A stretch of 64,000 bases of DNA from Bifidobacteriaceae bacterium (lineage in GTDB: Bacteria > Actinomycetota > Actinomycetes > Actinomycetales > WQXJ01), in the NCBI GenBank assembly GCA_031281585.1, contig JAITFE010000158.1, positions 3,477-67,476 on the forward strand, read 5' to 3'. Below, one piece after another: positions 1 to 64,000 of this stretch. The position numbers and the translations under genes were made by a program. Numbering within the stretch: the first letter of the stretch is position 1; each line of letters begins with the position of its first letter. The notes under the pieces are model-generated. The model made no database searches. It was given only the letters and a program-made list of their open reading frames with translations, and had not been told where the DNA came from.

Positions 1-168
1 CCGCCGCCGCCGGACGAGGCCGGCGAGATCGAGCCCCACGCCCGGCTCCCGATAGAGGCCATGAGCCCCGAGGACCGCACCGACAACTTCCTCGAAGTGA
101 TCAAGGGTTACAACAAACTGAACGCCATCGCTGAATCGAAGCGGTGCCTGCGCTGTGACAGGAGCTAG
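1..168 (+). CDS. 3' end of an upstream Fe-S / NAD(P)H-oxidoreductase-like gene (partial, start outside window)
   Basis: Frame 1 is open from base 1 to TAG 166-168 (...MSPEDRTDNFLEVIKGYNKLNAIAESKRCLRCDRS*). It has a CxxC motif and ends 3 nt before the hydrogenase start. A role as hydrogenase electron-transfer partner is inference only. Confidence 0.4.
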   Translation, partial: PPPPDEAGEIEPHARLPIEAMSPEDRTDNFLEVIKGYNKLNAIAESKRCLRCDRS

Positions 169-171
169 ACG

Positions 172-2010
172 GTGGTCAACGTAACCATCAACGGCCGGGA
201 GATTGAGGCGACCGCAGGGGCCACCATTCTGGAAACCGCCCAGGCGAACAGCATCCGCATACCGACGTTGTGCTACCTGGAAGGCGTCCACGCGTTCGGC
301 GCCTGCCGCATCTGCGTGGTAGAAGTCGAAGGGGCCCGCACCCTGCAGGCGTCATGCATGGCGCCGGTGCGCGAGGGCATGGTTGTGCGGACCAACACCA
401 GGACGGTCCGAAAAGCCCGCAAGATGCTTTATGAGCTCATTCTCTCCGACCACCCCAGGGACTGCCTCAGCTGCGTGCGCAACCAGAACTGCGAATTGCA
501 GAGCCTTGGCCAACTGCTCGGCGTGGCAGAGTCCCGCTTCGGCGGCGAAACCAGCCTCGGCGCCCTGGACCTGTCGCCCGCGCTTTACCGCGACACGAGC
601 AAGTGCATCCTGTGCCGCCGCTGCGTCACCGTTTGCAACCAGGTCCAACAGGTCGGGATCCTGAACGCGCAGAACCGCGGCTTCCAGACCGTTGTGGGGC
701 CGGCGGCGAACCTCTCGCTGAACAACGTCGACTGCTCCTATTGCGGACAATGCACCGTGGTGTGCCCGGTGGGGGCGCTGAACGAGGCGGACGGCATCGG
801 GAAAGTCTGGAACGCCCTGGACGACGCGGGCAAACGGACCGTTGTCCAGGTCGCGCCGGCGATCCGGGCCGCGCTGGGCGAAGAGTTCGGGATGGCGCCT
901 GGGACCTTGGTGACCGGGAAGCTGGCCAGGGCGCTAAGGCTGCTGGGGTTCGACGACGTCTTCGACACGAACTTCGCCGCCGACCTGACGATCATGGAAG
1001 AGGGCACGGAGTTCTTAAGCCGGGTCAGCGCGGCGCTGACCGGCGGCGGGCCGGCGGCGCTGCCCATGATCACAAGCTGCAGCCCGGGCTGGGTCAAGCA
1101 CATCGAGCACGCCTTCCCAGGGCAGCTCGACCACCTGTCCAGCTGCAAGTCCCCCCACACAATGCTCGGCGCGGTGGCCAAATCCTTCTACGCCGAACGG
1201 ATCGGGGTGGACCCGAAGGACATGTACGTGGTCTCGGTGATGCCGTGCACCGCCAAGAAATTCGAGATCTCGCGGCCCGAGATGGCCAACGGCGGGGTGG
1301 CGAACGTGGACGCCGTGCTCACCACGCGCGAATTGGCAAAGATGATCAAGGAGGCGGGCATCGACTTCGCCTCCCTGGAGGACAGCGATTTCGACTCCCC
1401 GTTGGGGCTCTCGACCGGAGCGGCGGACATCTTCGGCGTCACCGGCGGCGTCATGGAGGCGGCCCTGCGCACTGTCTACGAACTGGTGACCGGCAGAGAA
1501 CTGCCTTCCAACGGGTTGCATGTGACTCCGATCGTCGGCTTGGAGCGCATCAAGGAGGCGGCTTTCACAATCGAAGAGCCGTTGCCGGAGTACGCCTTCC
1601 TGGACGGCGTGGAGGTCAAGGTGGCCGTCACCAGCGGCCTGGCGGGCGCCGACATCCTCATGGAACAGGTCGCGAAGGGCGAATCGCCTTATCTGTTCAT
1701 CGAGGTGATGGGCTGCCCCGGCGGCTGCATCAGCGGCGGCGGCCAACCGCGCCCCACCACCCCGGCCATCCGGGAAAAGCGCCTCCAGGCGATCTACGGG
1801 GCGGACGAGGCCAAGACTCTGCGCAAGTCGCATGAGAACCCGGACGTGCAACGCCTGTACGCGGACTACCTGGGCTCGCCGTGCGGCCACCTCTCGCATG
1901 ACCTGTTGCACACGACCTACACTCCGCGCGGTAGATTCAACGAGTTGATCGCCGAGGGCGATGACGCCGCCCGCGAGTTCTCCTTGCTTGACTTGGTGAC
2001 GCGAGCCTGA
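172..2010 (+). CDS. [FeFe]-hydrogenase catalytic subunit (HydA/HndD-like, multi-FeS N-terminus)
   Basis: 612-aa ORF. N-terminal 2Fe-2S ferredoxin-like region (CYLEGVHAFGACRIC). Two 4Fe-4S motifs (CILCRRCVTVC, CSYCGQCTVVCP). H-cluster signatures ITSCSPGW (L1 variant), MPCTAKKFE (L2) and EVMGCPGGCISGGGQP (L3). Confidence 0.9.
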   Translation: MVNVTINGREIEATAGATILETAQANSIRIPTLCYLEGVHAFGACRICVVEVEGARTLQASCMAPVREGMVVRTNTRTVRKARKMLYELILSDHPRDCLSCVRNQNCELQSLGQLLGVAESRFGGETSLGALDLSPALYRDTSKCILCRRCVTVCNQVQQVGILNAQNRGFQTVVGPAANLSLNNVDCSYCGQCTVVCPVGALNEADGIGKVWNALDDAGKRTVVQVAPAIRAALGEEFGMAPGTLVTGKLARALRLLGFDDVFDTNFAADLTIMEEGTEFLSRVSAALTGGGPAALPMITSCSPGWVKHIEHAFPGQLDHLSSCKSPHTMLGAVAKSFYAERIGVDPKDMYVVSVMPCTAKKFEISRPEMANGGVANVDAVLTTRELAKMIKEAGIDFASLEDSDFDSPLGLSTGAADIFGVTGGVMEAALRTVYELVTGRELPSNGLHVTPIVGLERIKEAAFTIEEPLPEYAFLDGVEVKVAVTSGLAGADILMEQVAKGESPYLFIEVMGCPGGCISGGGQPRPTTPAIREKRLQAIYGADEAKTLRKSHENPDVQRLYADYLGSPCGHLSHDLLHTTYTPRGRFNELIAEGDDAAREFSLLDLVTRA

Positions 2011-2026
2011 GCACGAAGGGCAAGAA

Positions 2027-3019
2027 ATGAAGGCAAGACTGGTCGCCGCGCTGACAACGGCGCTCTTGGCCGGCGTGTGCGCTTGCGCGCCGGAGTCCGA
2101 ATCTGGGTCGCCGCCGGCCGCGCCAACCGCGCCGCCCGCCGCGCCGCAAGTCACCGCCAAGGTGGCGGCCCTGAAAGGACCCACCACGATGGGCCTGGCC
2201 TGGGCGCTGGACCGGCAAGCGGACGCGTCCCCGGTGCGGTTCGAACTGTCTCTGCACGGCTCACCCGACGAGATCAGCCCGGGCTTGGTCAAGGGCCAGA
2301 CCGAGGTGGCCGCCATTCCGGCCAACCTCGCCGCCGTGCTCTACTCCAAAGGCGCGCAAATCAAAGTGGCCGCCGTCAACACCCTCGGAGTGCTCCACGT
2401 GGTCGCCAAGAACGAACAAGTTCTCGGCTTGGCCGACCTGGCCGGCAAGAAGGTCTTCTCCGCCGGAAAGGGAACCACGCCCCAATACGTGCTGGAGTAC
2501 CTTCTCGCCAAAAACGGCGTGGACGCCGCTGTCGAGTACCTCAGCGAGGCCTCCGAGGTGGCGACCCGTCTCGCGGCCGAAGACGCGGCCGTCGCGGTGC
2601 TGCCCGAACCGTACGTGACGACGGCGTTGGCGAACGACCCTTCCCTGGTGCGCGCCATCGACTTGACGGCGGAATGGGACAAGGTCTCCGACACCGCCCT
2701 GGTCACGGGCGTTCTGGTGGTCGCGGACCAGTTCCCGGCGGACCACGGCGAGGCCTTCGACGTGTTTCTGGAGGACTACCGGGCCTCAATCGAATACACC
2801 AACGCGAACCCCGGCGATGTGGCGCCGCTCATCGCGAACCTCGGGATAGTCCCCAGCCCCGAAGTCGCCGAGGCGGCCATCCCAGGCTCCCACTTGGCGT
2901 TCCTGAGCGGCCCGGAGTGCAAGGCGGCGGTCTCGGCCTACTTGGATGTGCTCTTCCAAGCGGATCCAGCGTCCGTTGGCGGCGCCCCGCCAGACGATGC
3001 CTTCTACTACGGCGCTTGA
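2027..3019 (+). CDS. ABC transporter substrate-binding lipoprotein (NMT1/THI5- or SsuA-like)
   Basis: 330-aa ORF with a signal/lipobox-like N-terminus (LLAGVCACAP). The fold family is assigned by overall resemblance to nitrate/sulfonate/HMP-type binding proteins. It starts 17 nt after the hydrogenase stop and is followed by permease and ATPase genes. Confidence 0.75.
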   Translation: MKARLVAALTTALLAGVCACAPESESGSPPAAPTAPPAAPQVTAKVAALKGPTTMGLAWALDRQADASPVRFELSLHGSPDEISPGLVKGQTEVAAIPANLAAVLYSKGAQIKVAAVNTLGVLHVVAKNEQVLGLADLAGKKVFSAGKGTTPQYVLEYLLAKNGVDAAVEYLSEASEVATRLAAEDAAVAVLPEPYVTTALANDPSLVRAIDLTAEWDKVSDTALVTGVLVVADQFPADHGEAFDVFLEDYRASIEYTNANPGDVAPLIANLGIVPSPEVAEAAIPGSHLAFLSGPECKAAVSAYLDVLFQADPASVGGAPPDDAFYYGA

Positions 3020-3779
3020 GGGGCTCCGCGCCCGGCGCCTGGTCGCCGCCGTCTTCTGGGTCGGCGTCTGGCAGGTGGCCGCGCTGCTGGTCGGCAACGG
3101 CGTGCTCCTGGCGTCGCCGGTGGACGTCGTGGCGACCTTCGGCCGACTGGTCCCCACGCCGAGTTTCTGGGCGACGGTCGCCTATTCGGCGGTCCGCATC
3201 GCCGTCGGCTTCACGGCCGCAGCCGCGGCGGGCGTCTTGCTGGCCTGGCTGGCCTCCTTGGGCCGCTGGGCGGACGCGCTGATCTCGCCCGCGGTGCGGG
3301 CTATCCGGTCCGTGCCGGTGGTCTCCTTCATAGTCCTGGTGTTGATCTGGGCCGACTCGGCGTGGTTGTCGGTCACCATCTCCGCGCTGATGGTGCTGCC
3401 AATCGTCTTCGCGAACGTCGAGGAGGGTATAGCCCGCAAGGACGTCGCCTTGGACGAGTTGGCGACCGTGTTCGCGATGCCGTCCGGGCGGCGGTTGGCG
3501 GCGATCAGGCTGCCCGCCGTGCTGCCGTACTTCACCGCCGCCTGCCGCGTCGGGATCGGCCTGGCGTGGAAGGCCGGCGTCTCCGCCGAGGTGATCGGCC
3601 TGCCGGACGGATCCATTGGCGAACGCCTTTACGAGGCGAAGCTCTTCCTGGCCACAGCCGACCTGTTCTGCTGGACCGCGGTGATCGTGGCCTGCTCGTT
3701 CGCGTTCGAGAAGCTGGCGCTGAGGGCGCTGGCGGCGCTCGAGTCCTCTCTGGGCAGGGGGTACGCGAAATCATTGTGA
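2997..3779 (+). CDS. ABC transporter permease (SsuC/TauC-type)
   Basis: Multi-TM hydrophobic ORF. ATG 2997 is chosen inside track ORF 2946..3779. The stop overlaps the GTG of the ATPase gene (GTGA). Confidence 0.8.
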   Translation: MPSTTALEGLRARRLVAAVFWVGVWQVAALLVGNGVLLASPVDVVATFGRLVPTPSFWATVAYSAVRIAVGFTAAAAAGVLLAWLASLGRWADALISPAVRAIRSVPVVSFIVLVLIWADSAWLSVTISALMVLPIVFANVEEGIARKDVALDELATVFAMPSGRRLAAIRLPAVLPYFTAACRVGIGLAWKAGVSAEVIGLPDGSIGERLYEAKLFLATADLFCWTAVIVACSFAFEKLALRALAALESSLGRGYAKSL

Positions 3780-4330
3780 TCTCCGACGTCAGCTTCGCCT
3801 ACGATTCGGCGCCCGTCCTTAGGGGCGTCAGCGCGCGAGGCTCGGTGTTGGCCGTCACCGGCGCCAACGGCTCAGGCAAGACGACGCTGTTGAAGCTCAT
3901 TCTGGGCCTGCTGGCACCCTCTGCGGGCACCATCGCCGCCCCCGCCCGCAAGGCGGCCGTTTTTCAGGACGACCGGCTCTTGGAGCACCTCACGGCCATC
4001 GGCAACGTCCGCGTGACGCACCCGGGCAAGATCGGCGACAAACAGATCGCCGCCGAGTTCCAGGCGTTGGGCCTCCCCGAGGAAGCCTGGCGCCGCCGGG
4101 TGCGCGACCTGTCTGGCGGCCAACGCCGCCGCGTCTGCCTGGCGCGGGCACTGGCGCCGGACGCCGAACTGGTCTGCCTGGACGAGCCCTTCAAAGGAAT
4201 CGACGCCGAGAGCCTGCCCGCCGTGCGGGAGCATGTGCGCGAGCGGCTCCGCGACAAGGACGTCGCCATCGCCACCCACGACGAGGAGGACCTGGCCCTT
4301 TTTCAGGGCGCGGGCATTTGCCTGGGCTGA
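3776..4330 (+). CDS. ABC transporter ATP-binding protein (compact, about 184 aa)
   Basis: Walker A GANGSGKTT, signature LSGGQRRR, Walker B LVCLDEPF, H-loop ATHD. GTG 3776 overlaps the permease stop. The upstream part of track ORF 3362..4330 is the alternate frame of the permease. Confidence 0.85.
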   Translation: MISDVSFAYDSAPVLRGVSARGSVLAVTGANGSGKTTLLKLILGLLAPSAGTIAAPARKAAVFQDDRLLEHLTAIGNVRVTHPGKIGDKQIAAEFQALGLPEEAWRRRVRDLSGGQRRRVCLARALAPDAELVCLDEPFKGIDAESLPAVREHVRERLRDKDVAIATHDEEDLALFQGAGICLG

Positions 4331-4335
4331 CTCAT

Positions 4336-4387
4336 CCCCGCCACGGTCGCCGTATCATGATCGGCCCGCTCGCCTAACGGCTCGGCG
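4336..4387 (+). repeat. 52-bp direct repeat, copy A
   Basis: ccccgccacGgtcgccgtatcatgatcggcccgctcgcctaacggcTcggcg. It matches 4912-4963 at 50 of 52 positions. Confidence 0.9.
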
Positions 4388-4417
4388 AGGAGCTCCGGCG
4401 ACGCTGGAGACACGTTT

Positions 4418-4861
4418 TCAGACTTCTTGATCGTCAATCATGTGCGGGAACTCGGTCTGTTCCACGCGGTCGTTTTCCGGAAACTCCGAGCCGTAGGAGA
4501 TCCGGTTGCCAAGGAACAGCCCGTTGGCGAAGAAATCCACGATCCGCCGGTCCACCGGTTCCGGCAACAGAATGCAGGCGGTCCTGTAGCGGTCGAGGAA
4601 AAGCTGGTCCTTGGCGAACGCGATCTCAATTCGATCCGGCAAGAACAACACGCCGGCCAGGTCGTAATAGCCTCCCTGCGATTGGTCGTCCAATTCGACG
4701 TGGACGGTGTTCATGTCCGGGTATTCGGGATCGTCTGCAACGCCTCGTTGAAAGGTGAACCAAGACCAGTCGGCGCCCTCCCCCGGGGTGAAGCTGATAG
4801 CGTTGGTCTCAAGTTCGTCCCAAAACCAGTGGGCTTCCCTCGCCGTCAAGTCAAGTCGCAT
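4418..4861 (-). CDS. Hypothetical small acidic cytoplasmic protein (immunity-protein-like; family not recognised)
   Basis: ATG 4861 (MRLDLTAREAHWFWDE...) is preceded by GGGAGG 5 nt upstream. The longer track start (4933) runs into repeat copy B. No TM or signal peptide. Confidence 0.6.
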   Translation of the reverse strand: MRLDLTAREAHWFWDELETNAISFTPGEGADWSWFTFQRGVADDPEYPDMNTVHVELDDQSQGGYYDLAGVLFLPDRIEIAFAKDQLFLDRYRTACILLPEPVDRRIVDFFANGLFLGNRISYGSEFPENDRVEQTEFPHMIDDQEV

Positions 4862-4911
4862 GAATGCCTCCCTGTTCCGCACCGCAAATACTGCCACAAA
4901 ACCAACCTGCC

Positions 4912-4963
4912 CCCGCCACAGTCGCCGTATCATGATCGGCCCGCTCGCCTAACGGCCCGGCGC
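4912..4963 (+). repeat. 52-bp direct repeat, copy B
   Basis: ccccgccacAgtcgccgtatcatgatcggcccgctcgcctaacggcCcggcg. It lies between the divergent starts at 4861(-) and 5036(+). Confidence 0.9.
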
Positions 4964-5035
4964 TCGCACGTGAGCGCTACCATTTCCACGACTGAGCGCC
5001 CTCGCGACGCTCTCAGCCGGAAAGGAGGCCCGCAA

Positions 5036-5383
5036 ATGGGGTGCTGGGGAGACGAGCCCTGGGAGAGCGACGGGGGCGCCGACTGGTTTGGCGACCTGAT
5101 GGACAAATCGTCGCTGCGCGAATACTGGCGAGAGGGGATAGCCGCCGAGGACGACGAAGGCGAGGTCGTGTTCGCCGCCGCGTGGCTGTTTGTCCAGTTG
5201 GGGCGGGTCTACATCTGGCCGATCAGGGACTTCGACGCCGACCTCCAGGCGACCTTGAGGGCCCTCCACCGTCTGCGGGAAGACGAGCGCATGGCCGAGG
5301 GCCAACCGGTGGAATGGGAACGGCGGATCGACGGCTATATCGCGGAGCTTGAATCTCGCCTGCCGGCGAGCGGGTCAGGCTGA
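5036..5383 (+). CDS. DUF4259-like small protein
   Basis: ATG 5036 is preceded by AAAGGAGG 7 nt upstream. The N-terminus MGCWGDEPWESDGGADWFGDL resembles the MGxWGxGPFDND..ADW start typical of DUF4259 (from memory). The rest of track ORF 4427..5383 is antisense to 4418..4861. Confidence 0.65.
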   Translation: MGCWGDEPWESDGGADWFGDLMDKSSLREYWREGIAAEDDEGEVVFAAAWLFVQLGRVYIWPIRDFDADLQATLRALHRLREDERMAEGQPVEWERRIDGYIAELESRLPASGSG

Positions 5384-5453
5384 CGGCCGCGACGGGCATC
5401 TAGGATGGCCCTATGTCCGGCCGATCGATTTGCCCGCGTTGGTGACCCCGCCG

Positions 5454-6974
5454 ATGCCGTCTGGCGGCGCCCGTCTGTCCGCTCGCCTTGGGCAGGCGTT
5501 GGCCGGGCGGCGCTGGGCTCCGGCGGTCGCGTGGCTGCGCCGAAGGGCGGCCCAGGCGGATTGGATCGCCTGGGCGGTCGCCGGACTCGGGTTCGCCCTT
5601 TACCTGACGCTGACACTGGCCCGGTGGCACAGGCAGGACGCGCCGTCGCTGGACCTGGCGATCTTTGAGCAGGCGGTCAAGGGCTACGCGCATTTCGGGC
5701 CGCCGATCGTGGACATCAAAGGGCCGGGCGCAAACCAACTCGGCGACCATTTCTCGCCCATCCTGGCGCTTCTGGCCCCCTTCTACCGGGTCTTCCCCTC
5801 GCCGGTGACGTTGCTGGTGGCCCAATGCGTGCTGGTCGCCCTGTCGATTGTCCCTGTGACAGCCCTGGCCCGCCGGCGGCTGGGACGCTGGTCGGGGCTG
5901 GCGTTTGGAGCGGCCTACGCCCTCAGCTGGGGATTGCAGACCGGCGTGGACGCCCAGTTCCACGAATACGCCTTCGCCGTGCCAATGCTGGCCTTCGCGC
6001 TGGCCGCCGCGTTGGATCAGCGGTGGACCGCCGCCGCCCTGTGGGCTGCGGCCACCGTCACGGTCAAGGAGGACATGGGCCTGACTGTGATCGCGTTCGG
6101 GGCGGTGATGGCCGGGCACGGCTGGTGGCTCCGCCGCCGGGAGGCCGCCGCGCGGAACCGGGACGCGTGGTGGCCTGAATGCCGGGCGGGATTGTTGCTG
6201 ATCGGCGGGGGTTTGACGGCTTTCGTCCTGGTGTTCGGGCTGCTCATGCCGGCTTTCAAAGGCGGCGACTGGTACTACTGGGGGAAAGTCGACCAGACCG
6301 GCGGGGCGTTGGGGCTGATCGTGGGCATTCTTGAGCCGCCGGTCAAACTCAAGACGCTGGCGCTGGTCAGCGCCGTGGTCATGGGCACCTGCTGGCTGTC
6401 GCGCTGGAGCCTGGTGGCCCTGCCCACCCTGTTCTGGCGGTTCGCCTCGACCGACTCGGCGCACTGGGGCACCATGTGGCACTATTCGATGATCCTGATG
6501 CCAATGGTGTTTCTGGCGGCGCTCGACGTGTTGGGGCGTTGGCGGGCCTCGAAACGGCGGTGGCCGCGCGGCGTTGCGCGCGTGACGGTGGCCGCGAGCC
6601 TGGCGTTCGCTGTTGTGGCGACGGCCTGGTTCCCGTTGGGCAAACTGACCAGACCGGACACTTACGCTCCCTCGCCCAGGGCGGACCAGGCGGCCCGGGT
6701 GCTGGAGCTGATTCCGGACGGGGCCTCCGTCGCCTCGGATCGCGGGCTGATCACGCAGCTCGCCACGGACCATGTCGTGTACTGGATTGGCGACTACGCC
6801 GACCGGGTGCAGCCGGACTACGTGCTGCTGGACCCGATGAGCGGCTGGAGCAACGACCCGGGCGGGGCGGAGGGCTACGCCGAGTCGGTCTACGGCGGGG
6901 ATTACGAGCCGGTGGGCGGGATTGGGCCGCCGGACGACCAGACCGCCTACCGCCTGGCCCGCCGCCTCCCCTGA
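5454..6974 (+). CDS. Integral membrane protein, DUF2079-like
   Basis: Polytopic ORF with LDLAIFEQAVKGY...GDHFSPILALLAP, reminiscent of DUF2079. The start is uncertain (ATG 5454 versus the alternative start at 5349). Confidence 0.7.
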   Translation: MPSGGARLSARLGQALAGRRWAPAVAWLRRRAAQADWIAWAVAGLGFALYLTLTLARWHRQDAPSLDLAIFEQAVKGYAHFGPPIVDIKGPGANQLGDHFSPILALLAPFYRVFPSPVTLLVAQCVLVALSIVPVTALARRRLGRWSGLAFGAAYALSWGLQTGVDAQFHEYAFAVPMLAFALAAALDQRWTAAALWAAATVTVKEDMGLTVIAFGAVMAGHGWWLRRREAAARNRDAWWPECRAGLLLIGGGLTAFVLVFGLLMPAFKGGDWYYWGKVDQTGGALGLIVGILEPPVKLKTLALVSAVVMGTCWLSRWSLVALPTLFWRFASTDSAHWGTMWHYSMILMPMVFLAALDVLGRWRASKRRWPRGVARVTVAASLAFAVVATAWFPLGKLTRPDTYAPSPRADQAARVLELIPDGASVASDRGLITQLATDHVVYWIGDYADRVQPDYVLLDPMSGWSNDPGGAEGYAESVYGGDYEPVGGIGPPDDQTAYRLARRLP

Positions 6975-7049
6975 GCCGTCCCGGCCGCCCGCAACCGCCG
7001 CCACCAATCTGGTGCTGGCATTTCCGGGCGCGGGTTCTCAAACAGCCGT

Positions 7050-7580
7050 TCAGGCGGTCCGCGCGCGGGAACGCGGCAGAGAGCGCAGTCCCGCGGCCAG
7101 CGTGACGGCCCAAGCCCGGGCGCGGATCAACTCCCCGTCGTCAAGCGGTCCGGCGTAGTCGGAGACGCAGAAGGTGGCGCCGCGCCGGACGTGGGAGAAG
7201 CCCGCCCGCGCCATCAGCCGCGCGGCGGTCTTGGCGGCGGTGGACGGCGTGAAACCGGTCTTGAAGGCGGTGTCCACCGTCACAACCTTGACGTCTTCCC
7301 GGCCGTCCAGGCCCGCGATCCACTCCCGCAGGCCCGGTTCGGCCGCCTGGCCTCCCCGAGCCGCCGCGCGAGCCCGGGTGCGGGGCCTGGGCAACGAGTA
7401 ATCGTGCGTCGGAGCGGCCAGGATCAGCAGATCGGTGCCGTCCGGAACGGACTGGGGCGCGTCCGCCACGGGGAGCGACTCAACGGACATGCCGCCCGCC
7501 CCGGACAACGCCTCGGCGATCGCCCCAGCCAGCGCGGTGGTGTTGCCGAAGCAGGACTCGGTGATGATCAAAGCCGTCAT
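7050..7580 (-). CDS. Flavodoxin-like fold protein
   Basis: MTALIITESCFGNTTALAGAIAEAL is a flavodoxin-type N-terminal phosphate-binding loop. 176 aa. Confidence 0.65.
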   Translation of the reverse strand: MTALIITESCFGNTTALAGAIAEALSGAGGMSVESLPVADAPQSVPDGTDLLILAAPTHDYSLPRPRTRARAAARGGQAAEPGLREWIAGLDGREDVKVVTVDTAFKTGFTPSTAAKTAARLMARAGFSHVRRGATFCVSDYAGPLDDGELIRARAWAVTLAAGLRSLPRSRARTA

Positions 7581-7715
7581 GAGGTCCTCCTTGCGTGCGA
7601 ATGGCGGTTGACCGGGCCGCTGGGGATGACGGTAAGGCGCTGGTTCCGGTCACGGGTCGGCGCCCTGCCCGGCGTCTCACCCGTTGAGACACGGTGCGGG
7701 CGTAGGGTTGCCAGA

Positions 7716-8630
7716 ATGAGGATTCTGATGGCGGGGGCGTCCGGAATGATCGGCCGGGCTTTGCGCGCCCAGTTGGAAACCGAGGGGGCCGAGGTCAGAG
7801 TCCTGGTCCGGCGTCCCGCCCGCGCCGCCGCCGAGTACCCGTGGGAGGGCACGGTCGGCACAGTTCCGCAGGCGGCGGTAGCGTGGGCCGATGCCGTCGC
7901 CTCGCTTGGCGGGGCCCCGATCGCCCGGTTGCCGTGGACCAAGGCGTACCGCCGGGAAATCATGGACTCAAGGGTTGATTCGGCCAGCGCGCTGGCCCAA
8001 GCCATCTTGCGGGCCGACGACCCGCCCAAGGTCTGGGTGTCCGCCAGCGCCACCGGGTTCTACGGCGATGCGGCCCCCACGCGGGCGGATTTGCAACCGG
8101 AGGCGCTGACGGAGTCTTCGCCGTCGGGTTCGGGATTCTTGGCGGCGGTGGTCCGGGCCTGGGAGGCGGCCGCGCTGCCCGCGGCCTCGGCGACGCGCCT
8201 GGTCCGCGCCCGCACCGGCATGGTCCTGGGGCGCGGTGAGGGCACGCTGAAGCCGCTCGCGGCGGCCACAAGACTGGGCTTGGGCGCCCGGTTCGGCGAC
8301 GGGCGTCAATTCTGGCCCTGGATCTCCCTGCGGGACGAGGTCCGGGCTTGGGCGTTCGCCCTGCGGGACGAGTCGATCAGGGGACCCGTCAACCTGGTCG
8401 GCCCCACCTTGGCCACAGCGGGCGAAGTCACGGGGGCGGTGGCCCACGCCCTTCGCCGCCCGCACCGGCTGGCCGTCCCGGCCGGGGTGTTGCGGGCGGC
8501 CCTGGACGGCGCCGCGGAAGACCTGCTGCTGGCCTCCCAGCCAGTGCGGCCAGGCGTGCTCGAGGCGCATGGCTTCGAGTTCCTGGACCGCACGGCGCCG
8601 GCGGCGATCCGCACGGTGTTGGCCGGGTAG
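7716..8630 (+). CDS. NAD-dependent epimerase family protein, YfcH/TIGR01777-like (DUF1731 C-terminus)
   Basis: ATG 7716 gives MRILMAGASGMIGRAL (Rossmann GxxGxxG). The 5' part of track ORF 7191..8630 is antisense to the flavodoxin gene. Confidence 0.8.
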   Translation: MRILMAGASGMIGRALRAQLETEGAEVRVLVRRPARAAAEYPWEGTVGTVPQAAVAWADAVASLGGAPIARLPWTKAYRREIMDSRVDSASALAQAILRADDPPKVWVSASATGFYGDAAPTRADLQPEALTESSPSGSGFLAAVVRAWEAAALPAASATRLVRARTGMVLGRGEGTLKPLAAATRLGLGARFGDGRQFWPWISLRDEVRAWAFALRDESIRGPVNLVGPTLATAGEVTGAVAHALRRPHRLAVPAGVLRAALDGAAEDLLLASQPVRPGVLEAHGFEFLDRTAPAAIRTVLAG

Positions 8631-8690
8631 GGGGCCTGCGGCCCGCGCGGGCGGACCGAAAGCCCGCGCCGCCAAGGGCTCCCAGACGGT

Positions 8691-9407
8691 TTAGGACTCG
8701 GGCGAGGCCTTGTCCTCGGACTGGTGCACGGCATCGGCGGCGGCCTTCTTGACCGCGTCGCCAGCCTTCTTCACGGCGTCCCCGGCCTTCTTGGCGACGT
8801 CTGTGACGGCCTTGACAGCGTGGCCGGCGGCTTCGCCAACGGCTTCGGCGGCGTCTCCGGCGGCGTCCGCCATGTCTTCCTCCGGCGGGGCTTCGAAGTC
8901 TTCCCAATCCTCCTCGGCCCACGGGTCTGTCACCGGGCGGGTTTGCCGCCACAGCCAGAAGACAACCCCGGCGGCGGCGGCGCCCGCCAAACCCCACCCG
9001 ACCGCTTTGGCGGCGCGGCGGCGCTTGGCCTGCCGCGCTTGCCGAACGGGGGCGGCGGCGGCGTCTGCGGCGGCGCGCGCGGCCGAATCGACGGCCGCGA
9101 CAATCGCCGGCAGCGCCCTTTCGACAATGGCGTCGCGGGCGTCGTCAACACGGGGCGCCAAGGCTCGGGCGGCCTCCTCGACCTTGGGGGCGGCGGCGGT
9201 GATGCCCTTCCGCCAGGCCGCCTCGACGCGCGGCGAGGCCCATTCCCAAGCGGCGCCCAGGCGCGGGCCCGTCTTGGCGGCGATCAGTTCGGCGACGGTG
9301 GTTGCGACAGACTTGGCCGACCCGGCTAGTTCGACGGCTTTGCCGGCCCACGGCGCACCGTTCGGGGCCGGACTGGCGCTGACACAACAAGAGCGTAACT
9401 TGGCCAT
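8691..9407 (-). CDS. Hypothetical Ala-rich membrane protein
   Basis: ATG 9407 (MAKLRS...). One central TM (VGWGLAGAAAAGVVFWLW). Acidic tail with KKAGDAV repeats. Family not recognised with certainty. Confidence 0.55.
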   Translation of the reverse strand: MAKLRSCCVSASPAPNGAPWAGKAVELAGSAKSVATTVAELIAAKTGPRLGAAWEWASPRVEAAWRKGITAAAPKVEEAARALAPRVDDARDAIVERALPAIVAAVDSAARAAADAAAAPVRQARQAKRRRAAKAVGWGLAGAAAAGVVFWLWRQTRPVTDPWAEEDWEDFEAPPEEDMADAAGDAAEAVGEAAGHAVKAVTDVAKKAGDAVKKAGDAVKKAAADAVHQSEDKASPES

Positions 9408-9594
9408 GGGATTCTCCTTAGAATCTGTCAAGCTGCTGCCGGGCTTGGCAACATGCTTAACCCATGCTAGGGCTATCTGCGCCCGGGCTGTCAGGCGGCG
9501 CGTGGCATGTCCGCCGCCGGGCAAGGCCTGGGCGGCAGCCGAGCCCGATCCGCCGGGGGACCCGCTCCGCGCCAGGACGTGGGAAGATGGCCAG

Positions 9595-10116
9595 ATGCAA
9601 GCGATTCTTCACACTTCCAAAGGTGACATCCAGTTCGATTTGTTCGAGGACACCGCGCCCAACACGGTTGCCAACTTTGTCGGCTTGGCCGAAGGGTCCA
9701 AGCCCTGGCGCGACCCGGCCACCGGCCAGCCCGGCGCGGGGCCGTTCTATGTCGACGTTCCCTTCCACCGGGTCATTGACGGCTTCATGATCCAAACCGG
9801 CGACCGGTTGGGCAAAGGCACGGGCGGCCCCGGCTATGACTTCGACGACGAGATCGTCCCCACCCGCACCTTCTCAGAGCCGTACCTGGTGGCCATGGCC
9901 AACGCGGGCCTGAGGAACGGGCGCGGCACCAACGGGTCGCAGTTCTTCATCACCGTGGCGCCAACCCCGCATCTCAACACCGCCCACACCATTTTTGGAC
10001 GCGTTGGCGACCAGGCCTCGCGCCAGGTCGTGGACGCCATCGCCACAACGCCCGTGGACCGCAACGACCGTCCGCTGGAGCCCGTCGCCATTGAGTCGGT
10101 GGACATCCTCCGGTGA
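9595..10116 (+). CDS. ppiA: Peptidyl-prolyl cis-trans isomerase, cyclophilin type
   Basis: MQAILHTSKGDIQFDLFEDTAPNTVANFVGL...FHRVIDGFMIQTGD...GTNGSQFFIT are canonical cyclophilin motifs. Its position in the conserved ppiA-crgA-pknB block agrees. Confidence 0.9.
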   Translation: MQAILHTSKGDIQFDLFEDTAPNTVANFVGLAEGSKPWRDPATGQPGAGPFYVDVPFHRVIDGFMIQTGDRLGKGTGGPGYDFDDEIVPTRTFSEPYLVAMANAGLRNGRGTNGSQFFITVAPTPHLNTAHTIFGRVGDQASRQVVDAIATTPVDRNDRPLEPVAIESVDILR

Positions 10117-10997
10117 CCGATGCCGCCGGAACCGGCCCGCTCGAGGCCGACGGTTCGCGCTGTTACCGGCATCCGAACCGTCCCGCGTTTGTGCGCTGCC
10201 AGCGCTGTGGCCGCGCGGTCTGCCCCGAATGCCAGGTTCCGGCGGCTGTGGGCGTCCACTGCCCCGACTGCGTCCGCCAGGCGGCCAGGCAAATGCCGGT
10301 GGCCCGTTCGGCCTTGGGCGCGCCCATCTCCGGCGGGGCGCCGGTGGTCACAATCACCGCCATCGCCTTGTGCGTGGCGGTCTTCGTGGCCCAGCAGGCC
10401 TCCGGCGGGCGGCTGACCTCCGAGTGGGTCTTTATGCCCGCGGCGGAGTGGTATCAGCCGTGGCGGATCGTCACCGCCGCGTTCCTCCACGGCGGCGTGC
10501 TCCATCTGGCGTTCAACATGTACGCCCTGTGGGTGGTCGGAAGCTTCATGGAGCAGTTGTTCGGGCGCTCGCGGCTCGCGGCCCTGTACCTTGGCTCGGC
10601 TCTTGGGGGCCACGCGTTGGTCTTGATCTGGTTCAGGCTGGTCGAGTTCAACGGGGCCGCCGCACTGACCGGGACGCTTGGCGCCTCCGGGGCGGTGTTC
10701 GGGTTGTTCGCGGCCGCGCTCCTGGCGGGGCGTCGGCTGGGCGGGAGCATCAACGGGATCATGACCGTGATCGGCCTGAACCTGGTGCTGAGCTTCACGG
10801 TGCCGAACATCTCGTGGCAGGGGCATGTGGGCGGCCTGTTGACTGGCGGGGCGATGGCTCTGGCGTATATCCGCGCGCGTCCGTCCGAGCGCCGGCGCCG
10901 CGCGTGGGTTGTCGCGGTCGTGGTGCCCGTGGCGATCGCGGCGGTGGTGTTTTTGACGGCCTCGCCATGGTCGTGGAGCTTGGGGGCGCCAAGCTGA
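10113..10997 (+). CDS. Rhomboid family intramembrane serine protease with N-terminal zinc-ribbon
   Basis: CYRHPNRPAFVRCQRCGRAVCPEC zinc ribbon. Rhomboid core with HLAFNMYALW and catalytic GASGAVFGLF. 4-nt overlap with ppiA. Confidence 0.85.
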   Translation: MTDAAGTGPLEADGSRCYRHPNRPAFVRCQRCGRAVCPECQVPAAVGVHCPDCVRQAARQMPVARSALGAPISGGAPVVTITAIALCVAVFVAQQASGGRLTSEWVFMPAAEWYQPWRIVTAAFLHGGVLHLAFNMYALWVVGSFMEQLFGRSRLAALYLGSALGGHALVLIWFRLVEFNGAAALTGTLGASGAVFGLFAAALLAGRRLGGSINGIMTVIGLNLVLSFTVPNISWQGHVGGLLTGGAMALAYIRARPSERRRRAWVVAVVVPVAIAAVVFLTASPWSWSLGAPS

Positions 10998-11010
10998 GCG
11001 CCGCCTTGGG

Positions 11011-11149
11011 TTTTCCAAAGGCACCTGTGGACAAACTGCCCCCAAATGTGGAAAAACCCCGTCTTGGCAGGCCGCTTTGGCCTTGTTCTGTGGAAAACCG
11101 CTGTGGCGGAGGAATTACAGGGATGTAGTTTTCCCCAGGCTTATCCCCA
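11011..11149. promoter_or_regulatory. Cluster of DnaA-box-like 9-mers (cluster 1)
   Basis: TGTGGACAA 11026-11034 is the exact complement of TTGTCCACA. TGTGGAAAA occurs at 11047-11055 and 11089-11097. Also TTTTCCAAA 11011, TTTTCCCCA 11129 and TTATCCCCA 11141. The cluster lies in a convergent intergenic region (rhomboid stop 10997, crgA stop 11227). Confidence 0.5.
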
Positions 11150-11226
11150 CTTGGGGATGGAGCCGCCGGAGACCGGGCGACGGGCCCGCGGCGCCTGCCG
11201 CGCGAACTCCTGGGCCGGCCTGGCGG

Positions 11227-11478
11227 CTAGCGCCAGCCCGCGGTCATCCCAAAGCCGCCCAGAATCAAGCCGAAGCCGATCGCCAGGTTCCAGTTCCCGA
11301 TTTGCCGGATGGGCAACGCGCCCTGGGAAAGGTAGTAGACAACCACCCAGACCAGGCCCAACAGCATGACGGAAACCATGACGGGGGCCCACCACTGCGG
11401 CGAGGGCTTGGGCGCCTTGGAAACGGGCGGGGCGATATAGGTCCGCTTCTTCTTGCGACGCGACCTTGACTCAGGCAC
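11227..11478 (-). CDS. crgA: Cell division protein CrgA
   Basis: 83 aa. Basic N-terminus (SRSRRKKKR), two TM helices and PQWWAPVM, the typical CrgA layout. Conserved locus position. Confidence 0.9.
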   Translation of the reverse strand: MPESRSRRKKKRTYIAPPVSKAPKPSPQWWAPVMVSVMLLGLVWVVVYYLSQGALPIRQIGNWNLAIGFGLILGGFGMTAGWR

Positions 11479-11604
11479 CTTAGTTCTCCCTCGGATGTGG
11501 GCTCAGCCGTCTTCTTGGCGCCCGCCGGGCGCACTGGCTGAGCGGAAGTGCGGATATCTTGTAACAGGGTACTCAGACTGAGCAACGAAAGGGCAATTCG
11601 GCAG

Positions 11605-12363
11605 ATGCGGCCACGCCGTCCCAACGCTTCGAGGACCTCAGCGCCCCGTCAGGCCCTTTCGGTCGGATTGGTGGCGGTGCTGGCCGGCTGGCTGTTCACC
11701 TGGAACGCGACCTCGGGTTGGACGTCGGACCTGCGGGACGCACCAGGACTGCGCGGCCTGGTGACCGCGCGTGACCGCGAGGTCGAGGACCTCCAAGAGC
11801 GTCAGGCCGCGTTGGCTGACGAGGTCGCCGGGCTGGTTGGGGCCGCCGCGCCGGCCCTGACCGCCCCCGCCTTGGAGGTGACGGTGGCGGCGGGCGCCGC
11901 CGAAGTCTCGGGACCGGGCTTGACCGTGACCCTGAACGACGCCGACCTGTCCCGTGGGGTCCTGAACGGCCCGTCCGCGCCCGGCGCCGACCTGTTGGTC
12001 CACCAGCAAGACATTGACGCCGTCCTCAACGCCCTGTGGGCGGGAGGGGCCGAAGTCGTGGCGGTTCAGGGACACCGCGTGACCTCCGCGACGGTCATCA
12101 AGTGCGTCGGCAACGTCATCTTGGTGGGCGGCCGGGTTTATTCGCCGCCGTACTCCATAGCCGCCATCGGGCCGGCTGGGGCGATGCGTGAGCGCCTTGA
12201 CGTTTCGCCGGTGGTTCGCGCTTACCGCGAACGCGCTAGCCGGCTCGGGTTGACGTGGAGCACTGTGGACGAGGCTAAGCTGACCATCGCAGGTGACACG
12301 GCCGTGTCATCGGCGCTACGGTACGCGAGGGCGCTGGGCCCAACGTTGCAAGCAGAGGACTGA
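11605..12363 (+). CDS. DUF881 domain membrane protein
   Basis: ATG 11605 with GAAAGGG upstream. N-terminal TM, then LVHQQDIDAVLNALWAGGAEVVAVQGHRVTS...VYSPPYSIAAIGP, typical of DUF881. Confidence 0.75.
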   Translation: MRPRRPNASRTSAPRQALSVGLVAVLAGWLFTWNATSGWTSDLRDAPGLRGLVTARDREVEDLQERQAALADEVAGLVGAAAPALTAPALEVTVAAGAAEVSGPGLTVTLNDADLSRGVLNGPSAPGADLLVHQQDIDAVLNALWAGGAEVVAVQGHRVTSATVIKCVGNVILVGGRVYSPPYSIAAIGPAGAMRERLDVSPVVRAYRERASRLGLTWSTVDEAKLTIAGDTAVSSALRYARALGPTLQAED

Positions 12364-12371
12364 ACTGGACC

Positions 12372-13211
12372 ATGAGTTTCTTGCCGGATGATCCGGCGCC
12401 GGCGGGACTCCCGGACGGCCGCCGAACAGAGCCGGGCGTCAGCCGCCGCCAGCGCTCTGAGCAGCGCCGCAAGCGCCACGGCGCGGCGGTAGTCGGCGTG
12501 ATAGGCGAACTGCTGATCACCTTGGGCGTGCTGCTTGGTCTCTACGTGGTTTGGGAGTTGGTCTGGACCGACGTGGAGGCCAACGCGGAGGCCCAGGACA
12601 TCCGCCAGGAGATCGTCAAAGACCAGGCCTGGATCGAGCCGGCGGCCCCCGCCGAGGGCTCGCCGTGGGCGCCGCGCCACGACCCGGCCGTGGACGCGCC
12701 GCCGGTTGACGAGAACCCGCTGGCGGTGCCGGCCTTCGGCGACGCCTGGGGGATTATGCACGTGCCGCGCTGGGGGCTGGACTACCAGGTGCCGATCGTC
12801 GAGGGCACCGACCGAGTAAAAATACTCAATAAGGGCCTGATCGGCCACTACGAGGGCACACAAGGGCCGGGCGAGGTTGGCAACTTCGCCACTTCCGCGC
12901 ACCGGACCACCTACGGCAAGCCGTACAACCGGGTGGCGGAGCTGTTGGACGGCGATTCGCTGATCGTGGAGACCGCCCAGTACTACTTCGTCTACAAGGT
13001 TTACGGCCGCGAGATCGTCAAGCCGAAGGACGTGCGCGTGATCTGGCCGGTGCCCAACGAGGAGGACACCAAGCCGACCAAGCGGATCTTGACCATGACG
13101 ACTTGCCACCCCATGTTCTCGGCCGCCGAACGCTATGTCATCTGGGGCGAGTTGGCCTACTGGGCCGACAAGTCCGAGGGTCCGCTCGAAGAACTAACCG
13201 GGCAGGGGTGA
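12372..13211 (+). CDS. Class E sortase
   Basis: N-terminal TM anchor and catalytic TLxTC-type motif ILTMTTCHP. Locus position next to crgA/DUF881 is as in other actinobacteria. Confidence 0.85.
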   Translation: MSFLPDDPAPAGLPDGRRTEPGVSRRQRSEQRRKRHGAAVVGVIGELLITLGVLLGLYVVWELVWTDVEANAEAQDIRQEIVKDQAWIEPAAPAEGSPWAPRHDPAVDAPPVDENPLAVPAFGDAWGIMHVPRWGLDYQVPIVEGTDRVKILNKGLIGHYEGTQGPGEVGNFATSAHRTTYGKPYNRVAELLDGDSLIVETAQYYFVYKVYGREIVKPKDVRVIWPVPNEEDTKPTKRILTMTTCHPMFSAAERYVIWGELAYWADKSEGPLEELTGQG

Positions 13212-13218
13212 ACGCGAA

Positions 13219-13431
13219 ATGTACGGTTGGCTATGGCGCTACGCGCCCGGCCCCTGGTGGGTCAAAATCATGCTCTTCGCCGCTGTGGCGGCGGCGATTG
13301 TGGCTATCTGCTTCACAACCTTCTTCCCATGGCTGTCGCCGCTCTTGCCGTTCAACCACGTGACGGTGGGGGACGAGGAGCCCACCACGGTCGAGTCCAC
13401 GCAGTCGCTGGGCGGGTTCGACCTGCCCTAG
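13219..13431 (+). CDS. Small membrane protein (70 aa)
   Basis: One hydrophobic helix (VKIMLFAAVAAAIVAICFTTFF). Starts 8 nt after the sortase stop. No family recognised. Confidence 0.5.
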   Translation: MYGWLWRYAPGPWWVKIMLFAAVAAAIVAICFTTFFPWLSPLLPFNHVTVGDEEPTTVESTQSLGGFDLP

Positions 13432-13449
13432 GCGAACACAGCCCTCGGT

Positions 13450-14268
13450 CTAGGCGATGTCCACCGGGGCGCCGGGGGGGACCACCGCCGCCAAGGCGTC
13501 CAGATCCGCCATGTGGACGCGCACGCAGCCATTCGAGATCGCTCCGGCGGCGTCGATGGAGGCCTCATTGCCCAACGGGCCGTGGATCGCGGTGACCGCG
13601 TCGCCCGAACCCTGCCAGTTGTCGATCGTCTCCGAATGGGCGGACAACACCAGCACCTGCTTGCCGTAGCCGGCCGAAGGCCCCGGCTGGAGCATGGTGA
13701 CGAAGAACCGTCCGGCGGGCGTGGGGGTGGCCGGGCGGCCCACTATGGCGGGCACGTCCATCACAACCTCGCCCAGCTTCAGCAGCCTGACCCGATGGGC
13801 CTCCAAGTCGACCTCTATCCGGTACGGGGTGGTTGTGATCTCGATTCCCTCGGCCGCGATCCACGCGGTCGACTCGTTGGGCCGCTGCTGCAGCCGGACC
13901 TGCAAGAAGCCGTCCACCTGGTCTATGACGGGCAGTTGGGACTGGTAGCCCCACCACTCGCCGGCCACCGTTCCGGACGGCTCGCCGCCGGGCGAGTCAT
14001 AGGCGGTGACGTCGCCGGGCAACAGGGCGATCGGATAGGGGCCGTCCGGCGGCGGAGCCGGCGGATCGGACTTGTCGGCGGTCGGAACGGCCGGGACGGT
14101 TTCGGACACCACGAGAGGCACGGGGGCGGCGGGCGCCGGCCGCGGCCACCACAGCGCCAGCCAACTGAGCGCCGCCGCCAAGACCAGGACAATCGCGAGG
14201 TAGCGCCGCCATTCGCGCGCCGGCTCTTCATCGGCTGACGGATCAGTCAGCGGGATGTCGCCTAGCAT
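13450..14268 (-). CDS. L,D-transpeptidase (YkuD domain)
   Basis: N-terminal TM, then catalytic HG...SNGCVRV motif (IHGPLGNEASIDAAGAISNGCVRVH). Confidence 0.85.
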   Translation of the reverse strand: MLGDIPLTDPSADEEPAREWRRYLAIVLVLAAALSWLALWWPRPAPAAPVPLVVSETVPAVPTADKSDPPAPPPDGPYPIALLPGDVTAYDSPGGEPSGTVAGEWWGYQSQLPVIDQVDGFLQVRLQQRPNESTAWIAAEGIEITTTPYRIEVDLEAHRVRLLKLGEVVMDVPAIVGRPATPTPAGRFFVTMLQPGPSAGYGKQVLVLSAHSETIDNWQGSGDAVTAIHGPLGNEASIDAAGAISNGCVRVHMADLDALAAVVPPGAPVDIA

Positions 14269-14347
14269 GCGGACTCCTGGGGGCTTCCTAGAATTGCCGG
14301 GGCCTGGACCGGGCCCGACGAGGAGGCAGTTTAGCGGTCAAGCTGGA

Positions 14348-14386
14348 GGTGTGTCGCGTCCGCGACGAAGAGGGGCGCGACACACC
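14348..14386. terminator. GC-rich hairpin downstream of pknB
   Basis: GGTGTGTCGCG (14348-14358) pairs with CGCGACACACC (14376-14386), giving an 11-bp stem and 17-nt loop. It begins 4 nt beyond the pknB stop. No U-tract. Confidence 0.45.
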
Positions 14387-14389
14387 GCT

Positions 14390-16429
14390 TCAGTTGGTGG
14401 GAGGGCTGGGCGGCGGAGACGCCGGATCCGGCCCGCGTGAGATGACCAAGATGATCGTGTCCCCCGCATTCAGTTTGTCGCCCGGCCCCGGTTCGGTCCG
14501 GATCACCTGGTTGGCCCCGATGTTCGGATCGTATGACCGCTGCTCTTCCACCTTCAGGCCGAGGGACACCAGGTGGGCTTTGGCGGCGTCCACATCCCAG
14601 TTGGTCACGTCCGGAACGGTGACCTGCTTCGGGGCTTCCGCGATCACGGCCACGACCGGCGAGTTTTGGAGCAGGATTTGATCCTTGGCGGGTTCTGTTC
14701 GGATGATCTTGCCGGCTTCCACGCTGTCCGAGACCTCGGTCTTCGTGTCGCCCAGGCGCAGCCCGGCCGTGGAGAGGATGTCCGAGCATTCGGCTTGGGT
14801 CTTGCCAGCGCAGTCGGGAACCTTGGTCTTGCCGGTTGAGACCAGCAAAGTCACCTCCTGACCCACTGTCACAGGCGCCTCGAAGGCCGGGTCGGTTCCA
14901 ACCACCCTGTCCGCCGGCACCCTCGCGTCATCCACCGACTTGGTCGCGATGGCGGGCTTGAGGTTGGCGTCAAGCAGCTTTTTGCGGGCCTCGTCCTGGG
15001 TCAGGCCCGCGACATCCGGAACGGTCACCTCGCTGGGGCCAAGCGACACGAAGTACTTAACCGTGTCGCCGACTTTGACCGACTGGCCGGTGGCGGGGTC
15101 GAAACGGGTCACTTGCCCCTTGGGAACGCTCTCGCTGGTTTCGGGGGTGCCCTCTTCGGCCTTCAACTCGAGGTCTTCCAGCGCCGCCACGGCGTCTGCG
15201 ACGCTCCGGCTTGTCGGCACCTTGGGCACCACCGCGGTGGCCGGCCCGGTGGGACCCGTGGGCCCCGGGTCCGGTTCCCGGTCGCGGAGCATGAGGATCG
15301 CGACAATGGCCAGGGCCACCACCAGCAGTCCCGCGATCACCGAAATGATGGTGATCCGCTTGCGGCGCCTGGCCCGGTCCGCCGCCTCTTGCTCCGCCAC
15401 CCGGCTGGCGTTCGGCAGAATCCCGGCCTGGTTGAACGGCGACGCGCCCGGCGGGGCCGGGGGCGGCGGGAAACTGGCCGGCGGCACGGCCAAAGTGGGA
15501 CTGGTGGCCGGGCTGATCACCTGGGTGGCGTCATCGGTCACGGGCATCACCGGAGGAGCCGACACCCGGCCGCCGTGCTTGGAGGCCTGCAAGTCGGCCA
15601 AGAACTCCGACGCGGTGGCGTAACGGTGGTTTCGGTCCTTCGTCAGCGCCTTGATGACGATCTGGTCCAGCACCGCCGGCACGTCCGGGGCGTAGGCCGA
15701 AGGCGGCACCGGGTATTCGCGCACGTGCTGATAGGCCACGGCCACGGCCGAATCGCCTTGGAAAGGCGGCCGACCGGTCAGAAGCTCAAACAGGACGCAG
15801 CCCGTCGAATACAGGTCGGAGCGGGCGTCCACGTTTTCACCCCGCGCCTGTTCCGGCGAGAGGTACTGGGCGGTGCCGATCACGGCTTGTGTCTGAGTGA
15901 CCGAATCGGAGGTCTCCGCCAGCGCGCGGGCAATGCCGAAGTCCATGACCTTGACTTGGCCCGCGGCCGTCAACATGATGTTGCCGGGCTTGATGTCCCT
16001 GTGCACAATCCCGGCGTGGTGCGCGTATTGAAGGGCTGAGAGCACCCCGATGGTGATGTCCGTCGCCTCGTCGATTGGCAACGCGGTGCCGTCATGCATC
16101 AGTTCGCGCAGGGTGTGGCCCTCCACGTATTCCATGATGATGAACGGCAGATGATGGGTCACGCCGGCCGCGTCGGTCACAACGTCCTCGCCGGTGTCAT
16201 ACACCGACACAATGGCCGGATGGTTGAGCGAGGCCGCCGCCTGGGCCTCGCGCCTGAAACGAGTCTGGAAGGACGGATCCCGGGCCAGGTCAGACCGCAG
16301 CAGCTTGATGGCGACGGTCCGCCCAAGGCGGGTGTCGCGGCCGACATGGACCTCGGCCATGCCGCCGCGGCCGATCAGCTCGCCCACCTCGTAGCGGCCG
16401 GCCAGGATCCGTGGAGTGAAGTCCGCCAC
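14390..16429 (-). CDS. pknB: Ser/Thr protein kinase PknB with extracellular PASTA repeats
   Basis: Hanks kinase motifs (GRGGMAEV, HRDIKPGN, DFGIA, SPEQ). Single TM, then repeated PASTA-like modules (VTVPDV...G). Confidence 0.95.
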   Translation of the reverse strand: MADFTPRILAGRYEVGELIGRGGMAEVHVGRDTRLGRTVAIKLLRSDLARDPSFQTRFRREAQAAASLNHPAIVSVYDTGEDVVTDAAGVTHHLPFIIMEYVEGHTLRELMHDGTALPIDEATDITIGVLSALQYAHHAGIVHRDIKPGNIMLTAAGQVKVMDFGIARALAETSDSVTQTQAVIGTAQYLSPEQARGENVDARSDLYSTGCVLFELLTGRPPFQGDSAVAVAYQHVREYPVPPSAYAPDVPAVLDQIVIKALTKDRNHRYATASEFLADLQASKHGGRVSAPPVMPVTDDATQVISPATSPTLAVPPASFPPPPAPPGASPFNQAGILPNASRVAEQEAADRARRRKRITIISVIAGLLVVALAIVAILMLRDREPDPGPTGPTGPATAVVPKVPTSRSVADAVAALEDLELKAEEGTPETSESVPKGQVTRFDPATGQSVKVGDTVKYFVSLGPSEVTVPDVAGLTQDEARKKLLDANLKPAIATKSVDDARVPADRVVGTDPAFEAPVTVGQEVTLLVSTGKTKVPDCAGKTQAECSDILSTAGLRLGDTKTEVSDSVEAGKIIRTEPAKDQILLQNSPVVAVIAEAPKQVTVPDVTNWDVDAAKAHLVSLGLKVEEQRSYDPNIGANQVIRTEPGPGDKLNAGDTIILVISRGPDPASPPPSPPTN

Positions 16430-16433
16430 CGAT

Positions 16434-18479
16434 CTACCTTTCCGTGATTGGGCCCAATTCGGGCACCGTGCTAACTATACTTACCCCGCCCTGCGTGGCG
16501 GGCGCCGCCCGTGTCGCGGTGAGCCAGACCGGCGCAAGCGGTTGGGCGTTCGCGGTGATCACCGTCAACAGTCCGATCAGGACAATGATCAGCAGTCCGG
16601 CCCCGGCCAAGATGGCCCAAAGCCAGTCGCGGAGGCGGACCCGCCGCCTTGGTCGGCCGGCCGGCGGGGAAGGGGCTTCAGTGGCCGCCGGGCCCGTCCG
16701 ACCGGATTGGCCCGGTTGGCCCAGTGGGGCCGAGGGGGCCGGTGAAGCTGATTGGCCCGCTGGGGGCTCGGCTGCGGCCACACCCGGCTGGATCTGTGCG
16801 GCCGGCTGCCCAAGGGGTCTGGCCAAGTCGGCGGCCGAAGGCAAGGGTGGTAGTCCGGGCGCCGCCTGGCTCAGCGGAGACGTGGGCGGCGGCGCGTCCG
16901 GGCCCCGCCGCTGGTGCCGGCGGCCGTCCACCCCGGCTTCCCGTCCCCGTGGTCCGGTCTGCCCCGCGCCGAGAGCGGGCGCGCCCGGCGCCGTCGGTCC
17001 AGCACCGCCACTGGGTCCCGCCGCATCGCCAGGCCGCGCCGCGCCAGGTCCCGCCGCGCCGGCGGGCTGTGCCGCGCCGGCGGATCCCGCCCCGTCGCCG
17101 ACCTTTGTCACGCCGCCGGGAACGGCCGCGTCGCCAGGCCCCGCCGGTTCGTCGGGTCCTGCGGCGTCGCTGGGTGCCGCGGCGTCGGCGGGTCCCGCCG
17201 CTTCGTCGCGCGCCGCCGCATCATTGGCCCCCGCCGCTTCGCCGAGGCCGCCCGGCGGGATCGGCGCGGCCGCAACCTCAGGTTTGGCCAATTGTTCGAG
17301 ACTGGCCGCCGCGATTGCAGGCGGCGGACCCTGCGAGCCCGGCTCGCCGGTCGGCGTGAGGCCGCCGGATTGGCCGCCGCCCGCGGCTCGCTCCGTCTGG
17401 TCGGCGTTGGCTGGCTCCGCCACGCCGCTGGCCAGGGGGGCGACCTCGGTCGGCGCGGTCTGCCCTGGGACCGCCGCCGGAGGGGTCACCTCCCCGACGA
17501 CCGGGCCCACGTCCGTGGCCGGTGCGGGCGGCGGCATGAGGGAACGGGCCGGCACGGCAGGCTGCTCGGCCGTTCTGGGCGGCCCGCCCGCCCGCCTGGA
17601 ACGGGGCAAGGGCCCCTCGCCGCTGCGGGAGGCCAGCAAACGTCCCGCCAGGTGGCGGTGGGTTTCCAGGGCCTCGCCGAACAAACTCGCCAACTGGGCG
17701 CCGTCGGTTGGACGCTTGGCGGGGTCCTTGTTCAGCAGTTGCATCACCAACGCCGCGAGCGAGCGCTCAACGGTGCCGGGCAACGGCGGCGGCATGTCGT
17801 TGACCTGCGACAAGGCAATGGCGACATAGTTCGCTCCGCGAAATGGCCGCCGTCCCGCCAACGCCTCGTAGGCGATCACGCCGAGCGAATAGAGGTCGCC
17901 CGCGGGGGTGGCCGGGTTGCCCAGCGCCTGCTCCGGCGCCAAGTACTGGGCGGTCCCCATGACTTTGCCGGTGTCCGTCAAAGCCAACTGGCCGTGCGCC
18001 ACCGAGATGCCGAAGTCGGTCAGCTTGACGTGGTCGGAGGGCCCCAACAAGATGTTGCCCGGCTTGACGTCGCGGTGGACCACCCCGGCGGAGTGGGCGG
18101 CGTGCAACCCGAGGGCCGATTGGATCAGGATGGGCAGCAAACGCATCGGGGCGATGATCGAATGGGCGGCCAGCACGTCGGCCAGGGATTGGCCGTCCAC
18201 GTACTCCATCACCAGATAGCCGGTGCCCTCGTGTTCGCGGTAGTCGTGGACCGTCGTGATGTTCGGGTGGTTCAGGAGCGAGGCGTTGCGGGCCTCGATC
18301 CGGAGCCGCTTGAGCGACGTCTGGTCGCCGGTGAACTCCTGGCGCAAGACCTTGATCGCCACGGGCTTGTCGGCCAGGAGGTCGTGGGCGCGCCAAACCT
18401 CCCCCATGCCGCCAACGGCGATTCGCGAGACTAGCTTGTAGCGGCCGTCCGCCAGCATCAGTCCGGTCTGGGCGATCAT
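16434..18479 (-). CDS. pknA: Ser/Thr protein kinase PknA-like
   Basis: Start ATG 18479 (MIAQTGLMLADGRYKL) overlaps the pbpA stop (ATGA). Kinase motifs HRDVKPGN and DFGIS. About 330-aa Pro/Ala/Gly-rich linker and a C-terminal TM. Confidence 0.9.
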   Translation of the reverse strand: MIAQTGLMLADGRYKLVSRIAVGGMGEVWRAHDLLADKPVAIKVLRQEFTGDQTSLKRLRIEARNASLLNHPNITTVHDYREHEGTGYLVMEYVDGQSLADVLAAHSIIAPMRLLPILIQSALGLHAAHSAGVVHRDVKPGNILLGPSDHVKLTDFGISVAHGQLALTDTGKVMGTAQYLAPEQALGNPATPAGDLYSLGVIAYEALAGRRPFRGANYVAIALSQVNDMPPPLPGTVERSLAALVMQLLNKDPAKRPTDGAQLASLFGEALETHRHLAGRLLASRSGEGPLPRSRRAGGPPRTAEQPAVPARSLMPPPAPATDVGPVVGEVTPPAAVPGQTAPTEVAPLASGVAEPANADQTERAAGGGQSGGLTPTGEPGSQGPPPAIAAASLEQLAKPEVAAAPIPPGGLGEAAGANDAAARDEAAGPADAAAPSDAAGPDEPAGPGDAAVPGGVTKVGDGAGSAGAAQPAGAAGPGAARPGDAAGPSGGAGPTAPGAPALGAGQTGPRGREAGVDGRRHQRRGPDAPPPTSPLSQAAPGLPPLPSAADLARPLGQPAAQIQPGVAAAEPPAGQSASPAPSAPLGQPGQSGRTGPAATEAPSPPAGRPRRRVRLRDWLWAILAGAGLLIIVLIGLLTVITANAQPLAPVWLTATRAAPATQGGVSIVSTVPELGPITER

Positions 18480-19930
18480 TGGAAGACCGCCCCCAGGATG
18501 GACGCCACCATGGGCGCTGCGACTGTGCCGCCAGACCCGGACTTGCCGCGCGCGCCGCCGTCCTCCACCACGACGGCCAGCGCCACCGTGCGGCCGTGCG
18601 CCTCGCCGAAGGCGACGGTCCACACGTCGGGCGCCTGGCCGGACGCCGTCTCGGCGGTCCCGGTCTTGGCTCCGACGGTGACGCCCTCGACCCGCGCACG
18701 GGTCCCGGTTCCCTTCTCGGCGACCTGGATCATCATGTCTTTCAGCGTGGCGGCGGTGTCGGCGCTGATCGGCCGGCCCATTTCCTCGGCGGTGCCCTGG
18801 GACACCACGCTCATGTCGGCCGCCCGCTCCGACCGGACCAGGCGGGGCTTCATCTCCCGCCCGCCGTTGGCGATGGCCCCGGCGACCATCGCCATCTGCA
18901 GCGGCGTCACCCTGTCGTCGAATTGGCCGATCGCGGCCATCGCGGTCTGGGCCCGGTCCATGCCGTTGGGGAAGACCGAGGGCACCACGTACAGCGGAAT
19001 GGACAGGTCCTGGCCGAACCCGAACCGTTCGGCCTGGCGGGCAAGGGCGTTCGCGCCCAGTTCCATGCCCAGCCAGCCGAAGGCGGTGTTGCAGGACACG
19101 GTCATGGCCTGCTCCAGGGTCATGACGCCGTCTGCGGCGCAGGTCGACTCGCCGAAGTTGGTCAGCTTCCTGGAGCTGTTCGGCAAGTCGAGGGCGTCCG
19201 GGGCCTCCAGTTCGCTGTCGGCCTGGTACCGTCCGGATTCCAGGGCGGCGGCGGCGGTGATCAGCTTGAAAGTCGACCCGGGCGGGTACAGGTTCCCGGC
19301 GATCGCCCGGTTGTGGAGCGGGCCGGCCGGGTCGTTCTCCAACGCCTCGTAGGCGGATTGCACAGCCGCCGGGTCGTGGACCGCCAAGGCGTTCGGGTCG
19401 AAGGACGGCTTCGACACCATCGCCATGATCTCGCCGGTCTTGGCGTCCATCACCACCGCGGCGCCCCGCGCGTCGCCCAGGGCGTCCCAGGCAGCCTGCT
19501 GGACCTGCGGGTCGATCGTCAGCTCGACCGCCCCGCCGGTCGGCTTCTTGCCTGTGAACACGTCCTGCACGCGGGTCCAGAACAAGGAGTCGGCCGTGCC
19601 CTCAAGGACCTCGTTCTCGATCAACTCCAGCCCGGATGGCGGCCCGACCACCGTCACGTAGCCGGTGACGGGCGCGTAAAGCGGGCCGCCCGCGTAAAGC
19701 CGCTGGTAGGAGTAGTCGTCGTCGACCTTCTTCGACTGGGCCAGGATGGTGCCCCCGCCCGCGATGATGGGCCCCCGGTCGCGGTCGAAGGAGTTGTAGA
19801 AGGTCCGCGAGTTGCGGGGGTCCAGCCGAAGCTCGCCCGCGGCGGCGAACTGGATCACGCTGGAGGCCACCAACAGGGCGAGGATCATGGCCGTGACCAC
19901 AAGGCTGACCCGCCGGATCTCGCGGTTCAC
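18476..19930 (-). CDS. pbpA: Penicillin-binding protein (class B transpeptidase) PbpA
   Basis: 484 aa. N-terminal TM, STFK active-site motif (PGSTFKLITAAA) and KTGT motif (GAKTGTAE). Confidence 0.9.
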   Translation of the reverse strand: MNREIRRVSLVVTAMILALLVASSVIQFAAAGELRLDPRNSRTFYNSFDRDRGPIIAGGGTILAQSKKVDDDYSYQRLYAGGPLYAPVTGYVTVVGPPSGLELIENEVLEGTADSLFWTRVQDVFTGKKPTGGAVELTIDPQVQQAAWDALGDARGAAVVMDAKTGEIMAMVSKPSFDPNALAVHDPAAVQSAYEALENDPAGPLHNRAIAGNLYPPGSTFKLITAAAALESGRYQADSELEAPDALDLPNSSRKLTNFGESTCAADGVMTLEQAMTVSCNTAFGWLGMELGANALARQAERFGFGQDLSIPLYVVPSVFPNGMDRAQTAMAAIGQFDDRVTPLQMAMVAGAIANGGREMKPRLVRSERAADMSVVSQGTAEEMGRPISADTAATLKDMMIQVAEKGTGTRARVEGVTVGAKTGTAETASGQAPDVWTVAFGEAHGRTVALAVVVEDGGARGKSGSGGTVAAPMVASILGAVFQ

Positions 19931-21432
19931 GGTCGCCTCACCGCCTCGGTCGCGATTTGGTCCGCCGGCGGGTCCGCCGCCCTCTTCTTGGGCCGCCCGG
20001 CCGCGCCGCCGGCCCGCGCCGAAGAGGCGGACGATGCCGCCCGCGCCGCTTCTGCCTGCAACACCGGCCCGATGTCGATCTCCGAGGTGGCCGGCGGAGG
20101 TCGCCTCGCGCCGTCGGAAATCCGCAGCAGCAGCGCCACCACGATCCAGTTCGCGAGCAGCGCCGAGCCGCCGTAGGCCAAGAACGGCGTCACCAGCCCA
20201 GTCAGCGGGATCACCCGCGTGACGCCGCCCACCACCACGAACAGCTGGAAGGCCAAGGTGAACGCGAGGCCGGTGGCCAGGAGCTTGCCGAAGCCGTCGC
20301 GGATGCCGATCGCGGTTCTCAGACCGCGTTCCACCAACACCAGGTAGATCACCAGGATGGCCATCACCCCCGTCAGCCCCAGTTCCTCCCCCAGCGCGGC
20401 GAAGATGAAATCGGAGTAGGCGAGCGGCGTGATGTCCGGCCGCCCCCGCCCCAGGCCCGTGCCGAACAGCCCCCCGTTGGCCAGCCCGAACAGGCCTTGA
20501 ACCAACTGGCCGGAGCCGCCTCTGGCCTCATACAGCCGCTGGTCGAACGGGGTCAACCAGATCTCCACCCGGTGCTGCACGTGGGAGAACAGCCGGTACG
20601 CCGCCACCACGCCGCCGGAGAACAGCGCCAGCCCGATCACAATCCACGACGGCCGGTTGGTCGCCACGTAGATCATGACCACGAACAAGCCGAAGATCAG
20701 CAGGGACGTGCCCAGGTCGCGTTCGAACACCAACAAGCCCACCGAGATCACCCAGGCCAGCATGATCGGCCCCATGTCCCGCAGGCGCGGAAGCTGCAAG
20801 CCCGCCACCCTGGGGCCGGCCAGCGCCATCGAGTCGCGCCGGGTGACCAGATACCCGGCGAAGAAGACCGCCAGGGCGATCTTCGACACCTCGGCCGGCT
20901 GGAACGACAGCGGGCCAACGTGGATCCAGATCCGCGAACCGTTGATGCTGCGCCCAATCCACGGCGCCAAAGGCGCGACCAGCCCGACCAGGCCCAGGAT
21001 CATGGCGGTGTAGGTGAAGCGGCGTAGGGACCGGTGGTCCCGCAGCCAGGTCACAGTCACCGCCGCCGCCACCAGGCCGAGCACCGTCCAGACCAGTTGC
21101 TTCGAGGCGATGGCCGAACCCGGGTCTACCCCGCGCTCCTCGTAACGCAGCGACAACCGGTAGATCATCGCCAAGCCCACCCCGTTGAGCAAGACCGCGA
21201 CCGGCAGGATGACCGGATCGGCGTAGGGCGCTCTCCACCGCAGGATCAAATGCACCACCAGCACCAGCACGGTGAAGCCGCCGCACTGGACCGTCATCTG
21301 GGCCGGCAGCTCACCGGTCACAGCCAAGGCGACCTGGGCGTACGCGAAGAAAGACAACCCCAGAGCGAAAACCAGGAGCAGCAGCTCAGCCCAGCGGCCA
21401 GGTCTGGCGCCTCCGGGCAGCACGGTGGCCAC
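19927..21432 (-). CDS. rodA: FtsW/RodA/SpoVE family peptidoglycan glycosyltransferase
   Basis: Polytopic SEDS protein. GTG 21432 lies 3 nt after the pstP stop. The track ORF extension to 21894 is the alternate frame of pstP. Confidence 0.88.
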   Translation of the reverse strand: MATVLPGGARPGRWAELLLLVFALGLSFFAYAQVALAVTGELPAQMTVQCGGFTVLVLVVHLILRWRAPYADPVILPVAVLLNGVGLAMIYRLSLRYEERGVDPGSAIASKQLVWTVLGLVAAAVTVTWLRDHRSLRRFTYTAMILGLVGLVAPLAPWIGRSINGSRIWIHVGPLSFQPAEVSKIALAVFFAGYLVTRRDSMALAGPRVAGLQLPRLRDMGPIMLAWVISVGLLVFERDLGTSLLIFGLFVVMIYVATNRPSWIVIGLALFSGGVVAAYRLFSHVQHRVEIWLTPFDQRLYEARGGSGQLVQGLFGLANGGLFGTGLGRGRPDITPLAYSDFIFAALGEELGLTGVMAILVIYLVLVERGLRTAIGIRDGFGKLLATGLAFTLAFQLFVVVGGVTRVIPLTGLVTPFLAYGGSALLANWIVVALLLRISDGARRPPPATSEIDIGPVLQAEAARAASSASSARAGGAAGRPKKRAADPPADQIATEAVRRP

Positions 21433-21434
21433 GG

Positions 21435-22817
21435 TTAGCCTCCCGCGGAGGGTTGGCCGCCCGGGTCGTTGGTGTTGGCGGCGCCCGAACTGCCTGGGGA
21501 AGGGGCTCCTGGGGATGAACTGGGCTGCGTGGTCGCGTTGCCGGGGGACGGCCTGGCGGACTCCCGTCGGGCGGGAGGCGTGTCTTGACGGTTGGAGCGT
21601 GACTCGGCCACGGCATCGTCCACCCATGCCTCGGCCTGTTCGAGCGTGACGTGACGCTGGGAGGCCTGCTGCACCTGCTCCTGGTAGAGCTCGGTCAGGT
21701 CGGACTCCACGCTGTAGGCGGTGCGGCGGGCGACGTGGGAGAGGTCCAGGCCGAACACCTCCTGGGGGATGCCCTGGTAGATGGCCACGTTGCCGTCCGC
21801 CTCGCCCACGTAATACTGGTCCTGGCTCCACGAATACGCCCAGTAGAGGCCGGCCGCCGCCAGCGCGAGGATGGCCAGGATGACGGCCGCCCAAACCAGC
21901 CGGCGGCCCACCGGCCTGCGGCGGCGCGAATCCGGCAATCCCGGGCCGTCCTCCGGCTTGGCCGACTGCACCAAAGACGCCGCCTTGGCGGCCGCGCCGC
22001 CGCCGCCCCGCGTTGGCCGGTGGCGGTCGATCGCGGCCGCGCCCGCGACCTGGGCCGCCGTCGAGGGGACTTCTTCGGCGGGGAGGTCGTCAATGTCCAG
22101 CACGTCGGCCACAATGCAGGTGACGTTGTCCGGACCCCCGCCGCGCAGAGCCAGCTCGATCAGCAGCTCGGCGCAGTTCTCGGGTTCGCTCTCCTCAAGC
22201 AAAGTGCGCTGGAGCGTCGCCTGGGAGACCACCCCGGACAGGCCGTCGGAGCAGAGCAGCCAGCGGTCGCCGGGCTCCGCCTTGCGGACCGAGATGTCCA
22301 AGCCGCCGGACAACTCGACGTCCCCCAAGACCCGAAGGAGCAATGAGCGCTGGGGATGGCGCTCCGCCTGGTCGGGCTCCAATTTGCCGCTGTCCACCAA
22401 GTACTGCACAAACGTGTGGTCGTTGGTGACCTGCTCCAGCTTTCCGTCTCTGAGCAGGTAGGCGCGCGAATCGCCGATGTGCCCCAGGATCAGGCGGTCG
22501 CCCGTTCGGAGCAAAGTGGTGATAGTGGTGCCCAGGCCGGCCAGCTCTTGATCCTCCTCGACGCGTTCCAGCAACTCGTCATGCGCCGCCTCGACGGCCG
22601 CCTCCAAAGCCTGGGCGCCCTGGTCGGAGGTCGGCGTTTCCTCGTCCAGCGGTGCCAGATGCGCGATCGCCACCGAGGAGGCGATGTCGCCGCCCGCGTG
22701 GCCGCCCATGCCGTCCGCTACAACCAGCAAATGCGGCCCGGCGTACGCCGAATCCTGGTTGTTGGCGCGTGTCAACCCGATGTCTGAACGCACCGCGTAG
22801 CGGAGGGCTATGGTCAC
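21435..22817 (-). CDS. pstP: PP2C-family Ser/Thr phosphatase PstP
   Basis: RYAVRSDIGLTRANNQDS...VADGMGGHAGG...GGPDNVTCIV PP2C motifs. TM, then an extracellular tail. Confidence 0.9.
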   Translation of the reverse strand: MTIALRYAVRSDIGLTRANNQDSAYAGPHLLVVADGMGGHAGGDIASSVAIAHLAPLDEETPTSDQGAQALEAAVEAAHDELLERVEEDQELAGLGTTITTLLRTGDRLILGHIGDSRAYLLRDGKLEQVTNDHTFVQYLVDSGKLEPDQAERHPQRSLLLRVLGDVELSGGLDISVRKAEPGDRWLLCSDGLSGVVSQATLQRTLLEESEPENCAELLIELALRGGGPDNVTCIVADVLDIDDLPAEEVPSTAAQVAGAAAIDRHRPTRGGGGAAAKAASLVQSAKPEDGPGLPDSRRRRPVGRRLVWAAVILAILALAAAGLYWAYSWSQDQYYVGEADGNVAIYQGIPQEVFGLDLSHVARRTAYSVESDLTELYQEQVQQASQRHVTLEQAEAWVDDAVAESRSNRQDTPPARRESARPSPGNATTQPSSSPGAPSPGSSGAANTNDPGGQPSAGG

Positions 22818-22818
22818 G

Positions 22819-23382
22819 CTACTTCAGCACCTCCAATGTCGTGTTGCCGATCCGGATCGACTGGCCCGCCGTCACTTCGATCGGGGCCGCAATTCTCTCA
22901 CGGCCAAGGAACGTGCCGTTGGTCGAGCCCAAGTCTTCCAGCACCCAGCCGCCATTGCGAGGTACCAGTTGGGCGTGGCGTCCCGAAGCGAAGTCGTCGT
23001 CCAAAACCAAATTGGCGGTCGAGGAGCGGCCGATCACGACCGGCGCCCGGGTCAGGGGCAGCGTGGTGCCGCGCAGCGGACCGGACTTGACGACCAACCG
23101 GGTCGGGACCCCCTGCCGGACCGGCGTGGCGGCAGGGGCTGCGAGCGGGGCGGCGTGGGGCGTGACCGCGTGCGGCAGGGCGGGCGTGGCGGCGGCGAAT
23201 TCGGCGGGCACGGCGACTCGCTGCCGGCGCTTTGAGTTCGGCCGGTCGTTCGGCACGGCGTCCCGCCGCCGGATCGTGGTCCCGTAAATGTCGCGGCGCA
23301 ACGTCACCAGGGCCGCCAGCACGAACAGCCATAGCACCAGCAAATAGCCCAGCCGGAGCAACGAGACCGACAGCTCTCCCAT
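22819..23382 (-). CDS. fhaB: FHA domain protein FhaB/FipA
   Basis: N-terminal TM. C-terminal FHA (VIGRSSTANLVLDDDFASGRHA...DLGSTNGTFL). Confidence 0.85.
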   Translation of the reverse strand: MGELSVSLLRLGYLLVLWLFVLAALVTLRRDIYGTTIRRRDAVPNDRPNSKRRQRVAVPAEFAAATPALPHAVTPHAAPLAAPAATPVRQGVPTRLVVKSGPLRGTTLPLTRAPVVIGRSSTANLVLDDDFASGRHAQLVPRNGGWVLEDLGSTNGTFLGRERIAAPIEVTAGQSIRIGNTTLEVLK

Positions 23383-23407
23383 GCGTCAACCTTAGTTGGG
23401 GCGGGCG

Positions 23408-24127
23408 TTAGTTCTCAGGATCAAAACCCAAGTCGGTGGATTCGCCGGTCCAAAAGACCACTTGGGTGCGCCCGACGGTCAACGTGTTGCCGTCCACCAG
23501 CAAAGCGTTGGTGATGCGGTGTCCCTCCACGAAGGTGCCGTTGGTGGAGCCCAGGTCGGTGGCGATCGGGCCGTCCGGCGTGAGCCGGATCTCGACGTGC
23601 CGCCGCGAGACGCCCGTGTCCTCCACGATGATGTCCGCGTCCGAGCCGCGTCCGATCACCGTGACCGGCCCGGTCAGCAGGTAGCGCTGGCCGTCTATGT
23701 CCACAATCGGGTGCCGGGAGGTGGCCGGCGCCGGCCCGGCCGGCGCGACGGCGCCCCGGACCGTCTCCGAACGGACCCGGAAGACGCCCACCTCGAGTTC
23801 GGGGTCCTCCTCGAACGTGACGGAAACCGGCCCCACAAAGGCGTAGCGCTGCGAGGCGGCGTGTTGGGCCACGCCTTCCTGGAGCTCTTCCCCCATCGCC
23901 TCCGCGCCCCAGTCCAAAATGCGGTCGAAATCTTGAGTCGAAAGCTCAATGACGAATTCGTTGGGCACCACGGCGCGGCCGCGGGCCAACACGGCCGCCT
24001 TGTCATCCAACTCGCGCCGGAGCGCCGAAGCCAGGTCCACTGGTTTCACCTCACTACGTGATGCTTTGGCGAAAGCGCCGTTGACTGCGCGCTCAACGCC
24101 TTTCTCAAACCGGTCGAGGAATGCCAT
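23408..24127 (-). CDS. fhaA: FHA domain protein FhaA (DUF3662 + FHA)
   Basis: N-terminal MAFLDRFEKGVERAVNGAFAK (DUF3662-like). C-terminal FHA (IGRGSDADIIVEDTGVSRRH...DLGSTNGTFV). Confidence 0.85.
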   Translation of the reverse strand: MAFLDRFEKGVERAVNGAFAKASRSEVKPVDLASALRRELDDKAAVLARGRAVVPNEFVIELSTQDFDRILDWGAEAMGEELQEGVAQHAASQRYAFVGPVSVTFEEDPELEVGVFRVRSETVRGAVAPAGPAPATSRHPIVDIDGQRYLLTGPVTVIGRGSDADIIVEDTGVSRRHVEIRLTPDGPIATDLGSTNGTFVEGHRITNALLVDGNTLTVGRTQVVFWTGESTDLGFDPEN

Positions 24128-24257
24128 CCGCTATCCCTCCCCACTGCAAGAACGTAGCCAATGGTAACGACTTCCTTCCCCCGAGCCCATAGGTCTGGCG
24201 GTCAGACCACGTCCCAGATTCCCCGTAGACGCATTTCATGCTAGCCTCATCGCTTGC

Positions 24258-24341
24258 GCGCGAGTGGCGGAATAGGCAGACGCGCACGGTTCAGGTCCGT
24301 GTGCCCGCAAGGGCATGGGGGTTCAACTCCCCCCTCGCGCA
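24258..24341 (+). tRNA. tRNA-Leu (anticodon CAG), long variable arm, CCA not encoded
   Basis: GCGCGAG acceptor 5' arm pairs with CTCGCGC plus discriminator A. Anticodon stem CACGG/CCGTG with loop TTCAGGT. T-arm GGGGGTTCAACTCCCCC. Near-identical layout to bacterial tRNA-Leu(CAG). Confidence 0.9.
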
Positions 24342-24353
24342 CAACCAGCTCCA

Positions 24354-24378
24354 GCCCGGAGGCCGTTAGGCTCCGGGC
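24354..24378 (+). terminator. Hairpin 12 nt downstream of tRNA-Leu
   Basis: GCCCGGAG (24354-24361) pairs with CTCCGGGC (24371-24378), with a 9-nt loop. No U-tract. Confidence 0.35.
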
Positions 24379-24524
24379 GTCCGCGGCCCGGCTCCAGAAG
24401 GCGCCCGACCGACCCGGCGCACGCCCGCCTTTCGCGTTTAGCCGCTTTGGCCGCCCGTTGCCCGATGCCGTCTGCGGGCCCCGGCGTGTTTCCCCAGGTT
24501 GAGCTGCCGGTGGCGTCCGCCGTG

Positions 24525-24593
24525 GGGCGGAAACGACTGCTAAGGCAGGGTGGAAACGACTACTGCGGTAGGGTGGAAACGACTACTAGACGC
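24525..24593 (+). repeat. Three tandem 23-bp repeats (GGG[C/T]GGAAACGACT[G/A]CT...)
   Basis: Units start at 24525, 24548 and 24571, an exact 23-bp period with a conserved GGAAACGACT core. The array ends immediately before the AGGAGGGGG RBS and GTG 24613 of the ATPase gene. Confidence 0.85.
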
Positions 24594-24612
24594 TCAGGAG
24601 GGGGACGCCGCC

Positions 24613-25893
24613 GTGGCTTCGAGTCGCTATCTTCCGAGGATCGTGGACGCCGATCTTGCCGAGATGTTGGCGGCGCTTCCCGCAGTCGCGCTCGAGGGCG
24701 CGAAAGCGGTGGGGAAAACCCGCACCGCCGAGCGGGTCGCGAGATCGGTGTTTGCCCTGGCCAGCCGCAATGTGCTGCTGAATGTCGAGGCGGATCCGGC
24801 TGCGGTGGCCGCCGCCGCCGAACCAGTTTTGCTCGATGAATGGCAGCGGGCACCCTGGATTTGGGATGAGGTCCGGCAGTGGGTGGACCAGGAACCCCGG
24901 CCGGGACGTTTTGTTCTTACGGGCAGTTCGGCGCCCCGTGGGGCGCGGATTCATTCGGGGGCAGGCAGAATTCTGCCGATCCGAATGCGGCCGTTGTCGC
25001 TTGCGGAGCGCCTTGAGGGCGGCGGAGTGAGTCTCGGGCGGCTCTTGGGCGACGGGGAGGCCAGCCCGGTCGCGGGCGAATCAAAGCTGAGGTTGGCGGA
25101 CTACGTTGACGAAATCCTTAGATCCGGCTTCCCGGCGATCCGGGACCTTCCCGTCCACGCGCGGGACAGGGCACTTGACGGCTACCTTGAGGCCGTGGTC
25201 GCCAAGGAGTTCCCCGAGCAAGGCCTGACGGTGCGCAAGCCGCAGTTGTTGAGGGGTTGGATGAGGGCCTACGCGTTGGCGAGTGGCAGTACCGCGAGCT
25301 ACACCACCATCTTGGATGCGGCCACGTGGGGCGTTGGCGACAAGCCGTCGAAGGCGCAAACACTGGCGTACCGGGACACCTTGGCATCCCTGTGGCTGGT
25401 CGACCCGGTCCCGGCCTGGGACGCCGCCGGCACAGGCCTTGCGACCCCGCTGGTCAAGGCGTCCAAGCACTACTTGGCCGACCCGGCGCTGGCCGCCAGG
25501 CTGGCGGACATGACCTCGAACACCTTGTTCGCCGGACCCGGGCCGGACCCGCTGGGTCTGCAAGGCGGCTCGCTGTTGGGCCGCCTGTTCGAGTCGTTGG
25601 TGGCCTTGAGCCTTCAGACTTACGCCGCCGCTTGCGGCGCAAAGCTCTTCCACTTGCGCACGGTGTCCGGGCACCGGGAGGTGGACTTTGTGGTGCAGCG
25701 CGGCCGGTCGATTGTGGCCCTGGAGGTGAAGCTGGCGGCAGCCGCGCTGGACAAAGACGTCCGTCATCTCAACTGGCTTGAGAGCGCCCTGCCCGGTCAG
25801 GTCGCCGCCAAAGTCTGCGTCACCACAGGCCCGCGCGCCTACACCCGTCCCGACGGAGTGCATGTGGTCCCGGCGGCGCTCCTGAGGCCATAG
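24613..25893 (+). CDS. AAA-type ATPase with DUF4143 domain
   Basis: P-loop LEGAKAVGKT and overall AAA_14 + DUF4143-like layout. GTG 24613 is preferred (RBS CAGGAGGGGG) over the track start 24550, which lies inside the tandem repeat. Confidence 0.75.
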   Translation: MASSRYLPRIVDADLAEMLAALPAVALEGAKAVGKTRTAERVARSVFALASRNVLLNVEADPAAVAAAAEPVLLDEWQRAPWIWDEVRQWVDQEPRPGRFVLTGSSAPRGARIHSGAGRILPIRMRPLSLAERLEGGGVSLGRLLGDGEASPVAGESKLRLADYVDEILRSGFPAIRDLPVHARDRALDGYLEAVVAKEFPEQGLTVRKPQLLRGWMRAYALASGSTASYTTILDAATWGVGDKPSKAQTLAYRDTLASLWLVDPVPAWDAAGTGLATPLVKASKHYLADPALAARLADMTSNTLFAGPGPDPLGLQGGSLLGRLFESLVALSLQTYAAACGAKLFHLRTVSGHREVDFVVQRGRSIVALEVKLAAAALDKDVRHLNWLESALPGQVAAKVCVTTGPRAYTRPDGVHVVPAALLRP

Positions 25894-26090
25894 ACCCGGT
25901 CCGAAAAGCCGGGGCGTGGCGCCGCGGCCGGCAGTCGATGATGACCTCGGGCGGGGCCGTAAGACGGGCCACACGGTCCGACCGGTCCCAGTGACAGTCC
26001 GCTGTCGTTGGTCAGACTGGCCGTGCGGGAGGCCATCTTGACCACCGGGGCCCGGCTGGCGTCATTGCGGCGGTCTGGAGCGAGACAGAG

Positions 26091-26252
26091 TTATACCCAG
26101 AGTTTTCCACAGGGGCGAAGAAGCGCGGCAATGCCCTGTGGAAAGAGAGGTGCACCCTGTGAATAACATGGTTGAACACCTGTGGATAGAGCGGTGACCT
26201 GCGGAAACGAGGACCAGCTGCCTAACTTGACAAGGCGGCCGCCTGTGGATAA
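26091..26252. promoter_or_regulatory. Cluster of DnaA-box-like 9-mers (cluster 2)
   Basis: TGTGGATAA 26244-26252 is the exact complement of TTATCCACA. Also TTTTCCACA 26103, TGTGGAAAG 26137, TGTGAATAA 26158, TGTGGATAG 26181 and TTATACCCA 26091. The patch is locally AT-richer and lies in a convergent intergenic region (25893 stop +, 26409 stop -). Confidence 0.5.
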
Positions 26253-26408
26253 AAGGGGGCCTTCGTGCCCGGAGCCCGCTGCGCGCCAGGCTTCCTACCG
26301 ACTTCGGGCGCGGCCGGATTGACCTGAAACTGGCTTCGGTGGCCGTTTGAGGTCAATCATGCCCGCCGGAGCGTGGGGCGATAACGGATCACGCGGCCGA
26401 ATCAGGGC

Positions 26409-27389
26409 CTACAAGGCCGCCAGCTTGTCAAAGGCCGCGTCCAGTTCCGGCGAGGGCACGGCCAAATGCGGGTGGGAATCGTGGAAGCTGACGTATTGGG
26501 CAGCGCCGACCCGCCAGGGGATCTTCTGCGCGAACCCGGACGCGATCGCCCGCACCTTCGAGTTGTCGAAGACCACCGAGTGGGCTTTGTCGCCAATCAA
26601 CCCGTCCAGCGCCTCCGGGATGAACCGGCCGATCATCGAAGAGGACACGTGGACCAGCGTCGGGTTCTTGACCCCCGCGGCCAAAGCCAGGTCCCGGTAG
26701 ATCGCGTCCCACGGGGCGACCTCGTCGCCCGTGATGTGGAACGTGTTCCCAATGGCCCGGCGGTCGGCGAACAGCGGCACAAAGCAATAGGCGAAGTCTG
26801 AGGCGTGCGTCAAAGTCCACAGCGACGTGCCGTCGCCCTGCACAATCACGGGTTTGCCCGCCCGCATGCGCGCCACGTCGGTCCAGCCGCCCAGGGTCAC
26901 CGACATGGCGGCATCGTAGGTGTGGGACGGCCGGACAATGGTGGCCGGGAAGCCCTCCCGCCGGACCAAGTCGACCAAGTAATCCTCGCATGCGATCTTG
27001 TCGCGGGAGTATTGCCAGAACGGGTTGACGAGCGGCGTCGACTCGGTGATCGGCAGGGAAGCGACAGGCTTCTGATACGCCGAGGCCGTGGAAATGAAAA
27101 TGTACTGCCCACACCGGCCGGCCAGCAGCTCGACGTTCCGCCTCAGCCGGGCCACGTCGAAGGACAAGAAGTCCGCCACCACGTCGAATTCGCGCCCGGC
27201 CAGCGCCACCTGCAAGGAGCCCGAGTCCGTCACGTCCGCCTTGATCCATTCCACCCCGTCCGGCAGCGGCCGGATTTGCGACAACCCCCGCCCCACCGCG
27301 CTGACGTTCCAGCCCGCCTGTTGGGCCGCCCGCACGCACCACCATGAGATAGTCCCAGTGCCGCCAATGAACAGGACGCTTCCCTCCAT
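26409..27389 (-). CDS. NAD-dependent epimerase/dehydratase family protein
   Basis: LFIGGTGTISWW Rossmann motif. 326 aa, SDR-extended-like. Confidence 0.8.
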   Translation of the reverse strand: MEGSVLFIGGTGTISWWCVRAAQQAGWNVSAVGRGLSQIRPLPDGVEWIKADVTDSGSLQVALAGREFDVVADFLSFDVARLRRNVELLAGRCGQYIFISTASAYQKPVASLPITESTPLVNPFWQYSRDKIACEDYLVDLVRREGFPATIVRPSHTYDAAMSVTLGGWTDVARMRAGKPVIVQGDGTSLWTLTHASDFAYCFVPLFADRRAIGNTFHITGDEVAPWDAIYRDLALAAGVKNPTLVHVSSSMIGRFIPEALDGLIGDKAHSVVFDNSKVRAIASGFAQKIPWRVGAAQYVSFHDSHPHLAVPSPELDAAFDKLAAL

Positions 27390-27414
27390 AGCCGGTCCCC
27401 ACTCCCTCCCGAAA

Positions 27415-28494
27415 TCAGTCGATCATGTTCGCCGCGGCGGCCGCCACCACCGCCGGGTCGATCAGGATCCGGTGATGGCCCAGGCCCTCGGTCGTCACCA
27501 GCGTGGCGCCGGCCCAAGAGGCCGCGATCCCCTGCGCAACACGGTAGGGGGATTCCTTGTCCACCGCGTCGTGGATGACCAAAGCGTCCGGCAACAGCCC
27601 GCTCGCCCCCATTTCCGCGATGTCGAAGTCCGCCAGCTTGACGTGGGCCCGCTTTTCCATTTCCTCCGTCAGCATTCGCTCCGCCCGCTTGCCGAACCCC
27701 AGTTTGCGCGCGAACGTCTTCGCCACCGCCCGCATGTCCGGACTGGGCGAAACCAGCGTCAGCTTCTCAAACTCCGCACTCCCGTTGAGGTAGCAACGGC
27801 ATGCCGCCGCGCAGCCCAGCGAGTGGGCTATCACGCCATACGGTTGCCCGATCCCGTCCGCCACCTTTTTCAGAGACCGCATCAGTTCGCCGCCGCTTGA
27901 GTGGGTTGGGCCGTGCTCTCCCGGCCCCGAGTCGCCATGCGACAGCGCGTCGAAGGACACCACCCTGAACCCGGCTCGGGTGAGCGGCTCGACGAAGGCG
28001 GCAACTTGGCCGCGCCACCCGCCCCAACCATGGACCAGGAGAACGGTCTTGGGTTCGGATTCGGCCGCAGAAGACCAGCCCGCGCGGGCCGGGCGGCCGG
28101 CGGCCGGCTGGGCGGCATCGGCGGCGGGTGAGTGGCCCTGGGCCGGCGCGGAACTGTCGGGCGCGGGCGCGGGTTGCCGGGCCGGCGGGGAGGCTGGGGG
28201 CGGCTGGGCGGCATCGGCGGAAGGGTGGCTGTGCGGCTCCCAGGTCTCGACCACCAGGTCGGAGCCCAAGACGGTGGGGATTCGGCTGATGGAGCCGGGC
28301 CAGGGCCGGTTGTCCTTGCGGCGGCCGGGGTTGCCGGGGAGCTTGCACCAGATGCGGGCCGCCGCCTTGGCGGCCAGGCGGGGCGTCAGCAAACCGCCGC
28401 CCACAAAGCCGACCCAGCCAACCATTTGGACGGCTCGCTTGCGCAGGGACGGCTTGCGGCGCGGGACGCGGGTGGGCAGGTCTAGCCGGGTCAT
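27415..28494 (-). CDS. Alpha/beta hydrolase
   Basis: LLVHGWGGW oxyanion region and nucleophile elbow AHSLG. Pro/Ala-rich insertion in the N-terminal third. Confidence 0.8.
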   Translation of the reverse strand: MTRLDLPTRVPRRKPSLRKRAVQMVGWVGFVGGGLLTPRLAAKAAARIWCKLPGNPGRRKDNRPWPGSISRIPTVLGSDLVVETWEPHSHPSADAAQPPPASPPARQPAPAPDSSAPAQGHSPAADAAQPAAGRPARAGWSSAAESEPKTVLLVHGWGGWRGQVAAFVEPLTRAGFRVVSFDALSHGDSGPGEHGPTHSSGGELMRSLKKVADGIGQPYGVIAHSLGCAAACRCYLNGSAEFEKLTLVSPSPDMRAVAKTFARKLGFGKRAERMLTEEMEKRAHVKLADFDIAEMGASGLLPDALVIHDAVDKESPYRVAQGIAASWAGATLVTTEGLGHHRILIDPAVVAAAAANMID

Positions 28495-28984
28495 GATTGG
28501 TTCAGACTAGTCCGCTTCGCCGACGCCGCGAAAGCCGGGATTCCGTCCACTCGCCTCCGCGAGAGCCGGATTCCGGCCGGCGGTTGCCCGCCAGAGCCCC
28601 ATTCTGTCTGCTTCGGTCCCGCCGCTCGCCCGGCGGCCCGGACGAACGCGGATCGCGCTGGACAAAACGCGGCTTTCGAGGAGGGGGGGTGGATACGCCC
28701 GGCCTTTCGCGGGTGGCCTATAGAACAGACGAGGTTCGCGGGCGCGCCGACCTGGCAGAGTGACCGAAACGTGATCCTTTCGTTATCGAATTGGGGCGCG
28801 GGAGTCCAGATTGTGACGCGGGGTGGGCCGTTTTTGCGCCTCGGGGGCGCGGGCGGAGGATAGTGTCGCCGGGTGTGGCAAGCTGGGCGTTGCCGCGGCG
28901 CGGCCCAGCACCGAAAACCGCAAGCCACCACGGCCGGACCCGGACCCTCGGGCGAGGCGACCAGCACCCGAAGGAGGACCGGCT

Positions 28985-31480
28985 ATGGCTTGGCAGCCGA
29001 TTGAAGACCCGCTGGACCGCACGCGCTTCCCGGTCGACCCGTGGCGGTTGGCCGAAGTCGCGTACGACCAACGCGACATTGGGGTGACCGAGACGCTGTT
29101 CGCGGTCGGCAACGGCTACATGGGCATGCGCGGCAATCCGGAGGAGGGCCGGGTCGCCTACGAGCACGGCACCTACATAAACGGGTTCCACGAGACTTTC
29201 CGCATTCGCCACGCGGAGGACGCCTACGGCTTCGCGACCGTGGGCCAGACCATGGTCAACGTTCCGGACGCCAAGGTCATTCGGCTCTACATTGACGACG
29301 AGCCGCTCTTGCTGACCGTCGCCGACTTGCAGGAATACCGCCGCACGCTGGACTTCAGGACGGGCCAGCTCAAACGGCACCTGGTTTGGCGGACGCCGTC
29401 CGGCAAGCTGGCCAGAATTGTCACAACGCGGATGACTTCGTTGACGGAGCGGCATTTGGCGCTGATGACCTATGAGGTGACGGTTGACCGCGACGCGCCG
29501 GTGACGCTGTCCTCCGGGATCATCAACCGACAAGACGGCGAGGACGAATACCACGTCTCCGGCCCGGACGCGGGCAACCCGGCATGGGATCCGCGCAAGA
29601 CCGAGACCTTCCCGGAGCGGGTGCTGCTGCCGGAGTTGGCGGAGCAAGACGGCGCCGACGGGCCGGTGTTCCTGGGCTACCGGTGCGCCAACTCGGGCAT
29701 GACGGTGACGGTGGGGGCAGCGCACGAACTGGTCACGGACAACGAGTTCTCCCGGACCGACCTGGTTTCGGATGACCAGGCGGAGACCCGGTTCACCGTC
29801 AAGGCGCGGGCCGGGGTGCCGGTGCGGCTGACCAAACTGGTGGCGTATCACACGTCCCGCGGCGTCCCCCCGACGGAGTTGCGGGAGCGCTGCCGGTTGA
29901 CCTTGGGCCGGGGCGCGGAGCGCGGAGCCGCCGGCCTGGCCGAGGATCAACGCCAGTTCCTGGACCGCTTCTGGGACCGGTCTGATGTGGAGGTGCTGGG
30001 GCAGGGCGCCACCCAGCAGGCGGTGCGCTGGAACCTGTTCCAAGTCCTCCAGGCCTCGGCGCGGGCGGAGGGCGTGGGCATTCCGGCCAAGGGTGTCACC
30101 GGCTCGGGCTATTCGGGGCACTATTTCTGGGATTCGGAAATCTACGTTCTGCCTTTCCTGACCTACACCACGCCGCGTTGGGCCCGCAACGCTTTGCGGT
30201 TCCGCTACACCATGCTCGATGCCGCGCGGCGGCGGGCGCTCGAATTGTCGGAAGTCGGCGCCCTCTACCCGTGGCGAACCATCAACGGCGAGGAGGCGTC
30301 CGCCTTCTACGCCGCGGGGACCGCGCAGTATCACATCGACGCGGACGTCGCGTACGCGTTGACGCAATACCTGCGGGCGAGCGACGACTTCGGCTTCCTG
30401 GAGCGCGAGGCGATTGACATTCTGGTCGAGACGGCCCGCATGTGGCAGGGGCTTGGGTTTATGCGCGAACCCGGGCGCGGCGCCCCGGTCGAGTTCTATA
30501 TCCACGGCGTGACGGGGCCGGACGAATACACCACGGTGGTGAATGACAATCTTTTCACCAACGTCATGGCGCGGTTCAACCTGCGGGCGGCGGCGCGGGC
30601 CGTTTACCTGCTGAAAGACAACAACGAGGTGGCCTATGGCAAGGCCGTGGCGCGTTTGGGGCTGCGCCCGGAGGAGCCGGGCGAATGGCTGGAGGCGGCC
30701 GAGGCCATGCACATCCCCTACGATCCGTCGCTGGGGATTCACCCGCAGGACGATCAATTCCTGCAAAAGGAGCTGTGGGACTTGGCGGCCACGCCGGCCT
30801 CCAAGCGGCCGTTGTTGCTTCATTACCATCCGCTGGTCATCTACCGCTTCCAGGTCCTCAAGCAAACGGACGTGGTGCTGGCGCAGTTCCTTTGCTCGAA
30901 GGATTTCACGGCTGAGGAGAAGCTGGCGGATTTCGACTATTACGATCCGCTGACCACCGGTGACTCCTCGCTCAGCGCCGTGGCGCAGGCGATCATGGCG
31001 GCGGAGGTCGGCTACCAGGAATTGGCCCAAAAGTACTTCTACGCCGCGCTCTACGTGGATCTGAGCAACCTGCACGGGAACGCCGTTGACGGCGTGCACG
31101 TCGCCTCCGCCGGCGGAGTGTGGTCTTCGCTGGTGTTCGGCTTCGCCGGGCTGCGGGACTGGGAGGGCCAGTTGTCATTCGAGCCGCGGTTGCCGGAACT
31201 GTGGGACGGGGTCTCATTCAAGCTCGCCTTCTGCGGCACGCGACTCGGCGTGTTGCTGACGCAGGAACGGATCGAGTTCACCTTGTTGGAAGGGACCGCG
31301 ACCACCGTTTGGGTGCGGGGCGAGCGCGTGGAAGTCGGGCCCGGCGGCCCTGTGGCCGTGCCGTTGGCGGATCAAGGCCCGCGCCTGCTGGGCGCGCCCA
31401 CGGCGCGCGACATCACGGGAGCCGTCAGGGCGGACGGTTCGGTCATCACCGCCACGGTGCCTACCCCGGTGGGGGACTGA
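28985..31480 (+). CDS. Glycoside hydrolase family 65 disaccharide phosphorylase (maltose/trehalose/kojibiose phosphorylase-like)
   Basis: ATG 28985 (MAWQPIEDPLDRTRF). GH65 hallmarks LFAVGNGYMGMRGN and GSGYSGHYFWDSEIY. About 831 aa. Confidence 0.9.
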   Translation: MAWQPIEDPLDRTRFPVDPWRLAEVAYDQRDIGVTETLFAVGNGYMGMRGNPEEGRVAYEHGTYINGFHETFRIRHAEDAYGFATVGQTMVNVPDAKVIRLYIDDEPLLLTVADLQEYRRTLDFRTGQLKRHLVWRTPSGKLARIVTTRMTSLTERHLALMTYEVTVDRDAPVTLSSGIINRQDGEDEYHVSGPDAGNPAWDPRKTETFPERVLLPELAEQDGADGPVFLGYRCANSGMTVTVGAAHELVTDNEFSRTDLVSDDQAETRFTVKARAGVPVRLTKLVAYHTSRGVPPTELRERCRLTLGRGAERGAAGLAEDQRQFLDRFWDRSDVEVLGQGATQQAVRWNLFQVLQASARAEGVGIPAKGVTGSGYSGHYFWDSEIYVLPFLTYTTPRWARNALRFRYTMLDAARRRALELSEVGALYPWRTINGEEASAFYAAGTAQYHIDADVAYALTQYLRASDDFGFLEREAIDILVETARMWQGLGFMREPGRGAPVEFYIHGVTGPDEYTTVVNDNLFTNVMARFNLRAAARAVYLLKDNNEVAYGKAVARLGLRPEEPGEWLEAAEAMHIPYDPSLGIHPQDDQFLQKELWDLAATPASKRPLLLHYHPLVIYRFQVLKQTDVVLAQFLCSKDFTAEEKLADFDYYDPLTTGDSSLSAVAQAIMAAEVGYQELAQKYFYAALYVDLSNLHGNAVDGVHVASAGGVWSSLVFGFAGLRDWEGQLSFEPRLPELWDGVSFKLAFCGTRLGVLLTQERIEFTLLEGTATTVWVRGERVEVGPGGPVAVPLADQGPRLLGAPTARDITGAVRADGSVITATVPTPVGD

Positions 31481-31623
31481 CGCTCGGGCGGCGCCGTGAC
31501 CCCGGGGCCGTCGGGGTGCGGCTTTGCGGGACAGCGGGGCCGGGGGAAGTTTTAGGTGAAAATGTCGTCTTGTCGGCCAGCCTAAATGGCCGCGGAGCGG
31601 CAATTCGTGTCAATGTTGACCCC

Positions 31624-32292
31624 ATGGTGTTTGGCAATTCCCCAACTGCGGCAACGCCGGAGGCAGACGACTCGCTCGCCATAACCGTTGTCGTGGTGGA
31701 CGATCACCCCGTGGTGCGGCGCGGCATGGTGGATTTGCTGCGGGAAAGCCCGGATATCGAAGTGATCGGCGAGGCGAGCACTGGCGAGGAAGGCGTGCGG
31801 GTGGTCCGCGAGACGGCACCGGATGTGGTCATGATGGATTTGGAAATGCCCGGCAGAGGCGGCATCTGGGCCATTTCTCAAATCCTGGCCGACTCGACCC
31901 GTGCGGGAGCGAACACGCAGGTCTTGGCCGTGACGGTGTTCGAATCGGACGCCCGCATCAAAGAGGCCATAGCGGCGGGGGCCGCCGAATACCTGATCAA
32001 AGCCAGCCGCCCGGAGGTCTTCGCCCAGGCGGTGCGGCGGGTGGCGGCGGGGCGCGCCGTGTTGACCGCCGAGGTCAAGGCTGCTTTGGCGAACCGCAAA
32101 GGCGGCTTGTCGAAAAGGGAGACGGAAATCCTGCGGCTGGTCGCCAAGGGAATGTCCAACATTGAAATCGCGGAGGAGCTGTACGTGGCTCCGTCTACCA
32201 TCAAGACGCTGCTGACCAGGATCTACATGAAACTAGACGTGGCCGATCGCGCGGCTGCCGTCGCCGAGGCGCTGGCCCGCGACCTGATCTAG
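31624..32292 (+). CDS. NarL/LuxR-family response regulator (no adjacent histidine kinase)
   Basis: Receiver domain (VVVVDDHP, VVMMDLEMPG). C-terminal LuxR HTH (LSKRETEILRLVAKGMSNIEIAEELYVAPSTIKT). Confidence 0.9.
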   Translation: MVFGNSPTAATPEADDSLAITVVVVDDHPVVRRGMVDLLRESPDIEVIGEASTGEEGVRVVRETAPDVVMMDLEMPGRGGIWAISQILADSTRAGANTQVLAVTVFESDARIKEAIAAGAAEYLIKASRPEVFAQAVRRVAAGRAVLTAEVKAALANRKGGLSKRETEILRLVAKGMSNIEIAEELYVAPSTIKTLLTRIYMKLDVADRAAAVAEALARDLI

Positions 32293-32314
32293 CGGCCGGG
32301 TCGCCGCGCCAAAG

Positions 32315-32334
32315 TCCCCCGTTTGGGGGACGCG
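32315..32334. promoter_or_regulatory. 6-4-6 palindrome TCCCCC-GTTT-GGGGGA + CGCG (copy 1)
   Basis: tcccccgtttgggggacgcg. It lies 23 nt after the response-regulator stop and about 35 nt before ORF 32369. Confidence 0.55.
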
Positions 32335-32368
32335 AACATCTGTCCGGGTGCGTTTCAGTGGATGCTGA

Positions 32369-33271
32369 TTGTTTGTGACATGGCGAAAGGCTCTTGGGGT
32401 GTTGGCGGTCGCTCCCGCCGAGCCGCGCCGCGGTGCCAACCGGGAGGCGGTGAACCCGAACGTGGAAGGAGCCCCGAACGCGGGCGGCCTGAACGCGGAG
32501 CACTCGGTCGCAACGGACGGCCAACGCTGCGACGTGACGCGCAGCGTCACCCTGGGCGGTTTGGACGCCAGCTTGTGCGTGGATTCGGCGGCGGCTCGCC
32601 ACGCGGAGGGGTGGTCCTCTCTGGTGACCGTGACAGCTTGGCGGGAGGCGGCGAGCGCCCAAGCCTCCGGCCACACGGCCCCAAAGCTGCTGCCGCCGCA
32701 TCTTCCCCCGCGCGCGGGTTTGACGCCGGGGTTCGCCGCGGTCACGGTCGAGGTCAAGGGGATGGGCGGGGACAAAGCCGACGCTCCCCGTGACGGGATC
32801 CTGGTCGAATTGCGCGGCGGCGGCCGGTTCGCCAGGACCGCGTACACCAACGAGGAGGGCTGGGCCTTCTTCTTGGTGCAGCCGTCCGCGACCGGCGGCG
32901 ACTATCAGGCCAGGCTGTTGGGCGGACACGGGCCGGGAACCTATGTGGCGCCTGGCGGAGCCGCCAAACCAACCCAGGCCGTCTCAACCCTCGCCCCAGG
33001 CGCGGACCGGCTGGTGACCTTCGAGGCCTACGACCTGGCCGCCCGGCTGCGGGTCGACGTGGCCAATTGGGACGGGATCGCCCGGCCGATCACCCTGTGG
33101 GCTTCGGCCGGGGGCGCGGCAGTCGGGGCCGCGCAACAGTACAACGGCGCCGCCGTCCTGTTCGACCGCCTGTATCCCGGCGCGTATTCAGTCGAGTTGA
33201 GCGGCGTGCCCCCTGTGGCCGTCACCCTGGCGGCGAACGAGACAGGCGAGGCGACCCTGGTGCTGGCGTGA
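32369..33271 (+). CDS. Hypothetical protein with beta-sandwich (carboxypeptidase-regulatory-like) repeats
   Basis: 300-aa ORF with plausible composition. Segments such as GILVELRGGGRFARTAYTNEEGWAFF resemble CarboxypepD_reg-type folds. Start and export signal are unclear. Confidence 0.45.
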   Translation: MFVTWRKALGVLAVAPAEPRRGANREAVNPNVEGAPNAGGLNAEHSVATDGQRCDVTRSVTLGGLDASLCVDSAAARHAEGWSSLVTVTAWREAASAQASGHTAPKLLPPHLPPRAGLTPGFAAVTVEVKGMGGDKADAPRDGILVELRGGGRFARTAYTNEEGWAFFLVQPSATGGDYQARLLGGHGPGTYVAPGGAAKPTQAVSTLAPGADRLVTFEAYDLAARLRVDVANWDGIARPITLWASAGGAAVGAAQQYNGAAVLFDRLYPGAYSVELSGVPPVAVTLAANETGEATLVLA

Positions 33272-33345
33272 GCCCCGGTCGCTCTTCGACGCGGAGCGCC
33301 GCCCGCGTCATGCGGCCTGGACCGGACCGCCAAGAAGGCTCAGAT

Positions 33346-33365
33346 TCCCCCATTTGGGGGACGCG
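33346..33365. promoter_or_regulatory. 6-4-6 palindrome TCCCCC-ATTT-GGGGGA + CGCG (copy 2)
   Basis: tcccccatttgggggacgcg. It lies 75 nt after the stop at 33271. Confidence 0.55.
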
Positions 33366-33932
33366 CGAATCCGCCGAAGGCGGTTGGCTAGTAATCACCC
33401 CGTTCGTCCAGAACACCTCCCAAGGCGCCCTGAGACGATCGGCGTTTTTCGGGTGCTGATAGCGGTCGGGTTGGGGTCCTTGCCGCAAAAGGGGCCTGGC
33501 GAGCGCGGCGGCCTTAAGGGCCGCGCGCGGCCAGACGGCGTTACCGAAAAACGCGGGTCTCAATTGGGCGGTGGTCGGGACGCACGGGGTCATTGACCGA
33601 ATTGGATTATTCGAGTTTCCAGGGCTCGAAGTACGGACTGGGTCACTTCCTATGGTGTGTGCCGCCCCCCGTTTGGTTCAAGGACTGGTCAATGGGGTAC
33701 CGGTCCGGCGCGCGCGCTCGCTCGGCGGTTGGGGGTGCGGATTCGCTATAGCAGCGGCGCAAGCACACGCTAGCCGGGCCGCCGGGCCGGTACCCCAAAC
33801 TTCCCCGGCGAGCGGGCCTCGCCACAGCCGCGCCGCCGGCAGTTGCCTGAAGGGCGGTATTCCCCACCATTTCCCGGGATTTACGGATTGGCGGCCCGTC
33901 AACGCGCTGGCCTGGGCCGTTGCGCCTAGCTG

Positions 33933-33952
33933 TCCCCCATCTGGGGGACGCG
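33933..33952. promoter_or_regulatory. 6-4-6 palindrome TCCCCC-ATCT-GGGGGA + CGCG (copy 3)
   Basis: tcccccatctgggggacgcg. It lies about 180 nt upstream of the giant gene ATG 34131. Confidence 0.55.
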
Positions 33953-34130
33953 CCGCCAAAGGGGCCCCAGGTTGACTCAGGGGGAGTTTCCGTTTTCATG
34001 CCCTCGTGAAAGGTAATCCTCTATGTTGCGAAGGCGCCGTCCCCGCTCGACGGCCACGCGAGCCAGCGCCGGGGCTCCGGCGGAGTCTCTTGCCGGAGTC
34101 GTCCGACCCAGAGAAGCAGAGGTGTAGGCC

Positions 34131-37100
34131 ATGTCCACGCGTTGGAGCAGGGCGTTCCGGGCGTACCGGGCGCTCTTGGGAGCCGGGGCGGCCGTGGCGC
34201 TGGTGGTCGGGGTGGGGCTGGTGGCCAACTTGACGGCATCGGCGGATGAGAACGACGGGGACGCGCCGAACGTTGTGCTGCGGGAGGCGGAAAAGGGGAC
34301 GGCGCCGTTCGCGGCGACGGTCGGAGAGCCGCTGGCGTGGGGCTTTCAAGTCGAGCCCGCGGACGCGGCGGGATCCTTGACCTTCACGTTGACCAGAGAC
34401 GACGGCGTGGTGACAAGCCACCCGGCGACCCGCGCCGGGGCCGGTTTGACCGTGAACATCCCCGCCGGGACCCTTCAGCCCGGATATTACGACGTGGCGG
34501 CCGCCTTCCCCGGCGCGTCAGACTGGACGGGGGCGGTGGTGCTGGTGGACGGGCTGGTGGACCAGGACGCGACCCGCCGCTTCGGCGTGGACGCGGGGCT
34601 GACCTGGTCGGAGCACAGCCTGGCGCAGATCCGGCAAGAGGCCCAATGGATGCGGGTGCTGGGCTTGGGCTCGGTCCGGGACCGGTTCCGGCTGGCCGAG
34701 TTGGAGGCCGCCGGCACCGCCAGCTGCGAAGGCGAAGTCCGCTGCATGGACAACGTGGCTCGGGTGCTGGCAGAAGACGGCGGCTTGGAGGTCGTGACGG
34801 TCAGCAACTCCGCCGGCTACCGCGCCAGCGTGGTCCAGCCCTACAACCTGGACGAGGCGTTCGCGCAGGGCAAGATGCTCGCCACCAAGATGTGGCCCCA
34901 CGTCACTTCGATCGAGGTGGCGAACGAGCCGGTCCTGTCCCAATTCTTCTCCGGCCACCCGTACCAATACGCGTCCGTGTTGAAGTTCTTCGCCGCCGGG
35001 GTCAAGTCGGTCCACCCGGAAATGCGGGTGCTGACCGGCTCTTACACCCCCATGAACACTGAGGGCTACCGGTTGAAAGACCGGACTGGCGCGCTGTACG
35101 AGCAGGAGGTGTTGGGGAACAACACCGCGGACTCTTTCGACACCCGCAACGAGCACTGGTACCCGTCCTCGCCCCACCCCAACGTGGGCTGGTTCGACGT
35201 GGACAAGCTGGCAGGCGGCACCCCCCAGGTGGACGTGGGCACAAAGCGAGCCATTGACCAGGCTGGCGGCGTTGGCGACAAGCCGGTCTGGATAACGGAG
35301 CTGGCCGACTCCTACAAGCCGACCGCCGGGGGCTTCGACTTGGCGGCGGAGGAGAAGAAGGCCGCCGAGCGGGTGGTCCAGTCCTACGCGGCGGCGTTCG
35401 CCGGGGGGGCCGAAAGGGTCTACGCCTTCTACTGGCAAACCCTGTTGGAACAGTGCCCGCAAACCAGCAACACCGACGTGTGCGCGGCGGTGTGGGGGCT
35501 GACGCGCAACGAGAAAAGCGACACCTACCGGGACGGGCGCTCGCAGGTGTTGTCGCCGCGTCCGGCGCTGGCCGCCACGGCGGCGCTGATCCGCCACGTC
35601 CAAGACAAGCAGGTTGTGAAAGTCGAGACCACCCAAGGGGCTGGCTTCTACACCGGCACCACCGTTTACTTCGCCGACCAGACCGCCGTCACCTGGGACG
35701 GCTCCAAGACGCTGGCCAGCTTCGGCCCGGACGCCACGGCCAAGAACATGTACGGGCGGGCCGTCGACGCGCTGGCCCCCGCCCGGACGGCGTTTGAGTC
35801 CTACTCGCCGTTCCTGGTGTCCGGGGTGACCTTGGACGGGAACTCCGTCCCGGTGACCGCGCCCGGGTCCGGCGGGGAGGCCTCGGCGCAGATCTCGGAG
35901 GGCGCTCAGTTCCGGCTGGGGTCCGGCGGAGTCAAGATCAACGGGCAGGACCCGCCGCCGCGCACCGCCTACAAGAACCCGGTGCCGGAACCGCAGGGGA
36001 TTGACCACGAAGTCGACAGGGAGGCCGTGCTGGGCGTCAAAGCCGGCGACGTGCTCACCCTGGACGTGCAAGCGCGGGCCGGGGCGGACAACCTGGACGT
36101 GTCGGGCGACCCGGACATTCGGTTCGCGTGCCAGGCCGGGCCGGGGATCGAGGTCGACCAGACGGCATCGGCGGCCATATCCGGCGGCTACCGCTGCCAG
36201 TTCAACGTGGTGGGGGACGTCCCCGGGCACGTCCAGACCTACGCGGACGGGATCTACACCTGGTCGGTGCCGGGGTTCGTCTCCGCGACCGCCGCCTGGG
36301 ACGGGCTCGAGGACCGGGTGAGGGTCGGCCTGACCGGCCGCGCGGCCGGCGAGTTCAAGATCGCCGGGTCCGCCTACCTGGGCCAGACGGTGGGGGTCCA
36401 AACGGACATCGAGGGGATTGCCCACTACCGCTGGTACGACTTGGAGACGTCTGACAGCCAGTGGATTGGCGAGGGCCCCGAGTACGCGGTGACGGCCAAA
36501 GACCTGAGGAACGGCGGCTTGGAGGGCCGGCGGATCACGGTTGTCGCCTACGAAGCCGTTGGGCGGGCCTTGGCGCAGGACTGGGTGCAGGTCACCCACT
36601 CGCGGTTGAAGGGCTGGATCGCCGCGGCGGACTTGACTTCTCCCGAGCCCGGCAAGGTGCGGATCGCCCAGGCGTGGGCGTTCGACTGGCAAGCCCTGGC
36701 CGGCGTCTCGCGGATGGTGGCGACCGTGGGGGCGACCTGTGAGAACGCCGACCTGAGCCAACGTTACGGCTTCAGTTCGCCATACGCGGCAAACAATTCG
36801 ACCTGGAAGGTGGCCGGGGAGTGGTATCCGAACGTCGTGGGGGGCGCGTACTACTTCACGAACCTGACCATCCCGGTGGCGCAGCGCGGAGAACAGGCAG
36901 TGCACTTGTACGCTGTGCCGTCCGACTGGGGTGGGACCTGCGACGGCCTGGTGGAGTTCGACGGCGGCGGGAAAGCCAAAGTGCTGGACTTGGGTGCCGT
37001 GCAGGTGGCGGACGTGTTGGCGAATTGCGCGAACTCAGCCGGCGGGGGCGACCAACTGGTGGTCCGGGTGCCTGCGGCCGAATCGGCCGGCGCCTGGGTC

Positions 37101-40100
37101 TGCCCGCTGCCGGACGGCCAGCAGGCGGTCACGATCAGCGCGATGGTTGATTCGACCCTGGAATGGGCGGAGGGGTCGCTTGACGTGCGCTTCTTCGACG
37201 CCAACGGCGATGAGCTCAACGTCCGCGGGGCGGCGGGCGGCCGCGAGGCGAAACTGTCGGCGAAGATGGCCCAGGTCGGCAGCGTCCACCGCTACCGGGT
37301 GGGCTCCTGGTTCGGCCAGTTCGATAGCCTTCGGCTGGACGAATCAGTGCTGGTCCCGCAAGACGCGGCGACGGTCAGGCTGTCTGCGACGGTCAAATCG
37401 GAGGCGCAAACCCCCAGGGAGGGGACGCTGACGCTGTCAGACGTGGCGGTGCGGCCGGGCGTGGTGCTGGACCCCGTCGGGGAGACATTCGGCTCCCAGT
37501 CCTACAGCTTTGAGCAGACCCTGTTCCGCCGAGGCGAGGCCTCCCCCTCCTGGAGCTTCGAACCCGTGCCCGCGGTGTCCGGAACCCTTGAGTTCCAGGT
37601 CAAAGATCTCGCCGGAGAGGAAGTCGCCGCCCGGACCGTCACGCGGACGGCCGCCAGCGGAGACTCTCCGATCAGAGTTCAGGGCGGTGGCCTGGACCAA
37701 CTGGGCGTGGGGTATTACACCGTGGCGGCGCGGTTCAGGGGCGCCGGAGGCGAATGGGGCGTGTGGGACAGCTCATTCGCGGTGCTCCCGGCCGCAGAAC
37801 CCGTCGTTGACCAGCGGTTTGGCGTTGACGCGCAACTGAGTTTCCGGTCTTCCCCGGCCGAGGTTTCGCGCCGCTCGGCCGCCATGCTGGCCGAACTGGG
37901 CGTCGGCTCGGCCCGCGACCGGATGGCCTGGGGCGAGGCGCAACCTGATTGCGCAGACTGGAGCGAGCCCGGCGGCGGCCGTGCCAAACTGGTCAACGCC
38001 GAACTGAAAGCCGTTGGCGTTGAGGACGTGCAGCTGTTCGAGAGCTCTCCGGCGTGTGCGCGGCCCGGGGCCAACCAGGACGCCACGGCCGCGCCCACCG
38101 ATTACGACGCCGCCTATTCTTACGGCCGCGCCTACGCCGAGTGGGCGCTGGCGAACGGACAACGCTCGGTCGAGGTGTGGAACGAGCCGAACGCGACCGC
38201 CTTCTTCAGGGGATACGCGTACCAGTACGCGAGCTTTCTGAAGGCGTTCGCGGCTGGCGTCAAGTCGGTCGCGCTGAAGCCGGGCCAGGATCCGGTCCGG
38301 GTGGTCATGGGCGGTTCGGCGGATTATCCGGGGCTGTTCATGGAGGAGGTCTACGCCAACAACGCCGCTCCCTACTTCGACGTCCGCAACCAGCACTTTT
38401 ACCGGGGCAACCCCTTCAACTCCGGCGAACCGACGGACCTGGTGGAGTTCCGCTTGGCGGACCCGTCCGCTATGACGAACCCGTGGCCGGCCATGTCCGC
38501 GTCGATCGCCCAGGTGGAGGCGGCGGCCGGCGTGGCCGCCAAGCCGGGCTGGCTGACGGAGACCGGTTACGCCGTCAACCGGGACGCCGCCGGCTCCTTC
38601 GCCGCAGACGAGCTCAAACAGGCCGAATACCTGGTCAAGAGCTACGCGCAGGGGTTCGCCGCCGGGTACGAGCGGGTTTTCGAGTTCGCCTGGCAGGAGC
38701 ACAACGAGCCCGATCACGGTTCCTTCGGCATTGTGCGGAAGGACCTGTCCCCGCGCCCCGCGGCCTTGGCGCTGGCCGTCCTGACCGACCACCTGGCCGG
38801 CGCCAAGGTGGCGGCGACCGTGACCCACGGCGAGGGCGGCCGGACCGTCTACTTCCAGCGGGCAGACGGCGCCTACGCGGCGGTGACGTGGGGCGGAGGG
38901 GCAAACCTGCCCGCCGATGCCGTCGTGGCAGACGTGTTCGGACGTGCGGCCAGCGTTGCGGCCGCCACCCGGACGGGCGCGGCCCCGTACCTGGTGACCG
39001 GCATTGCGCAACTGCCGGGCGGGGTCGAGTCGGTGAGCACGCCGACGGCCGCGCCCGCCGCCGCCGTGCCGGCCGCGCACCTGGAGGTCGCGGGCGTGAC
39101 CGTAGGCGGCGCGGCGCCACCCGTCCCACAGAGCGGGTCCACCCGCAACGCCGAGGTGACGGCCGGGGTGGGCGATGAAGTCACCGTGGCGGCGCGCGCC
39201 TGGACCGCGCAGCGGGATGACGCGAGCGGCTTGGTCCAGGTGGCATGCGAGGCGGGGCCCGGCCTAGAGGTGTTGGGGCAGGCGTCGCCAACGGCGGTGG
39301 CGGGCGTGTTCACCTGCCGCTTCCGGGCGGGGCTGGCGACCGGGCAAAGCGGCTATGCGGTGGTCAAGACCGCCTCCGGGGGCGGCGACCTGGTGCGAGT
39401 GGCATTGCGGGGCGGGCCTCCCGCCGGGTCGTTCGCACAGCTGGGACACGTGTTCGCGCCCGGCGACCAGTTGCGGTCGCCAGACGGCGGGACTGTCTTC
39501 ACCTGGCTGGAGAACGGCAAGCTTGAGTTGCGCCAGGACGGGCGTGAGACGTGGCGGGCGGACACCGACGGCGCCACCAGATTGGTTTTCTCCAACGGCG
39601 GCAACTTGGTGCTTTACAACGCCGACGGCACGGTGCGCTGGGCCACGCACGGCGGGGACGCTCAGGTCGCCTGGCTGGCCGTGTTGGACGACGGCTCGCT
39701 GGCGTTGCTCGCCGATTCGGGCGAGGTCCGCTGGCGCCTGGGCCCGGTCACGGTGACGATCGCGGCCGCGAACGGCACCCCGGAGGCGGGCTCCGCCGAC
39801 GCGGCGGCCCCGAGCACAGTCGCCCCCGGCACCACCTTGGCCGCCGTCGGCGGCCACCCATCCGCCACGGCGAACACCCAGACCCAGCTCTTGTGGCGGT
39901 GGTACCGGAACGACTCGGTGATTGACGGCGCGACCGCGGCCACCTACACGGTGACCCAAGACGACCTGGGCAAACGTCTCAGCGCCATGGCAGTCACCTT
40001 CTGGCCCAACCATTACGCCGCCTACGCGCGGTCGGCTGACATGACGGTCGCCGCCGCCGCCCCAGTCGCCTCCGGGCTGAACAAGGGCGTCAATCTGGCC

Positions 40101-43100
40101 CAATGGTTCCAGCCGACCGATGTGGACGGGGACGGCGGCGTGGAGTGGCCGTTCCTGAATCCTCCCGGCGACCCCTACCCGTACGCAGAGGCCGACTTCG
40201 ACGTGTTGAAGAACCTGGGCGTGGATCATGTGCGCCTGCCGGTGAGCTTTGACCAGCTGGCCCCGGCGGGGGACGACTACCAGATCGATTCGCGCTTGTG
40301 GGGTCCGTTGGACGGGGCTATCAAGTGGGCGAATGACCGCGGTATCAAAGTGGTGATCGACTACCACCCCGTGAACGCGCCGCCGTTCACCGAATTGGCG
40401 GAGGGCCTGCCTGCCATCTGGCGCCAAGTCGCCGAACACTACAAGGGTTACCCGGCCCATTCGGTCTACTACGAGATCCTGAACGAGCCTGACCGGGGCA
40501 TCGCGGCGACGGCGGCCGATTGGGGCGCCCTGCAGGAGGCCGCGGTCGCGGAGATCCGCCAGGTGGACCAGACCCACACTGTGGTGGTGACCCATGTTCT
40601 GAGCGAAAGCGGGAACCTGGTCAACCTGGCGGACGCGCTGCCCCGCTATGAGGACAAGTACCCGGGCCCGTTCGTTTACACTTTCCATTTCTACACGCCC
40701 GCTTTGTTCACCCACCAAGGGCTGCGGGGATGGACGCAACAGATCGAAATGCCGTTCCCGCTGGACCCGGAGGCCGAATGGCCGGCCACTGCGCCGGCCG
40801 GCGTCACCGAGGCGGACAAAGCACTGTGGGCGACCTACCCGGAGAACGCCAGCGTGGAGTACCTGACGGCCATGATGGACGCGGTGGTCCAATTTGCGCG
40901 GGACCGGAACGTGCCGGTGTGGTGCGGGGAGTACGGCCTTTACTGGGCGGCGCCCGAGGATGACGCCCTGACCTGGTTGAGGACCGTGACCGAGTTGTTG
41001 GAAGAGCGGAACATAGGCCGCGCGGTCTGGGACTACACGTACGGGTTCGGCATCTTCGATTGGAAGACACGCACCCATGACCCGGACAAACTCAACCTCA
41101 AGGCACTCGACGCGATCGGCTTCAACCCGCCGTCAACCTGGCCAAAGTCAGAGCCGCCGGTTTCAGGTCCGGGACTGACGCGCCTTGAGGTGTCCAATTC
41201 GACGGTCACGGCGTACGTGACAGACGGGGACGGCGCCGTCTTGCCGGGCCGCGAAGTCGCGTTCTCAATCCCCCATGGCGTCACGGCTGGCTTGACTTCA
41301 GGTCCGGCCTTCGTGTCCGTGACCACGGACGCGCAGGGTGCGGCGGTGCTGGCCCTGTCCGGGGCGCCTGGGTGGTACTCGGTCAGCGCGGTGGTGGACG
41401 GCGTCACGATCACCGAGGGTTCGCCCGCGCGGGTTGTGTTCGGGCCGGTAGAGGCGGTGTGGCCGGAACCGGGCGGAGACCCCGCGCCGTTGGATTCCGG
41501 CTTGCACAAGGGCGTCAGCCTGCATCACTGGTTCCAAGGCGTCGATCTGACGGGCGACGGCGTGCCGGACTGGCCGTTCTTGGATGAGCAGTCCCACCTG
41601 AACCGGTACACGGAGGCCGACTTCGACACGATGCGGAAACTAGGCATTGACCATGTGCGCATCGCGGTGGACTTCAACGGAATGTCTTCCGCCGAGAACG
41701 GCTACGAGTTGGATTCCCGGCTGTTGCCGGCCCTTGACCGGGCCATCGGCTGGGCGTTCGCGCGCGGAATCAAGGTGGTGATCGACTACCACCCCAAGAC
41801 GACCATTGAGTTCACGGACTTGACGGACGGTTTGGCGCCCATCTGGGAGCAGGTCGCCGAGCATTACGGGGACTACACGGCCTATCCAACCGACATGCTG
41901 TACTTCGAGGTCCTGAACGAACCGGTCCCCCCGCAGGGCAGCGCGTCGCGCGCGTCGACCAAACTGTGGGGCGAGGCGCAGGAAGACGCGGTCCGGGCCA
42001 TTCGCGGCAAGGACAAGCTTCATCCGATCATCGTGGGCCATGTCGCGGGCAACTCCACATTCTTGTTCGACGTGCAGCAGTGGACCCAGGACGTGGAGGT
42101 CCTGCCGCGCTACGAGGACCTGTACACGGATGACGGGCCGATCATTTACACATTCCACTTCTATGAGCCGGGCATTTTCACCATGCAGGGCACCCCCGCC
42201 ACCTCTGCGGGCGTGCTGGCCGGCATGGGCATTCCGTTCCCATGGGATCCGGCCCGCTGGCCGGAGGAGGAGCCCCAGGGGTTGAGCGTCTACGGCCACG
42301 ACGACTGGACGCGTTACGCGGAGAAGGGCACCGTCGCCTATCTGGCCAAACGGCTCGACACCGTGGCGTTGTTCGCGAACATGCGCGGTGTGCCCGTCTA
42401 CGCGGGCGAGTACGGCGTGTACGGGGGGGAGGCGCCCCGCGCCGACCGTCTGACCTGGCTCAGCTCCATGACCAAGCTCCTGGAGGAACGCAACTTGGGT
42501 CGCGCCGTGTGGAGCTACAACGGCGCGTTCGGCCTGTTCGCGGACTTCAAGGGCGGTGTTCACGACCCGGCGCTGCTTGATTCGGAGGTCGTGGCGGCGG
42601 TTGGCCTGAACCCGCCGGAAAGCTGGCCGGCGGCTCTGGACTTGGAGGCGATCCGGTTGTCGTTCCAGGGTTCGTCGGGTGTGGTCGATCCGGCGTCCGG
42701 GGTCCACGCCGCGTCGGTGGCGGTGACGGACGTGGCGGGTTTGCCGCGGGGCGACGTGGAGGTTTCGTTTGAGTTGTCCCCGGCTGCTTCGGCGTTCTTT
42801 GTCGACCCGGCCACGGGCGGGCGTCTGGACGCGAATCCTTTGGCGATGGCGTCCTCGGCGTTGGGCGTGGCGGCGGTGGCGGTGTCCGCTGACGCGTCCG
42901 CGACGGTTCATCTGATTGTGCGGATCGGCTCGGATGTGGTCGGCGAGGCGGATTTCTCGTTCGAGGCCGCGCCCGGCCCTTCCCCGAGCGCCTCGGCCAG
43001 CCCGGAGCCAAGTCCGGAGCCCAGCCCGGATCCGTCCCCAAGCCCGTCGGCGAGCCCTTCTCCTAGCCCGTCCCAAAGCCCGGAACCGCTGGTCTGCGCC

Positions 43101-46100
43101 GGACCCGTCGGCGAGTTGACGGCATCGGCCTCGGAGCCGTCCCAGGCTGTCACCTCGGCGGCCGTGGTCTGCCCCGTGGACGGGTTGGCGGCCGTCCGGC
43201 TGAACGCCCGGTTGGGCGGCGACTTGTCACGCTTGCGCGGCGAGGTCGTGGTGACCTTCAAGAACGCGCAGGGCGCCACGGTGGGATCGAAGGTGTTCGG
43301 GCCTTGGATTCACTCTTTCGCCGGGCTGGACTGGTCTGACACGTTGCCGGTTCCGGCCGGGGCGGCGTCCGTCTCGGTGGCCGCGCGGGCCACAGCCGCC
43401 TCCAGCGGCGCGATCTCCGGCACGTGGCGGGTGGCGGCGGTGGAGGCGCTGCCCAGCACCCACGTGGCGCCCGCCGGCGACCAGCCCGTCGCGATCACCG
43501 CAGGCGAATCCGCGACTTGGGCCTTCAACGTGACCCCCGCGTCCGCCCGCGGCCCGCTCGAGGTCGTTTTGACGGACGTGGACGGCGTGGAGGCGTACCG
43601 CGCGTCGGCGGTCCGCGCCGCCGACGGGTCCACCGCGGTGACCGTGCCCGCGGTGGCGCAGGGCTACTACGACGTGACGGCGACGTTCACGGCATCGGAC
43701 GATGCCGTCGCCCGGGGTTCCTGGACCAGCTCCCTGACCGCCGTGCCCGCCGGGGAGGTCCCGCAAGAGGCGCGGTTCGGGTTGGACGCGGGTCTGTCGT
43801 GGCCAAACGCCGCCGCGTACCGGGACGGGCGCTCCGCGTCAATGATCGCGAAAGCCGGGGTCGGCAGCGTCCGCGACCGGCTGAGGTGGGCCGACGTCTA
43901 CGACTGCCAAACGTGGAACACGCAGGGGCGGTATCTGGGCAACAGCGCGGTGCGGACCTACGGCGCGGTCGCGGAAGACTTCGTGGACAACGGGTTGGCC
44001 GTGGTGCACGTGTTCCAGGACGCGCCGGCGTGCGCCCGCCCCGGCGGCGCCGCCGAGCCCAACATCCCCTTGGACTACGCCCAGGTGTACAAGTTCGGGC
44101 AGGAATACGCCCGCAATTTGGGGCCGCTGGTGGAAGCGGTCGAATACTGGAACGAGCAGGCCGGCTCATTCTTCAACGGGCGGCCGTTCGAATACGCCTC
44201 CGGCCTGAAGGCGTTCACGGCCGGGGTCAAGTCGGTCCGCCCGGAAATCCGCGTCCTGATCGGCTCATCCGGCCCGGTGGGCCGGTATGAGACTGAAACC
44301 TACGCCAACGCCGTGACCAACGACTTCGACACGCGCAACCACCATTTCTACGGCTACGCCTCCGGCGGGAACACCGGCCTGACTGAGTTCGCCGCGCAAA
44401 ACAAGACGCAAGAGGCGACAACCGCGGCCGGCCTGGGTGCCCCGGCCGCCGGGCTGACCGACAAGTCCTTGTGGCTGACGGAGACCGGGGTCGACATCCA
44501 CGCCGACGCGGCCGGATCCGAACGCCCATCGGAAAAGCTCCAGGCCGAACGCTTGGCGCAGACCTACGCGGAAGGCTTCGCGGCCGGTTACGAGAGGGTC
44601 TTCGTCTTCTACTGGCAGGAACTGCTGGAGGGGAACTCGTACCTGTGGGGAATCACGCGGGACGATTTGTCGCCGCGCCCCGCCTACTACTCGCTGTCCC
44701 TGGTGACGCGTCATCTGGCGGGGATGTCGGCGGCGAAGATCGAAACCCACGGCTCCGGCAAGACGGTGTATTTCACGTGCGACAACCCGGAGGCGAAGGG
44801 CGCCACCTGCTCGCAGGGCGAAGTGCGGGCCGTGACCTGGGGCGGGGGTGTGACGCTGCCCGCCTCCGCGCAGGTGATGGACGTGTTTGGGCGTGTGGTT
44901 CCGGCCGCTCAGGCTTCCGCCGAGGGCGCGGGCACCTATCTGGTGGGGGGCTTGACCGCCGTCCCGGCGGGGGCCGCGCCTGTGACGGTCCCGCAGTCGC
45001 CCGTCGCGACCGGACCGGCGCCCTTGCGGCTCCAGGTGCAGCGGATAGTCGGCGACGGGAGGATCACCACGCTGACCGGCGCGACTGCGCATTACGACTT
45101 CCTGGTCTCCACCGGTTCCGTCATCGACATGGTCCTGGCCGCGCGCGACGCGGCCGATTCGGACGTTTCCGCGTCCACCACGGTGACGTGCGGCTATCAC
45201 ACCGGCTTCACCATCCTGTCAGACGTGAATCCCCAGCCCGTGGACGGCGAGTTCGTCTGCCGCTACCGGGTCGACCTGCCATGGGCCACCGGCGGCTGGT
45301 CCAGGATCTGGGCCCAGGCGGCACGCGGGGAAGGGGCCGCCCAAACAACCGACCAGGCGGCGGCCTGGATTGTGGCCGGACCGCCGGAGGGCGCCTTCTG
45401 GGCGCCTGGTCGAACGTTGGCCCCGGGCGACGCCATCACCTCGCCGAACGGCCGAGTCAAGGTGGTTTGGGAGGCGGACGGCCGCCTGGTGGAGTACTAC
45501 GACGGCGCCGAGGTCCGGGCCACGCCCACCGCCGGCGCCGCCAAGGCGGTCTTCCAAGCCGACAACGACTTCGTGATCACGGACCAAGCCGGCGCCGTGT
45601 TGTGGCGCACCGGCAGCGTTGGCGACTGGACGGGTGTCTTCACCGTCAACGACCAGGGCCAGGTGGCGGTCGAGCGGTTCAACCGCACCCTGGAATGGGA
45701 GTGGCTGCCCGCGCTCGAGCCACCGGGCGAGTTGCCCGTCTCGGGCCCCGGCCTGTCGCGCCTGGAGGCGGCCGCCGGGTCCGCCACCCCCGCCGATGGC
45801 GTCACCACCCGGTCGGTCACGGCCCACGTGACAAACGGTTCCGGCGCCCCGCTGGCGGGCCGCGACGTGTCGTTCTCAATCCCCTTCGGGGTCCGCGCCG
45901 GATCCTCACCGGGACCGGCCGTCATCCTGGTGGCGACGGACGCGACAGGCGCGGCGGTGTTGGCCCTGACGTCCGATGCCGCCGGGTCCTATCCGGTCAC
46001 CGCCCGCGTCAACGGGGTGGCGATCACGGAGGGCTCCCCGGCCGTGGTCGCGTTCGCCCAGCCCCTGGACCCGTCCCCAAGCCCGACGGCGAGCCCGACG

Positions 46101-47738
46101 CCGGACCCGTCCCCGAGCCCGACGGCGAGCCCGGAGCCGTCGCCCTCCCCGTCGGAGAGCCCCGTCCCGGAGCCCAGCCCCTCCCCGAGCGTCGTTCAGA
46201 GTCCGTCCCCTAGCCTCTCAGCGAGCGCGTCGGCGAATCCGTCCCCTAGCCCGTCACCGACCTCTGGCCCGGATCCGAGCCCTTCATCCAGCCAGTCGGC
46301 GGACCCGACGCGGGTGCCGGTTTCCGGCCCTGGCTTATCGCGTTTGGAGGCGGGCGGGCCCGGTGCGGCCGATGGCGTTTCGCCGGTGTTCGTGACGGCG
46401 TGGGTCACAAATGGGGACGGTACCTATTTGGCGGGCCGGGACGTGGAGTTTTCGGTTCCCGTCGGTGTCCGGGTTGGTTTGTCCGAGGGCCCGGCGGTGG
46501 TGTCGATTGTGACGGCCGTGGACGGGTCGGCTCGCTTGGCGGTGACCTCTGAGATTCCCGGCGGGTACGGCGTGACAGCTGTGGCCGAGGGTGTGGCGAT
46601 CACGGAAGGCTCCCCGGCTGTGGCGGTGTTCGAGCCGGTGCTCTCCCCGAGCCCTGAGCCGTCGGGCGGCCCGTCTTCGGGCCCCAGTTCCGATCCGTCG
46701 CCAACTGTTCCCGGCAGTCTGGATCCTTCTGCGGGCCCTGATCCGGACCCGAGCGGGTCGCCCCGCCCCAGTCCGTCTTCGGGCCCGCTCCCGTCCTCCG
46801 GGCCTGGCCCCGACCCGTCGCCGAGCGGGTCTGCGGGCCCTGACCCGTCGCTGGGTCCTGACCCGAGTCCGTCGTCTGGCCCCGACCCGTCTTCCAGTCC
46901 CGACCCGTCTTCCAGCCCCCAACCGGGGTTGTCGCCAACACCGTCGTCTGGCCCGGATCCCAGCGCCTCGACTGGTCCTTCGCAGGGCCCTGGTCCCTCT
47001 TCGAGCCCGGACCCTGGTCCCAATCCCAGCTCCGGCCCATCGGCCTCTGCGTCTCCGTCGAATGCGCAGGTCTCGGTCGTGGGGGTGTCTGACGGTTCGC
47101 GGTTGGCGGGCTTCGGGGCGCCGGGCGCTGCGGTGACCGTGTCGCTGGATGGCGTCGTGTTGTGCTCTGTGGCGGTCGGTTCGGATGGCGGCTGGTCATG
47201 CGTGCTCCAGCCCGCCGCCAGGGAGGGTGACGTGCTTCGGGTCGAGCAGGTTTCCACCGCCGGGGACAGCGCTGTGACCTGGCGGGTCGGCGTTCCAAGG
47301 GTAGTGGCGTCTGCGACGGCGGAGCGTGGCTCGGTGCTGGAGCTCGCGGGATTGAATTTCCAGCCGGGCGAGCGGGTTGACGCCGTGGTCCGTTCTGAGC
47401 CGGTGCGAGTCGGCCAGGCCGTGGCTGACGGCGACGGCCGCGTGGCGTTCTCCTGGGAGGTTCCCGGCGACTTCGCGCTGGGCGGCCACCGGTTGGAATT
47501 GGCCGGCGAGATGTCCGGTTTGTACTCGGCTCCGTTCGGCGTGTTAGCGGCCGACGCGGGTTCGCCGCCGTCTTCAGCGCCGCCGCCTTCGCCGCCGTCC
47601 GGCGGCGACCTGCCGGTGACCGGCGCGAACCACGCGGGCACCCGGACGCTGGGAGTGTTGTGCCTGCTGATGGCCGGCGGGGCGGCGCTTCAGCTCCGCC
47701 GCCGACTTCTCTTGGGACCCGCAAACCACAATCATTAG
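34131..47738 (+). CDS. Giant (4,535 aa) LPVTG-anchored multi-catalytic glycoside hydrolase / lectin surface protein
   Basis: Uninterrupted 13.6-kb ORF. GAGG lies 10 nt upstream. Signal peptide (ALLGAGAAVALVVGVGLVANLTASA). Three PslG/GH39-like TIM-barrel modules, two GH5-like modules, two bulb-lectin domains, Big_1-like Ig domains and Pro/Ser linkers. C-terminal LPVTG + hydrophobic stretch + RRRLL. Confidence 0.9.
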   Translation: MSTRWSRAFRAYRALLGAGAAVALVVGVGLVANLTASADENDGDAPNVVLREAEKGTAPFAATVGEPLAWGFQVEPADAAGSLTFTLTRDDGVVTSHPATRAGAGLTVNIPAGTLQPGYYDVAAAFPGASDWTGAVVLVDGLVDQDATRRFGVDAGLTWSEHSLAQIRQEAQWMRVLGLGSVRDRFRLAELEAAGTASCEGEVRCMDNVARVLAEDGGLEVVTVSNSAGYRASVVQPYNLDEAFAQGKMLATKMWPHVTSIEVANEPVLSQFFSGHPYQYASVLKFFAAGVKSVHPEMRVLTGSYTPMNTEGYRLKDRTGALYEQEVLGNNTADSFDTRNEHWYPSSPHPNVGWFDVDKLAGGTPQVDVGTKRAIDQAGGVGDKPVWITELADSYKPTAGGFDLAAEEKKAAERVVQSYAAAFAGGAERVYAFYWQTLLEQCPQTSNTDVCAAVWGLTRNEKSDTYRDGRSQVLSPRPALAATAALIRHVQDKQVVKVETTQGAGFYTGTTVYFADQTAVTWDGSKTLASFGPDATAKNMYGRAVDALAPARTAFESYSPFLVSGVTLDGNSVPVTAPGSGGEASAQISEGAQFRLGSGGVKINGQDPPPRTAYKNPVPEPQGIDHEVDREAVLGVKAGDVLTLDVQARAGADNLDVSGDPDIRFACQAGPGIEVDQTASAAISGGYRCQFNVVGDVPGHVQTYADGIYTWSVPGFVSATAAWDGLEDRVRVGLTGRAAGEFKIAGSAYLGQTVGVQTDIEGIAHYRWYDLETSDSQWIGEGPEYAVTAKDLRNGGLEGRRITVVAYEAVGRALAQDWVQVTHSRLKGWIAAADLTSPEPGKVRIAQAWAFDWQALAGVSRMVATVGATCENADLSQRYGFSSPYAANNSTWKVAGEWYPNVVGGAYYFTNLTIPVAQRGEQAVHLYAVPSDWGGTCDGLVEFDGGGKAKVLDLGAVQVADVLANCANSAGGGDQLVVRVPAAESAGAWVCPLPDGQQAVTISAMVDSTLEWAEGSLDVRFFDANGDELNVRGAAGGREAKLSAKMAQVGSVHRYRVGSWFGQFDSLRLDESVLVPQDAATVRLSATVKSEAQTPREGTLTLSDVAVRPGVVLDPVGETFGSQSYSFEQTLFRRGEASPSWSFEPVPAVSGTLEFQVKDLAGEEVAARTVTRTAASGDSPIRVQGGGLDQLGVGYYTVAARFRGAGGEWGVWDSSFAVLPAAEPVVDQRFGVDAQLSFRSSPAEVSRRSAAMLAELGVGSARDRMAWGEAQPDCADWSEPGGGRAKLVNAELKAVGVEDVQLFESSPACARPGANQDATAAPTDYDAAYSYGRAYAEWALANGQRSVEVWNEPNATAFFRGYAYQYASFLKAFAAGVKSVALKPGQDPVRVVMGGSADYPGLFMEEVYANNAAPYFDVRNQHFYRGNPFNSGEPTDLVEFRLADPSAMTNPWPAMSASIAQVEAAAGVAAKPGWLTETGYAVNRDAAGSFAADELKQAEYLVKSYAQGFAAGYERVFEFAWQEHNEPDHGSFGIVRKDLSPRPAALALAVLTDHLAGAKVAATVTHGEGGRTVYFQRADGAYAAVTWGGGANLPADAVVADVFGRAASVAAATRTGAAPYLVTGIAQLPGGVESVSTPTAAPAAAVPAAHLEVAGVTVGGAAPPVPQSGSTRNAEVTAGVGDEVTVAARAWTAQRDDASGLVQVACEAGPGLEVLGQASPTAVAGVFTCRFRAGLATGQSGYAVVKTASGGGDLVRVALRGGPPAGSFAQLGHVFAPGDQLRSPDGGTVFTWLENGKLELRQDGRETWRADTDGATRLVFSNGGNLVLYNADGTVRWATHGGDAQVAWLAVLDDGSLALLADSGEVRWRLGPVTVTIAAANGTPEAGSADAAAPSTVAPGTTLAAVGGHPSATANTQTQLLWRWYRNDSVIDGATAATYTVTQDDLGKRLSAMAVTFWPNHYAAYARSADMTVAAAAPVASGLNKGVNLAQWFQPTDVDGDGGVEWPFLNPPGDPYPYAEADFDVLKNLGVDHVRLPVSFDQLAPAGDDYQIDSRLWGPLDGAIKWANDRGIKVVIDYHPVNAPPFTELAEGLPAIWRQVAEHYKGYPAHSVYYEILNEPDRGIAATAADWGALQEAAVAEIRQVDQTHTVVVTHVLSESGNLVNLADALPRYEDKYPGPFVYTFHFYTPALFTHQGLRGWTQQIEMPFPLDPEAEWPATAPAGVTEADKALWATYPENASVEYLTAMMDAVVQFARDRNVPVWCGEYGLYWAAPEDDALTWLRTVTELLEERNIGRAVWDYTYGFGIFDWKTRTHDPDKLNLKALDAIGFNPPSTWPKSEPPVSGPGLTRLEVSNSTVTAYVTDGDGAVLPGREVAFSIPHGVTAGLTSGPAFVSVTTDAQGAAVLALSGAPGWYSVSAVVDGVTITEGSPARVVFGPVEAVWPEPGGDPAPLDSGLHKGVSLHHWFQGVDLTGDGVPDWPFLDEQSHLNRYTEADFDTMRKLGIDHVRIAVDFNGMSSAENGYELDSRLLPALDRAIGWAFARGIKVVIDYHPKTTIEFTDLTDGLAPIWEQVAEHYGDYTAYPTDMLYFEVLNEPVPPQGSASRASTKLWGEAQEDAVRAIRGKDKLHPIIVGHVAGNSTFLFDVQQWTQDVEVLPRYEDLYTDDGPIIYTFHFYEPGIFTMQGTPATSAGVLAGMGIPFPWDPARWPEEEPQGLSVYGHDDWTRYAEKGTVAYLAKRLDTVALFANMRGVPVYAGEYGVYGGEAPRADRLTWLSSMTKLLEERNLGRAVWSYNGAFGLFADFKGGVHDPALLDSEVVAAVGLNPPESWPAALDLEAIRLSFQGSSGVVDPASGVHAASVAVTDVAGLPRGDVEVSFELSPAASAFFVDPATGGRLDANPLAMASSALGVAAVAVSADASATVHLIVRIGSDVVGEADFSFEAAPGPSPSASASPEPSPEPSPDPSPSPSASPSPSPSQSPEPLVCAGPVGELTASASEPSQAVTSAAVVCPVDGLAAVRLNARLGGDLSRLRGEVVVTFKNAQGATVGSKVFGPWIHSFAGLDWSDTLPVPAGAASVSVAARATAASSGAISGTWRVAAVEALPSTHVAPAGDQPVAITAGESATWAFNVTPASARGPLEVVLTDVDGVEAYRASAVRAADGSTAVTVPAVAQGYYDVTATFTASDDAVARGSWTSSLTAVPAGEVPQEARFGLDAGLSWPNAAAYRDGRSASMIAKAGVGSVRDRLRWADVYDCQTWNTQGRYLGNSAVRTYGAVAEDFVDNGLAVVHVFQDAPACARPGGAAEPNIPLDYAQVYKFGQEYARNLGPLVEAVEYWNEQAGSFFNGRPFEYASGLKAFTAGVKSVRPEIRVLIGSSGPVGRYETETYANAVTNDFDTRNHHFYGYASGGNTGLTEFAAQNKTQEATTAAGLGAPAAGLTDKSLWLTETGVDIHADAAGSERPSEKLQAERLAQTYAEGFAAGYERVFVFYWQELLEGNSYLWGITRDDLSPRPAYYSLSLVTRHLAGMSAAKIETHGSGKTVYFTCDNPEAKGATCSQGEVRAVTWGGGVTLPASAQVMDVFGRVVPAAQASAEGAGTYLVGGLTAVPAGAAPVTVPQSPVATGPAPLRLQVQRIVGDGRITTLTGATAHYDFLVSTGSVIDMVLAARDAADSDVSASTTVTCGYHTGFTILSDVNPQPVDGEFVCRYRVDLPWATGGWSRIWAQAARGEGAAQTTDQAAAWIVAGPPEGAFWAPGRTLAPGDAITSPNGRVKVVWEADGRLVEYYDGAEVRATPTAGAAKAVFQADNDFVITDQAGAVLWRTGSVGDWTGVFTVNDQGQVAVERFNRTLEWEWLPALEPPGELPVSGPGLSRLEAAAGSATPADGVTTRSVTAHVTNGSGAPLAGRDVSFSIPFGVRAGSSPGPAVILVATDATGAAVLALTSDAAGSYPVTARVNGVAITEGSPAVVAFAQPLDPSPSPTASPTPDPSPSPTASPEPSPSPSESPVPEPSPSPSVVQSPSPSLSASASANPSPSPSPTSGPDPSPSSSQSADPTRVPVSGPGLSRLEAGGPGAADGVSPVFVTAWVTNGDGTYLAGRDVEFSVPVGVRVGLSEGPAVVSIVTAVDGSARLAVTSEIPGGYGVTAVAEGVAITEGSPAVAVFEPVLSPSPEPSGGPSSGPSSDPSPTVPGSLDPSAGPDPDPSGSPRPSPSSGPLPSSGPGPDPSPSGSAGPDPSLGPDPSPSSGPDPSSSPDPSSSPQPGLSPTPSSGPDPSASTGPSQGPGPSSSPDPGPNPSSGPSASASPSNAQVSVVGVSDGSRLAGFGAPGAAVTVSLDGVVLCSVAVGSDGGWSCVLQPAAREGDVLRVEQVSTAGDSAVTWRVGVPRVVASATAERGSVLELAGLNFQPGERVDAVVRSEPVRVGQAVADGDGRVAFSWEVPGDFALGGHRLELAGEMSGLYSAPFGVLAADAGSPPSSAPPPSPPSGGDLPVTGANHAGTRTLGVLCLLMAGGAALQLRRRLLLGPANHNH
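34575..35600 (+). other. Domain: clan GH-A barrel module 1 (PslG/GH39-like)
   Basis: RRFGVDAGLTW...GSVRDR...IEVANEP (Glu codon 34926-34928)...VWITELADS (Glu 35298-35300)...LSPRPALAA. Confidence 0.6.
37811..38795 (+). other. Domain: clan GH-A barrel module 2 (PslG/GH39-like)
   Basis: QRFGVDAQLSF...GSARDR...VEVWNEPN (Glu 38184-38186)...GWLTETGYA (Glu 38559-38561)...LSPRPAALA. Confidence 0.65.
39435..39743 (+). other. Domain: bulb-type (B_lectin-like) lectin 1
   Basis: LRSPDGGTVFTWLENGKLELRQDG...LVFSNGGNLVLYNADGTVRW...LDDGSLALLADSGEVRW shows the three-fold GNLVLY-type repeat pattern. Confidence 0.6.
40074..41150 (+). other. Domain: GH5-like (cellulase family) module 1
   Basis: GLNKGVNLAQWFQ...GVDHVRLPV...YYEILNEPD (Glu 40485-40487)...FHFYTP...VWCGEYG (Glu 40929-40931). 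Confidence 0.7.
41496..42640 (+). other. Domain: GH5-like (cellulase family) module 2
   Basis: GLHKGVSLHHWFQ...GIDHVRIAV...YFEVLNEPV (Glu 41919-41921)...FHFYEP...VYAGEYG (Glu 42408-42410). Confidence 0.7.
43771..44720 (+). other. Domain: clan GH-A barrel module 3 (PslG/GH39-like, NEQ variant)
   Basis: ARFGLDAGLSW...GSVRDR...VEYWNEQ (Glu 44154-44156)...LWLTETGVD (Glu 44481-44483)...LSPRPAYYS. Confidence 0.6.
45396..45704 (+). other. Domain: bulb-type lectin 2 (more degenerate)
   Basis: ITSPNGRVKVVWEADGRLVEYYDG...FQADNDFVITDQAGAVLW...VNDQGQVAVERFNRTLEW. Confidence 0.5.
47610..47738 (+). other. Cell-wall sorting signal
   Basis: LPVTG (47610-47624), then GANHAGTRTLGVLCLLMAGGAALQL and a RRRLL basic tail. 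Confidence 0.85.
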
Positions 47739-48312
47739 ACCCCAACCGACATTTAACCAGCCAAGGGGCGAAGGGAAACAGCCAAGGGCAATTGGCGAAC
47801 TGCGTGGCCGCTGCGGGGTTGAAGTGCTATCCCGAAGAACCTGATTCCGGCCCCGCCGGACCCCAGCCAATCGGTGCGACTTTCACGAGTCTCGCGTTGC
47901 CGCTGTTGTCCGGCGATCGTCGTCAGGTCGAACGCCGGGGCCATGGTCTGACCGCTCCGTCCAGTGGTGAAGAGACACCTGTGTCCGGCGCGAATGCCGG
48001 GTATGCCGATTCGCTTGGTGAGCAAGCCCGCGCCGAATACGACAGAGCTGTTTATGGCCATGACTACGGTCCGGGCAGCGAAGGACCCGGAGGTTGCTCG
48101 GGGGAAGTAGCCGCCAAGCACCCCGAGCCGACGCGGGGCCCAAACCGACTATTTCAGCCGCCTGCTGGCCAGGCGAATCGTGATCGAGCAAGCTTTCGGC
48201 GACGCCCACAGGGCGGACCTCGACGGGATGCTTGCCGCCGCGGATGCCGTCGGTTTGAACTGAGCCGGCCCCGTCGGCGTGGGGGAACCGCACGAGCCGG
48301 TCCGAAACCTGG

Positions 48313-49425
48313 TCACGCGGCCGCGTAGGCCTTCATTTTCTCAAGGTCCGGTTTGTGGGCGTCGACGAAGTCCTGCTCCCAAGACAGATACTCCTCGAGG
48401 AAGACCGCTTCGTAGTCCGTGGCTTGGCGGCAGTCGAAGTCCGCCACGGCGATGCGCCGTTCCCCGTCGGTGCCCAGGAGGCTGCGCTCGTCGGCGGGCG
48501 TCTCCTCCTCGCTGGCGTAATGAGTCCACGAGTTGCCCAGCGAACCGTCGGGCTTGGTCCTCAACGCCATCACGAAGGACGCCCACGGCGTGGCTTCCTC
48601 CGCGGAATGCATGTTGCCGCCGGCTATGTCGAAGCCCGCGTCCAGCATGCAACTCCGGTACTCGCTCACGAGCGCCTGCATCTTGGCGTCTTTGACGAAT
48701 GACATTTCGTTGACGGCCAGCAGCAGGTCCCCGAATTCCTGCCAAAAGGCGTCGTAGCCCGCGTTTCCGGCATCAACGGACATGTCGATGGAGGCCGCTT
48801 GTTGGCCGACCAAAGAGCAGGCGACAGGCGTGTCTGCCTGGTCTTGCGCGTAGGGATCGGGGCCGGTCAGGGCCAAGTCGAACGCTTCCTTTCCCGCGTC
48901 ATTCAGGGCTTCGCGGTAGGGCTGCTTCGGCGGATCCTCGCCCGAGTCGCCGTAATCCTCCGCGGCGAGCTTGCCATAACCTCTTGCCGCCACCTCTTCA
49001 CGGGTGTCAGGCAGCCAGGGCAGAGGCAATTCATCCACCGAAGGGAAGACCATCGGCTGGGGAACCGGCTCCCACGGTTCAGGCTGATAGTCGAATCCGC
49101 GCTCCTTCATGCACTGGGCGATCGCCTGTTCGGCGGCATCGTGATTCCGCGCGTAAAGCGCCTGCTGCGCCGCATAGCTGCCCTCGGGCCCGTTGGCGTA
49201 GGGCAAGTACTCGCCGAGCGGCGTCTCGGTGTCAAGCGGGATGCCGAGCCGGGCGGCCTCGGCGGCCGTTGGCGCCCCTGTTGCCGGGGTATCTTGAGTG
49301 GCGTCGTGCAGCGGAGTTGGGGAAGCGGGGAAGCCTCCCCCGTGGCACCCGGCGAGCACAAGGCTTGCGGCGAGGGTGCCGCTGCTCAGCGGCAACCAGC
49401 ACCGAACGGTTCGTCGGCGGATCAT
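48313..49425 (-). CDS. Hypothetical secreted lipoprotein (370 aa)
   Basis: ATG 49425 gives MIRRRTVRCWLPLSSGTLAASLVLAGC (signal + lipobox LAGC), with GAAGG upstream. The 5' 276 codons of track ORF 48313..50253 have Arg/Pro-rich non-coding-like composition. Confidence 0.65.
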   Translation of the reverse strand: MIRRRTVRCWLPLSSGTLAASLVLAGCHGGGFPASPTPLHDATQDTPATGAPTAAEAARLGIPLDTETPLGEYLPYANGPEGSYAAQQALYARNHDAAEQAIAQCMKERGFDYQPEPWEPVPQPMVFPSVDELPLPWLPDTREEVAARGYGKLAAEDYGDSGEDPPKQPYREALNDAGKEAFDLALTGPDPYAQDQADTPVACSLVGQQAASIDMSVDAGNAGYDAFWQEFGDLLLAVNEMSFVKDAKMQALVSEYRSCMLDAGFDIAGGNMHSAEEATPWASFVMALRTKPDGSLGNSWTHYASEEETPADERSLLGTDGERRIAVADFDCRQATDYEAVFLEEYLSWEQDFVDAHKPDLEKMKAYAAA

Positions 49426-50009
49426 AGTTCTACCTTCAAGCTTCCGGATGTCACCCGGCCCGATCCGACAACCGCGTGTGCCAGGGCGGGGTGTCTTGCT
49501 AGCGGCTCGACTCCTGGAGGCATCGTACCGGTCGTCGCCGGCCGTCCTGGTTCGGGGACTGAGCGCTTCCGGGGCGACCACCCTCCCCCCGTTCGCGATC
49601 GGATCTTGGATCGCCTGAGCCACGGCCATGTCGGTCAGGTGGCCAAGATCAAGGCGTTCGGCCCGGCGAAGAAACGTCAACACTTCGTCGTTCAGCAGGG
49701 CGTCGATGCCGTTGGGCGGTCTGGCAGCGGAGCAGGCGACGTCAAGACCCTTGTGGGAAGGCGTGCGTGCGGGCGCTTCACGGGCCGTTTGCCAAGCCCG
49801 CCCGAAGGCCTGCGTCTGCCGTTCTCGGCCGCCAGCGCGGGCGGGGTGACGGTGAACGCGAGGGCGAATGGGTTCATGGGGACGGCTCTTGGTGCGACTG
49901 CGGCTTTCCACGGCAATCCATGTCGATCGACGCCTATCTCCGCCGCAACATGGGTAGCGGGGGCCGACGCCCGCACGTCCCAGCGCCGCACGCCGAGGGA
50001 TTGGCTCAA

Positions 50010-50025
50010 ATACCCCCAGGGGTAT
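50010..50025. promoter_or_regulatory. CsoR-family operator-like palindrome ATACCCC-CA-GGGGTAT
   Basis: Perfect 7-2-7 inverted repeat ending 11 nt before ATG 50037. GC-tract palindromes flanked by TA are the known operator type of CsoR/CstR repressors, and a CsoR-family gene follows in the same operon. Confidence 0.6.
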
Positions 50026-50036
50026 ATGGTTGTAGC

Positions 50037-51743
50037 ATGCGGAGCCCGAGGATCGTTGTGGTTGGCGGCGTTGCCGGCGGAATGGCTGCGGCGGCGCGGC
50101 TGCGGCGGCTGGATGAGTCTGCACGGGTGACCGTGCTCGAAAGGGGCCGGCACGTTTCCTTCGCGGGCTGTGGGCTGCCGTATTACCTGGGCGGCGAGGT
50201 CCCGGATCAAGAGAGCCTGTTGCTGCACACGCCAGAGTCTCTGGAAGCGGCACTCGCGCTGGATGTGCGTGTGGGACATGAGGTCCTGGGGTTGAATCCG
50301 GAGGATCAGACGGCGCGCGTCCGGGCGGGCGCTCAAGAGTTCGACCTGCCCTACGACGAACTCATCCTGGCCCCGGGCGCCACGCCGATCCTCCCGCCCG
50401 GCGACGGGCTGAAGAACCCGCGGAATCCGCGCGTGCGCGCCCTGCGCACAATCGAAGACGCCGCCGTCCTGCGCGCGCTGGCCCAAGGCGCGGCCAGCGG
50501 CGCAAACAGGGCAGTTGTCTTGGGAGCGGGGTTCATTGGGCTTGAGGCCGCAGAGGCGCTGCGGTCGCGCGGCTTGAATGTCACGCTGGTGGAACTGGCC
50601 AACCAGGTTCTACCGCCTCTCGAACCGGAGTTGGCGTGGCTGGTCGGCGACGAATTGCGCCGGTTGGGCGTGGACGTCCGCACCGGCGTCAAGGCTGAGA
50701 AGGTGTCCGATGCCGTCCGGCACAGCGCCGTTCACCTGTCCAGTGGCGAGGTGGTGGACGCCGACATGGTCCTCCTGAGCGTTGGCGCCAAACCGGACAC
50801 CGCCCCCTTCGAGGCTGCGGGTGTGGTGTCCGAGCGCGGCGCGATCCTGGTCGATCACCACGGCCGGACCAACCTGCCGCACGTTTGGGCGGTCGGGGAC
50901 GCCACCCTCAGCACCGATGCCGTCACGGGCACCCGGAAGCCCGTCGCCTTGGCCGGGCCCGCAGTTCGCGCGGGCCGCTTGGTTGCTGACGCGATTGGGG
51001 CGCCGGGGGCGCGGGCCATCCCCAGGCCGTTGGGCACGGCCATAGTGCGGGTCGGCGGTTTGACGGCCGCGATGACCGGCGCGAACCGCGCCGCCTTGCG
51101 CGCCGCCGGGCGGGAGTTCGCCACCGTGCACGTTCACGCGGCGCAACACGTCGAATGGCTGCCCGGAGCCCAGCGCCTGCACCTGGTGGCCCACTTCGAC
51201 CCGGCCACGGGAGCTCTCTTGGGAGCGCAGGCGGTCGGCCCCGTCGGCGTGGACAAGCGGATCGACGTGATCGCCACGGCGATTCGGGCGGGAATGACCG
51301 CCCCCGACTTGATGGACTTGGACCTGTGCTATTCGCCGCCGTACGGCGCTCCACGTGACCCGGTGACAATGGTGGGATTGGTTGCTGACAACGTGGTCAC
51401 CGGCCAGACCCGGCTCTGGCAGTCCGACGAATTGGATTGGGCGACCAACCAGGCCCTGCTGCTTGACGTGCGCTCACCGGATGAGTTCGCGGCCGGGCAC
51501 CTTGCGGGCGCGGTCAACGTTCCGCACACTGCTCTGCGCGGGCGCCTGGCTGAAGTACGCGAACTGGCCGGTGGGCGTCAGATAGCCGTTTTGTGCGAAT
51601 CTGGCGTCCGCAGCTACACCGCCCACCGCATTCTGACCGCCGCCGGGCTCGAATCACGCACGCTGTCCGGCGGCATGGCGACGCTGCGCGCCTGGCTGGG
51701 GGACTCGGTCTCCGACCTGGTGAACTGCGGGGCAGAACCATGA
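50037..51743 (+). CDS. CoA-disulfide reductase / NADH-dependent persulfide reductase with C-terminal rhodanese domain
   Basis: IVVVGGVAGG FAD motif and redox Cys in VSFAGCGLPYY (CoADR-type). Second Rossmann VVLGAGFIGLE. C-terminal rhodanese with active-site CESGVRS. Confidence 0.9.
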   Translation: MRSPRIVVVGGVAGGMAAAARLRRLDESARVTVLERGRHVSFAGCGLPYYLGGEVPDQESLLLHTPESLEAALALDVRVGHEVLGLNPEDQTARVRAGAQEFDLPYDELILAPGATPILPPGDGLKNPRNPRVRALRTIEDAAVLRALAQGAASGANRAVVLGAGFIGLEAAEALRSRGLNVTLVELANQVLPPLEPELAWLVGDELRRLGVDVRTGVKAEKVSDAVRHSAVHLSSGEVVDADMVLLSVGAKPDTAPFEAAGVVSERGAILVDHHGRTNLPHVWAVGDATLSTDAVTGTRKPVALAGPAVRAGRLVADAIGAPGARAIPRPLGTAIVRVGGLTAAMTGANRAALRAAGREFATVHVHAAQHVEWLPGAQRLHLVAHFDPATGALLGAQAVGPVGVDKRIDVIATAIRAGMTAPDLMDLDLCYSPPYGAPRDPVTMVGLVADNVVTGQTRLWQSDELDWATNQALLLDVRSPDEFAAGHLAGAVNVPHTALRGRLAEVRELAGGRQIAVLCESGVRSYTAHRILTAAGLESRTLSGGMATLRAWLGDSVSDLVNCGAEP

Positions 51744-51780
51744 CCGAACCCTGCGCGAAACGCTCGACTGGAGGAAAACC

Positions 51781-52137
51781 ATGACCGAAACCCCCGCCGA
51801 TCAATCAGTCGCGGCCCAGGAGCCGGCCGCCGTCCGGCGTCAAGTGCTGAACCGGTTGAACCGCGCCCAGGGCCAGTTGGGCGCGGTGATCAGAGCGGTC
51901 GAGGCCGGCACGGATTGCCGGGCGGTCATCACGCAGCTGGCGGCGGTGTCCGCCGCGGTGGACCGTGCCGGCTTCGCCATAGTGGCCTCCGGCTTGAAAC
52001 GCTGTTTCAGCCGCGATGCGGGCGCGGGGACCTCCCCGGATCCCGCCGCCGCCCAGGCTGCTGGCCCGCCCGGCCTGGACGCTGACGCGGGCATGACCGT
52101 CCAGGATTACGAGAAACTCTTCATGATGCTCGCCTGA
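51781..52137 (+). CDS. CsoR/RcnR-family repressor, His-less (CstR-like)
   Basis: VLNRLNRAQGQLGAVIRAVE...DCRAVITQLAAV...ASGLKRC. Both Cys are present, but the His of the CsoR C-H-C triad aligns with Gly. Confidence 0.85.
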   Translation: MTETPADQSVAAQEPAAVRRQVLNRLNRAQGQLGAVIRAVEAGTDCRAVITQLAAVSAAVDRAGFAIVASGLKRCFSRDAGAGTSPDPAAAQAAGPPGLDADAGMTVQDYEKLFMMLA

Positions 52138-52257
52138 GAGGCCAAGCGGCGCCGCGCGTGGGAGCGGAGCGGGCGATGCGCGGGTCAGCAGCAGAACCCA
52201 AAGACACAAATCGAAAAAGGTACCGTCCCCATTTCTGGAGAAGCAGAGGAAACCCTT

Positions 52258-52434
52258 ATGTGCCGTCCTGTCACCTGCCGAGTGTGCGGCAAGACCACCT
52301 GGGCCGGCTGTGGCCAGCACGTCGACCAAGTCAAGGCGGGCGTGCCCGCGTCCCAGTGGTGCGACGGCCGCCACGCGCAGGTGGAAAACGGCGCCGCCAG
52401 GCGAAAAGGCCTGTGGGCGCGCCTCTTCGGCTGA
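52258..52434 (+). CDS. Small Cys-rich protein (58 aa), below the ORF-track size cut-off
   Basis: ATG 52258 with AGAGGA 8 nt upstream. MCRPVTCRVCGKTTWAGCGQHVDQVKAGVPASQWCDGRH... has 6 Cys plus His, suggesting Zn binding. It resembles a conserved actinobacterial small protein (from memory). Confidence 0.6.
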   Translation: MCRPVTCRVCGKTTWAGCGQHVDQVKAGVPASQWCDGRHAQVENGAARRKGLWARLFG

Positions 52435-52477
52435 CCAACTGCGGCTGCGCGCCGGGCTGCCGTCGGCACCCGGCTGG

Positions 52478-52744
52478 TCAGGGGTAGCCGACTTCCCAAG
52501 TTTCCAGCACGGTGCCCTCGCCCACCGAGCGGCTGCCCTCTTTGACGAAGAAGCGTGCGCCCGCGACCAATTCCGAGTAGTCGGCCTGGGTCCAGCATTC
52601 GGCCACCCCGCGCATCGGCTTGCCGAGTTCGCGGTCCCGGCCGTCGTCATGGGCGTTGAACCAAACGCCCAGGTAGTCGCCCAATCCGGCTCCCGCCTCC
52701 TGCGGGTGGGCGGTCAAGAAAGCGCAATCTGGCGCGTTCTTCAC
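52478..52744 (-). CDS. Hypothetical small protein (88 aa)
   Basis: Balanced composition. 4-nt overlap with the upstream gene 52741..53025. The C-terminus FFVKEGSRSVGEGTVLE is beta-barrel-like. No family assigned. Confidence 0.5.
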   Translation of the reverse strand: MKNAPDCAFLTAHPQEAGAGLGDYLGVWFNAHDDGRDRELGKPMRGVAECWTQADYSELVAGARFFVKEGSRSVGEGTVLETWEVGYP

Positions 52745-53025
52745 AGGCTTGCGGCAGCGGCGCGAAGGCGTTCCGCCATGCGCGCGGTGCCGGCGGCGGG
52801 TAGGCCGTAATCGGCGAATTCTGCCGCATCAACCGTAGAGGCCTGCATCAGCACATGGGCAAATGCAGCGGCCGTGGCCTCGGGTCTGATCTTGGCCAGC
52901 ATGGCGGAGAGGCCTTGCACGGTCCAACGACCCAAGTCCACTACCACCGCGCCGTCACCTGGAGCCGCGACCACGAACGACCGAAACCAAGAGTCGGCCT
53001 GACCGGCAAGGGCGGGCGCTGGCAC
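52741..53025 (-). CDS. Hypothetical small protein (94 aa)
   Basis: ORF translationally coupled to 52478..52744. No recognisable motif. Confidence 0.4.
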   Translation of the reverse strand: MPAPALAGQADSWFRSFVVAAPGDGAVVVDLGRWTVQGLSAMLAKIRPEATAAAFAHVLMQASTVDAAEFADYGLPAAGTARMAERLRAAAASL

Positions 53026-53128
53026 GTACCGCGCGACGGTTCCCTGCGCGCGATTGACTGTTCAGGCAGCCCATTCCCCCTGATCAGACCGCAAAACCGC
53101 GCGCACAAGCCGCGAAGTCAGGATCCGG

Positions 53129-53150
53129 CTTGACCTTGACGTTACGTCAC
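53129..53150 (+). promoter_or_regulatory. MerR-type operator/promoter motif, copy 1 (CTTGACCTTGACGTTACGTCAC)
   Basis: TTGACC (-35-like, 53130-53135), a 19-bp spacer containing the palindrome TGACG-TTA-CGTCA, then TGTAAT (53155-53160). It lies 78 nt upstream of the small ORF at 53228. Confidence 0.6.
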
Positions 53151-53227
53151 AGCCTGTAATGAATGATGCAAGAGCGAAGGGCCCCGAGGTTCTTCGCGCA
53201 GACATCGCCCGAAAGGAAATATAAGGC

Positions 53228-53314
53228 ATGAACACCGCCGACTCTGATATCCAGCTTGACCTGACCGTGACTGAATTTGACGCCACCGAAGCCCCTTCAT
53301 TCGTCTGGTGGTGA
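53228..53314 (+). CDS. Candidate RiPP precursor peptide (28 aa): MNTADSDIQLDLTVTEFDATEAPSFVWW
   Basis: Not in the ORF track (<60 aa). AAAGGA lies 10 nt upstream of ATG 53228. Sits downstream of MerR-type promoter copy 1 and 48 nt upstream of the RRE-M50 gene. Acidic leader-like N-terminus (6 D/E, no K/R) and hydrophobic C-terminus. Confidence 0.5.
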   Translation: MNTADSDIQLDLTVTEFDATEAPSFVWW

Positions 53315-53362
53315 TCACCGCCAACCGATTCGGCGCTTCGATCCGAGGAGACGAGTGAGACG

Positions 53363-54685
53363 GTGAGTGCCTTGCTAACACGCTTCCGGCCCGCGCCGGG
53401 AACAACGTCGCGGCTCCAGGCCGATAGCGGTCTTCTCCTCGTCTCCCGTTCGGATTGTCGAGTATTCCAACTCGGCCGCGACGCGGGTCGCCTCTTCGAC
53501 GCTCTAGCCGCCGAAGGCGACCCGCGCGACGCCGATGACCTTTGCGACATGTTGGGCTGTGGTCGCAATGCCGAATCCGTGGAGCGGGCGCTCGCGTCAA
53601 TGGAGGCATTGGGACTGGTGTCCCGCGTGGGACGGGCGGGTCCGGTCTCGGGTCCGCCACGCCGCTCCCGGATCGCGTTTCGTCCGCCGCTCGCGGTTGC
53701 CGTCAGACTGATCGACCCCTCGCGGCTACTGGCGTTTCTCGCCCCGCTGGCGGTGCTGCTGCGCGGTCGCCTTGGCCTGTGCCTTGGACTGGCAGGACTC
53801 ATGGCGCAAGTCGCGTTCCTATGCTGGGCCCCGCCCGCTTGTGTCAAGGATCCGTTTCACGCTGTGCTCGCAGCTTCCCTGGTACTTGGCGTGGCGGGAT
53901 TGCACGAGCTCGCTCACGGGTTAGTCATGACCCGCGCAGGCGTGAGTTCCCGAGGGATCGGATTCATGTTCATGGGTCCGGTGCCTCTTCTGTACTGCGA
54001 CGTTTCCGGCAGCGTTGCGTTGTGCCGTCGGGCCCAAGTCGATGTCGCCCTTGCCGGGGTGGTAATGCAGGCCCAGGTGGGCGCGCTCCTTCTGCCGATG
54101 GCGGCCGGCGCCAACTCACTTGGCGTGATTAGGGCGTTCATCGCGGTCAACCTGATGATGATGGCTGGAAACGCGGTTCCATTTCTTCCCTTGGACGGAT
54201 ACATCGCGCTTAGGGCAGGGCTCGGCAGACCCAACTTGCGGACGGCTGCCATCGCGGAGTTTGGTCGGTGGGTGGTTCGCCTCGTGGGACGGCAAGGCCC
54301 GGGCGGGGAACGCGGAAGCGAACCAAGATGGCTTGCCGCGTTCGGCGGAGCGGCGGCGCTTGCGCCGGTTTGCCTGGTGGGCGTCGCGGTTTGGCGATCA
54401 AGCGAACTTGCCGGATGCGCCGGCGGGATCGGGGCGCTGGCGGTGGCCGTGGTGGTGTGGCTGGTAAGTCGAATCGCGCCGAATGTGGCTCGCTCGGCGC
54501 GATCACAGGGTTCCTGTACCCTGTTGCCAGGCAATCGATGCGTTCCGCGCCAGGGACGCACGTCCTACGGGGAAGGACTGGAGAGACCGGGTGGACCTGA
54601 CGATTGGCGAACTCGCGCGGATGGTGGGCCTGACGCCCAGGACGGTCCGTTACTACGAGAGCATTGGGCTGCTTCCAGAGCCTGA
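53363..54685 (+). CDS. PqqD/RRE-like domain fused to an M50-family (site-2 protease-like) membrane zinc metallopeptidase
   Basis: GTG 53363 with GAGGAG upstream. The N-terminal about 90 aa has a PqqD-like pattern (LLLVSRSDCRVFQLGRDAGRLFDALAAEG...AESVERALASMEALGLVS). Multi-TM core with HELAH (53903-53917) and NAVPFLPLDGY. The last 95 nt overlap the MerR gene, so the C-terminal end is uncertain. Confidence 0.7.
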   Translation: MSALLTRFRPAPGTTSRLQADSGLLLVSRSDCRVFQLGRDAGRLFDALAAEGDPRDADDLCDMLGCGRNAESVERALASMEALGLVSRVGRAGPVSGPPRRSRIAFRPPLAVAVRLIDPSRLLAFLAPLAVLLRGRLGLCLGLAGLMAQVAFLCWAPPACVKDPFHAVLAASLVLGVAGLHELAHGLVMTRAGVSSRGIGFMFMGPVPLLYCDVSGSVALCRRAQVDVALAGVVMQAQVGALLLPMAAGANSLGVIRAFIAVNLMMMAGNAVPFLPLDGYIALRAGLGRPNLRTAAIAEFGRWVVRLVGRQGPGGERGSEPRWLAAFGGAAALAPVCLVGVAVWRSSELAGCAGGIGALAVAVVVWLVSRIAPNVARSARSQGSCTLLPGNRCVPRQGRTSYGEGLERPGGPDDWRTRADGGPDAQDGPLLREHWAASRA

Positions 54686-55370
54686 TCGCACTTGGGGAAA
54701 CTATCGCCTGTACTGCGAAGAAGACGTCATCCGTCTTACTCGCGTTAAACGGCTCACCGCAATGGGGCTGAGCCTAGAACAGGTCGCCGACGTTATCGGC
54801 AGACCGGTTGACGAATCCTCAGAAGAGGTTCTGACGGAGCTGAATAGGCGGCTCCAATCTGAGATTCGAGTCGCGCGCGAGCGGCAGAAAGCCATTGACC
54901 GCATAAGGGGAACCGGTGCCACAATCGACGCGGAGCCGGAATTCGCCGCCAGGCTAGTAAAGCAAGAACAGGCGGAGTTGACTGAATTTGAGCGCGACTA
55001 CAGCCGGGTCCTGGTTGACGCCGTCACCGCGCTCGGCTCGGACTCTGACCGCGCCCGCCTCGAATGGCTCTTTGCCCACGGTGACGCGTTATCGACGCTG
55101 CCGGAGTTCCAGGCCCTCAATTCGCTCGACAAGGATCTGGCCGCTCTGCCGGATGATGCGACCGAGGAGGAGATCGAAAAGCTGGCCGATGCCTACATCA
55201 CGGCGCATGAGGCGGCTGATCAAGCGTTCCCGCCCGGTATCGCCCGAACCTGGTCGCCCCGCTTGGCTGATGTGTTAGACGCCCTTTTGGACAACCGGCT
55301 CAGCGATGCCCAGGTCGAGGTCCAACGCCGCGTCCGAACCGCTCGCCGCGACGGCGGCGCGAGACACTGA
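54591..55370 (+). CDS. MerR-family transcriptional regulator (long C-terminal effector domain)
   Basis: GTG 54591 gives VDLTIGELARMVGLTPRTVRYYESIGLLPEP...YRLYCEEDVIRLTRVKRLTAMGLSLEQV (MerR HTH + coiled coil). About 150 aa of additional C-terminal sequence. Confidence 0.85.
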   Translation: MDLTIGELARMVGLTPRTVRYYESIGLLPEPDRTWGNYRLYCEEDVIRLTRVKRLTAMGLSLEQVADVIGRPVDESSEEVLTELNRRLQSEIRVARERQKAIDRIRGTGATIDAEPEFAARLVKQEQAELTEFERDYSRVLVDAVTALGSDSDRARLEWLFAHGDALSTLPEFQALNSLDKDLAALPDDATEEEIEKLADAYITAHEAADQAFPPGIARTWSPRLADVLDALLDNRLSDAQVEVQRRVRTARRDGGARH

Positions 55371-55401
55371 CCCCTAGTGATGTTTGGCTCGCGGACGGCC
55401 G

Positions 55402-55423
55402 CTTGACGTTGACGCGGGGTCAG
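55402..55423 (+). promoter_or_regulatory. MerR-type operator/promoter motif, copy 2 (CTTGACGTTGACGCGGGGTCAG)
   Basis: TTGACG (55403-55408), a 19-bp spacer with TGACG-CGG-GGTCA, then TTGGGT (55428-55433). GTG 55441 follows about 8 nt later, consistent with a leaderless mRNA. Confidence 0.55.
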
Positions 55424-55440
55424 AGTGTTGGGTCGGGTAT

Positions 55441-55857
55441 GTGACAAGCATCCAGAATCCGCCAGTGCCCGGCCATGCCGGCTCCCAGACCCCGATCCAG
55501 TTGGAATACACCACGCGAGAGGCGGCGCAATTGGTTGGGTTGACCGCCCGCGCGCTGCGCTACTACCACCAGGTGGGGCTCCTGCCCGAGGGCCGGCGCG
55601 GACCCGGTGGCCAGCGCATCTACACCCGCGAGCAGATCCTGATGTTGCTCCGGATAGTGCGTCTGAGCGAAATGGGCCTCTCCCTAGAGGAGGTGGCGGA
55701 TGTCTTGGGTGGCCCGCCGGGGACTCACCGCGCAGAGGTCATTCTTGTGAGCTTGGACCGCGCGCTGGCTGACCGGGTCGGCGTGATCCAGGCCCAGCGC
55801 CGTGTCATCCGTGAGCTGCTCACGACGGGATCGCCCGTGATCAAACGCGGTGGGTGA
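55441..55857 (+). CDS. MerR-family transcriptional regulator (short)
   Basis: YTTREAAQLVGLTARALRYYHQVGLLPEGRR...RIYTREQILMLLRIVRLSEMGLSLEEV. GTG 55441 is preferred over the track start 55384, which lies upstream of and across the promoter motif. Confidence 0.8.
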   Translation: MTSIQNPPVPGHAGSQTPIQLEYTTREAAQLVGLTARALRYYHQVGLLPEGRRGPGGQRIYTREQILMLLRIVRLSEMGLSLEEVADVLGGPPGTHRAEVILVSLDRALADRVGVIQAQRRVIRELLTTGSPVIKRGG

Positions 55858-55907
55858 CGCCGCAGGGCACCGACCAGCTCCACGTGTCCGTTTCGTGGCG
55901 TCCCCGG

Positions 55908-57797
55908 CTAGGGAAACGGGTGCGGCACCAAGTTGGGTACGAACGCCGATGCCGGGCGGCCGGTGTGCGCCGCCCACGCGTCCCGCAGTCGGGGCATCCG
56001 TAGGGCGCGCTGAACCGACCAGCCGAAGTCGATCGGGATTAGCCCAGGGACGATCGCCTTGGCCGCGTGGGCCCCGAGCCTTGTCAGTAGTGGAATCGTC
56101 TGGTCTACCACGATCGGCTCGAAGCCCGCCTGGCTGGTGATCTCGATGAGCCAGCCAAGACCCAGGCCGGGCTCGTCGGCTTCGGCCGCGCTTCGGCATG
56201 GTCCAACCTTGTCCACCGGAACCAACGGCTCCGCTGGCCCATCCAGCAAGAATGCGGCCAAGTGGCGGGCCGCGGGATTCTTGAACATGTCAGCGTGATC
56301 CTCCAACCGCCTGACCGCCTGGAAATCGCGAATCATGGCGTCGGTCTGCGTCAGCCTTCCCTGCGTCATGCGATGCGTCGAGGCCGAGTCGGAGGTGAAA
56401 CCCAGTCCGAAGTCGGAGCAGATCTCCGACAAGGCGCCCAGGATGGCGTCCTGCGGATCAGGCCGACTGGCGGCGCCGAAACAAAGGGCGCCGCTCTTTT
56501 CATTCTCGGCGACAGCCATCACAGTTGGAACCGGCAAACCAACCGTGCAATCGAAGAGGCGGACCTGCTGCCCATATAGCCGCATGCGTGCCAGCATCAT
56601 CTGCGCCAAATTGGATTCGACCCCGTTGGGGTCGATCTCGCGGAGGGGAATCCCGCCATACCAAGCGATAAGGAACGAGTCTCGTTCAATCACTTCGAGG
56701 AGGCCATAGAACGCGGCCTCTGCCAGAGTTGAACCAACGGCACAGCCACTCGAAGTTTCGAAGGCGAATAGCTCTGCGGCCGGCTCGGCCCCGTAATACA
56801 CCAGCGACTCTGGAACTGCGACAACCTCTCTCGCGCGCAGCGAATAGCCGGGCACCCAATTCATCTCCGCCGGAACCGGGAACGGCCAGTCCTCGGGCGC
56901 CAAGCCGAATTCGCTCGGGCCTACGGCGCGCACCGGTAGATCGGCAGCGGATCCCCGCCAACGCAGCGCACGCTGGGCCGGCCTGTACCCGGCGATCCGC
57001 TCCAGTCCTTCCAGCACGCCAATGGCCTCGGAATCGGCGAATGTGCCGGCGTGGCCGCCCCAATGCAGCGACCAATTCTCCCTGTGGGCGCCCAACCGCT
57101 TCTCTCCAGCGACCTTGGCGGGAATCTCTGACTCAAGGTCCCAAAACGATCGGGATCCAGCCAAAGCCGTTGCTGGATGAAGGAAATCGCTTGGTTGCAG
57201 CGCGTCGAAATGGGAGCGGGCCGGGGCGCGGGGCACAAGCAGCGCGTCGCCCGGCCGGAGTTGTCCCTCATAATCTGCGGGCGGAGCCTCAGGTGCGAAC
57301 TCATGGTGCCGGGACGGGTGACACGGCTCACAGGCCAATAGGCGTACACCCGTGATGCCCAACCGCAACCGGTCAATTCCAACCACCGCTGGGGCCGCCG
57401 CGGGATCGGAAGTGGCAAGGGTTTCGAGTAGGCGGGCCATCAACTCGGCCTCGAACGGGTTGCTCCCCGGCAGATCCACGCCGACCTCCGCAGTGCTCAC
57501 TGCGTGGCGGAGCGACGGATCGTAGCCCACGGCCTCCATCACACAGGGAACGCAGCTGGTTGCCCTGGGATCCGAGACAAAGACGTGGGTCGGCGTGCGG
57601 TAGATGACCGGACCATCCCACTGGATCGCCAGATCGGGGTCCGAGTGCCCCGAGGGGGCCGGACCCAAAGCGTCCACCACCAGGCATGGGCACGGGTCTG
57701 GGGGGAGCTTCGCATCGGGCACTAACGGGTCCTGTCGCTGGTCGGGGTGGGTCATGAGGGAACTGGCGCGGGCGTTTGGGACCTTATCACACACCAT
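55908..57797 (-). CDS. YcaO-domain cyclodehydratase (SagD family) with Cys-rich N-terminal extension
   Basis: FETSSGCAVGSTLAEAAFYGLLEVIERDSFLIAWY (YcaO ATP/Mg core-like). Pro-rich C-terminus ...VPNLVPHPFP, typical of azoline-forming YcaOs. The N-terminal about 230 aa has CPC, CVPC and CEPC. The alternative start ATG 57755 (MTHPDQ) is equally possible. Confidence 0.88.
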   Translation of the reverse strand: MVCDKVPNARASSLMTHPDQRQDPLVPDAKLPPDPCPCLVVDALGPAPSGHSDPDLAIQWDGPVIYRTPTHVFVSDPRATSCVPCVMEAVGYDPSLRHAVSTAEVGVDLPGSNPFEAELMARLLETLATSDPAAAPAVVGIDRLRLGITGVRLLACEPCHPSRHHEFAPEAPPADYEGQLRPGDALLVPRAPARSHFDALQPSDFLHPATALAGSRSFWDLESEIPAKVAGEKRLGAHRENWSLHWGGHAGTFADSEAIGVLEGLERIAGYRPAQRALRWRGSAADLPVRAVGPSEFGLAPEDWPFPVPAEMNWVPGYSLRAREVVAVPESLVYYGAEPAAELFAFETSSGCAVGSTLAEAAFYGLLEVIERDSFLIAWYGGIPLREIDPNGVESNLAQMMLARMRLYGQQVRLFDCTVGLPVPTVMAVAENEKSGALCFGAASRPDPQDAILGALSEICSDFGLGFTSDSASTHRMTQGRLTQTDAMIRDFQAVRRLEDHADMFKNPAARHLAAFLLDGPAEPLVPVDKVGPCRSAAEADEPGLGLGWLIEITSQAGFEPIVVDQTIPLLTRLGAHAAKAIVPGLIPIDFGWSVQRALRMPRLRDAWAAHTGRPASAFVPNLVPHPFP

Positions 57798-57821
57798 CTG
57801 GAAACTGGTGGGCGCGAGCCG

Positions 57822-57843
57822 CTTGACCTTGACGCGACGTCAC
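57822..57843 (+). promoter_or_regulatory. MerR-type operator/promoter motif, copy 3 (CTTGACCTTGACGCGACGTCAC)
   Basis: TTGACC (57823-57828), a 19-bp spacer with TGACG-CGA-CGTCA, then TTGACT (57848-57853). ATG 57861 lies 8 nt downstream (leaderless-type). The motif sits in the divergent YcaO / E1-like intergenic region. Confidence 0.6.
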
Positions 57844-57860
57844 GGTTTTGACTTCAAGCC

Positions 57861-59954
57861 ATGACCCGCTCACAGCAAGGAATCGGCCCATCGACAGCCC
57901 TTTCGCTTGAAGCGCCGCAGCCCTCCGGAGCCGCCCCAGGCGCGAAGCTAAGGCTCCGAGCCAACACCATGTTCAGCTCGTCCGCTGCCGGTATCCGCTT
58001 CTCCAACACCGAGACGGTCCTTGAGATCGCCGGTGCGTCCGCCTACCGTGCCTTCAAGGCCATCGCGCCGATACTGGACGGCTCGTATTCGCGGCGCGAA
58101 CTCGCCCAGACGCTGGATCAGCGGACTTGGCAGAAGGTGGAGGCGTTTGTCGAGCCGTTGCTGGCACGGGGCTTCCTTCGCGAAATCGACCCGTGTCCGG
58201 ACGTCAGCCTCTCGCCCGATGACGAGGTGAGGTTTGCCGAGCAGCTCGCCTTCATCGCCCACTTCAAAGATGATCCGAAGCGTCGCTTTGTTCGCTTCCG
58301 CGACGCATCCATCGCCGTGGTCGGCGGCTGCCCGCTTGCTGCCTGGCTTGCCCGCGTGCTTGTCCAAAACGGCGCCCGGCGCCTGACCTATTACAGCCCC
58401 GGCGCCGCGCGCCCGGACGATCTGCCGGACTCAGTTCAGGTCCGATCGCTGGATCGCCTGGACCATGACGCGCCGGAGTGCCAGGTCCTGGTGCTGCCGC
58501 CCACACCTTGGGCGGCGCGGCGGCTGGCGCAGGCCGGAGACGGTTTTGGCGCGCCGGTGACTTTGCCGATCACAGCCTTGGGCGACAACCTCGTGATCGG
58601 CCCGATGTGGACCGCCGGTGACGATTCGGCCGCCACCTGGGCAGACATGATGGCGGCGCTGAGCGAGCACGATTCGGATGGGAGTGTCGCCCACTTCTGG
58701 GTCACCGCACTTGCGGGGGTAGAGACCGGCGCGACCGCGACAGGGCTACCTGCGGTCCAGCGGCTTGGAGCCTCCCTTGCCGCCATCGAGGTGTACCGGA
58801 ACCTGACCGAGATTTCTGAGCCTGAGACGGCCGCTTCGATCCTGGTCCTCGATTGCCTTCACGGTGAGGCCAAGCGTCACCGCGTGATCCCGCACCGGTA
58901 CATCCACCCGGCCGCCACCGGATCTATGAACAGGTGCCCGGCGTCGAGCCTGCCCGCACCTTCCGACGAAGTCTCCGGCAGGGTCGGACCAAGCTGGTCC
59001 AAGGCCTGCGCACAAGCGGTCGATCCTCTGACTCTTCCAATCATGCGATTCGACGATGGCGAGATCGAGCAATTGCCGCTCAAGGTGTCCGTGGCGGAGG
59101 TGGTGATGGGTGGCGGGAGACCACCGGTCACCATCGGCTCGGCCGATCTCTGGGATGTGGCCGGCGCTCGTGCCCGGGCTACCCGCCAGGCGCTGGCGCT
59201 GCGGCTCGAAACGTGGGCGCCCCCCGCCGCCTCGTGGGCCGAGGCGCGGACGGTCGATGGTCTCCTTCACGGTCGCACAACGCGCGACCAGGCCCACACA
59301 TCCAATCCCGTCCTGGCACGGGACCTCCTCACGGGCGAGAAAATCGCCGTGCCTTCCGGCGCCGTCGCCACCATGTCGAGCGCTAACACGCTGGGCGTCT
59401 TCGGCCGCTCAGCGCTCGGCTGCGGCATCGGACTCGACTACGACGAGGCGTTGGAGGGCGCCGTTTCCTCGGCCGCCGCGCGTCTAGGACTGATCGCGGC
59501 GGCCCGCGCGGGAGCGGCACCCCGCGCGACGGCATCGGACACCTCGCCTAAGAGCGTCTTCTTGCGCGACGCGGCCCAAAGGCTCGGCGTGGTTGTCGAA
59601 TCATTCGATGCCGGGTGCCACCTCGGCCGCCACGTCGTCATCTCGCGGTGCCGGCGCTCCGGGGTGACCGCCTGGGAGGCAGCCGCAGGCAGCGACTTGG
59701 CCGAAGCCTTGTGCGCCTCGCTCGTTGGGCTGATCGGCGCTGTGCAACGGGCCGCCAACGGAAAGGCCCCCGAGACCTGGTCGATGACGGCCGAGCCAGA
59801 GTTCGACCCGAACGGTTTGGCGACCGGAACGGCCCCTCTGGAAAAGGCCAATAGCCCCCGCGTGATTGTCTGCGACGTCACCAACCCGGAACTCGCTGCC
59901 CTCGGATTCGTGGCCGTCAAGGCCCTGACGGCGGACGGGGGCGAACCGCGATGA
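57861..59954 (+). CDS. E1/ThiF-like cyclodehydratase partner (ocin-ThiF-like) with N-terminal RRE-like wHTH and YcaO-like degenerate C-terminal half
   Basis: N-terminus IRFSNTETVLEIAGASAYRAFKAIAPILDGSYSRRELAQTL...VEPLLARGFLREI (RRE pattern). Rossmann-like IAVVGGCPLAAWLARVLVQNGARRLTYY. The C-terminal half has GCGIGLDYDEALEGAVSSAAARL but no E-x-x-ER motif. Assignment is by resemblance only. Confidence 0.65.
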   Translation: MTRSQQGIGPSTALSLEAPQPSGAAPGAKLRLRANTMFSSSAAGIRFSNTETVLEIAGASAYRAFKAIAPILDGSYSRRELAQTLDQRTWQKVEAFVEPLLARGFLREIDPCPDVSLSPDDEVRFAEQLAFIAHFKDDPKRRFVRFRDASIAVVGGCPLAAWLARVLVQNGARRLTYYSPGAARPDDLPDSVQVRSLDRLDHDAPECQVLVLPPTPWAARRLAQAGDGFGAPVTLPITALGDNLVIGPMWTAGDDSAATWADMMAALSEHDSDGSVAHFWVTALAGVETGATATGLPAVQRLGASLAAIEVYRNLTEISEPETAASILVLDCLHGEAKRHRVIPHRYIHPAATGSMNRCPASSLPAPSDEVSGRVGPSWSKACAQAVDPLTLPIMRFDDGEIEQLPLKVSVAEVVMGGGRPPVTIGSADLWDVAGARARATRQALALRLETWAPPAASWAEARTVDGLLHGRTTRDQAHTSNPVLARDLLTGEKIAVPSGAVATMSSANTLGVFGRSALGCGIGLDYDEALEGAVSSAAARLGLIAAARAGAAPRATASDTSPKSVFLRDAAQRLGVVVESFDAGCHLGRHVVISRCRRSGVTAWEAAAGSDLAEALCASLVGLIGAVQRAANGKAPETWSMTAEPEFDPNGLATGTAPLEKANSPRVIVCDVTNPELAALGFVAVKALTADGGEPR

Positions 59955-61585
59955 CCGCCACAACAATCCAAGTGGACAGGCCGACACCTGCCCCGGAGTC
60001 GTCTTGTGCCACGCTCACGCCGCTGGGCGAGGAATGGGCGGAACTGGCCCCAGGCCAGGCGGCGCGGCGGTACGCCGAGATGATCTTTCGCCGGGCCGAA
60101 CAGGGAATGCCCCTCCGCAAGTGGCAGATCGACTGGGCGGACGCCCCCTGGCCGCAGAAGTTCTACCCCGGAACCCAGCTTGTCGCCTTGCCTCGGGCCA
60201 CGGCACCAGGTGGCCTGGCCTCGGGTGGACCGGTCGCCATGGACCGCGCGCTTGGAGACCTCCTCTTCTACTCCTACGGAGTGATGGGGAGGCGCAGCCG
60301 AGTCAATTGCAACGAGTCCACATCGATGCTGGTGAACGCCGAGGAGGCCAGGTGGGCGCGAGGTGCGTCATCGGGTGGGGGCAGATACTGCGCGGGCGTG
60401 TACCTCGTGGTGGGACGCGACTTCGGTCTGGAGAGCGGGATCTACCACTATTCACCGATCCACCACGCTCTCGAGCGCCTCTCGTCGGGGGACTGGACAG
60501 GTCCCGTGGCGCATGCTCAGCGGTATCCCGCCGCGCAACAGTGCTACGTCATCCTCACCGTCAAGTACTGGCAGTCCGCCTTCAAGTACAACGACTTCGC
60601 CTGTCAGGCGACCAGCATGGACCTGGGAACTCTCACGGGGACATGGCGCTACGTGCTCGGGGAGGCCGCAGATCTCGTCCAGCCCGATCTGTGGGTGGAT
60701 GAGGCGTCGCTGGCGGGGATCCTCGACCTTGACTCCGGCGCGGAGGCCGTTTGTGCGGTCATGGGGATCGGGCCGGCCACCACCGCTGCGGTCAGTCCCC
60801 GACCGGGCGGGCGCCTGCCCCACGCCGACGAGCGTTCCCAGACGGTCCACTCGTTTGTCACCCAGCGGGCGCTCCAACGTGACGCGCTGGCAGAACGAGG
60901 AGTGCCGTCCGGCCTCGACCCGGTGTGGCCTGTACCCGAGTCTTTGACCGCCTCGCTGACGCCCGACCCAGCAGTCAAGGGGCGAATCAGCGACGTGTGG
61001 CGCCGCGAGACGTCTTTTGGGCGCTTTGACGGCGCTCCGGTCCGCGTCGAAGTGCTAATCGAATGCCTGGCTGAGGCAGACGCCGCCCAATCGGTGGTGG
61101 ACCGAACCTTCTCCGGCGCCACGGGGAGGGAAGTGGGTCTATATGTCATAGCCGAGGCCGTGGATGGCCTACCGAGAGGCTGCTACCGCTTCGATGCCGG
61201 CACGCGGGCGTTGCGCCGGGCGCACACCCGTGACGCCATGGCGATCTTGCTCCGGCGCTACTTCCTCAACAACTACGACCTCGAGCGAGCGGCGGCCCTC
61301 GTGGTCATGACTGCCAATCCGATCGGCCTTGGAGAGGCTTACGGCGTTCGCGGCTACCGCGCCATCAACACGGCCGCAGGCGCGGTTTGTCAGCATCTGC
61401 ACCTCGCATGTGCGCGGCGAGGAGTGGGCGCCGGAACGGCCCTCGGCTTCGACGCGGCCAGCGAGTTCGACGCGCTGGGGCTGTCAGGCCGGGACGCCAT
61501 TCCGGTGTTGACCATGTTCATTGGGCATGACCGGCTGGCCTCCGGGGCGCTTGACCTGTCCCTCGAATGCGGCGGGGAACGGTGA
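59951..61585 (+). CDS. SagB-type (nitroreductase-fold, FMN) azoline dehydrogenase
   Basis: ASSGGGRYCAGVYLVVG...GIYHYSPIHHALERL and a second lobe LYVIAEAVDGLPRGCYRFD...NTAAGAVCQHLHLACARRGVG. ATGA overlap with the preceding gene. Confidence 0.85.
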   Translation: MTATTIQVDRPTPAPESSCATLTPLGEEWAELAPGQAARRYAEMIFRRAEQGMPLRKWQIDWADAPWPQKFYPGTQLVALPRATAPGGLASGGPVAMDRALGDLLFYSYGVMGRRSRVNCNESTSMLVNAEEARWARGASSGGGRYCAGVYLVVGRDFGLESGIYHYSPIHHALERLSSGDWTGPVAHAQRYPAAQQCYVILTVKYWQSAFKYNDFACQATSMDLGTLTGTWRYVLGEAADLVQPDLWVDEASLAGILDLDSGAEAVCAVMGIGPATTAAVSPRPGGRLPHADERSQTVHSFVTQRALQRDALAERGVPSGLDPVWPVPESLTASLTPDPAVKGRISDVWRRETSFGRFDGAPVRVEVLIECLAEADAAQSVVDRTFSGATGREVGLYVIAEAVDGLPRGCYRFDAGTRALRRAHTRDAMAILLRRYFLNNYDLERAAALVVMTANPIGLGEAYGVRGYRAINTAAGAVCQHLHLACARRGVGAGTALGFDAASEFDALGLSGRDAIPVLTMFIGHDRLASGALDLSLECGGER

Positions 61586-61589
61586 CACC

Positions 61590-64000
61590 ATGCGCGTCAT
61601 AGCCGACGAGAGGGTTCAGTCCCGGACAGCGGGTTTGCCGGCGAGTGTGCTGCGCGGTCTGCGTTCAGCGGATTTCGAGGCGTGGGTAGCGGACGTTGAC
61701 GCGGCGGAGGAAGCTCTCAGCTCAGCTCTTGAGCGCGCCACGGACCAGCTCTTCGGGATCATCGGCAGACTCGAGGCCGGTTCCGACCGCAAGGCGTTGG
61801 TGGAAGCGCGCCGGCACTTGCACAACCGGCGCTTCGCCCAGGCCAAGGTCCGCGTCGATGCCGTGTCACCTGGGATTGCCGAAGAGGTTGCCGCCTTGTC
61901 CGCACCGGTCTTCGCGGCGGCCGACGAATTTGAGGCCGTGCGGGCGCGCGGCGAGCTGGTGGTGGGGGAATGGCTGCGCCGGGAGCGCTTGAACCTTGGC
62001 GAACTGCTGGACGAGGAAGACTTCGCGCGAGGACTGGGCGTGGCGGCACCGAGCGCCACCACCGGCCTCCTCTCATACCGGGCCGCTGCACGCCGCGGGG
62101 GAACGCTGTCAAAGAATCAGCGCAAGGCTGAGCGGACGCTTCTTCAATACGCGTGGCGGGCGGCCGCCAAGACCTCACCGTTCTCAAGCCTCACGCGCGT
62201 TGGCATAGCGCGGTGCTCCGGCGCTGCAAACGTGCCCGCATCTGGCGGGAGAGACTTTCCAGACCGGATTGATGTGTCTCGCGCCTCGGTTTACCCGATA
62301 GCGCTGGCCTTGGACTCGCTTTGGCACAACGAGAAAGCCGTCCTGGGAATGCGGGTGATGCCGGGCCAGGTGATAGGGGAGGAACCGGACGGCGCCGTGA
62401 TTGTCCACCGCTCGGAGTACGACTTCTCCGACGCCACCGGAGAATCCGACCAGGCGGCCGTTCTGGAGTCTCTGGTCCGCATAGTTCCCGGAGATCTTTG
62501 CGACACGGTAGCGGCGGCCCTGGAGCAGGGCGCCGCCACCGTGGGCGCAGTCGTGGATCGCATGCATGGCCAGGGTGTGCCTCAGGCGACAGCGTTGCGT
62601 GCGGTTCAAGAGCTGATCCGGCTCGGCTTCTTGGTTCTGCCGGACCTCCGCTTCCATCCGCACATTGGCGCCGAGGCGGTCCTCGAGAGCCTGCCCAGGG
62701 AGATTGAGAAGCTCGGGGACCAAGGCTTCCGCGACGCGGTCACTGGGTATGTGGAGGCCGCCGAGTCTTTGTCGAAGATCAGCGGACTCGCCGAGCGATC
62801 CCATGCCGTGGATGCGATCCGCGGCGCGGTCAAGCGGGTTTACGAGGTCTCCGGCTGCTCAGACGCGCCGGTTCCGCAGTCGGTTGTTTACGAGGACTCG
62901 GGCCTGGGTCAGGCGCCCGAACTGCCAAGCCCGCCTCTGGAGAATCCGGACTTGGGGAAGCTGTTCGCGTTGTCGGAGGTGCTGGACGAGAGTCAAGTGC
63001 CGAGGGCCATGCTGAGGGGATTCTTCTTAGGGATGTTTGGGGCGGACGGTCGATGCGAGAACGTTCCCGCGTTCCTCGACGCATTCAAGACGCAGTTGTA
63101 CAGCTCGCACATGGCTCGTGACGCCGCCAACTTGGACCGGGACCGCATTGAAGCCGATCCGTGGCTGAGATGGGGTGAGGCTTGGCGCTGGGAGAAGGCC
63201 CAGGGCGTACTTAGGGAGTTGGTTGCGGACGCCGTTCCCGTGGGCGGCGTCATCGACATTCGCGACGCTTTGGCCACGAGTGGCCCGGCTCTGCGGCTGT
63301 TGCCAGATGTTGTCTTCCCCTTCCGGCACCTCAACATATTCGCTCAGGTCCTTGGTCGGAACGGACTGGTGGTCAACAACGTGTTCGGCGGTCCTGGGTT
63401 TGGGCTCTCCCGCTTCGCCCATCTATTTGGGGACGATGCCGTCAGTTGCGTTCGGTCGGTAGAGGACATGGCGCTCGCGGCCGGAGTGACGTTGCACGAG
63501 TTGCTGGGTGGAGCCGCCGTAACGAATCTCAACCTCCATGGTCCGCTTCTCAGGTCGGAACTGCGCATGCCCGGAGATCCGTCAGGCTCGCGGGCCGAGC
63601 GTCAGACCAGCGTCTTCGATCTAGATCTCATCTACATCTCGGATCAGGGCCGGCTGGCCTTGGTGCACCGGCGCACCGGCGAAGAGGTCCTGCCCACTTA
63701 CATCGGTTACCTGGTGCCGTTCGCGACTCCGACATCTCATCAGCTGATGGGGCTCCTGGCGCCCCCGGTGATGTTCGGCTCCGGCGTCTGGGGTGGACCG
63801 GAAGGAAGCGACGAGGCCGGAGCCGTTGAGGTGAAAAGGCGCCCGCGGGTCGCGATAGGCGATCACCTCGTCCTCGAGCGTGCCACTTGGGAGGTTCCAG
63901 CCGAGCTAATGCCGTCGGCCGATCCGACGTCCCCAAACGGCCTGGTCGAGTGGTGCCGATGGTGGCGTGCGCTGGGCCTGCCAGAGACGTCCTTCATCAG
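61590..64000 (+). CDS. Lanthipeptide/thiopeptide-type dehydratase, LanB N-terminal (glutamylation) domain; 3' end outside window
   Basis: Not in the ORF track (no stop in window). Hand translation from ATG 61590 (4 nt after the SagB stop) stays open for 803 codons. Hallmarks are RKAERTLLQYAWRAAAKTSPFSSLTRVG and a C-proximal RRPRVAIGDHLVLERATWEV. Confidence 0.85.
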   Translation, partial: MRVIADERVQSRTAGLPASVLRGLRSADFEAWVADVDAAEEALSSALERATDQLFGIIGRLEAGSDRKALVEARRHLHNRRFAQAKVRVDAVSPGIAEEVAALSAPVFAAADEFEAVRARGELVVGEWLRRERLNLGELLDEEDFARGLGVAAPSATTGLLSYRAAARRGGTLSKNQRKAERTLLQYAWRAAAKTSPFSSLTRVGIARCSGAANVPASGGRDFPDRIDVSRASVYPIALALDSLWHNEKAVLGMRVMPGQVIGEEPDGAVIVHRSEYDFSDATGESDQAAVLESLVRIVPGDLCDTVAAALEQGAATVGAVVDRMHGQGVPQATALRAVQELIRLGFLVLPDLRFHPHIGAEAVLESLPREIEKLGDQGFRDAVTGYVEAAESLSKISGLAERSHAVDAIRGAVKRVYEVSGCSDAPVPQSVVYEDSGLGQAPELPSPPLENPDLGKLFALSEVLDESQVPRAMLRGFFLGMFGADGRCENVPAFLDAFKTQLYSSHMARDAANLDRDRIEADPWLRWGEAWRWEKAQGVLRELVADAVPVGGVIDIRDALATSGPALRLLPDVVFPFRHLNIFAQVLGRNGLVVNNVFGGPGFGLSRFAHLFGDDAVSCVRSVEDMALAAGVTLHELLGGAAVTNLNLHGPLLRSELRMPGDPSGSRAERQTSVFDLDLIYISDQGRLALVHRRTGEEVLPTYIGYLVPFATPTSHQLMGLLAPPVMFGSGVWGGPEGSDEAGAVEVKRRPRVAIGDHLVLERATWEVPAELMPSADPTSPNGLVEWCRWWRALGLPETSFI

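Follow-up and report, generated by a model that had tools for sequence, protein, structure and literature searches.

An RRE-fused M50 metalloprotease as a probable leader peptidase for a short aromatic-core peptide encoded beside MerR regulators

We analyzed a 64-kb stretch of DNA from a Bifidobacteriaceae bacterium (64,000 nucleotides, hereafter the window). An open reading frame on its plus strand (53363..54685, GTG start, 440 aa) encodes a DapP/MpaP-like intramembrane M50 metalloprotease fused to a RiPP recognition element (RRE). The zinc-binding and catalytic motif HELAH occupies residues 181-185 (H181, E182 and H185; 53903..53917, plus strand) as an HExxH within one transmembrane helix, and NAVPFLPLDG occupies residues 270-279 (N270 through D278 and G279; 54170..54199, plus strand) as an NxxPxxxLDG within a later transmembrane helix. 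An alignment of 23 family members shows no variation at H181, E182 and H185 and a conservation of 90% or more at N270, P273, D278 and G279. We take D278 to be the third zinc ligand, following what is generally known of site-2 proteases. These two motifs, along with the M50 protease SpoIVFB as the top structural match, bear out the M50 core proposed in a sequence-only reading of this DNA. The protein scores 14.8 bits against Pfam PF02163 (M50), short of the gathering score of 27.2 bits, because the family has diverged too far for this Pfam model to capture it. The reading frame is not a product of chance, since it matches NCBIfam NF041824 (below) and since 162 cluster representatives fit the family profile at E<1e-30. 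The window protease forms a deep branch in a rough neighbor-joining tree without bootstrap, and it differs from the family at 8 positions that are conserved at 85% or more, including W68R in the RRE. Its colinearity with homologues extends to about residue 381, through the last transmembrane helix. Members of the family range from 372 to 460 aa and end 0-60 residues past this helix in unconserved tails; the tail of the window protease (residues 386-440; 54518..54685, plus strand) is likewise unconserved, and its final 95 nt lie inside the following gene, merR1.

The AlphaFold2 model of residues 1-385 (pLDDT 88.4, pTM 0.83) has six long hydrophobic helices C-terminal to a winged-helix part, in line with the polytopic protein that the sequence-only reading had expected and had proposed to check by topology prediction and AlphaFold. 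The N-terminus contains strands at residues 8-10, 15-18, 25-28 and 34-37 and helices at 39-51, 57-64 and 70-82. From this secondary structure and from Foldseek, we assign residues of about 5-90 (53375..53632, plus strand) to a winged-helix RRE domain of the beta3-alpha3 type. When the protease model was compared to the PDB with Foldseek, SpoIVFB ranked first (E 0.048), and solved RREs followed, among them TruD (prob 1.00) and LynD. TbiB1 with leader aligned at a TM-score of 0.64 on the target (rmsd 2.7 Å over 85 columns, prob 0.99), and the PbtF RRE gave a TM-score of 0.65 to the model. All E-values are weak (0.05-2), which reflects the use of the full-length protein as query. At the sequence level, Pfam PqqD (PF05402) matched 0 of 20 N-terminal domains, which matched weak wHTH families alone, and a PDB profile search of the N-terminal domain returned weak winged-helix matches and nothing stronger. 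The RRE assignment therefore draws on predicted structure and on the literature. The modeled three-strand sheet with three helices and the matches to solved RREs support an RRE fold at the protease N-terminus, as the sequence-only reading had suggested.

A 28-aa precursor peptide is encoded upstream of the protease (53228..53314, plus strand; not 53229-53315). It consists of the leader MNTADSDIQLDLTVTEFDATEAP and a predicted core, SFVWW. A leader HMM derived from related loci matches the window precursor at E 7e-12, and no other ORF in the 64-kb window carries the leader motif. The gene is preceded by a ribosome-binding site, GAAAGGAA, also found at the related locus L001. The TEFDATEAP portion of the leader aligns with the daptide motif ELExMEAP, which ends at position -1 (PMC10036551). 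The window peptide also aligns with daptide precursors that accompany proteases of the same M50 subfamily, such as that of L044, in which MQKRELDLGVRELETLDAA is followed by WFFIIIIVIT.

Further upstream lies a MerR-type operator-promoter (53130..53160, plus strand) in which a -35 element TTGACC and a -10 element TGTAAT are separated by a 19-bp spacer that contains the palindrome TGACGTTACGTCA. Its hexamers and spacer length were read from the sequence: TTGACC is followed by T TGACGTTACGTCA CAGCC and then TGTAAT, an exact match to TTGACCTTGACGNNNCGTCA. A second operator-promoter, TTGACGTTGACGCGGGGTCA with 2 mismatches, is at 55403..55433 (plus strand). A third, an exact TTGACCTTGACGCGACGTCA, is at 57823..57854 (plus strand) in the 63-nt divergent intergenic region between a YcaO gene and a ThiF-like gene, and the ThiF-like ATG (57861) falls 7 nt after its -10 element. 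The 13-nt core palindrome occurs twice in the window (0.13 expected), and the 20-nt operator motif with up to 3 mismatches occurs four times (0.14 expected). A palindromic predicted operator inside an overlong spacer (19-20 bp) between -35 and -10 is the arrangement by which MerR promoters are recognized. Because this operator-promoter type is shared by the precursor-protease-MerR1 operon, MerR2 and the ThiF-like/SagB operon, the unit resembles a MerR-controlled regulon, with MerR1 and MerR2 as the probable ligands of the predicted operators.

MerR1 (54591..55370, plus strand, 259 aa; Pfam MerR_1 E 3e-18) is a long MerR regulator with a helix-turn-helix (HTH), a coiled coil and a seven-helix C-terminal domain (AlphaFold2 pLDDT 81). 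Over its full length it is homologous, at 26-37% identity, to long MerRs (~260 aa) encoded beside related M50 genes. Its conserved 150-aa C-terminal domain had no match in Pfam, among PDB sequences or in Foldseek, where the HTH dominated the result for the whole protein. The alignment of this domain is shallow, as word-indexed searches yielded only five proteins that contain it, the window's included. TipAL is a MerR regulator whose C-terminal domain senses thiopeptides. MerR1 shares with TipAL a length of ~255 aa, the succession of HTH, coiled coil and helical C-terminal domain, and the association with a RiPP peptide, but its C-terminal domain has no sequence (Pfam, PDB) or Foldseek match to TipAS. 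MerR2 (55441..55857, plus strand; Pfam MerR_1 E 3e-17) is a short MerR of about 138 aa counted from a putative GTG at 55441, although the listed ORF starts at 55384. We place the start at 55441 because it is 7 nt after the -10 element of the second operator-promoter; the transcript would then be leaderless. Short MerRs also accompany the module at L038, L054 and L057.

The 95-nt overlap between the protease and MerR1 genes had been singled out in the sequence-only reading as unusually long and as a possible sign of a frameshift. The overlap is real in the window sequence, because, counted from GTG 54591, the HTH of MerR1 begins at residue 4, and because seven homologues have their Met1 at this position in the alignment. 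The suspected frameshift did not hold up. The Logan assembly of the source run, an 18,612-nt contig with a word depth of 34, is identical over 53100-55400 and contains no indel. Because this independent contig agrees base for base and the protein is colinear with its homologues through the last transmembrane helix, we reject a frameshift or a sequencing error in 54560-54700. L054 has a comparable overlap, of 53 nt, between its annotated M50 and MerR genes.

Beyond the MerR genes lie azole-type enzymes. A SagD-type YcaO cyclodehydratase (55908..57797, minus strand, 629 aa; Pfam YcaO E 1e-65; TIGR03604 222.5 bits vs a cutoff of 219.25) is divergent from an Ocin-ThiF-like/YcaO-like partner protein (57861..59954, plus strand, 697 aa; N-terminal match to TIGR03693, E 2e-10; weak Pfam YcaO). 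A SagB-type azoline dehydrogenase follows (59951..61585, plus strand, 544 aa; TIGR03605 113 bits vs a cutoff of 78.4; Pfam Nitroreductase). The window therefore holds the enzyme set of a TOMM/LAP pathway, with the partner protein matching TIGR03693 in part. No Cys/Ser/Thr-rich small ORF that might be a TOMM precursor was found at 52-64 kb, where the sole leader-bearing ORF has the core SFVWW.

These three enzymes have relatives in a conserved Streptomycetaceae cluster (at least 16 genomes; loci L012-L032) that encodes a ThiF-like protein, a YcaO, a SagB, a split LanB, a second YcaO and a distant RRE-M50 annotated as 'peptidase M50' (P0016-like). Over long alignments, the window YcaO, SagB and ThiF-like proteins share about 26-41% identity with the cluster proteins; for the ThiF-like protein, the match is to the first gene of the cluster (26-31% identity over 442-690 aa). 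Like the window, this cluster combines an RRE-like N-terminus fused to M50 with ThiF-like, YcaO and SagB homologues, and the leader motifs are alike (FEISDY vs VTEFD/ITEYD). However, the P0016-like M50 is distant from the window protease, with E 6.5e-4 and about 36% identity in the M50 core. The precursor of that cluster has a Ser/Thr/Cys core of 21 aa, and a LanB is present there but not in the window. Thiopeptide leaders may also carry an LEISDY-like motif. We found no publication on this Streptomycetaceae ThiF-like/YcaO/SagB/LanB cluster.

Daptide clusters came to light through intramembrane site-2 proteases that carry an RRE as an N-terminal fusion (Ren et al. 2023, PMC10036551), and the RRE-fused protease was assigned the role of daptide leader peptidase (PMC10036551; also TfDapP). 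By AlphaFold2 and Foldseek, the window protease likewise has an N-terminal RRE fused to a site-2 core. It matches NF041824 (NCBIfam, DapP/MpaP) at 180.1 bits (E 6.8e-53) over residues 20-370, spanning profile positions 14-366 of 379, and stays below the equivalog cutoff of 300 bits. Canonical daptide proteases of ~545 aa (531-557 aa) score 390-503 bits on this model, and the 370-460-aa subfamily to which the window protease belongs scores 180-227 bits. The sequence-only reading had not recognized the fused architecture from characterized thiopeptide or LAP pathways. This architecture is already known: it occurs in daptide pathways (PMC10036551), an NCBI equivalog model exists for it, and a distant RRE-M50 is found in the Streptomycetaceae YcaO/LanB cluster.

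The window protease resembles MpaP/DapP in its N-terminal RRE and M50 core, in its full-length homology and in an adjoining precursor whose leader ends in (D/E)AP. It differs from the canonical 545-aa proteins in lacking their ~150-aa C-terminal extension. The precursor core has 5 residues and ends in Trp, in contrast to the invariant C-terminal Thr of daptides, and the flanking genes are instead MerR regulators and azole-forming enzymes. In the 64-kb window, tblastn found no match to DapB, DapC or DapD (queries from L044), and Pfam and NCBIfam scans of selected neighboring ORFs at 24-64 kb showed no DapB/C/D/M. A canonical daptide cluster is thus ruled out, as the precursor lacks the C-terminal Thr and the window lacks DapB/C/D. 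Some members of the 370-460-aa subfamily do lie in bona fide daptide clusters (L044, L045, L054 and L056). A clean split between short-core and daptide-cluster proteases was not obtained in the rough neighbor-joining tree (no bootstrap), where P0021, from a daptide cluster, nests among the short-core proteins.

Eleven further metagenomic loci encode an M50 of this subfamily adjoining the same leader with an aromatic core of 4-8 aa. These cores are NIWIWLL (L001), IWWL (L002), DWWMG (L038), TWWVQ (L040), CWWWVCCR (L043), TWWFGV (L046), ALWMGC (L047), GFYLGL (L050), SFWFGF (L052), SFWMGL (L053) and TWWGF (L055). Core position 1 is variable across the short-core loci (S, T, D, N, I, G, A or C). 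In daptide cores, the aromatic residues at the N-terminal end (WFF.., DWWTSF.., GFWGF..) form a stub that the short cores resemble. No paper with the short-core peptide sequences was found in the literature. Across the 12 distinct loci, the proteases are only 31-40% identical to that of the window, and 185,579 GTDB species genomes contained no relative above 37% identity. A metagenome scan contributed 8 additional loci. The independence of the related loci is limited, since most were recovered from a small number of termite-gut and soil metagenomes.

A homologous long MerR adjoins the protease in 7 of the 12 short-core loci (the window, L001, L002, L038, L040, L043 and L052); in the other five, at least one flank is covered by little sequence. 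The sequence TTGACC-N-TGACG-N3-CGTCA, in a promoter with a 19-bp spacer, precedes the precursor and/or the protease in 10 of the 12. The remaining neighbors vary: the window has TOMM genes, L038 a radical-SAM cluster that carries an operator itself, L052 a ketosynthase cluster, L001 an Opp importer, and L002 an ABC-2 exporter together with a PPTase. In L044, four daptide precursors are joined by SFWNW, a separate short peptide preceded by an operator, and by a second M50 paralogue. The sequence-only reading had proposed a survey of co-occurrence with YcaO and LanB genes; YcaO, SagB and the ThiF-like protein were absent from all 11 other short-core loci in the sequence available to tblastn, which in five loci amounts to 10.9-16 kb. 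Our literature searches found no description of the peptide/protease/MerR module and none of a link between daptides and MerR. Judged by sequence, the locus belongs to a recurring offshoot of the daptide systems in which a short aromatic core is combined with an RRE-M50 protease and MerR regulators.

With an RRE fold predicted and homologues overwhelmingly in RiPP contexts, neither of the outcomes that the sequence-only reading had named as refuting its proposal was seen, and a dedicated leader peptidase for the adjoining 28-aa peptide is the most likely role. We propose, with a probability of roughly 0.7, that the protease releases a short aromatic peptide from the 28-aa precursor under MerR control, at a locus that is not a daptide cluster. 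The cytoplasmic N-terminal RRE would bind the leader motif LDLTVTEFDATEAP of the co-transcribed peptide, and the M50 core would then cut after the Pro that ends this motif. SFVWW ([M+H]+ 724.345 if unmodified) would be released at the membrane, and the acidic 23-aa leader would stay in the cytoplasm. The MerR-type operator-promoters would place precursor-protease-MerR1, MerR2 and ThiF-like/SagB in one regulon. Against daptide-type cleavage, a 5-residue core is far shorter than any characterized substrate of the DapP/MpaP family.

In a rival view, that of the sequence-only reading, the protease would be the leader peptidase of an azole pathway of the TOMM/LAP type, in which the ThiF-like, YcaO and SagB enzymes would modify the 28-aa peptide (for example, Ser24 or a leader Thr to an azol(in)e) before the M50 trims it. 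The exact operator copy that drives the ThiF-like/SagB operon from within the divergent YcaO intergenic region speaks for such a pathway, as do the lack of any other leader-bearing small ORF in 64 kb and the relatives of all three enzymes in the Streptomycetaceae YcaO cluster, where an RRE-M50 is present and the precursor leader (..ESETFEISDYSD..) resembles FxITEYD. Published daptide clusters can also contain YcaO and azoline dehydrogenase genes (PMC10036551). We nevertheless regard azole formation on this peptide as possible but rather doubtful. The three enzymes accompany none of the 11 other short-core loci in the sequence available, and the core offers one cyclizable residue, at the unconserved position 1, whose cyclization would draw on the carbonyl of the Pro-Ser bond at which cleavage is proposed. 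A genuine precursor rich in Cys/Ser/Thr could sit past the window end, 2.4 kb beyond the SagB gene. Somewhat more speculative still is a signaling role, in which the protease matures an autoinducer-like aromatic peptide or frees the acidic leader into the cytoplasm, the MerR C-terminal domain senses either one, and the operator-bearing promoters of the module and the adjoining cluster are activated. What is conserved between loci is the peptide, protease, MerR and operator, with differing neighbors, and the MerR has its conserved 150-aa C-terminal domain; SFWNW, with its operator and the second M50 paralogue beside four daptide precursors in L044, would also suit a signal. Eep-type M50 proteases mature short hydrophobic peptide pheromones in Firmicutes (Rgg/SHP, enterococcal sex pheromones). 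The window would follow a similar logic, with an intramembrane M50, a short hydrophobic C-terminal peptide from a ~25-aa precursor and a cytoplasmic regulator encoded alongside, but the regulator is of the MerR family rather than RRNPP and the protease has an RRE, so the resemblance is one of logic and not of homology. Weighing against a signal, the unmatched MerR C-terminal domain does not allow a TipAS-like sensor to be demonstrated, and no dedicated importer or exporter is conserved across loci. Moreover, a MerR of the same family occurs in the ordinary daptide cluster L045, so MerR may simply be a pathway regulator.

Two further readings dispense with a function for the peptide. The locus could be the decaying remnant of a daptide cluster, with a truncated precursor and an orphaned protease of no current function. 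The missing DapB/C/D, the likeness of the short cores to the daptide stub, the 8 deviating positions of the protease, and a third-position GC of 0.70 in the module vs 0.8 or more in most window genes would fit decay. We consider it improbable, since 12 distinct loci with protease identities of 31-40% keep an intact ORF, an aromatic core of 4-8 residues, the HExxH and LDG motifs and the operators, which indicates purifying selection. That the protein is a housekeeping RseP/SpoIVFB-type site-2 protease acting on an anti-sigma factor or another membrane protein, beside a coincidental small ORF, is very hard to credit despite the first rank of SpoIVFB in Foldseek and the generic M50 motifs. No sigma or anti-sigma gene adjoins the protease, an RRE takes the place of PDZ/CBS domains, no family matches better than the daptide protease, and homologues in 12 loci keep the small ORF beside them.

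What may be new is a compact recurring module, comprising a leader-bearing mini-peptide, a dedicated intramembrane protease, MerRs and a shared operator, that split from daptide pathways and lies beside varied biosynthetic clusters. Should the released peptide prove to be an end product, few RiPP cores acted on by RRE-dependent enzymes would be shorter. Should it prove to be a signal, the module would amount to a peptide-based regulatory circuit in Actinomycetota, for which documentation of such circuits is poor, and would offer a way to activate silent clusters. It is even conceivable, although we think it unlikely, that the short aromatic-core peptides form a previously unrecognized actinobacterial signal family, matured by RRE-M50 proteases and sensed by MerRs, that switches on adjoining azole, daptide, radical-SAM or ketosynthase clusters. 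The operator motif provides a simple sequence tag for finding regulon members.

Other membrane M50 enzymes, EpeP/YydH of the epipeptides and TglG/TmoG of the pearlins, are dedicated to the maturation of a small ribosomal peptide (PMC10885120). They differ from the window protease in having no N-terminal RRE, and TglG and TmoG act as carboxypeptidases (PMC10885120). NF058609 (YydH/LiaK) is the second-best NCBIfam match for subfamily members, and the window protein matches it weakly (E 0.04).

The RRE-fused M50 protease gene (53363..54685, + strand) starts at a GTG 12 nt downstream of a GAGGAG ribosome-binding site and encodes 440 aa, with HELAH at residues 181-185 and NAVPFLPLDG at residues 270-279. 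Its M50 Pfam match is sub-threshold (14.8 bits). The NCBIfam model NF041824 ('daptide biosynthesis intramembrane metalloprotease') matches residues 20-370 with an E-value of 6.8e-53 and 180 bits, short of the 300-bit equivalog cutoff. When a profile built from the window protease and its two closest relatives was used to search 1.84 billion proteins, 162 cluster representatives were recovered at E<1e-30. The NF041824 match and these representatives indicate a genuine gene from a defined family. The ~545-aa proteins of this family search are canonical MpaP/DapP enzymes and score 390-503 bits with NF041824; the range is 180-227 bits for the window protein and its relatives of 370-460 aa.

We modeled residues 1-385 with AlphaFold2 from a 23-sequence alignment (pLDDT 88.4, pTM 0.83). 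The predicted N-terminus consists of strands 8-10, 15-18, 25-28 and 34-37 followed by helices 39-51, 57-64 and 70-82. The remainder is a bundle of six hydrophobic helices, with HExxH within the second and the N..P..LDG segment after the fourth. The top Foldseek match in the PDB is SpoIVFB, an M50 site-2 protease, and the next matches are solved RiPP recognition elements: TruD, TbiB1, the PbtF RRE and LynD. Leader-bound TbiB1 aligns with a TM of 0.64 on the target (rmsd 2.7 Å, 85 columns) and the PbtF RRE with a TM of 0.65; probabilities for these RRE matches are 0.85-1.0, and E-values are weak (0.05-2) because the query was the whole protein. Sequence methods did not detect PqqD in the N-terminus. 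At the level of predicted fold, these data bear out the β-strand plus three-helix wHTH that the sequence-only reading had described.

That reading had not recognized the architecture from characterized thiopeptide or LAP pathways and took it as novel. However, an RRE-M50 fusion is already known as MpaP (later DapP), to which Ren et al. assigned leader removal (PMC10036551). Other M50 proteases of RiPP pathways, EpeP and TglG/TmoG, have been reviewed (PMC10885120). The proposed function as leader peptidase is kept as the most likely role, by homology to daptides, and the claim of novelty is dropped.

The precursor is encoded by a 28-aa ORF at 53228..53314 (+; MNTADSDIQLDLTVTEFDATEAPSFVWW). Its segment TEFDATEAP aligns to ELExMEAP, the Pro of which is position -1 in MpaA (PMC10036551), and for this reason the predicted core is SFVWW alone. 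Subfamily proteases repeatedly have a neighboring small ORF whose product shares this leader and finishes in an aromatic tail of 4-8 residues, giving 12 distinct short-core loci, window included. Written as leader end / core, these read ..LDLSITEYDVTEAP / NIWIWLL (L001), ..DLTITEYDAVDIP / IWWL (L002), ..FSITEYDAVDAP / DWWMG (L038), ..SILIFDATDAP / TWWVQ (L040), ..LTITDYDAVDAP / CWWWVCCR (L043) and MNTDDNLDLTVTEYDVTDAP / TWWGF (L055), with the cores TWWFGV, ALWMGC, GFYLGL, SFWFGF and SFWMGL at L046, L047, L050, L052 and L053. Another relative's locus, L057, has an 11-residue core whose C-terminal residue is not Thr.

The same protease subfamily is also found in genuine daptide clusters with Thr-ending precursors (L044, L045, L054 and L056). 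L044 and L045 each showed DapB-like, aminotransferase and Fe-ADH genes; L056 showed a DapB-like gene and L054 an aminotransferase gene. Precursors with long Thr-ending cores occur at L004 and L005. The leaders of short-core and daptide precursors are clearly homologous (e.g., MQKRELDLGVRELETLDAA / WFFIIIIVIT). Tblastn found no DapB/C/D homologue in the 64-kb window, and on this basis the window locus is a non-daptide offshoot of the daptide system. Although it falls outside both the daptide cluster and the NF041824 equivalog, it clearly seems to work like a daptide system. An RRE-M50 protease combined with a short aromatic core and a MerR regulon is apparently an undescribed variant; a literature search found no paper linking daptides with MerR and none containing these short-core peptide sequences.

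At L044 (features at 413-505, 4439-5052, 5161-6369 and 9938-11377), a daptide cluster has four Thr-ending daptide precursors. Its short peptide (..DEYDAVDAP / SFWNW) is encoded separately, with an operator of its own, and the cluster encodes two RRE-M50 paralogues; the second one, after DapC, is of the P0019 type, which also occurs in L042. L004, from an Actinomycetota MAG, combines at 7800-14200 a longer RRE-M50 with homologues of DapB/C/D and with precursors resembling those of daptides (..MHELEGMDAP / DWWTSFLATF...VVVT); an adjoining ORF resembles a class III/IV lanthipeptide synthetase by eye only, suggesting a hybrid cluster.

Downstream of the protease, MerR1 (start GTG 54591, +) is a 259-aa MerR-family protein with its HTH from residue 4, and its residue 1 aligns with Met1 in seven homologues. 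Searches of Pfam, PDB sequences and Foldseek gave no informative match for its C-terminal domain. Homologous long MerRs (26-37% identity, full length) flank the module in L001, L002, L038, L040, L043, L052 and L057, one is present in the daptide cluster L045, and ~140-aa short MerRs often stand alongside, as does MerR2 in the window. A putative promoter upstream of the precursor, TTGACC-T-TGACGTTACGTCA-CAGCC-TGTAAT, comprises -35 and -10 boxes separated by a 19-bp spacer that contains a perfect palindrome. Such an overlong spacer is a hallmark of MerR-activated promoters. The 13-nt core palindrome occurs twice in the window (0.13 expected) and the extended 20-nt motif, with ≤3 mismatches, four times (0.14 expected). 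Three of the four matches lie in the module region (53130, 55403 and 57823); the fourth (13089), mismatched in the palindrome, is probably chance. GTG 55441 sits 7 nt past the -10 of the 55403 site, suggesting that MerR2 is leaderless and 138 aa long, and ATG 57861 sits 7 nt past the -10 of the 57823 site. In 10 of 12 short-core loci the motif lies ahead of the precursor gene, the protease gene or both, and it is present several times in L044 and L045. At L038 (7816-8156), a one-mismatch copy lies ~240 nt upstream of a 33-aa ORF, MLFELFNHNDSGCVSAGFIVCVSAGGNIGSWSI, that heads a radical-SAM/Rce1-like/ABC cluster adjoining the short-peptide module.

The 95-nt overlap of the protease ORF with MerR1 is, as had been pointed out, unusually long, and the MerR1 start agrees with its homologues. 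A suspected frameshift was not borne out: a Logan contig assembled independently (18,612 nt, depth 34) shows no difference from the window, which derives from a termite-gut metagenome, over 53100-55400, and homologues are colinear with the protease to ~residue 381, where the last TM helix ends. Beyond this helix, homologue tails are unconserved, Arg/Pro/Ser-rich and 0-60 residues long (family lengths 372-460 aa). The window tail (residues 386-440) is of this type, and the overlap is best read as its run-on in GC-rich DNA; L054 has an annotated M50/MerR overlap of 53 nt. Directly past the conserved end, a perfect 7-bp inverted repeat (ACAGGGT-TCCTGT-ACCCTGT, 54501-54520) lies 70 nt before the MerR1 start; as no T-run follows, it is not a canonical terminator.

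The MerR genes are followed by genes for a SagD-type YcaO (55908-57797, -), an ocin-ThiF-like partner (57861-59954, +) and a SagB dehydrogenase (59951-61585, +). Because the exact operator at 57823 lies within the 63-nt divergent YcaO/ThiF-like intergenic region, these azole genes are probably co-regulated with the peptide and protease in this genome. The protease might then serve the azole pathway here; apart from the 28-aa peptide, no small ORF in the window carries the leader. A more distant RRE-M50 (P0016-like) also accompanies such enzymes as a constant component of a Streptomycetaceae cluster known from at least 16 genomes (L012-L032; e.g., L015 42-14500), with genes for ThiF-like, YcaO, SagB, split LanB (LanB-N, LanB-C), RRE-like-M50, ABC transporter and second YcaO proteins. 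RRE-M50 fusions thus do co-occur with YcaO/LanB, a survey the sequence-only reading had proposed. The cluster is highly conserved; its precursor (L013 14577-14753, -) reads ..EILELESETFEISDYSDASEVMLGS / STSCSSTSTCSSTTSTTSCTA, with a nearly invariant core STSCSSTSTCSSTTSTTSC(T/S/C)A, and no publication with L012-L032 sequences was found. The window YcaO, ThiF-like and SagB proteins share about 26-41% identity with its enzymes over long alignments. However, tblastn detected no YcaO, SagB or ThiF-like genes in the available sequence of the 11 other short-core loci, which for five of them spans 10.9-16 kb. Moreover, SFVWW has one cyclisable residue, which lies at the proposed scissile bond, and position 1 of the core is unconserved. 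Given these three points against a necessary link, we treat service to the azole pathway as a rather doubtful rival for this genome and do not extend it to the module in general.

For the window module, the predicted fold, the motifs and the family are established, as are the conserved peptide, the synteny and the operators; homology to daptides suggests how it may work. The cytoplasmic RRE would dock the leader, the hydrophobic aromatic C-terminus of the precursor would reach the membrane-embedded active site, and a cut after Pro23 would free SFVWW. From promoter anatomy, MerR1 and MerR2 may control the three promoters. Neighbors of the module vary: TOMM genes in the window, a radical-SAM cluster with its own operator (L038), a ketosynthase cluster (L052), an Opp importer (L001) and an ABC-2 exporter with PPTase (L002). 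This variety suggests that the module is a candidate regulatory or signalling cassette, and so does L044, where the separate SFWNW peptide and another M50 paralogue occur beside the daptide precursors.

At third codon positions, the precursor, protease and MerR genes (53228-55370) have a GC of 0.66-0.71, clearly below the 0.80-0.94 of most window genes, which points to recent acquisition or to weaker codon bias. On its left side, the module is bounded by genes for a flavoprotein that resembles CoA-disulfide reductase and carries a rhodanese domain at its C-terminus (49767-51743, +; translation probably starts around residue 90 of the ORF as listed) and a small protein resembling, by eye only, a CsoR/RcnR-type metal-sensing repressor (51781-52137, +). 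An AAA_14/DUF4143 ATPase gene occurs at 24550-25893 (+) and near the L052 short-peptide module (13764-15062, +), probably by coincidence. A GH65 glycoside hydrolase/phosphorylase gene (28823-31480, +) is followed by one for a LuxR-type response regulator (31120-32292, +). A single 4535-aa ORF (34131-47738, +), with a high third-position GC of 0.87, includes two stretches of GH5 cellulase along with Ig-like domains of the Big_1 and Big_6 families. It resembles a giant glycoside hydrolase that is secreted or displayed at the cell surface, which fits a termite-gut origin.
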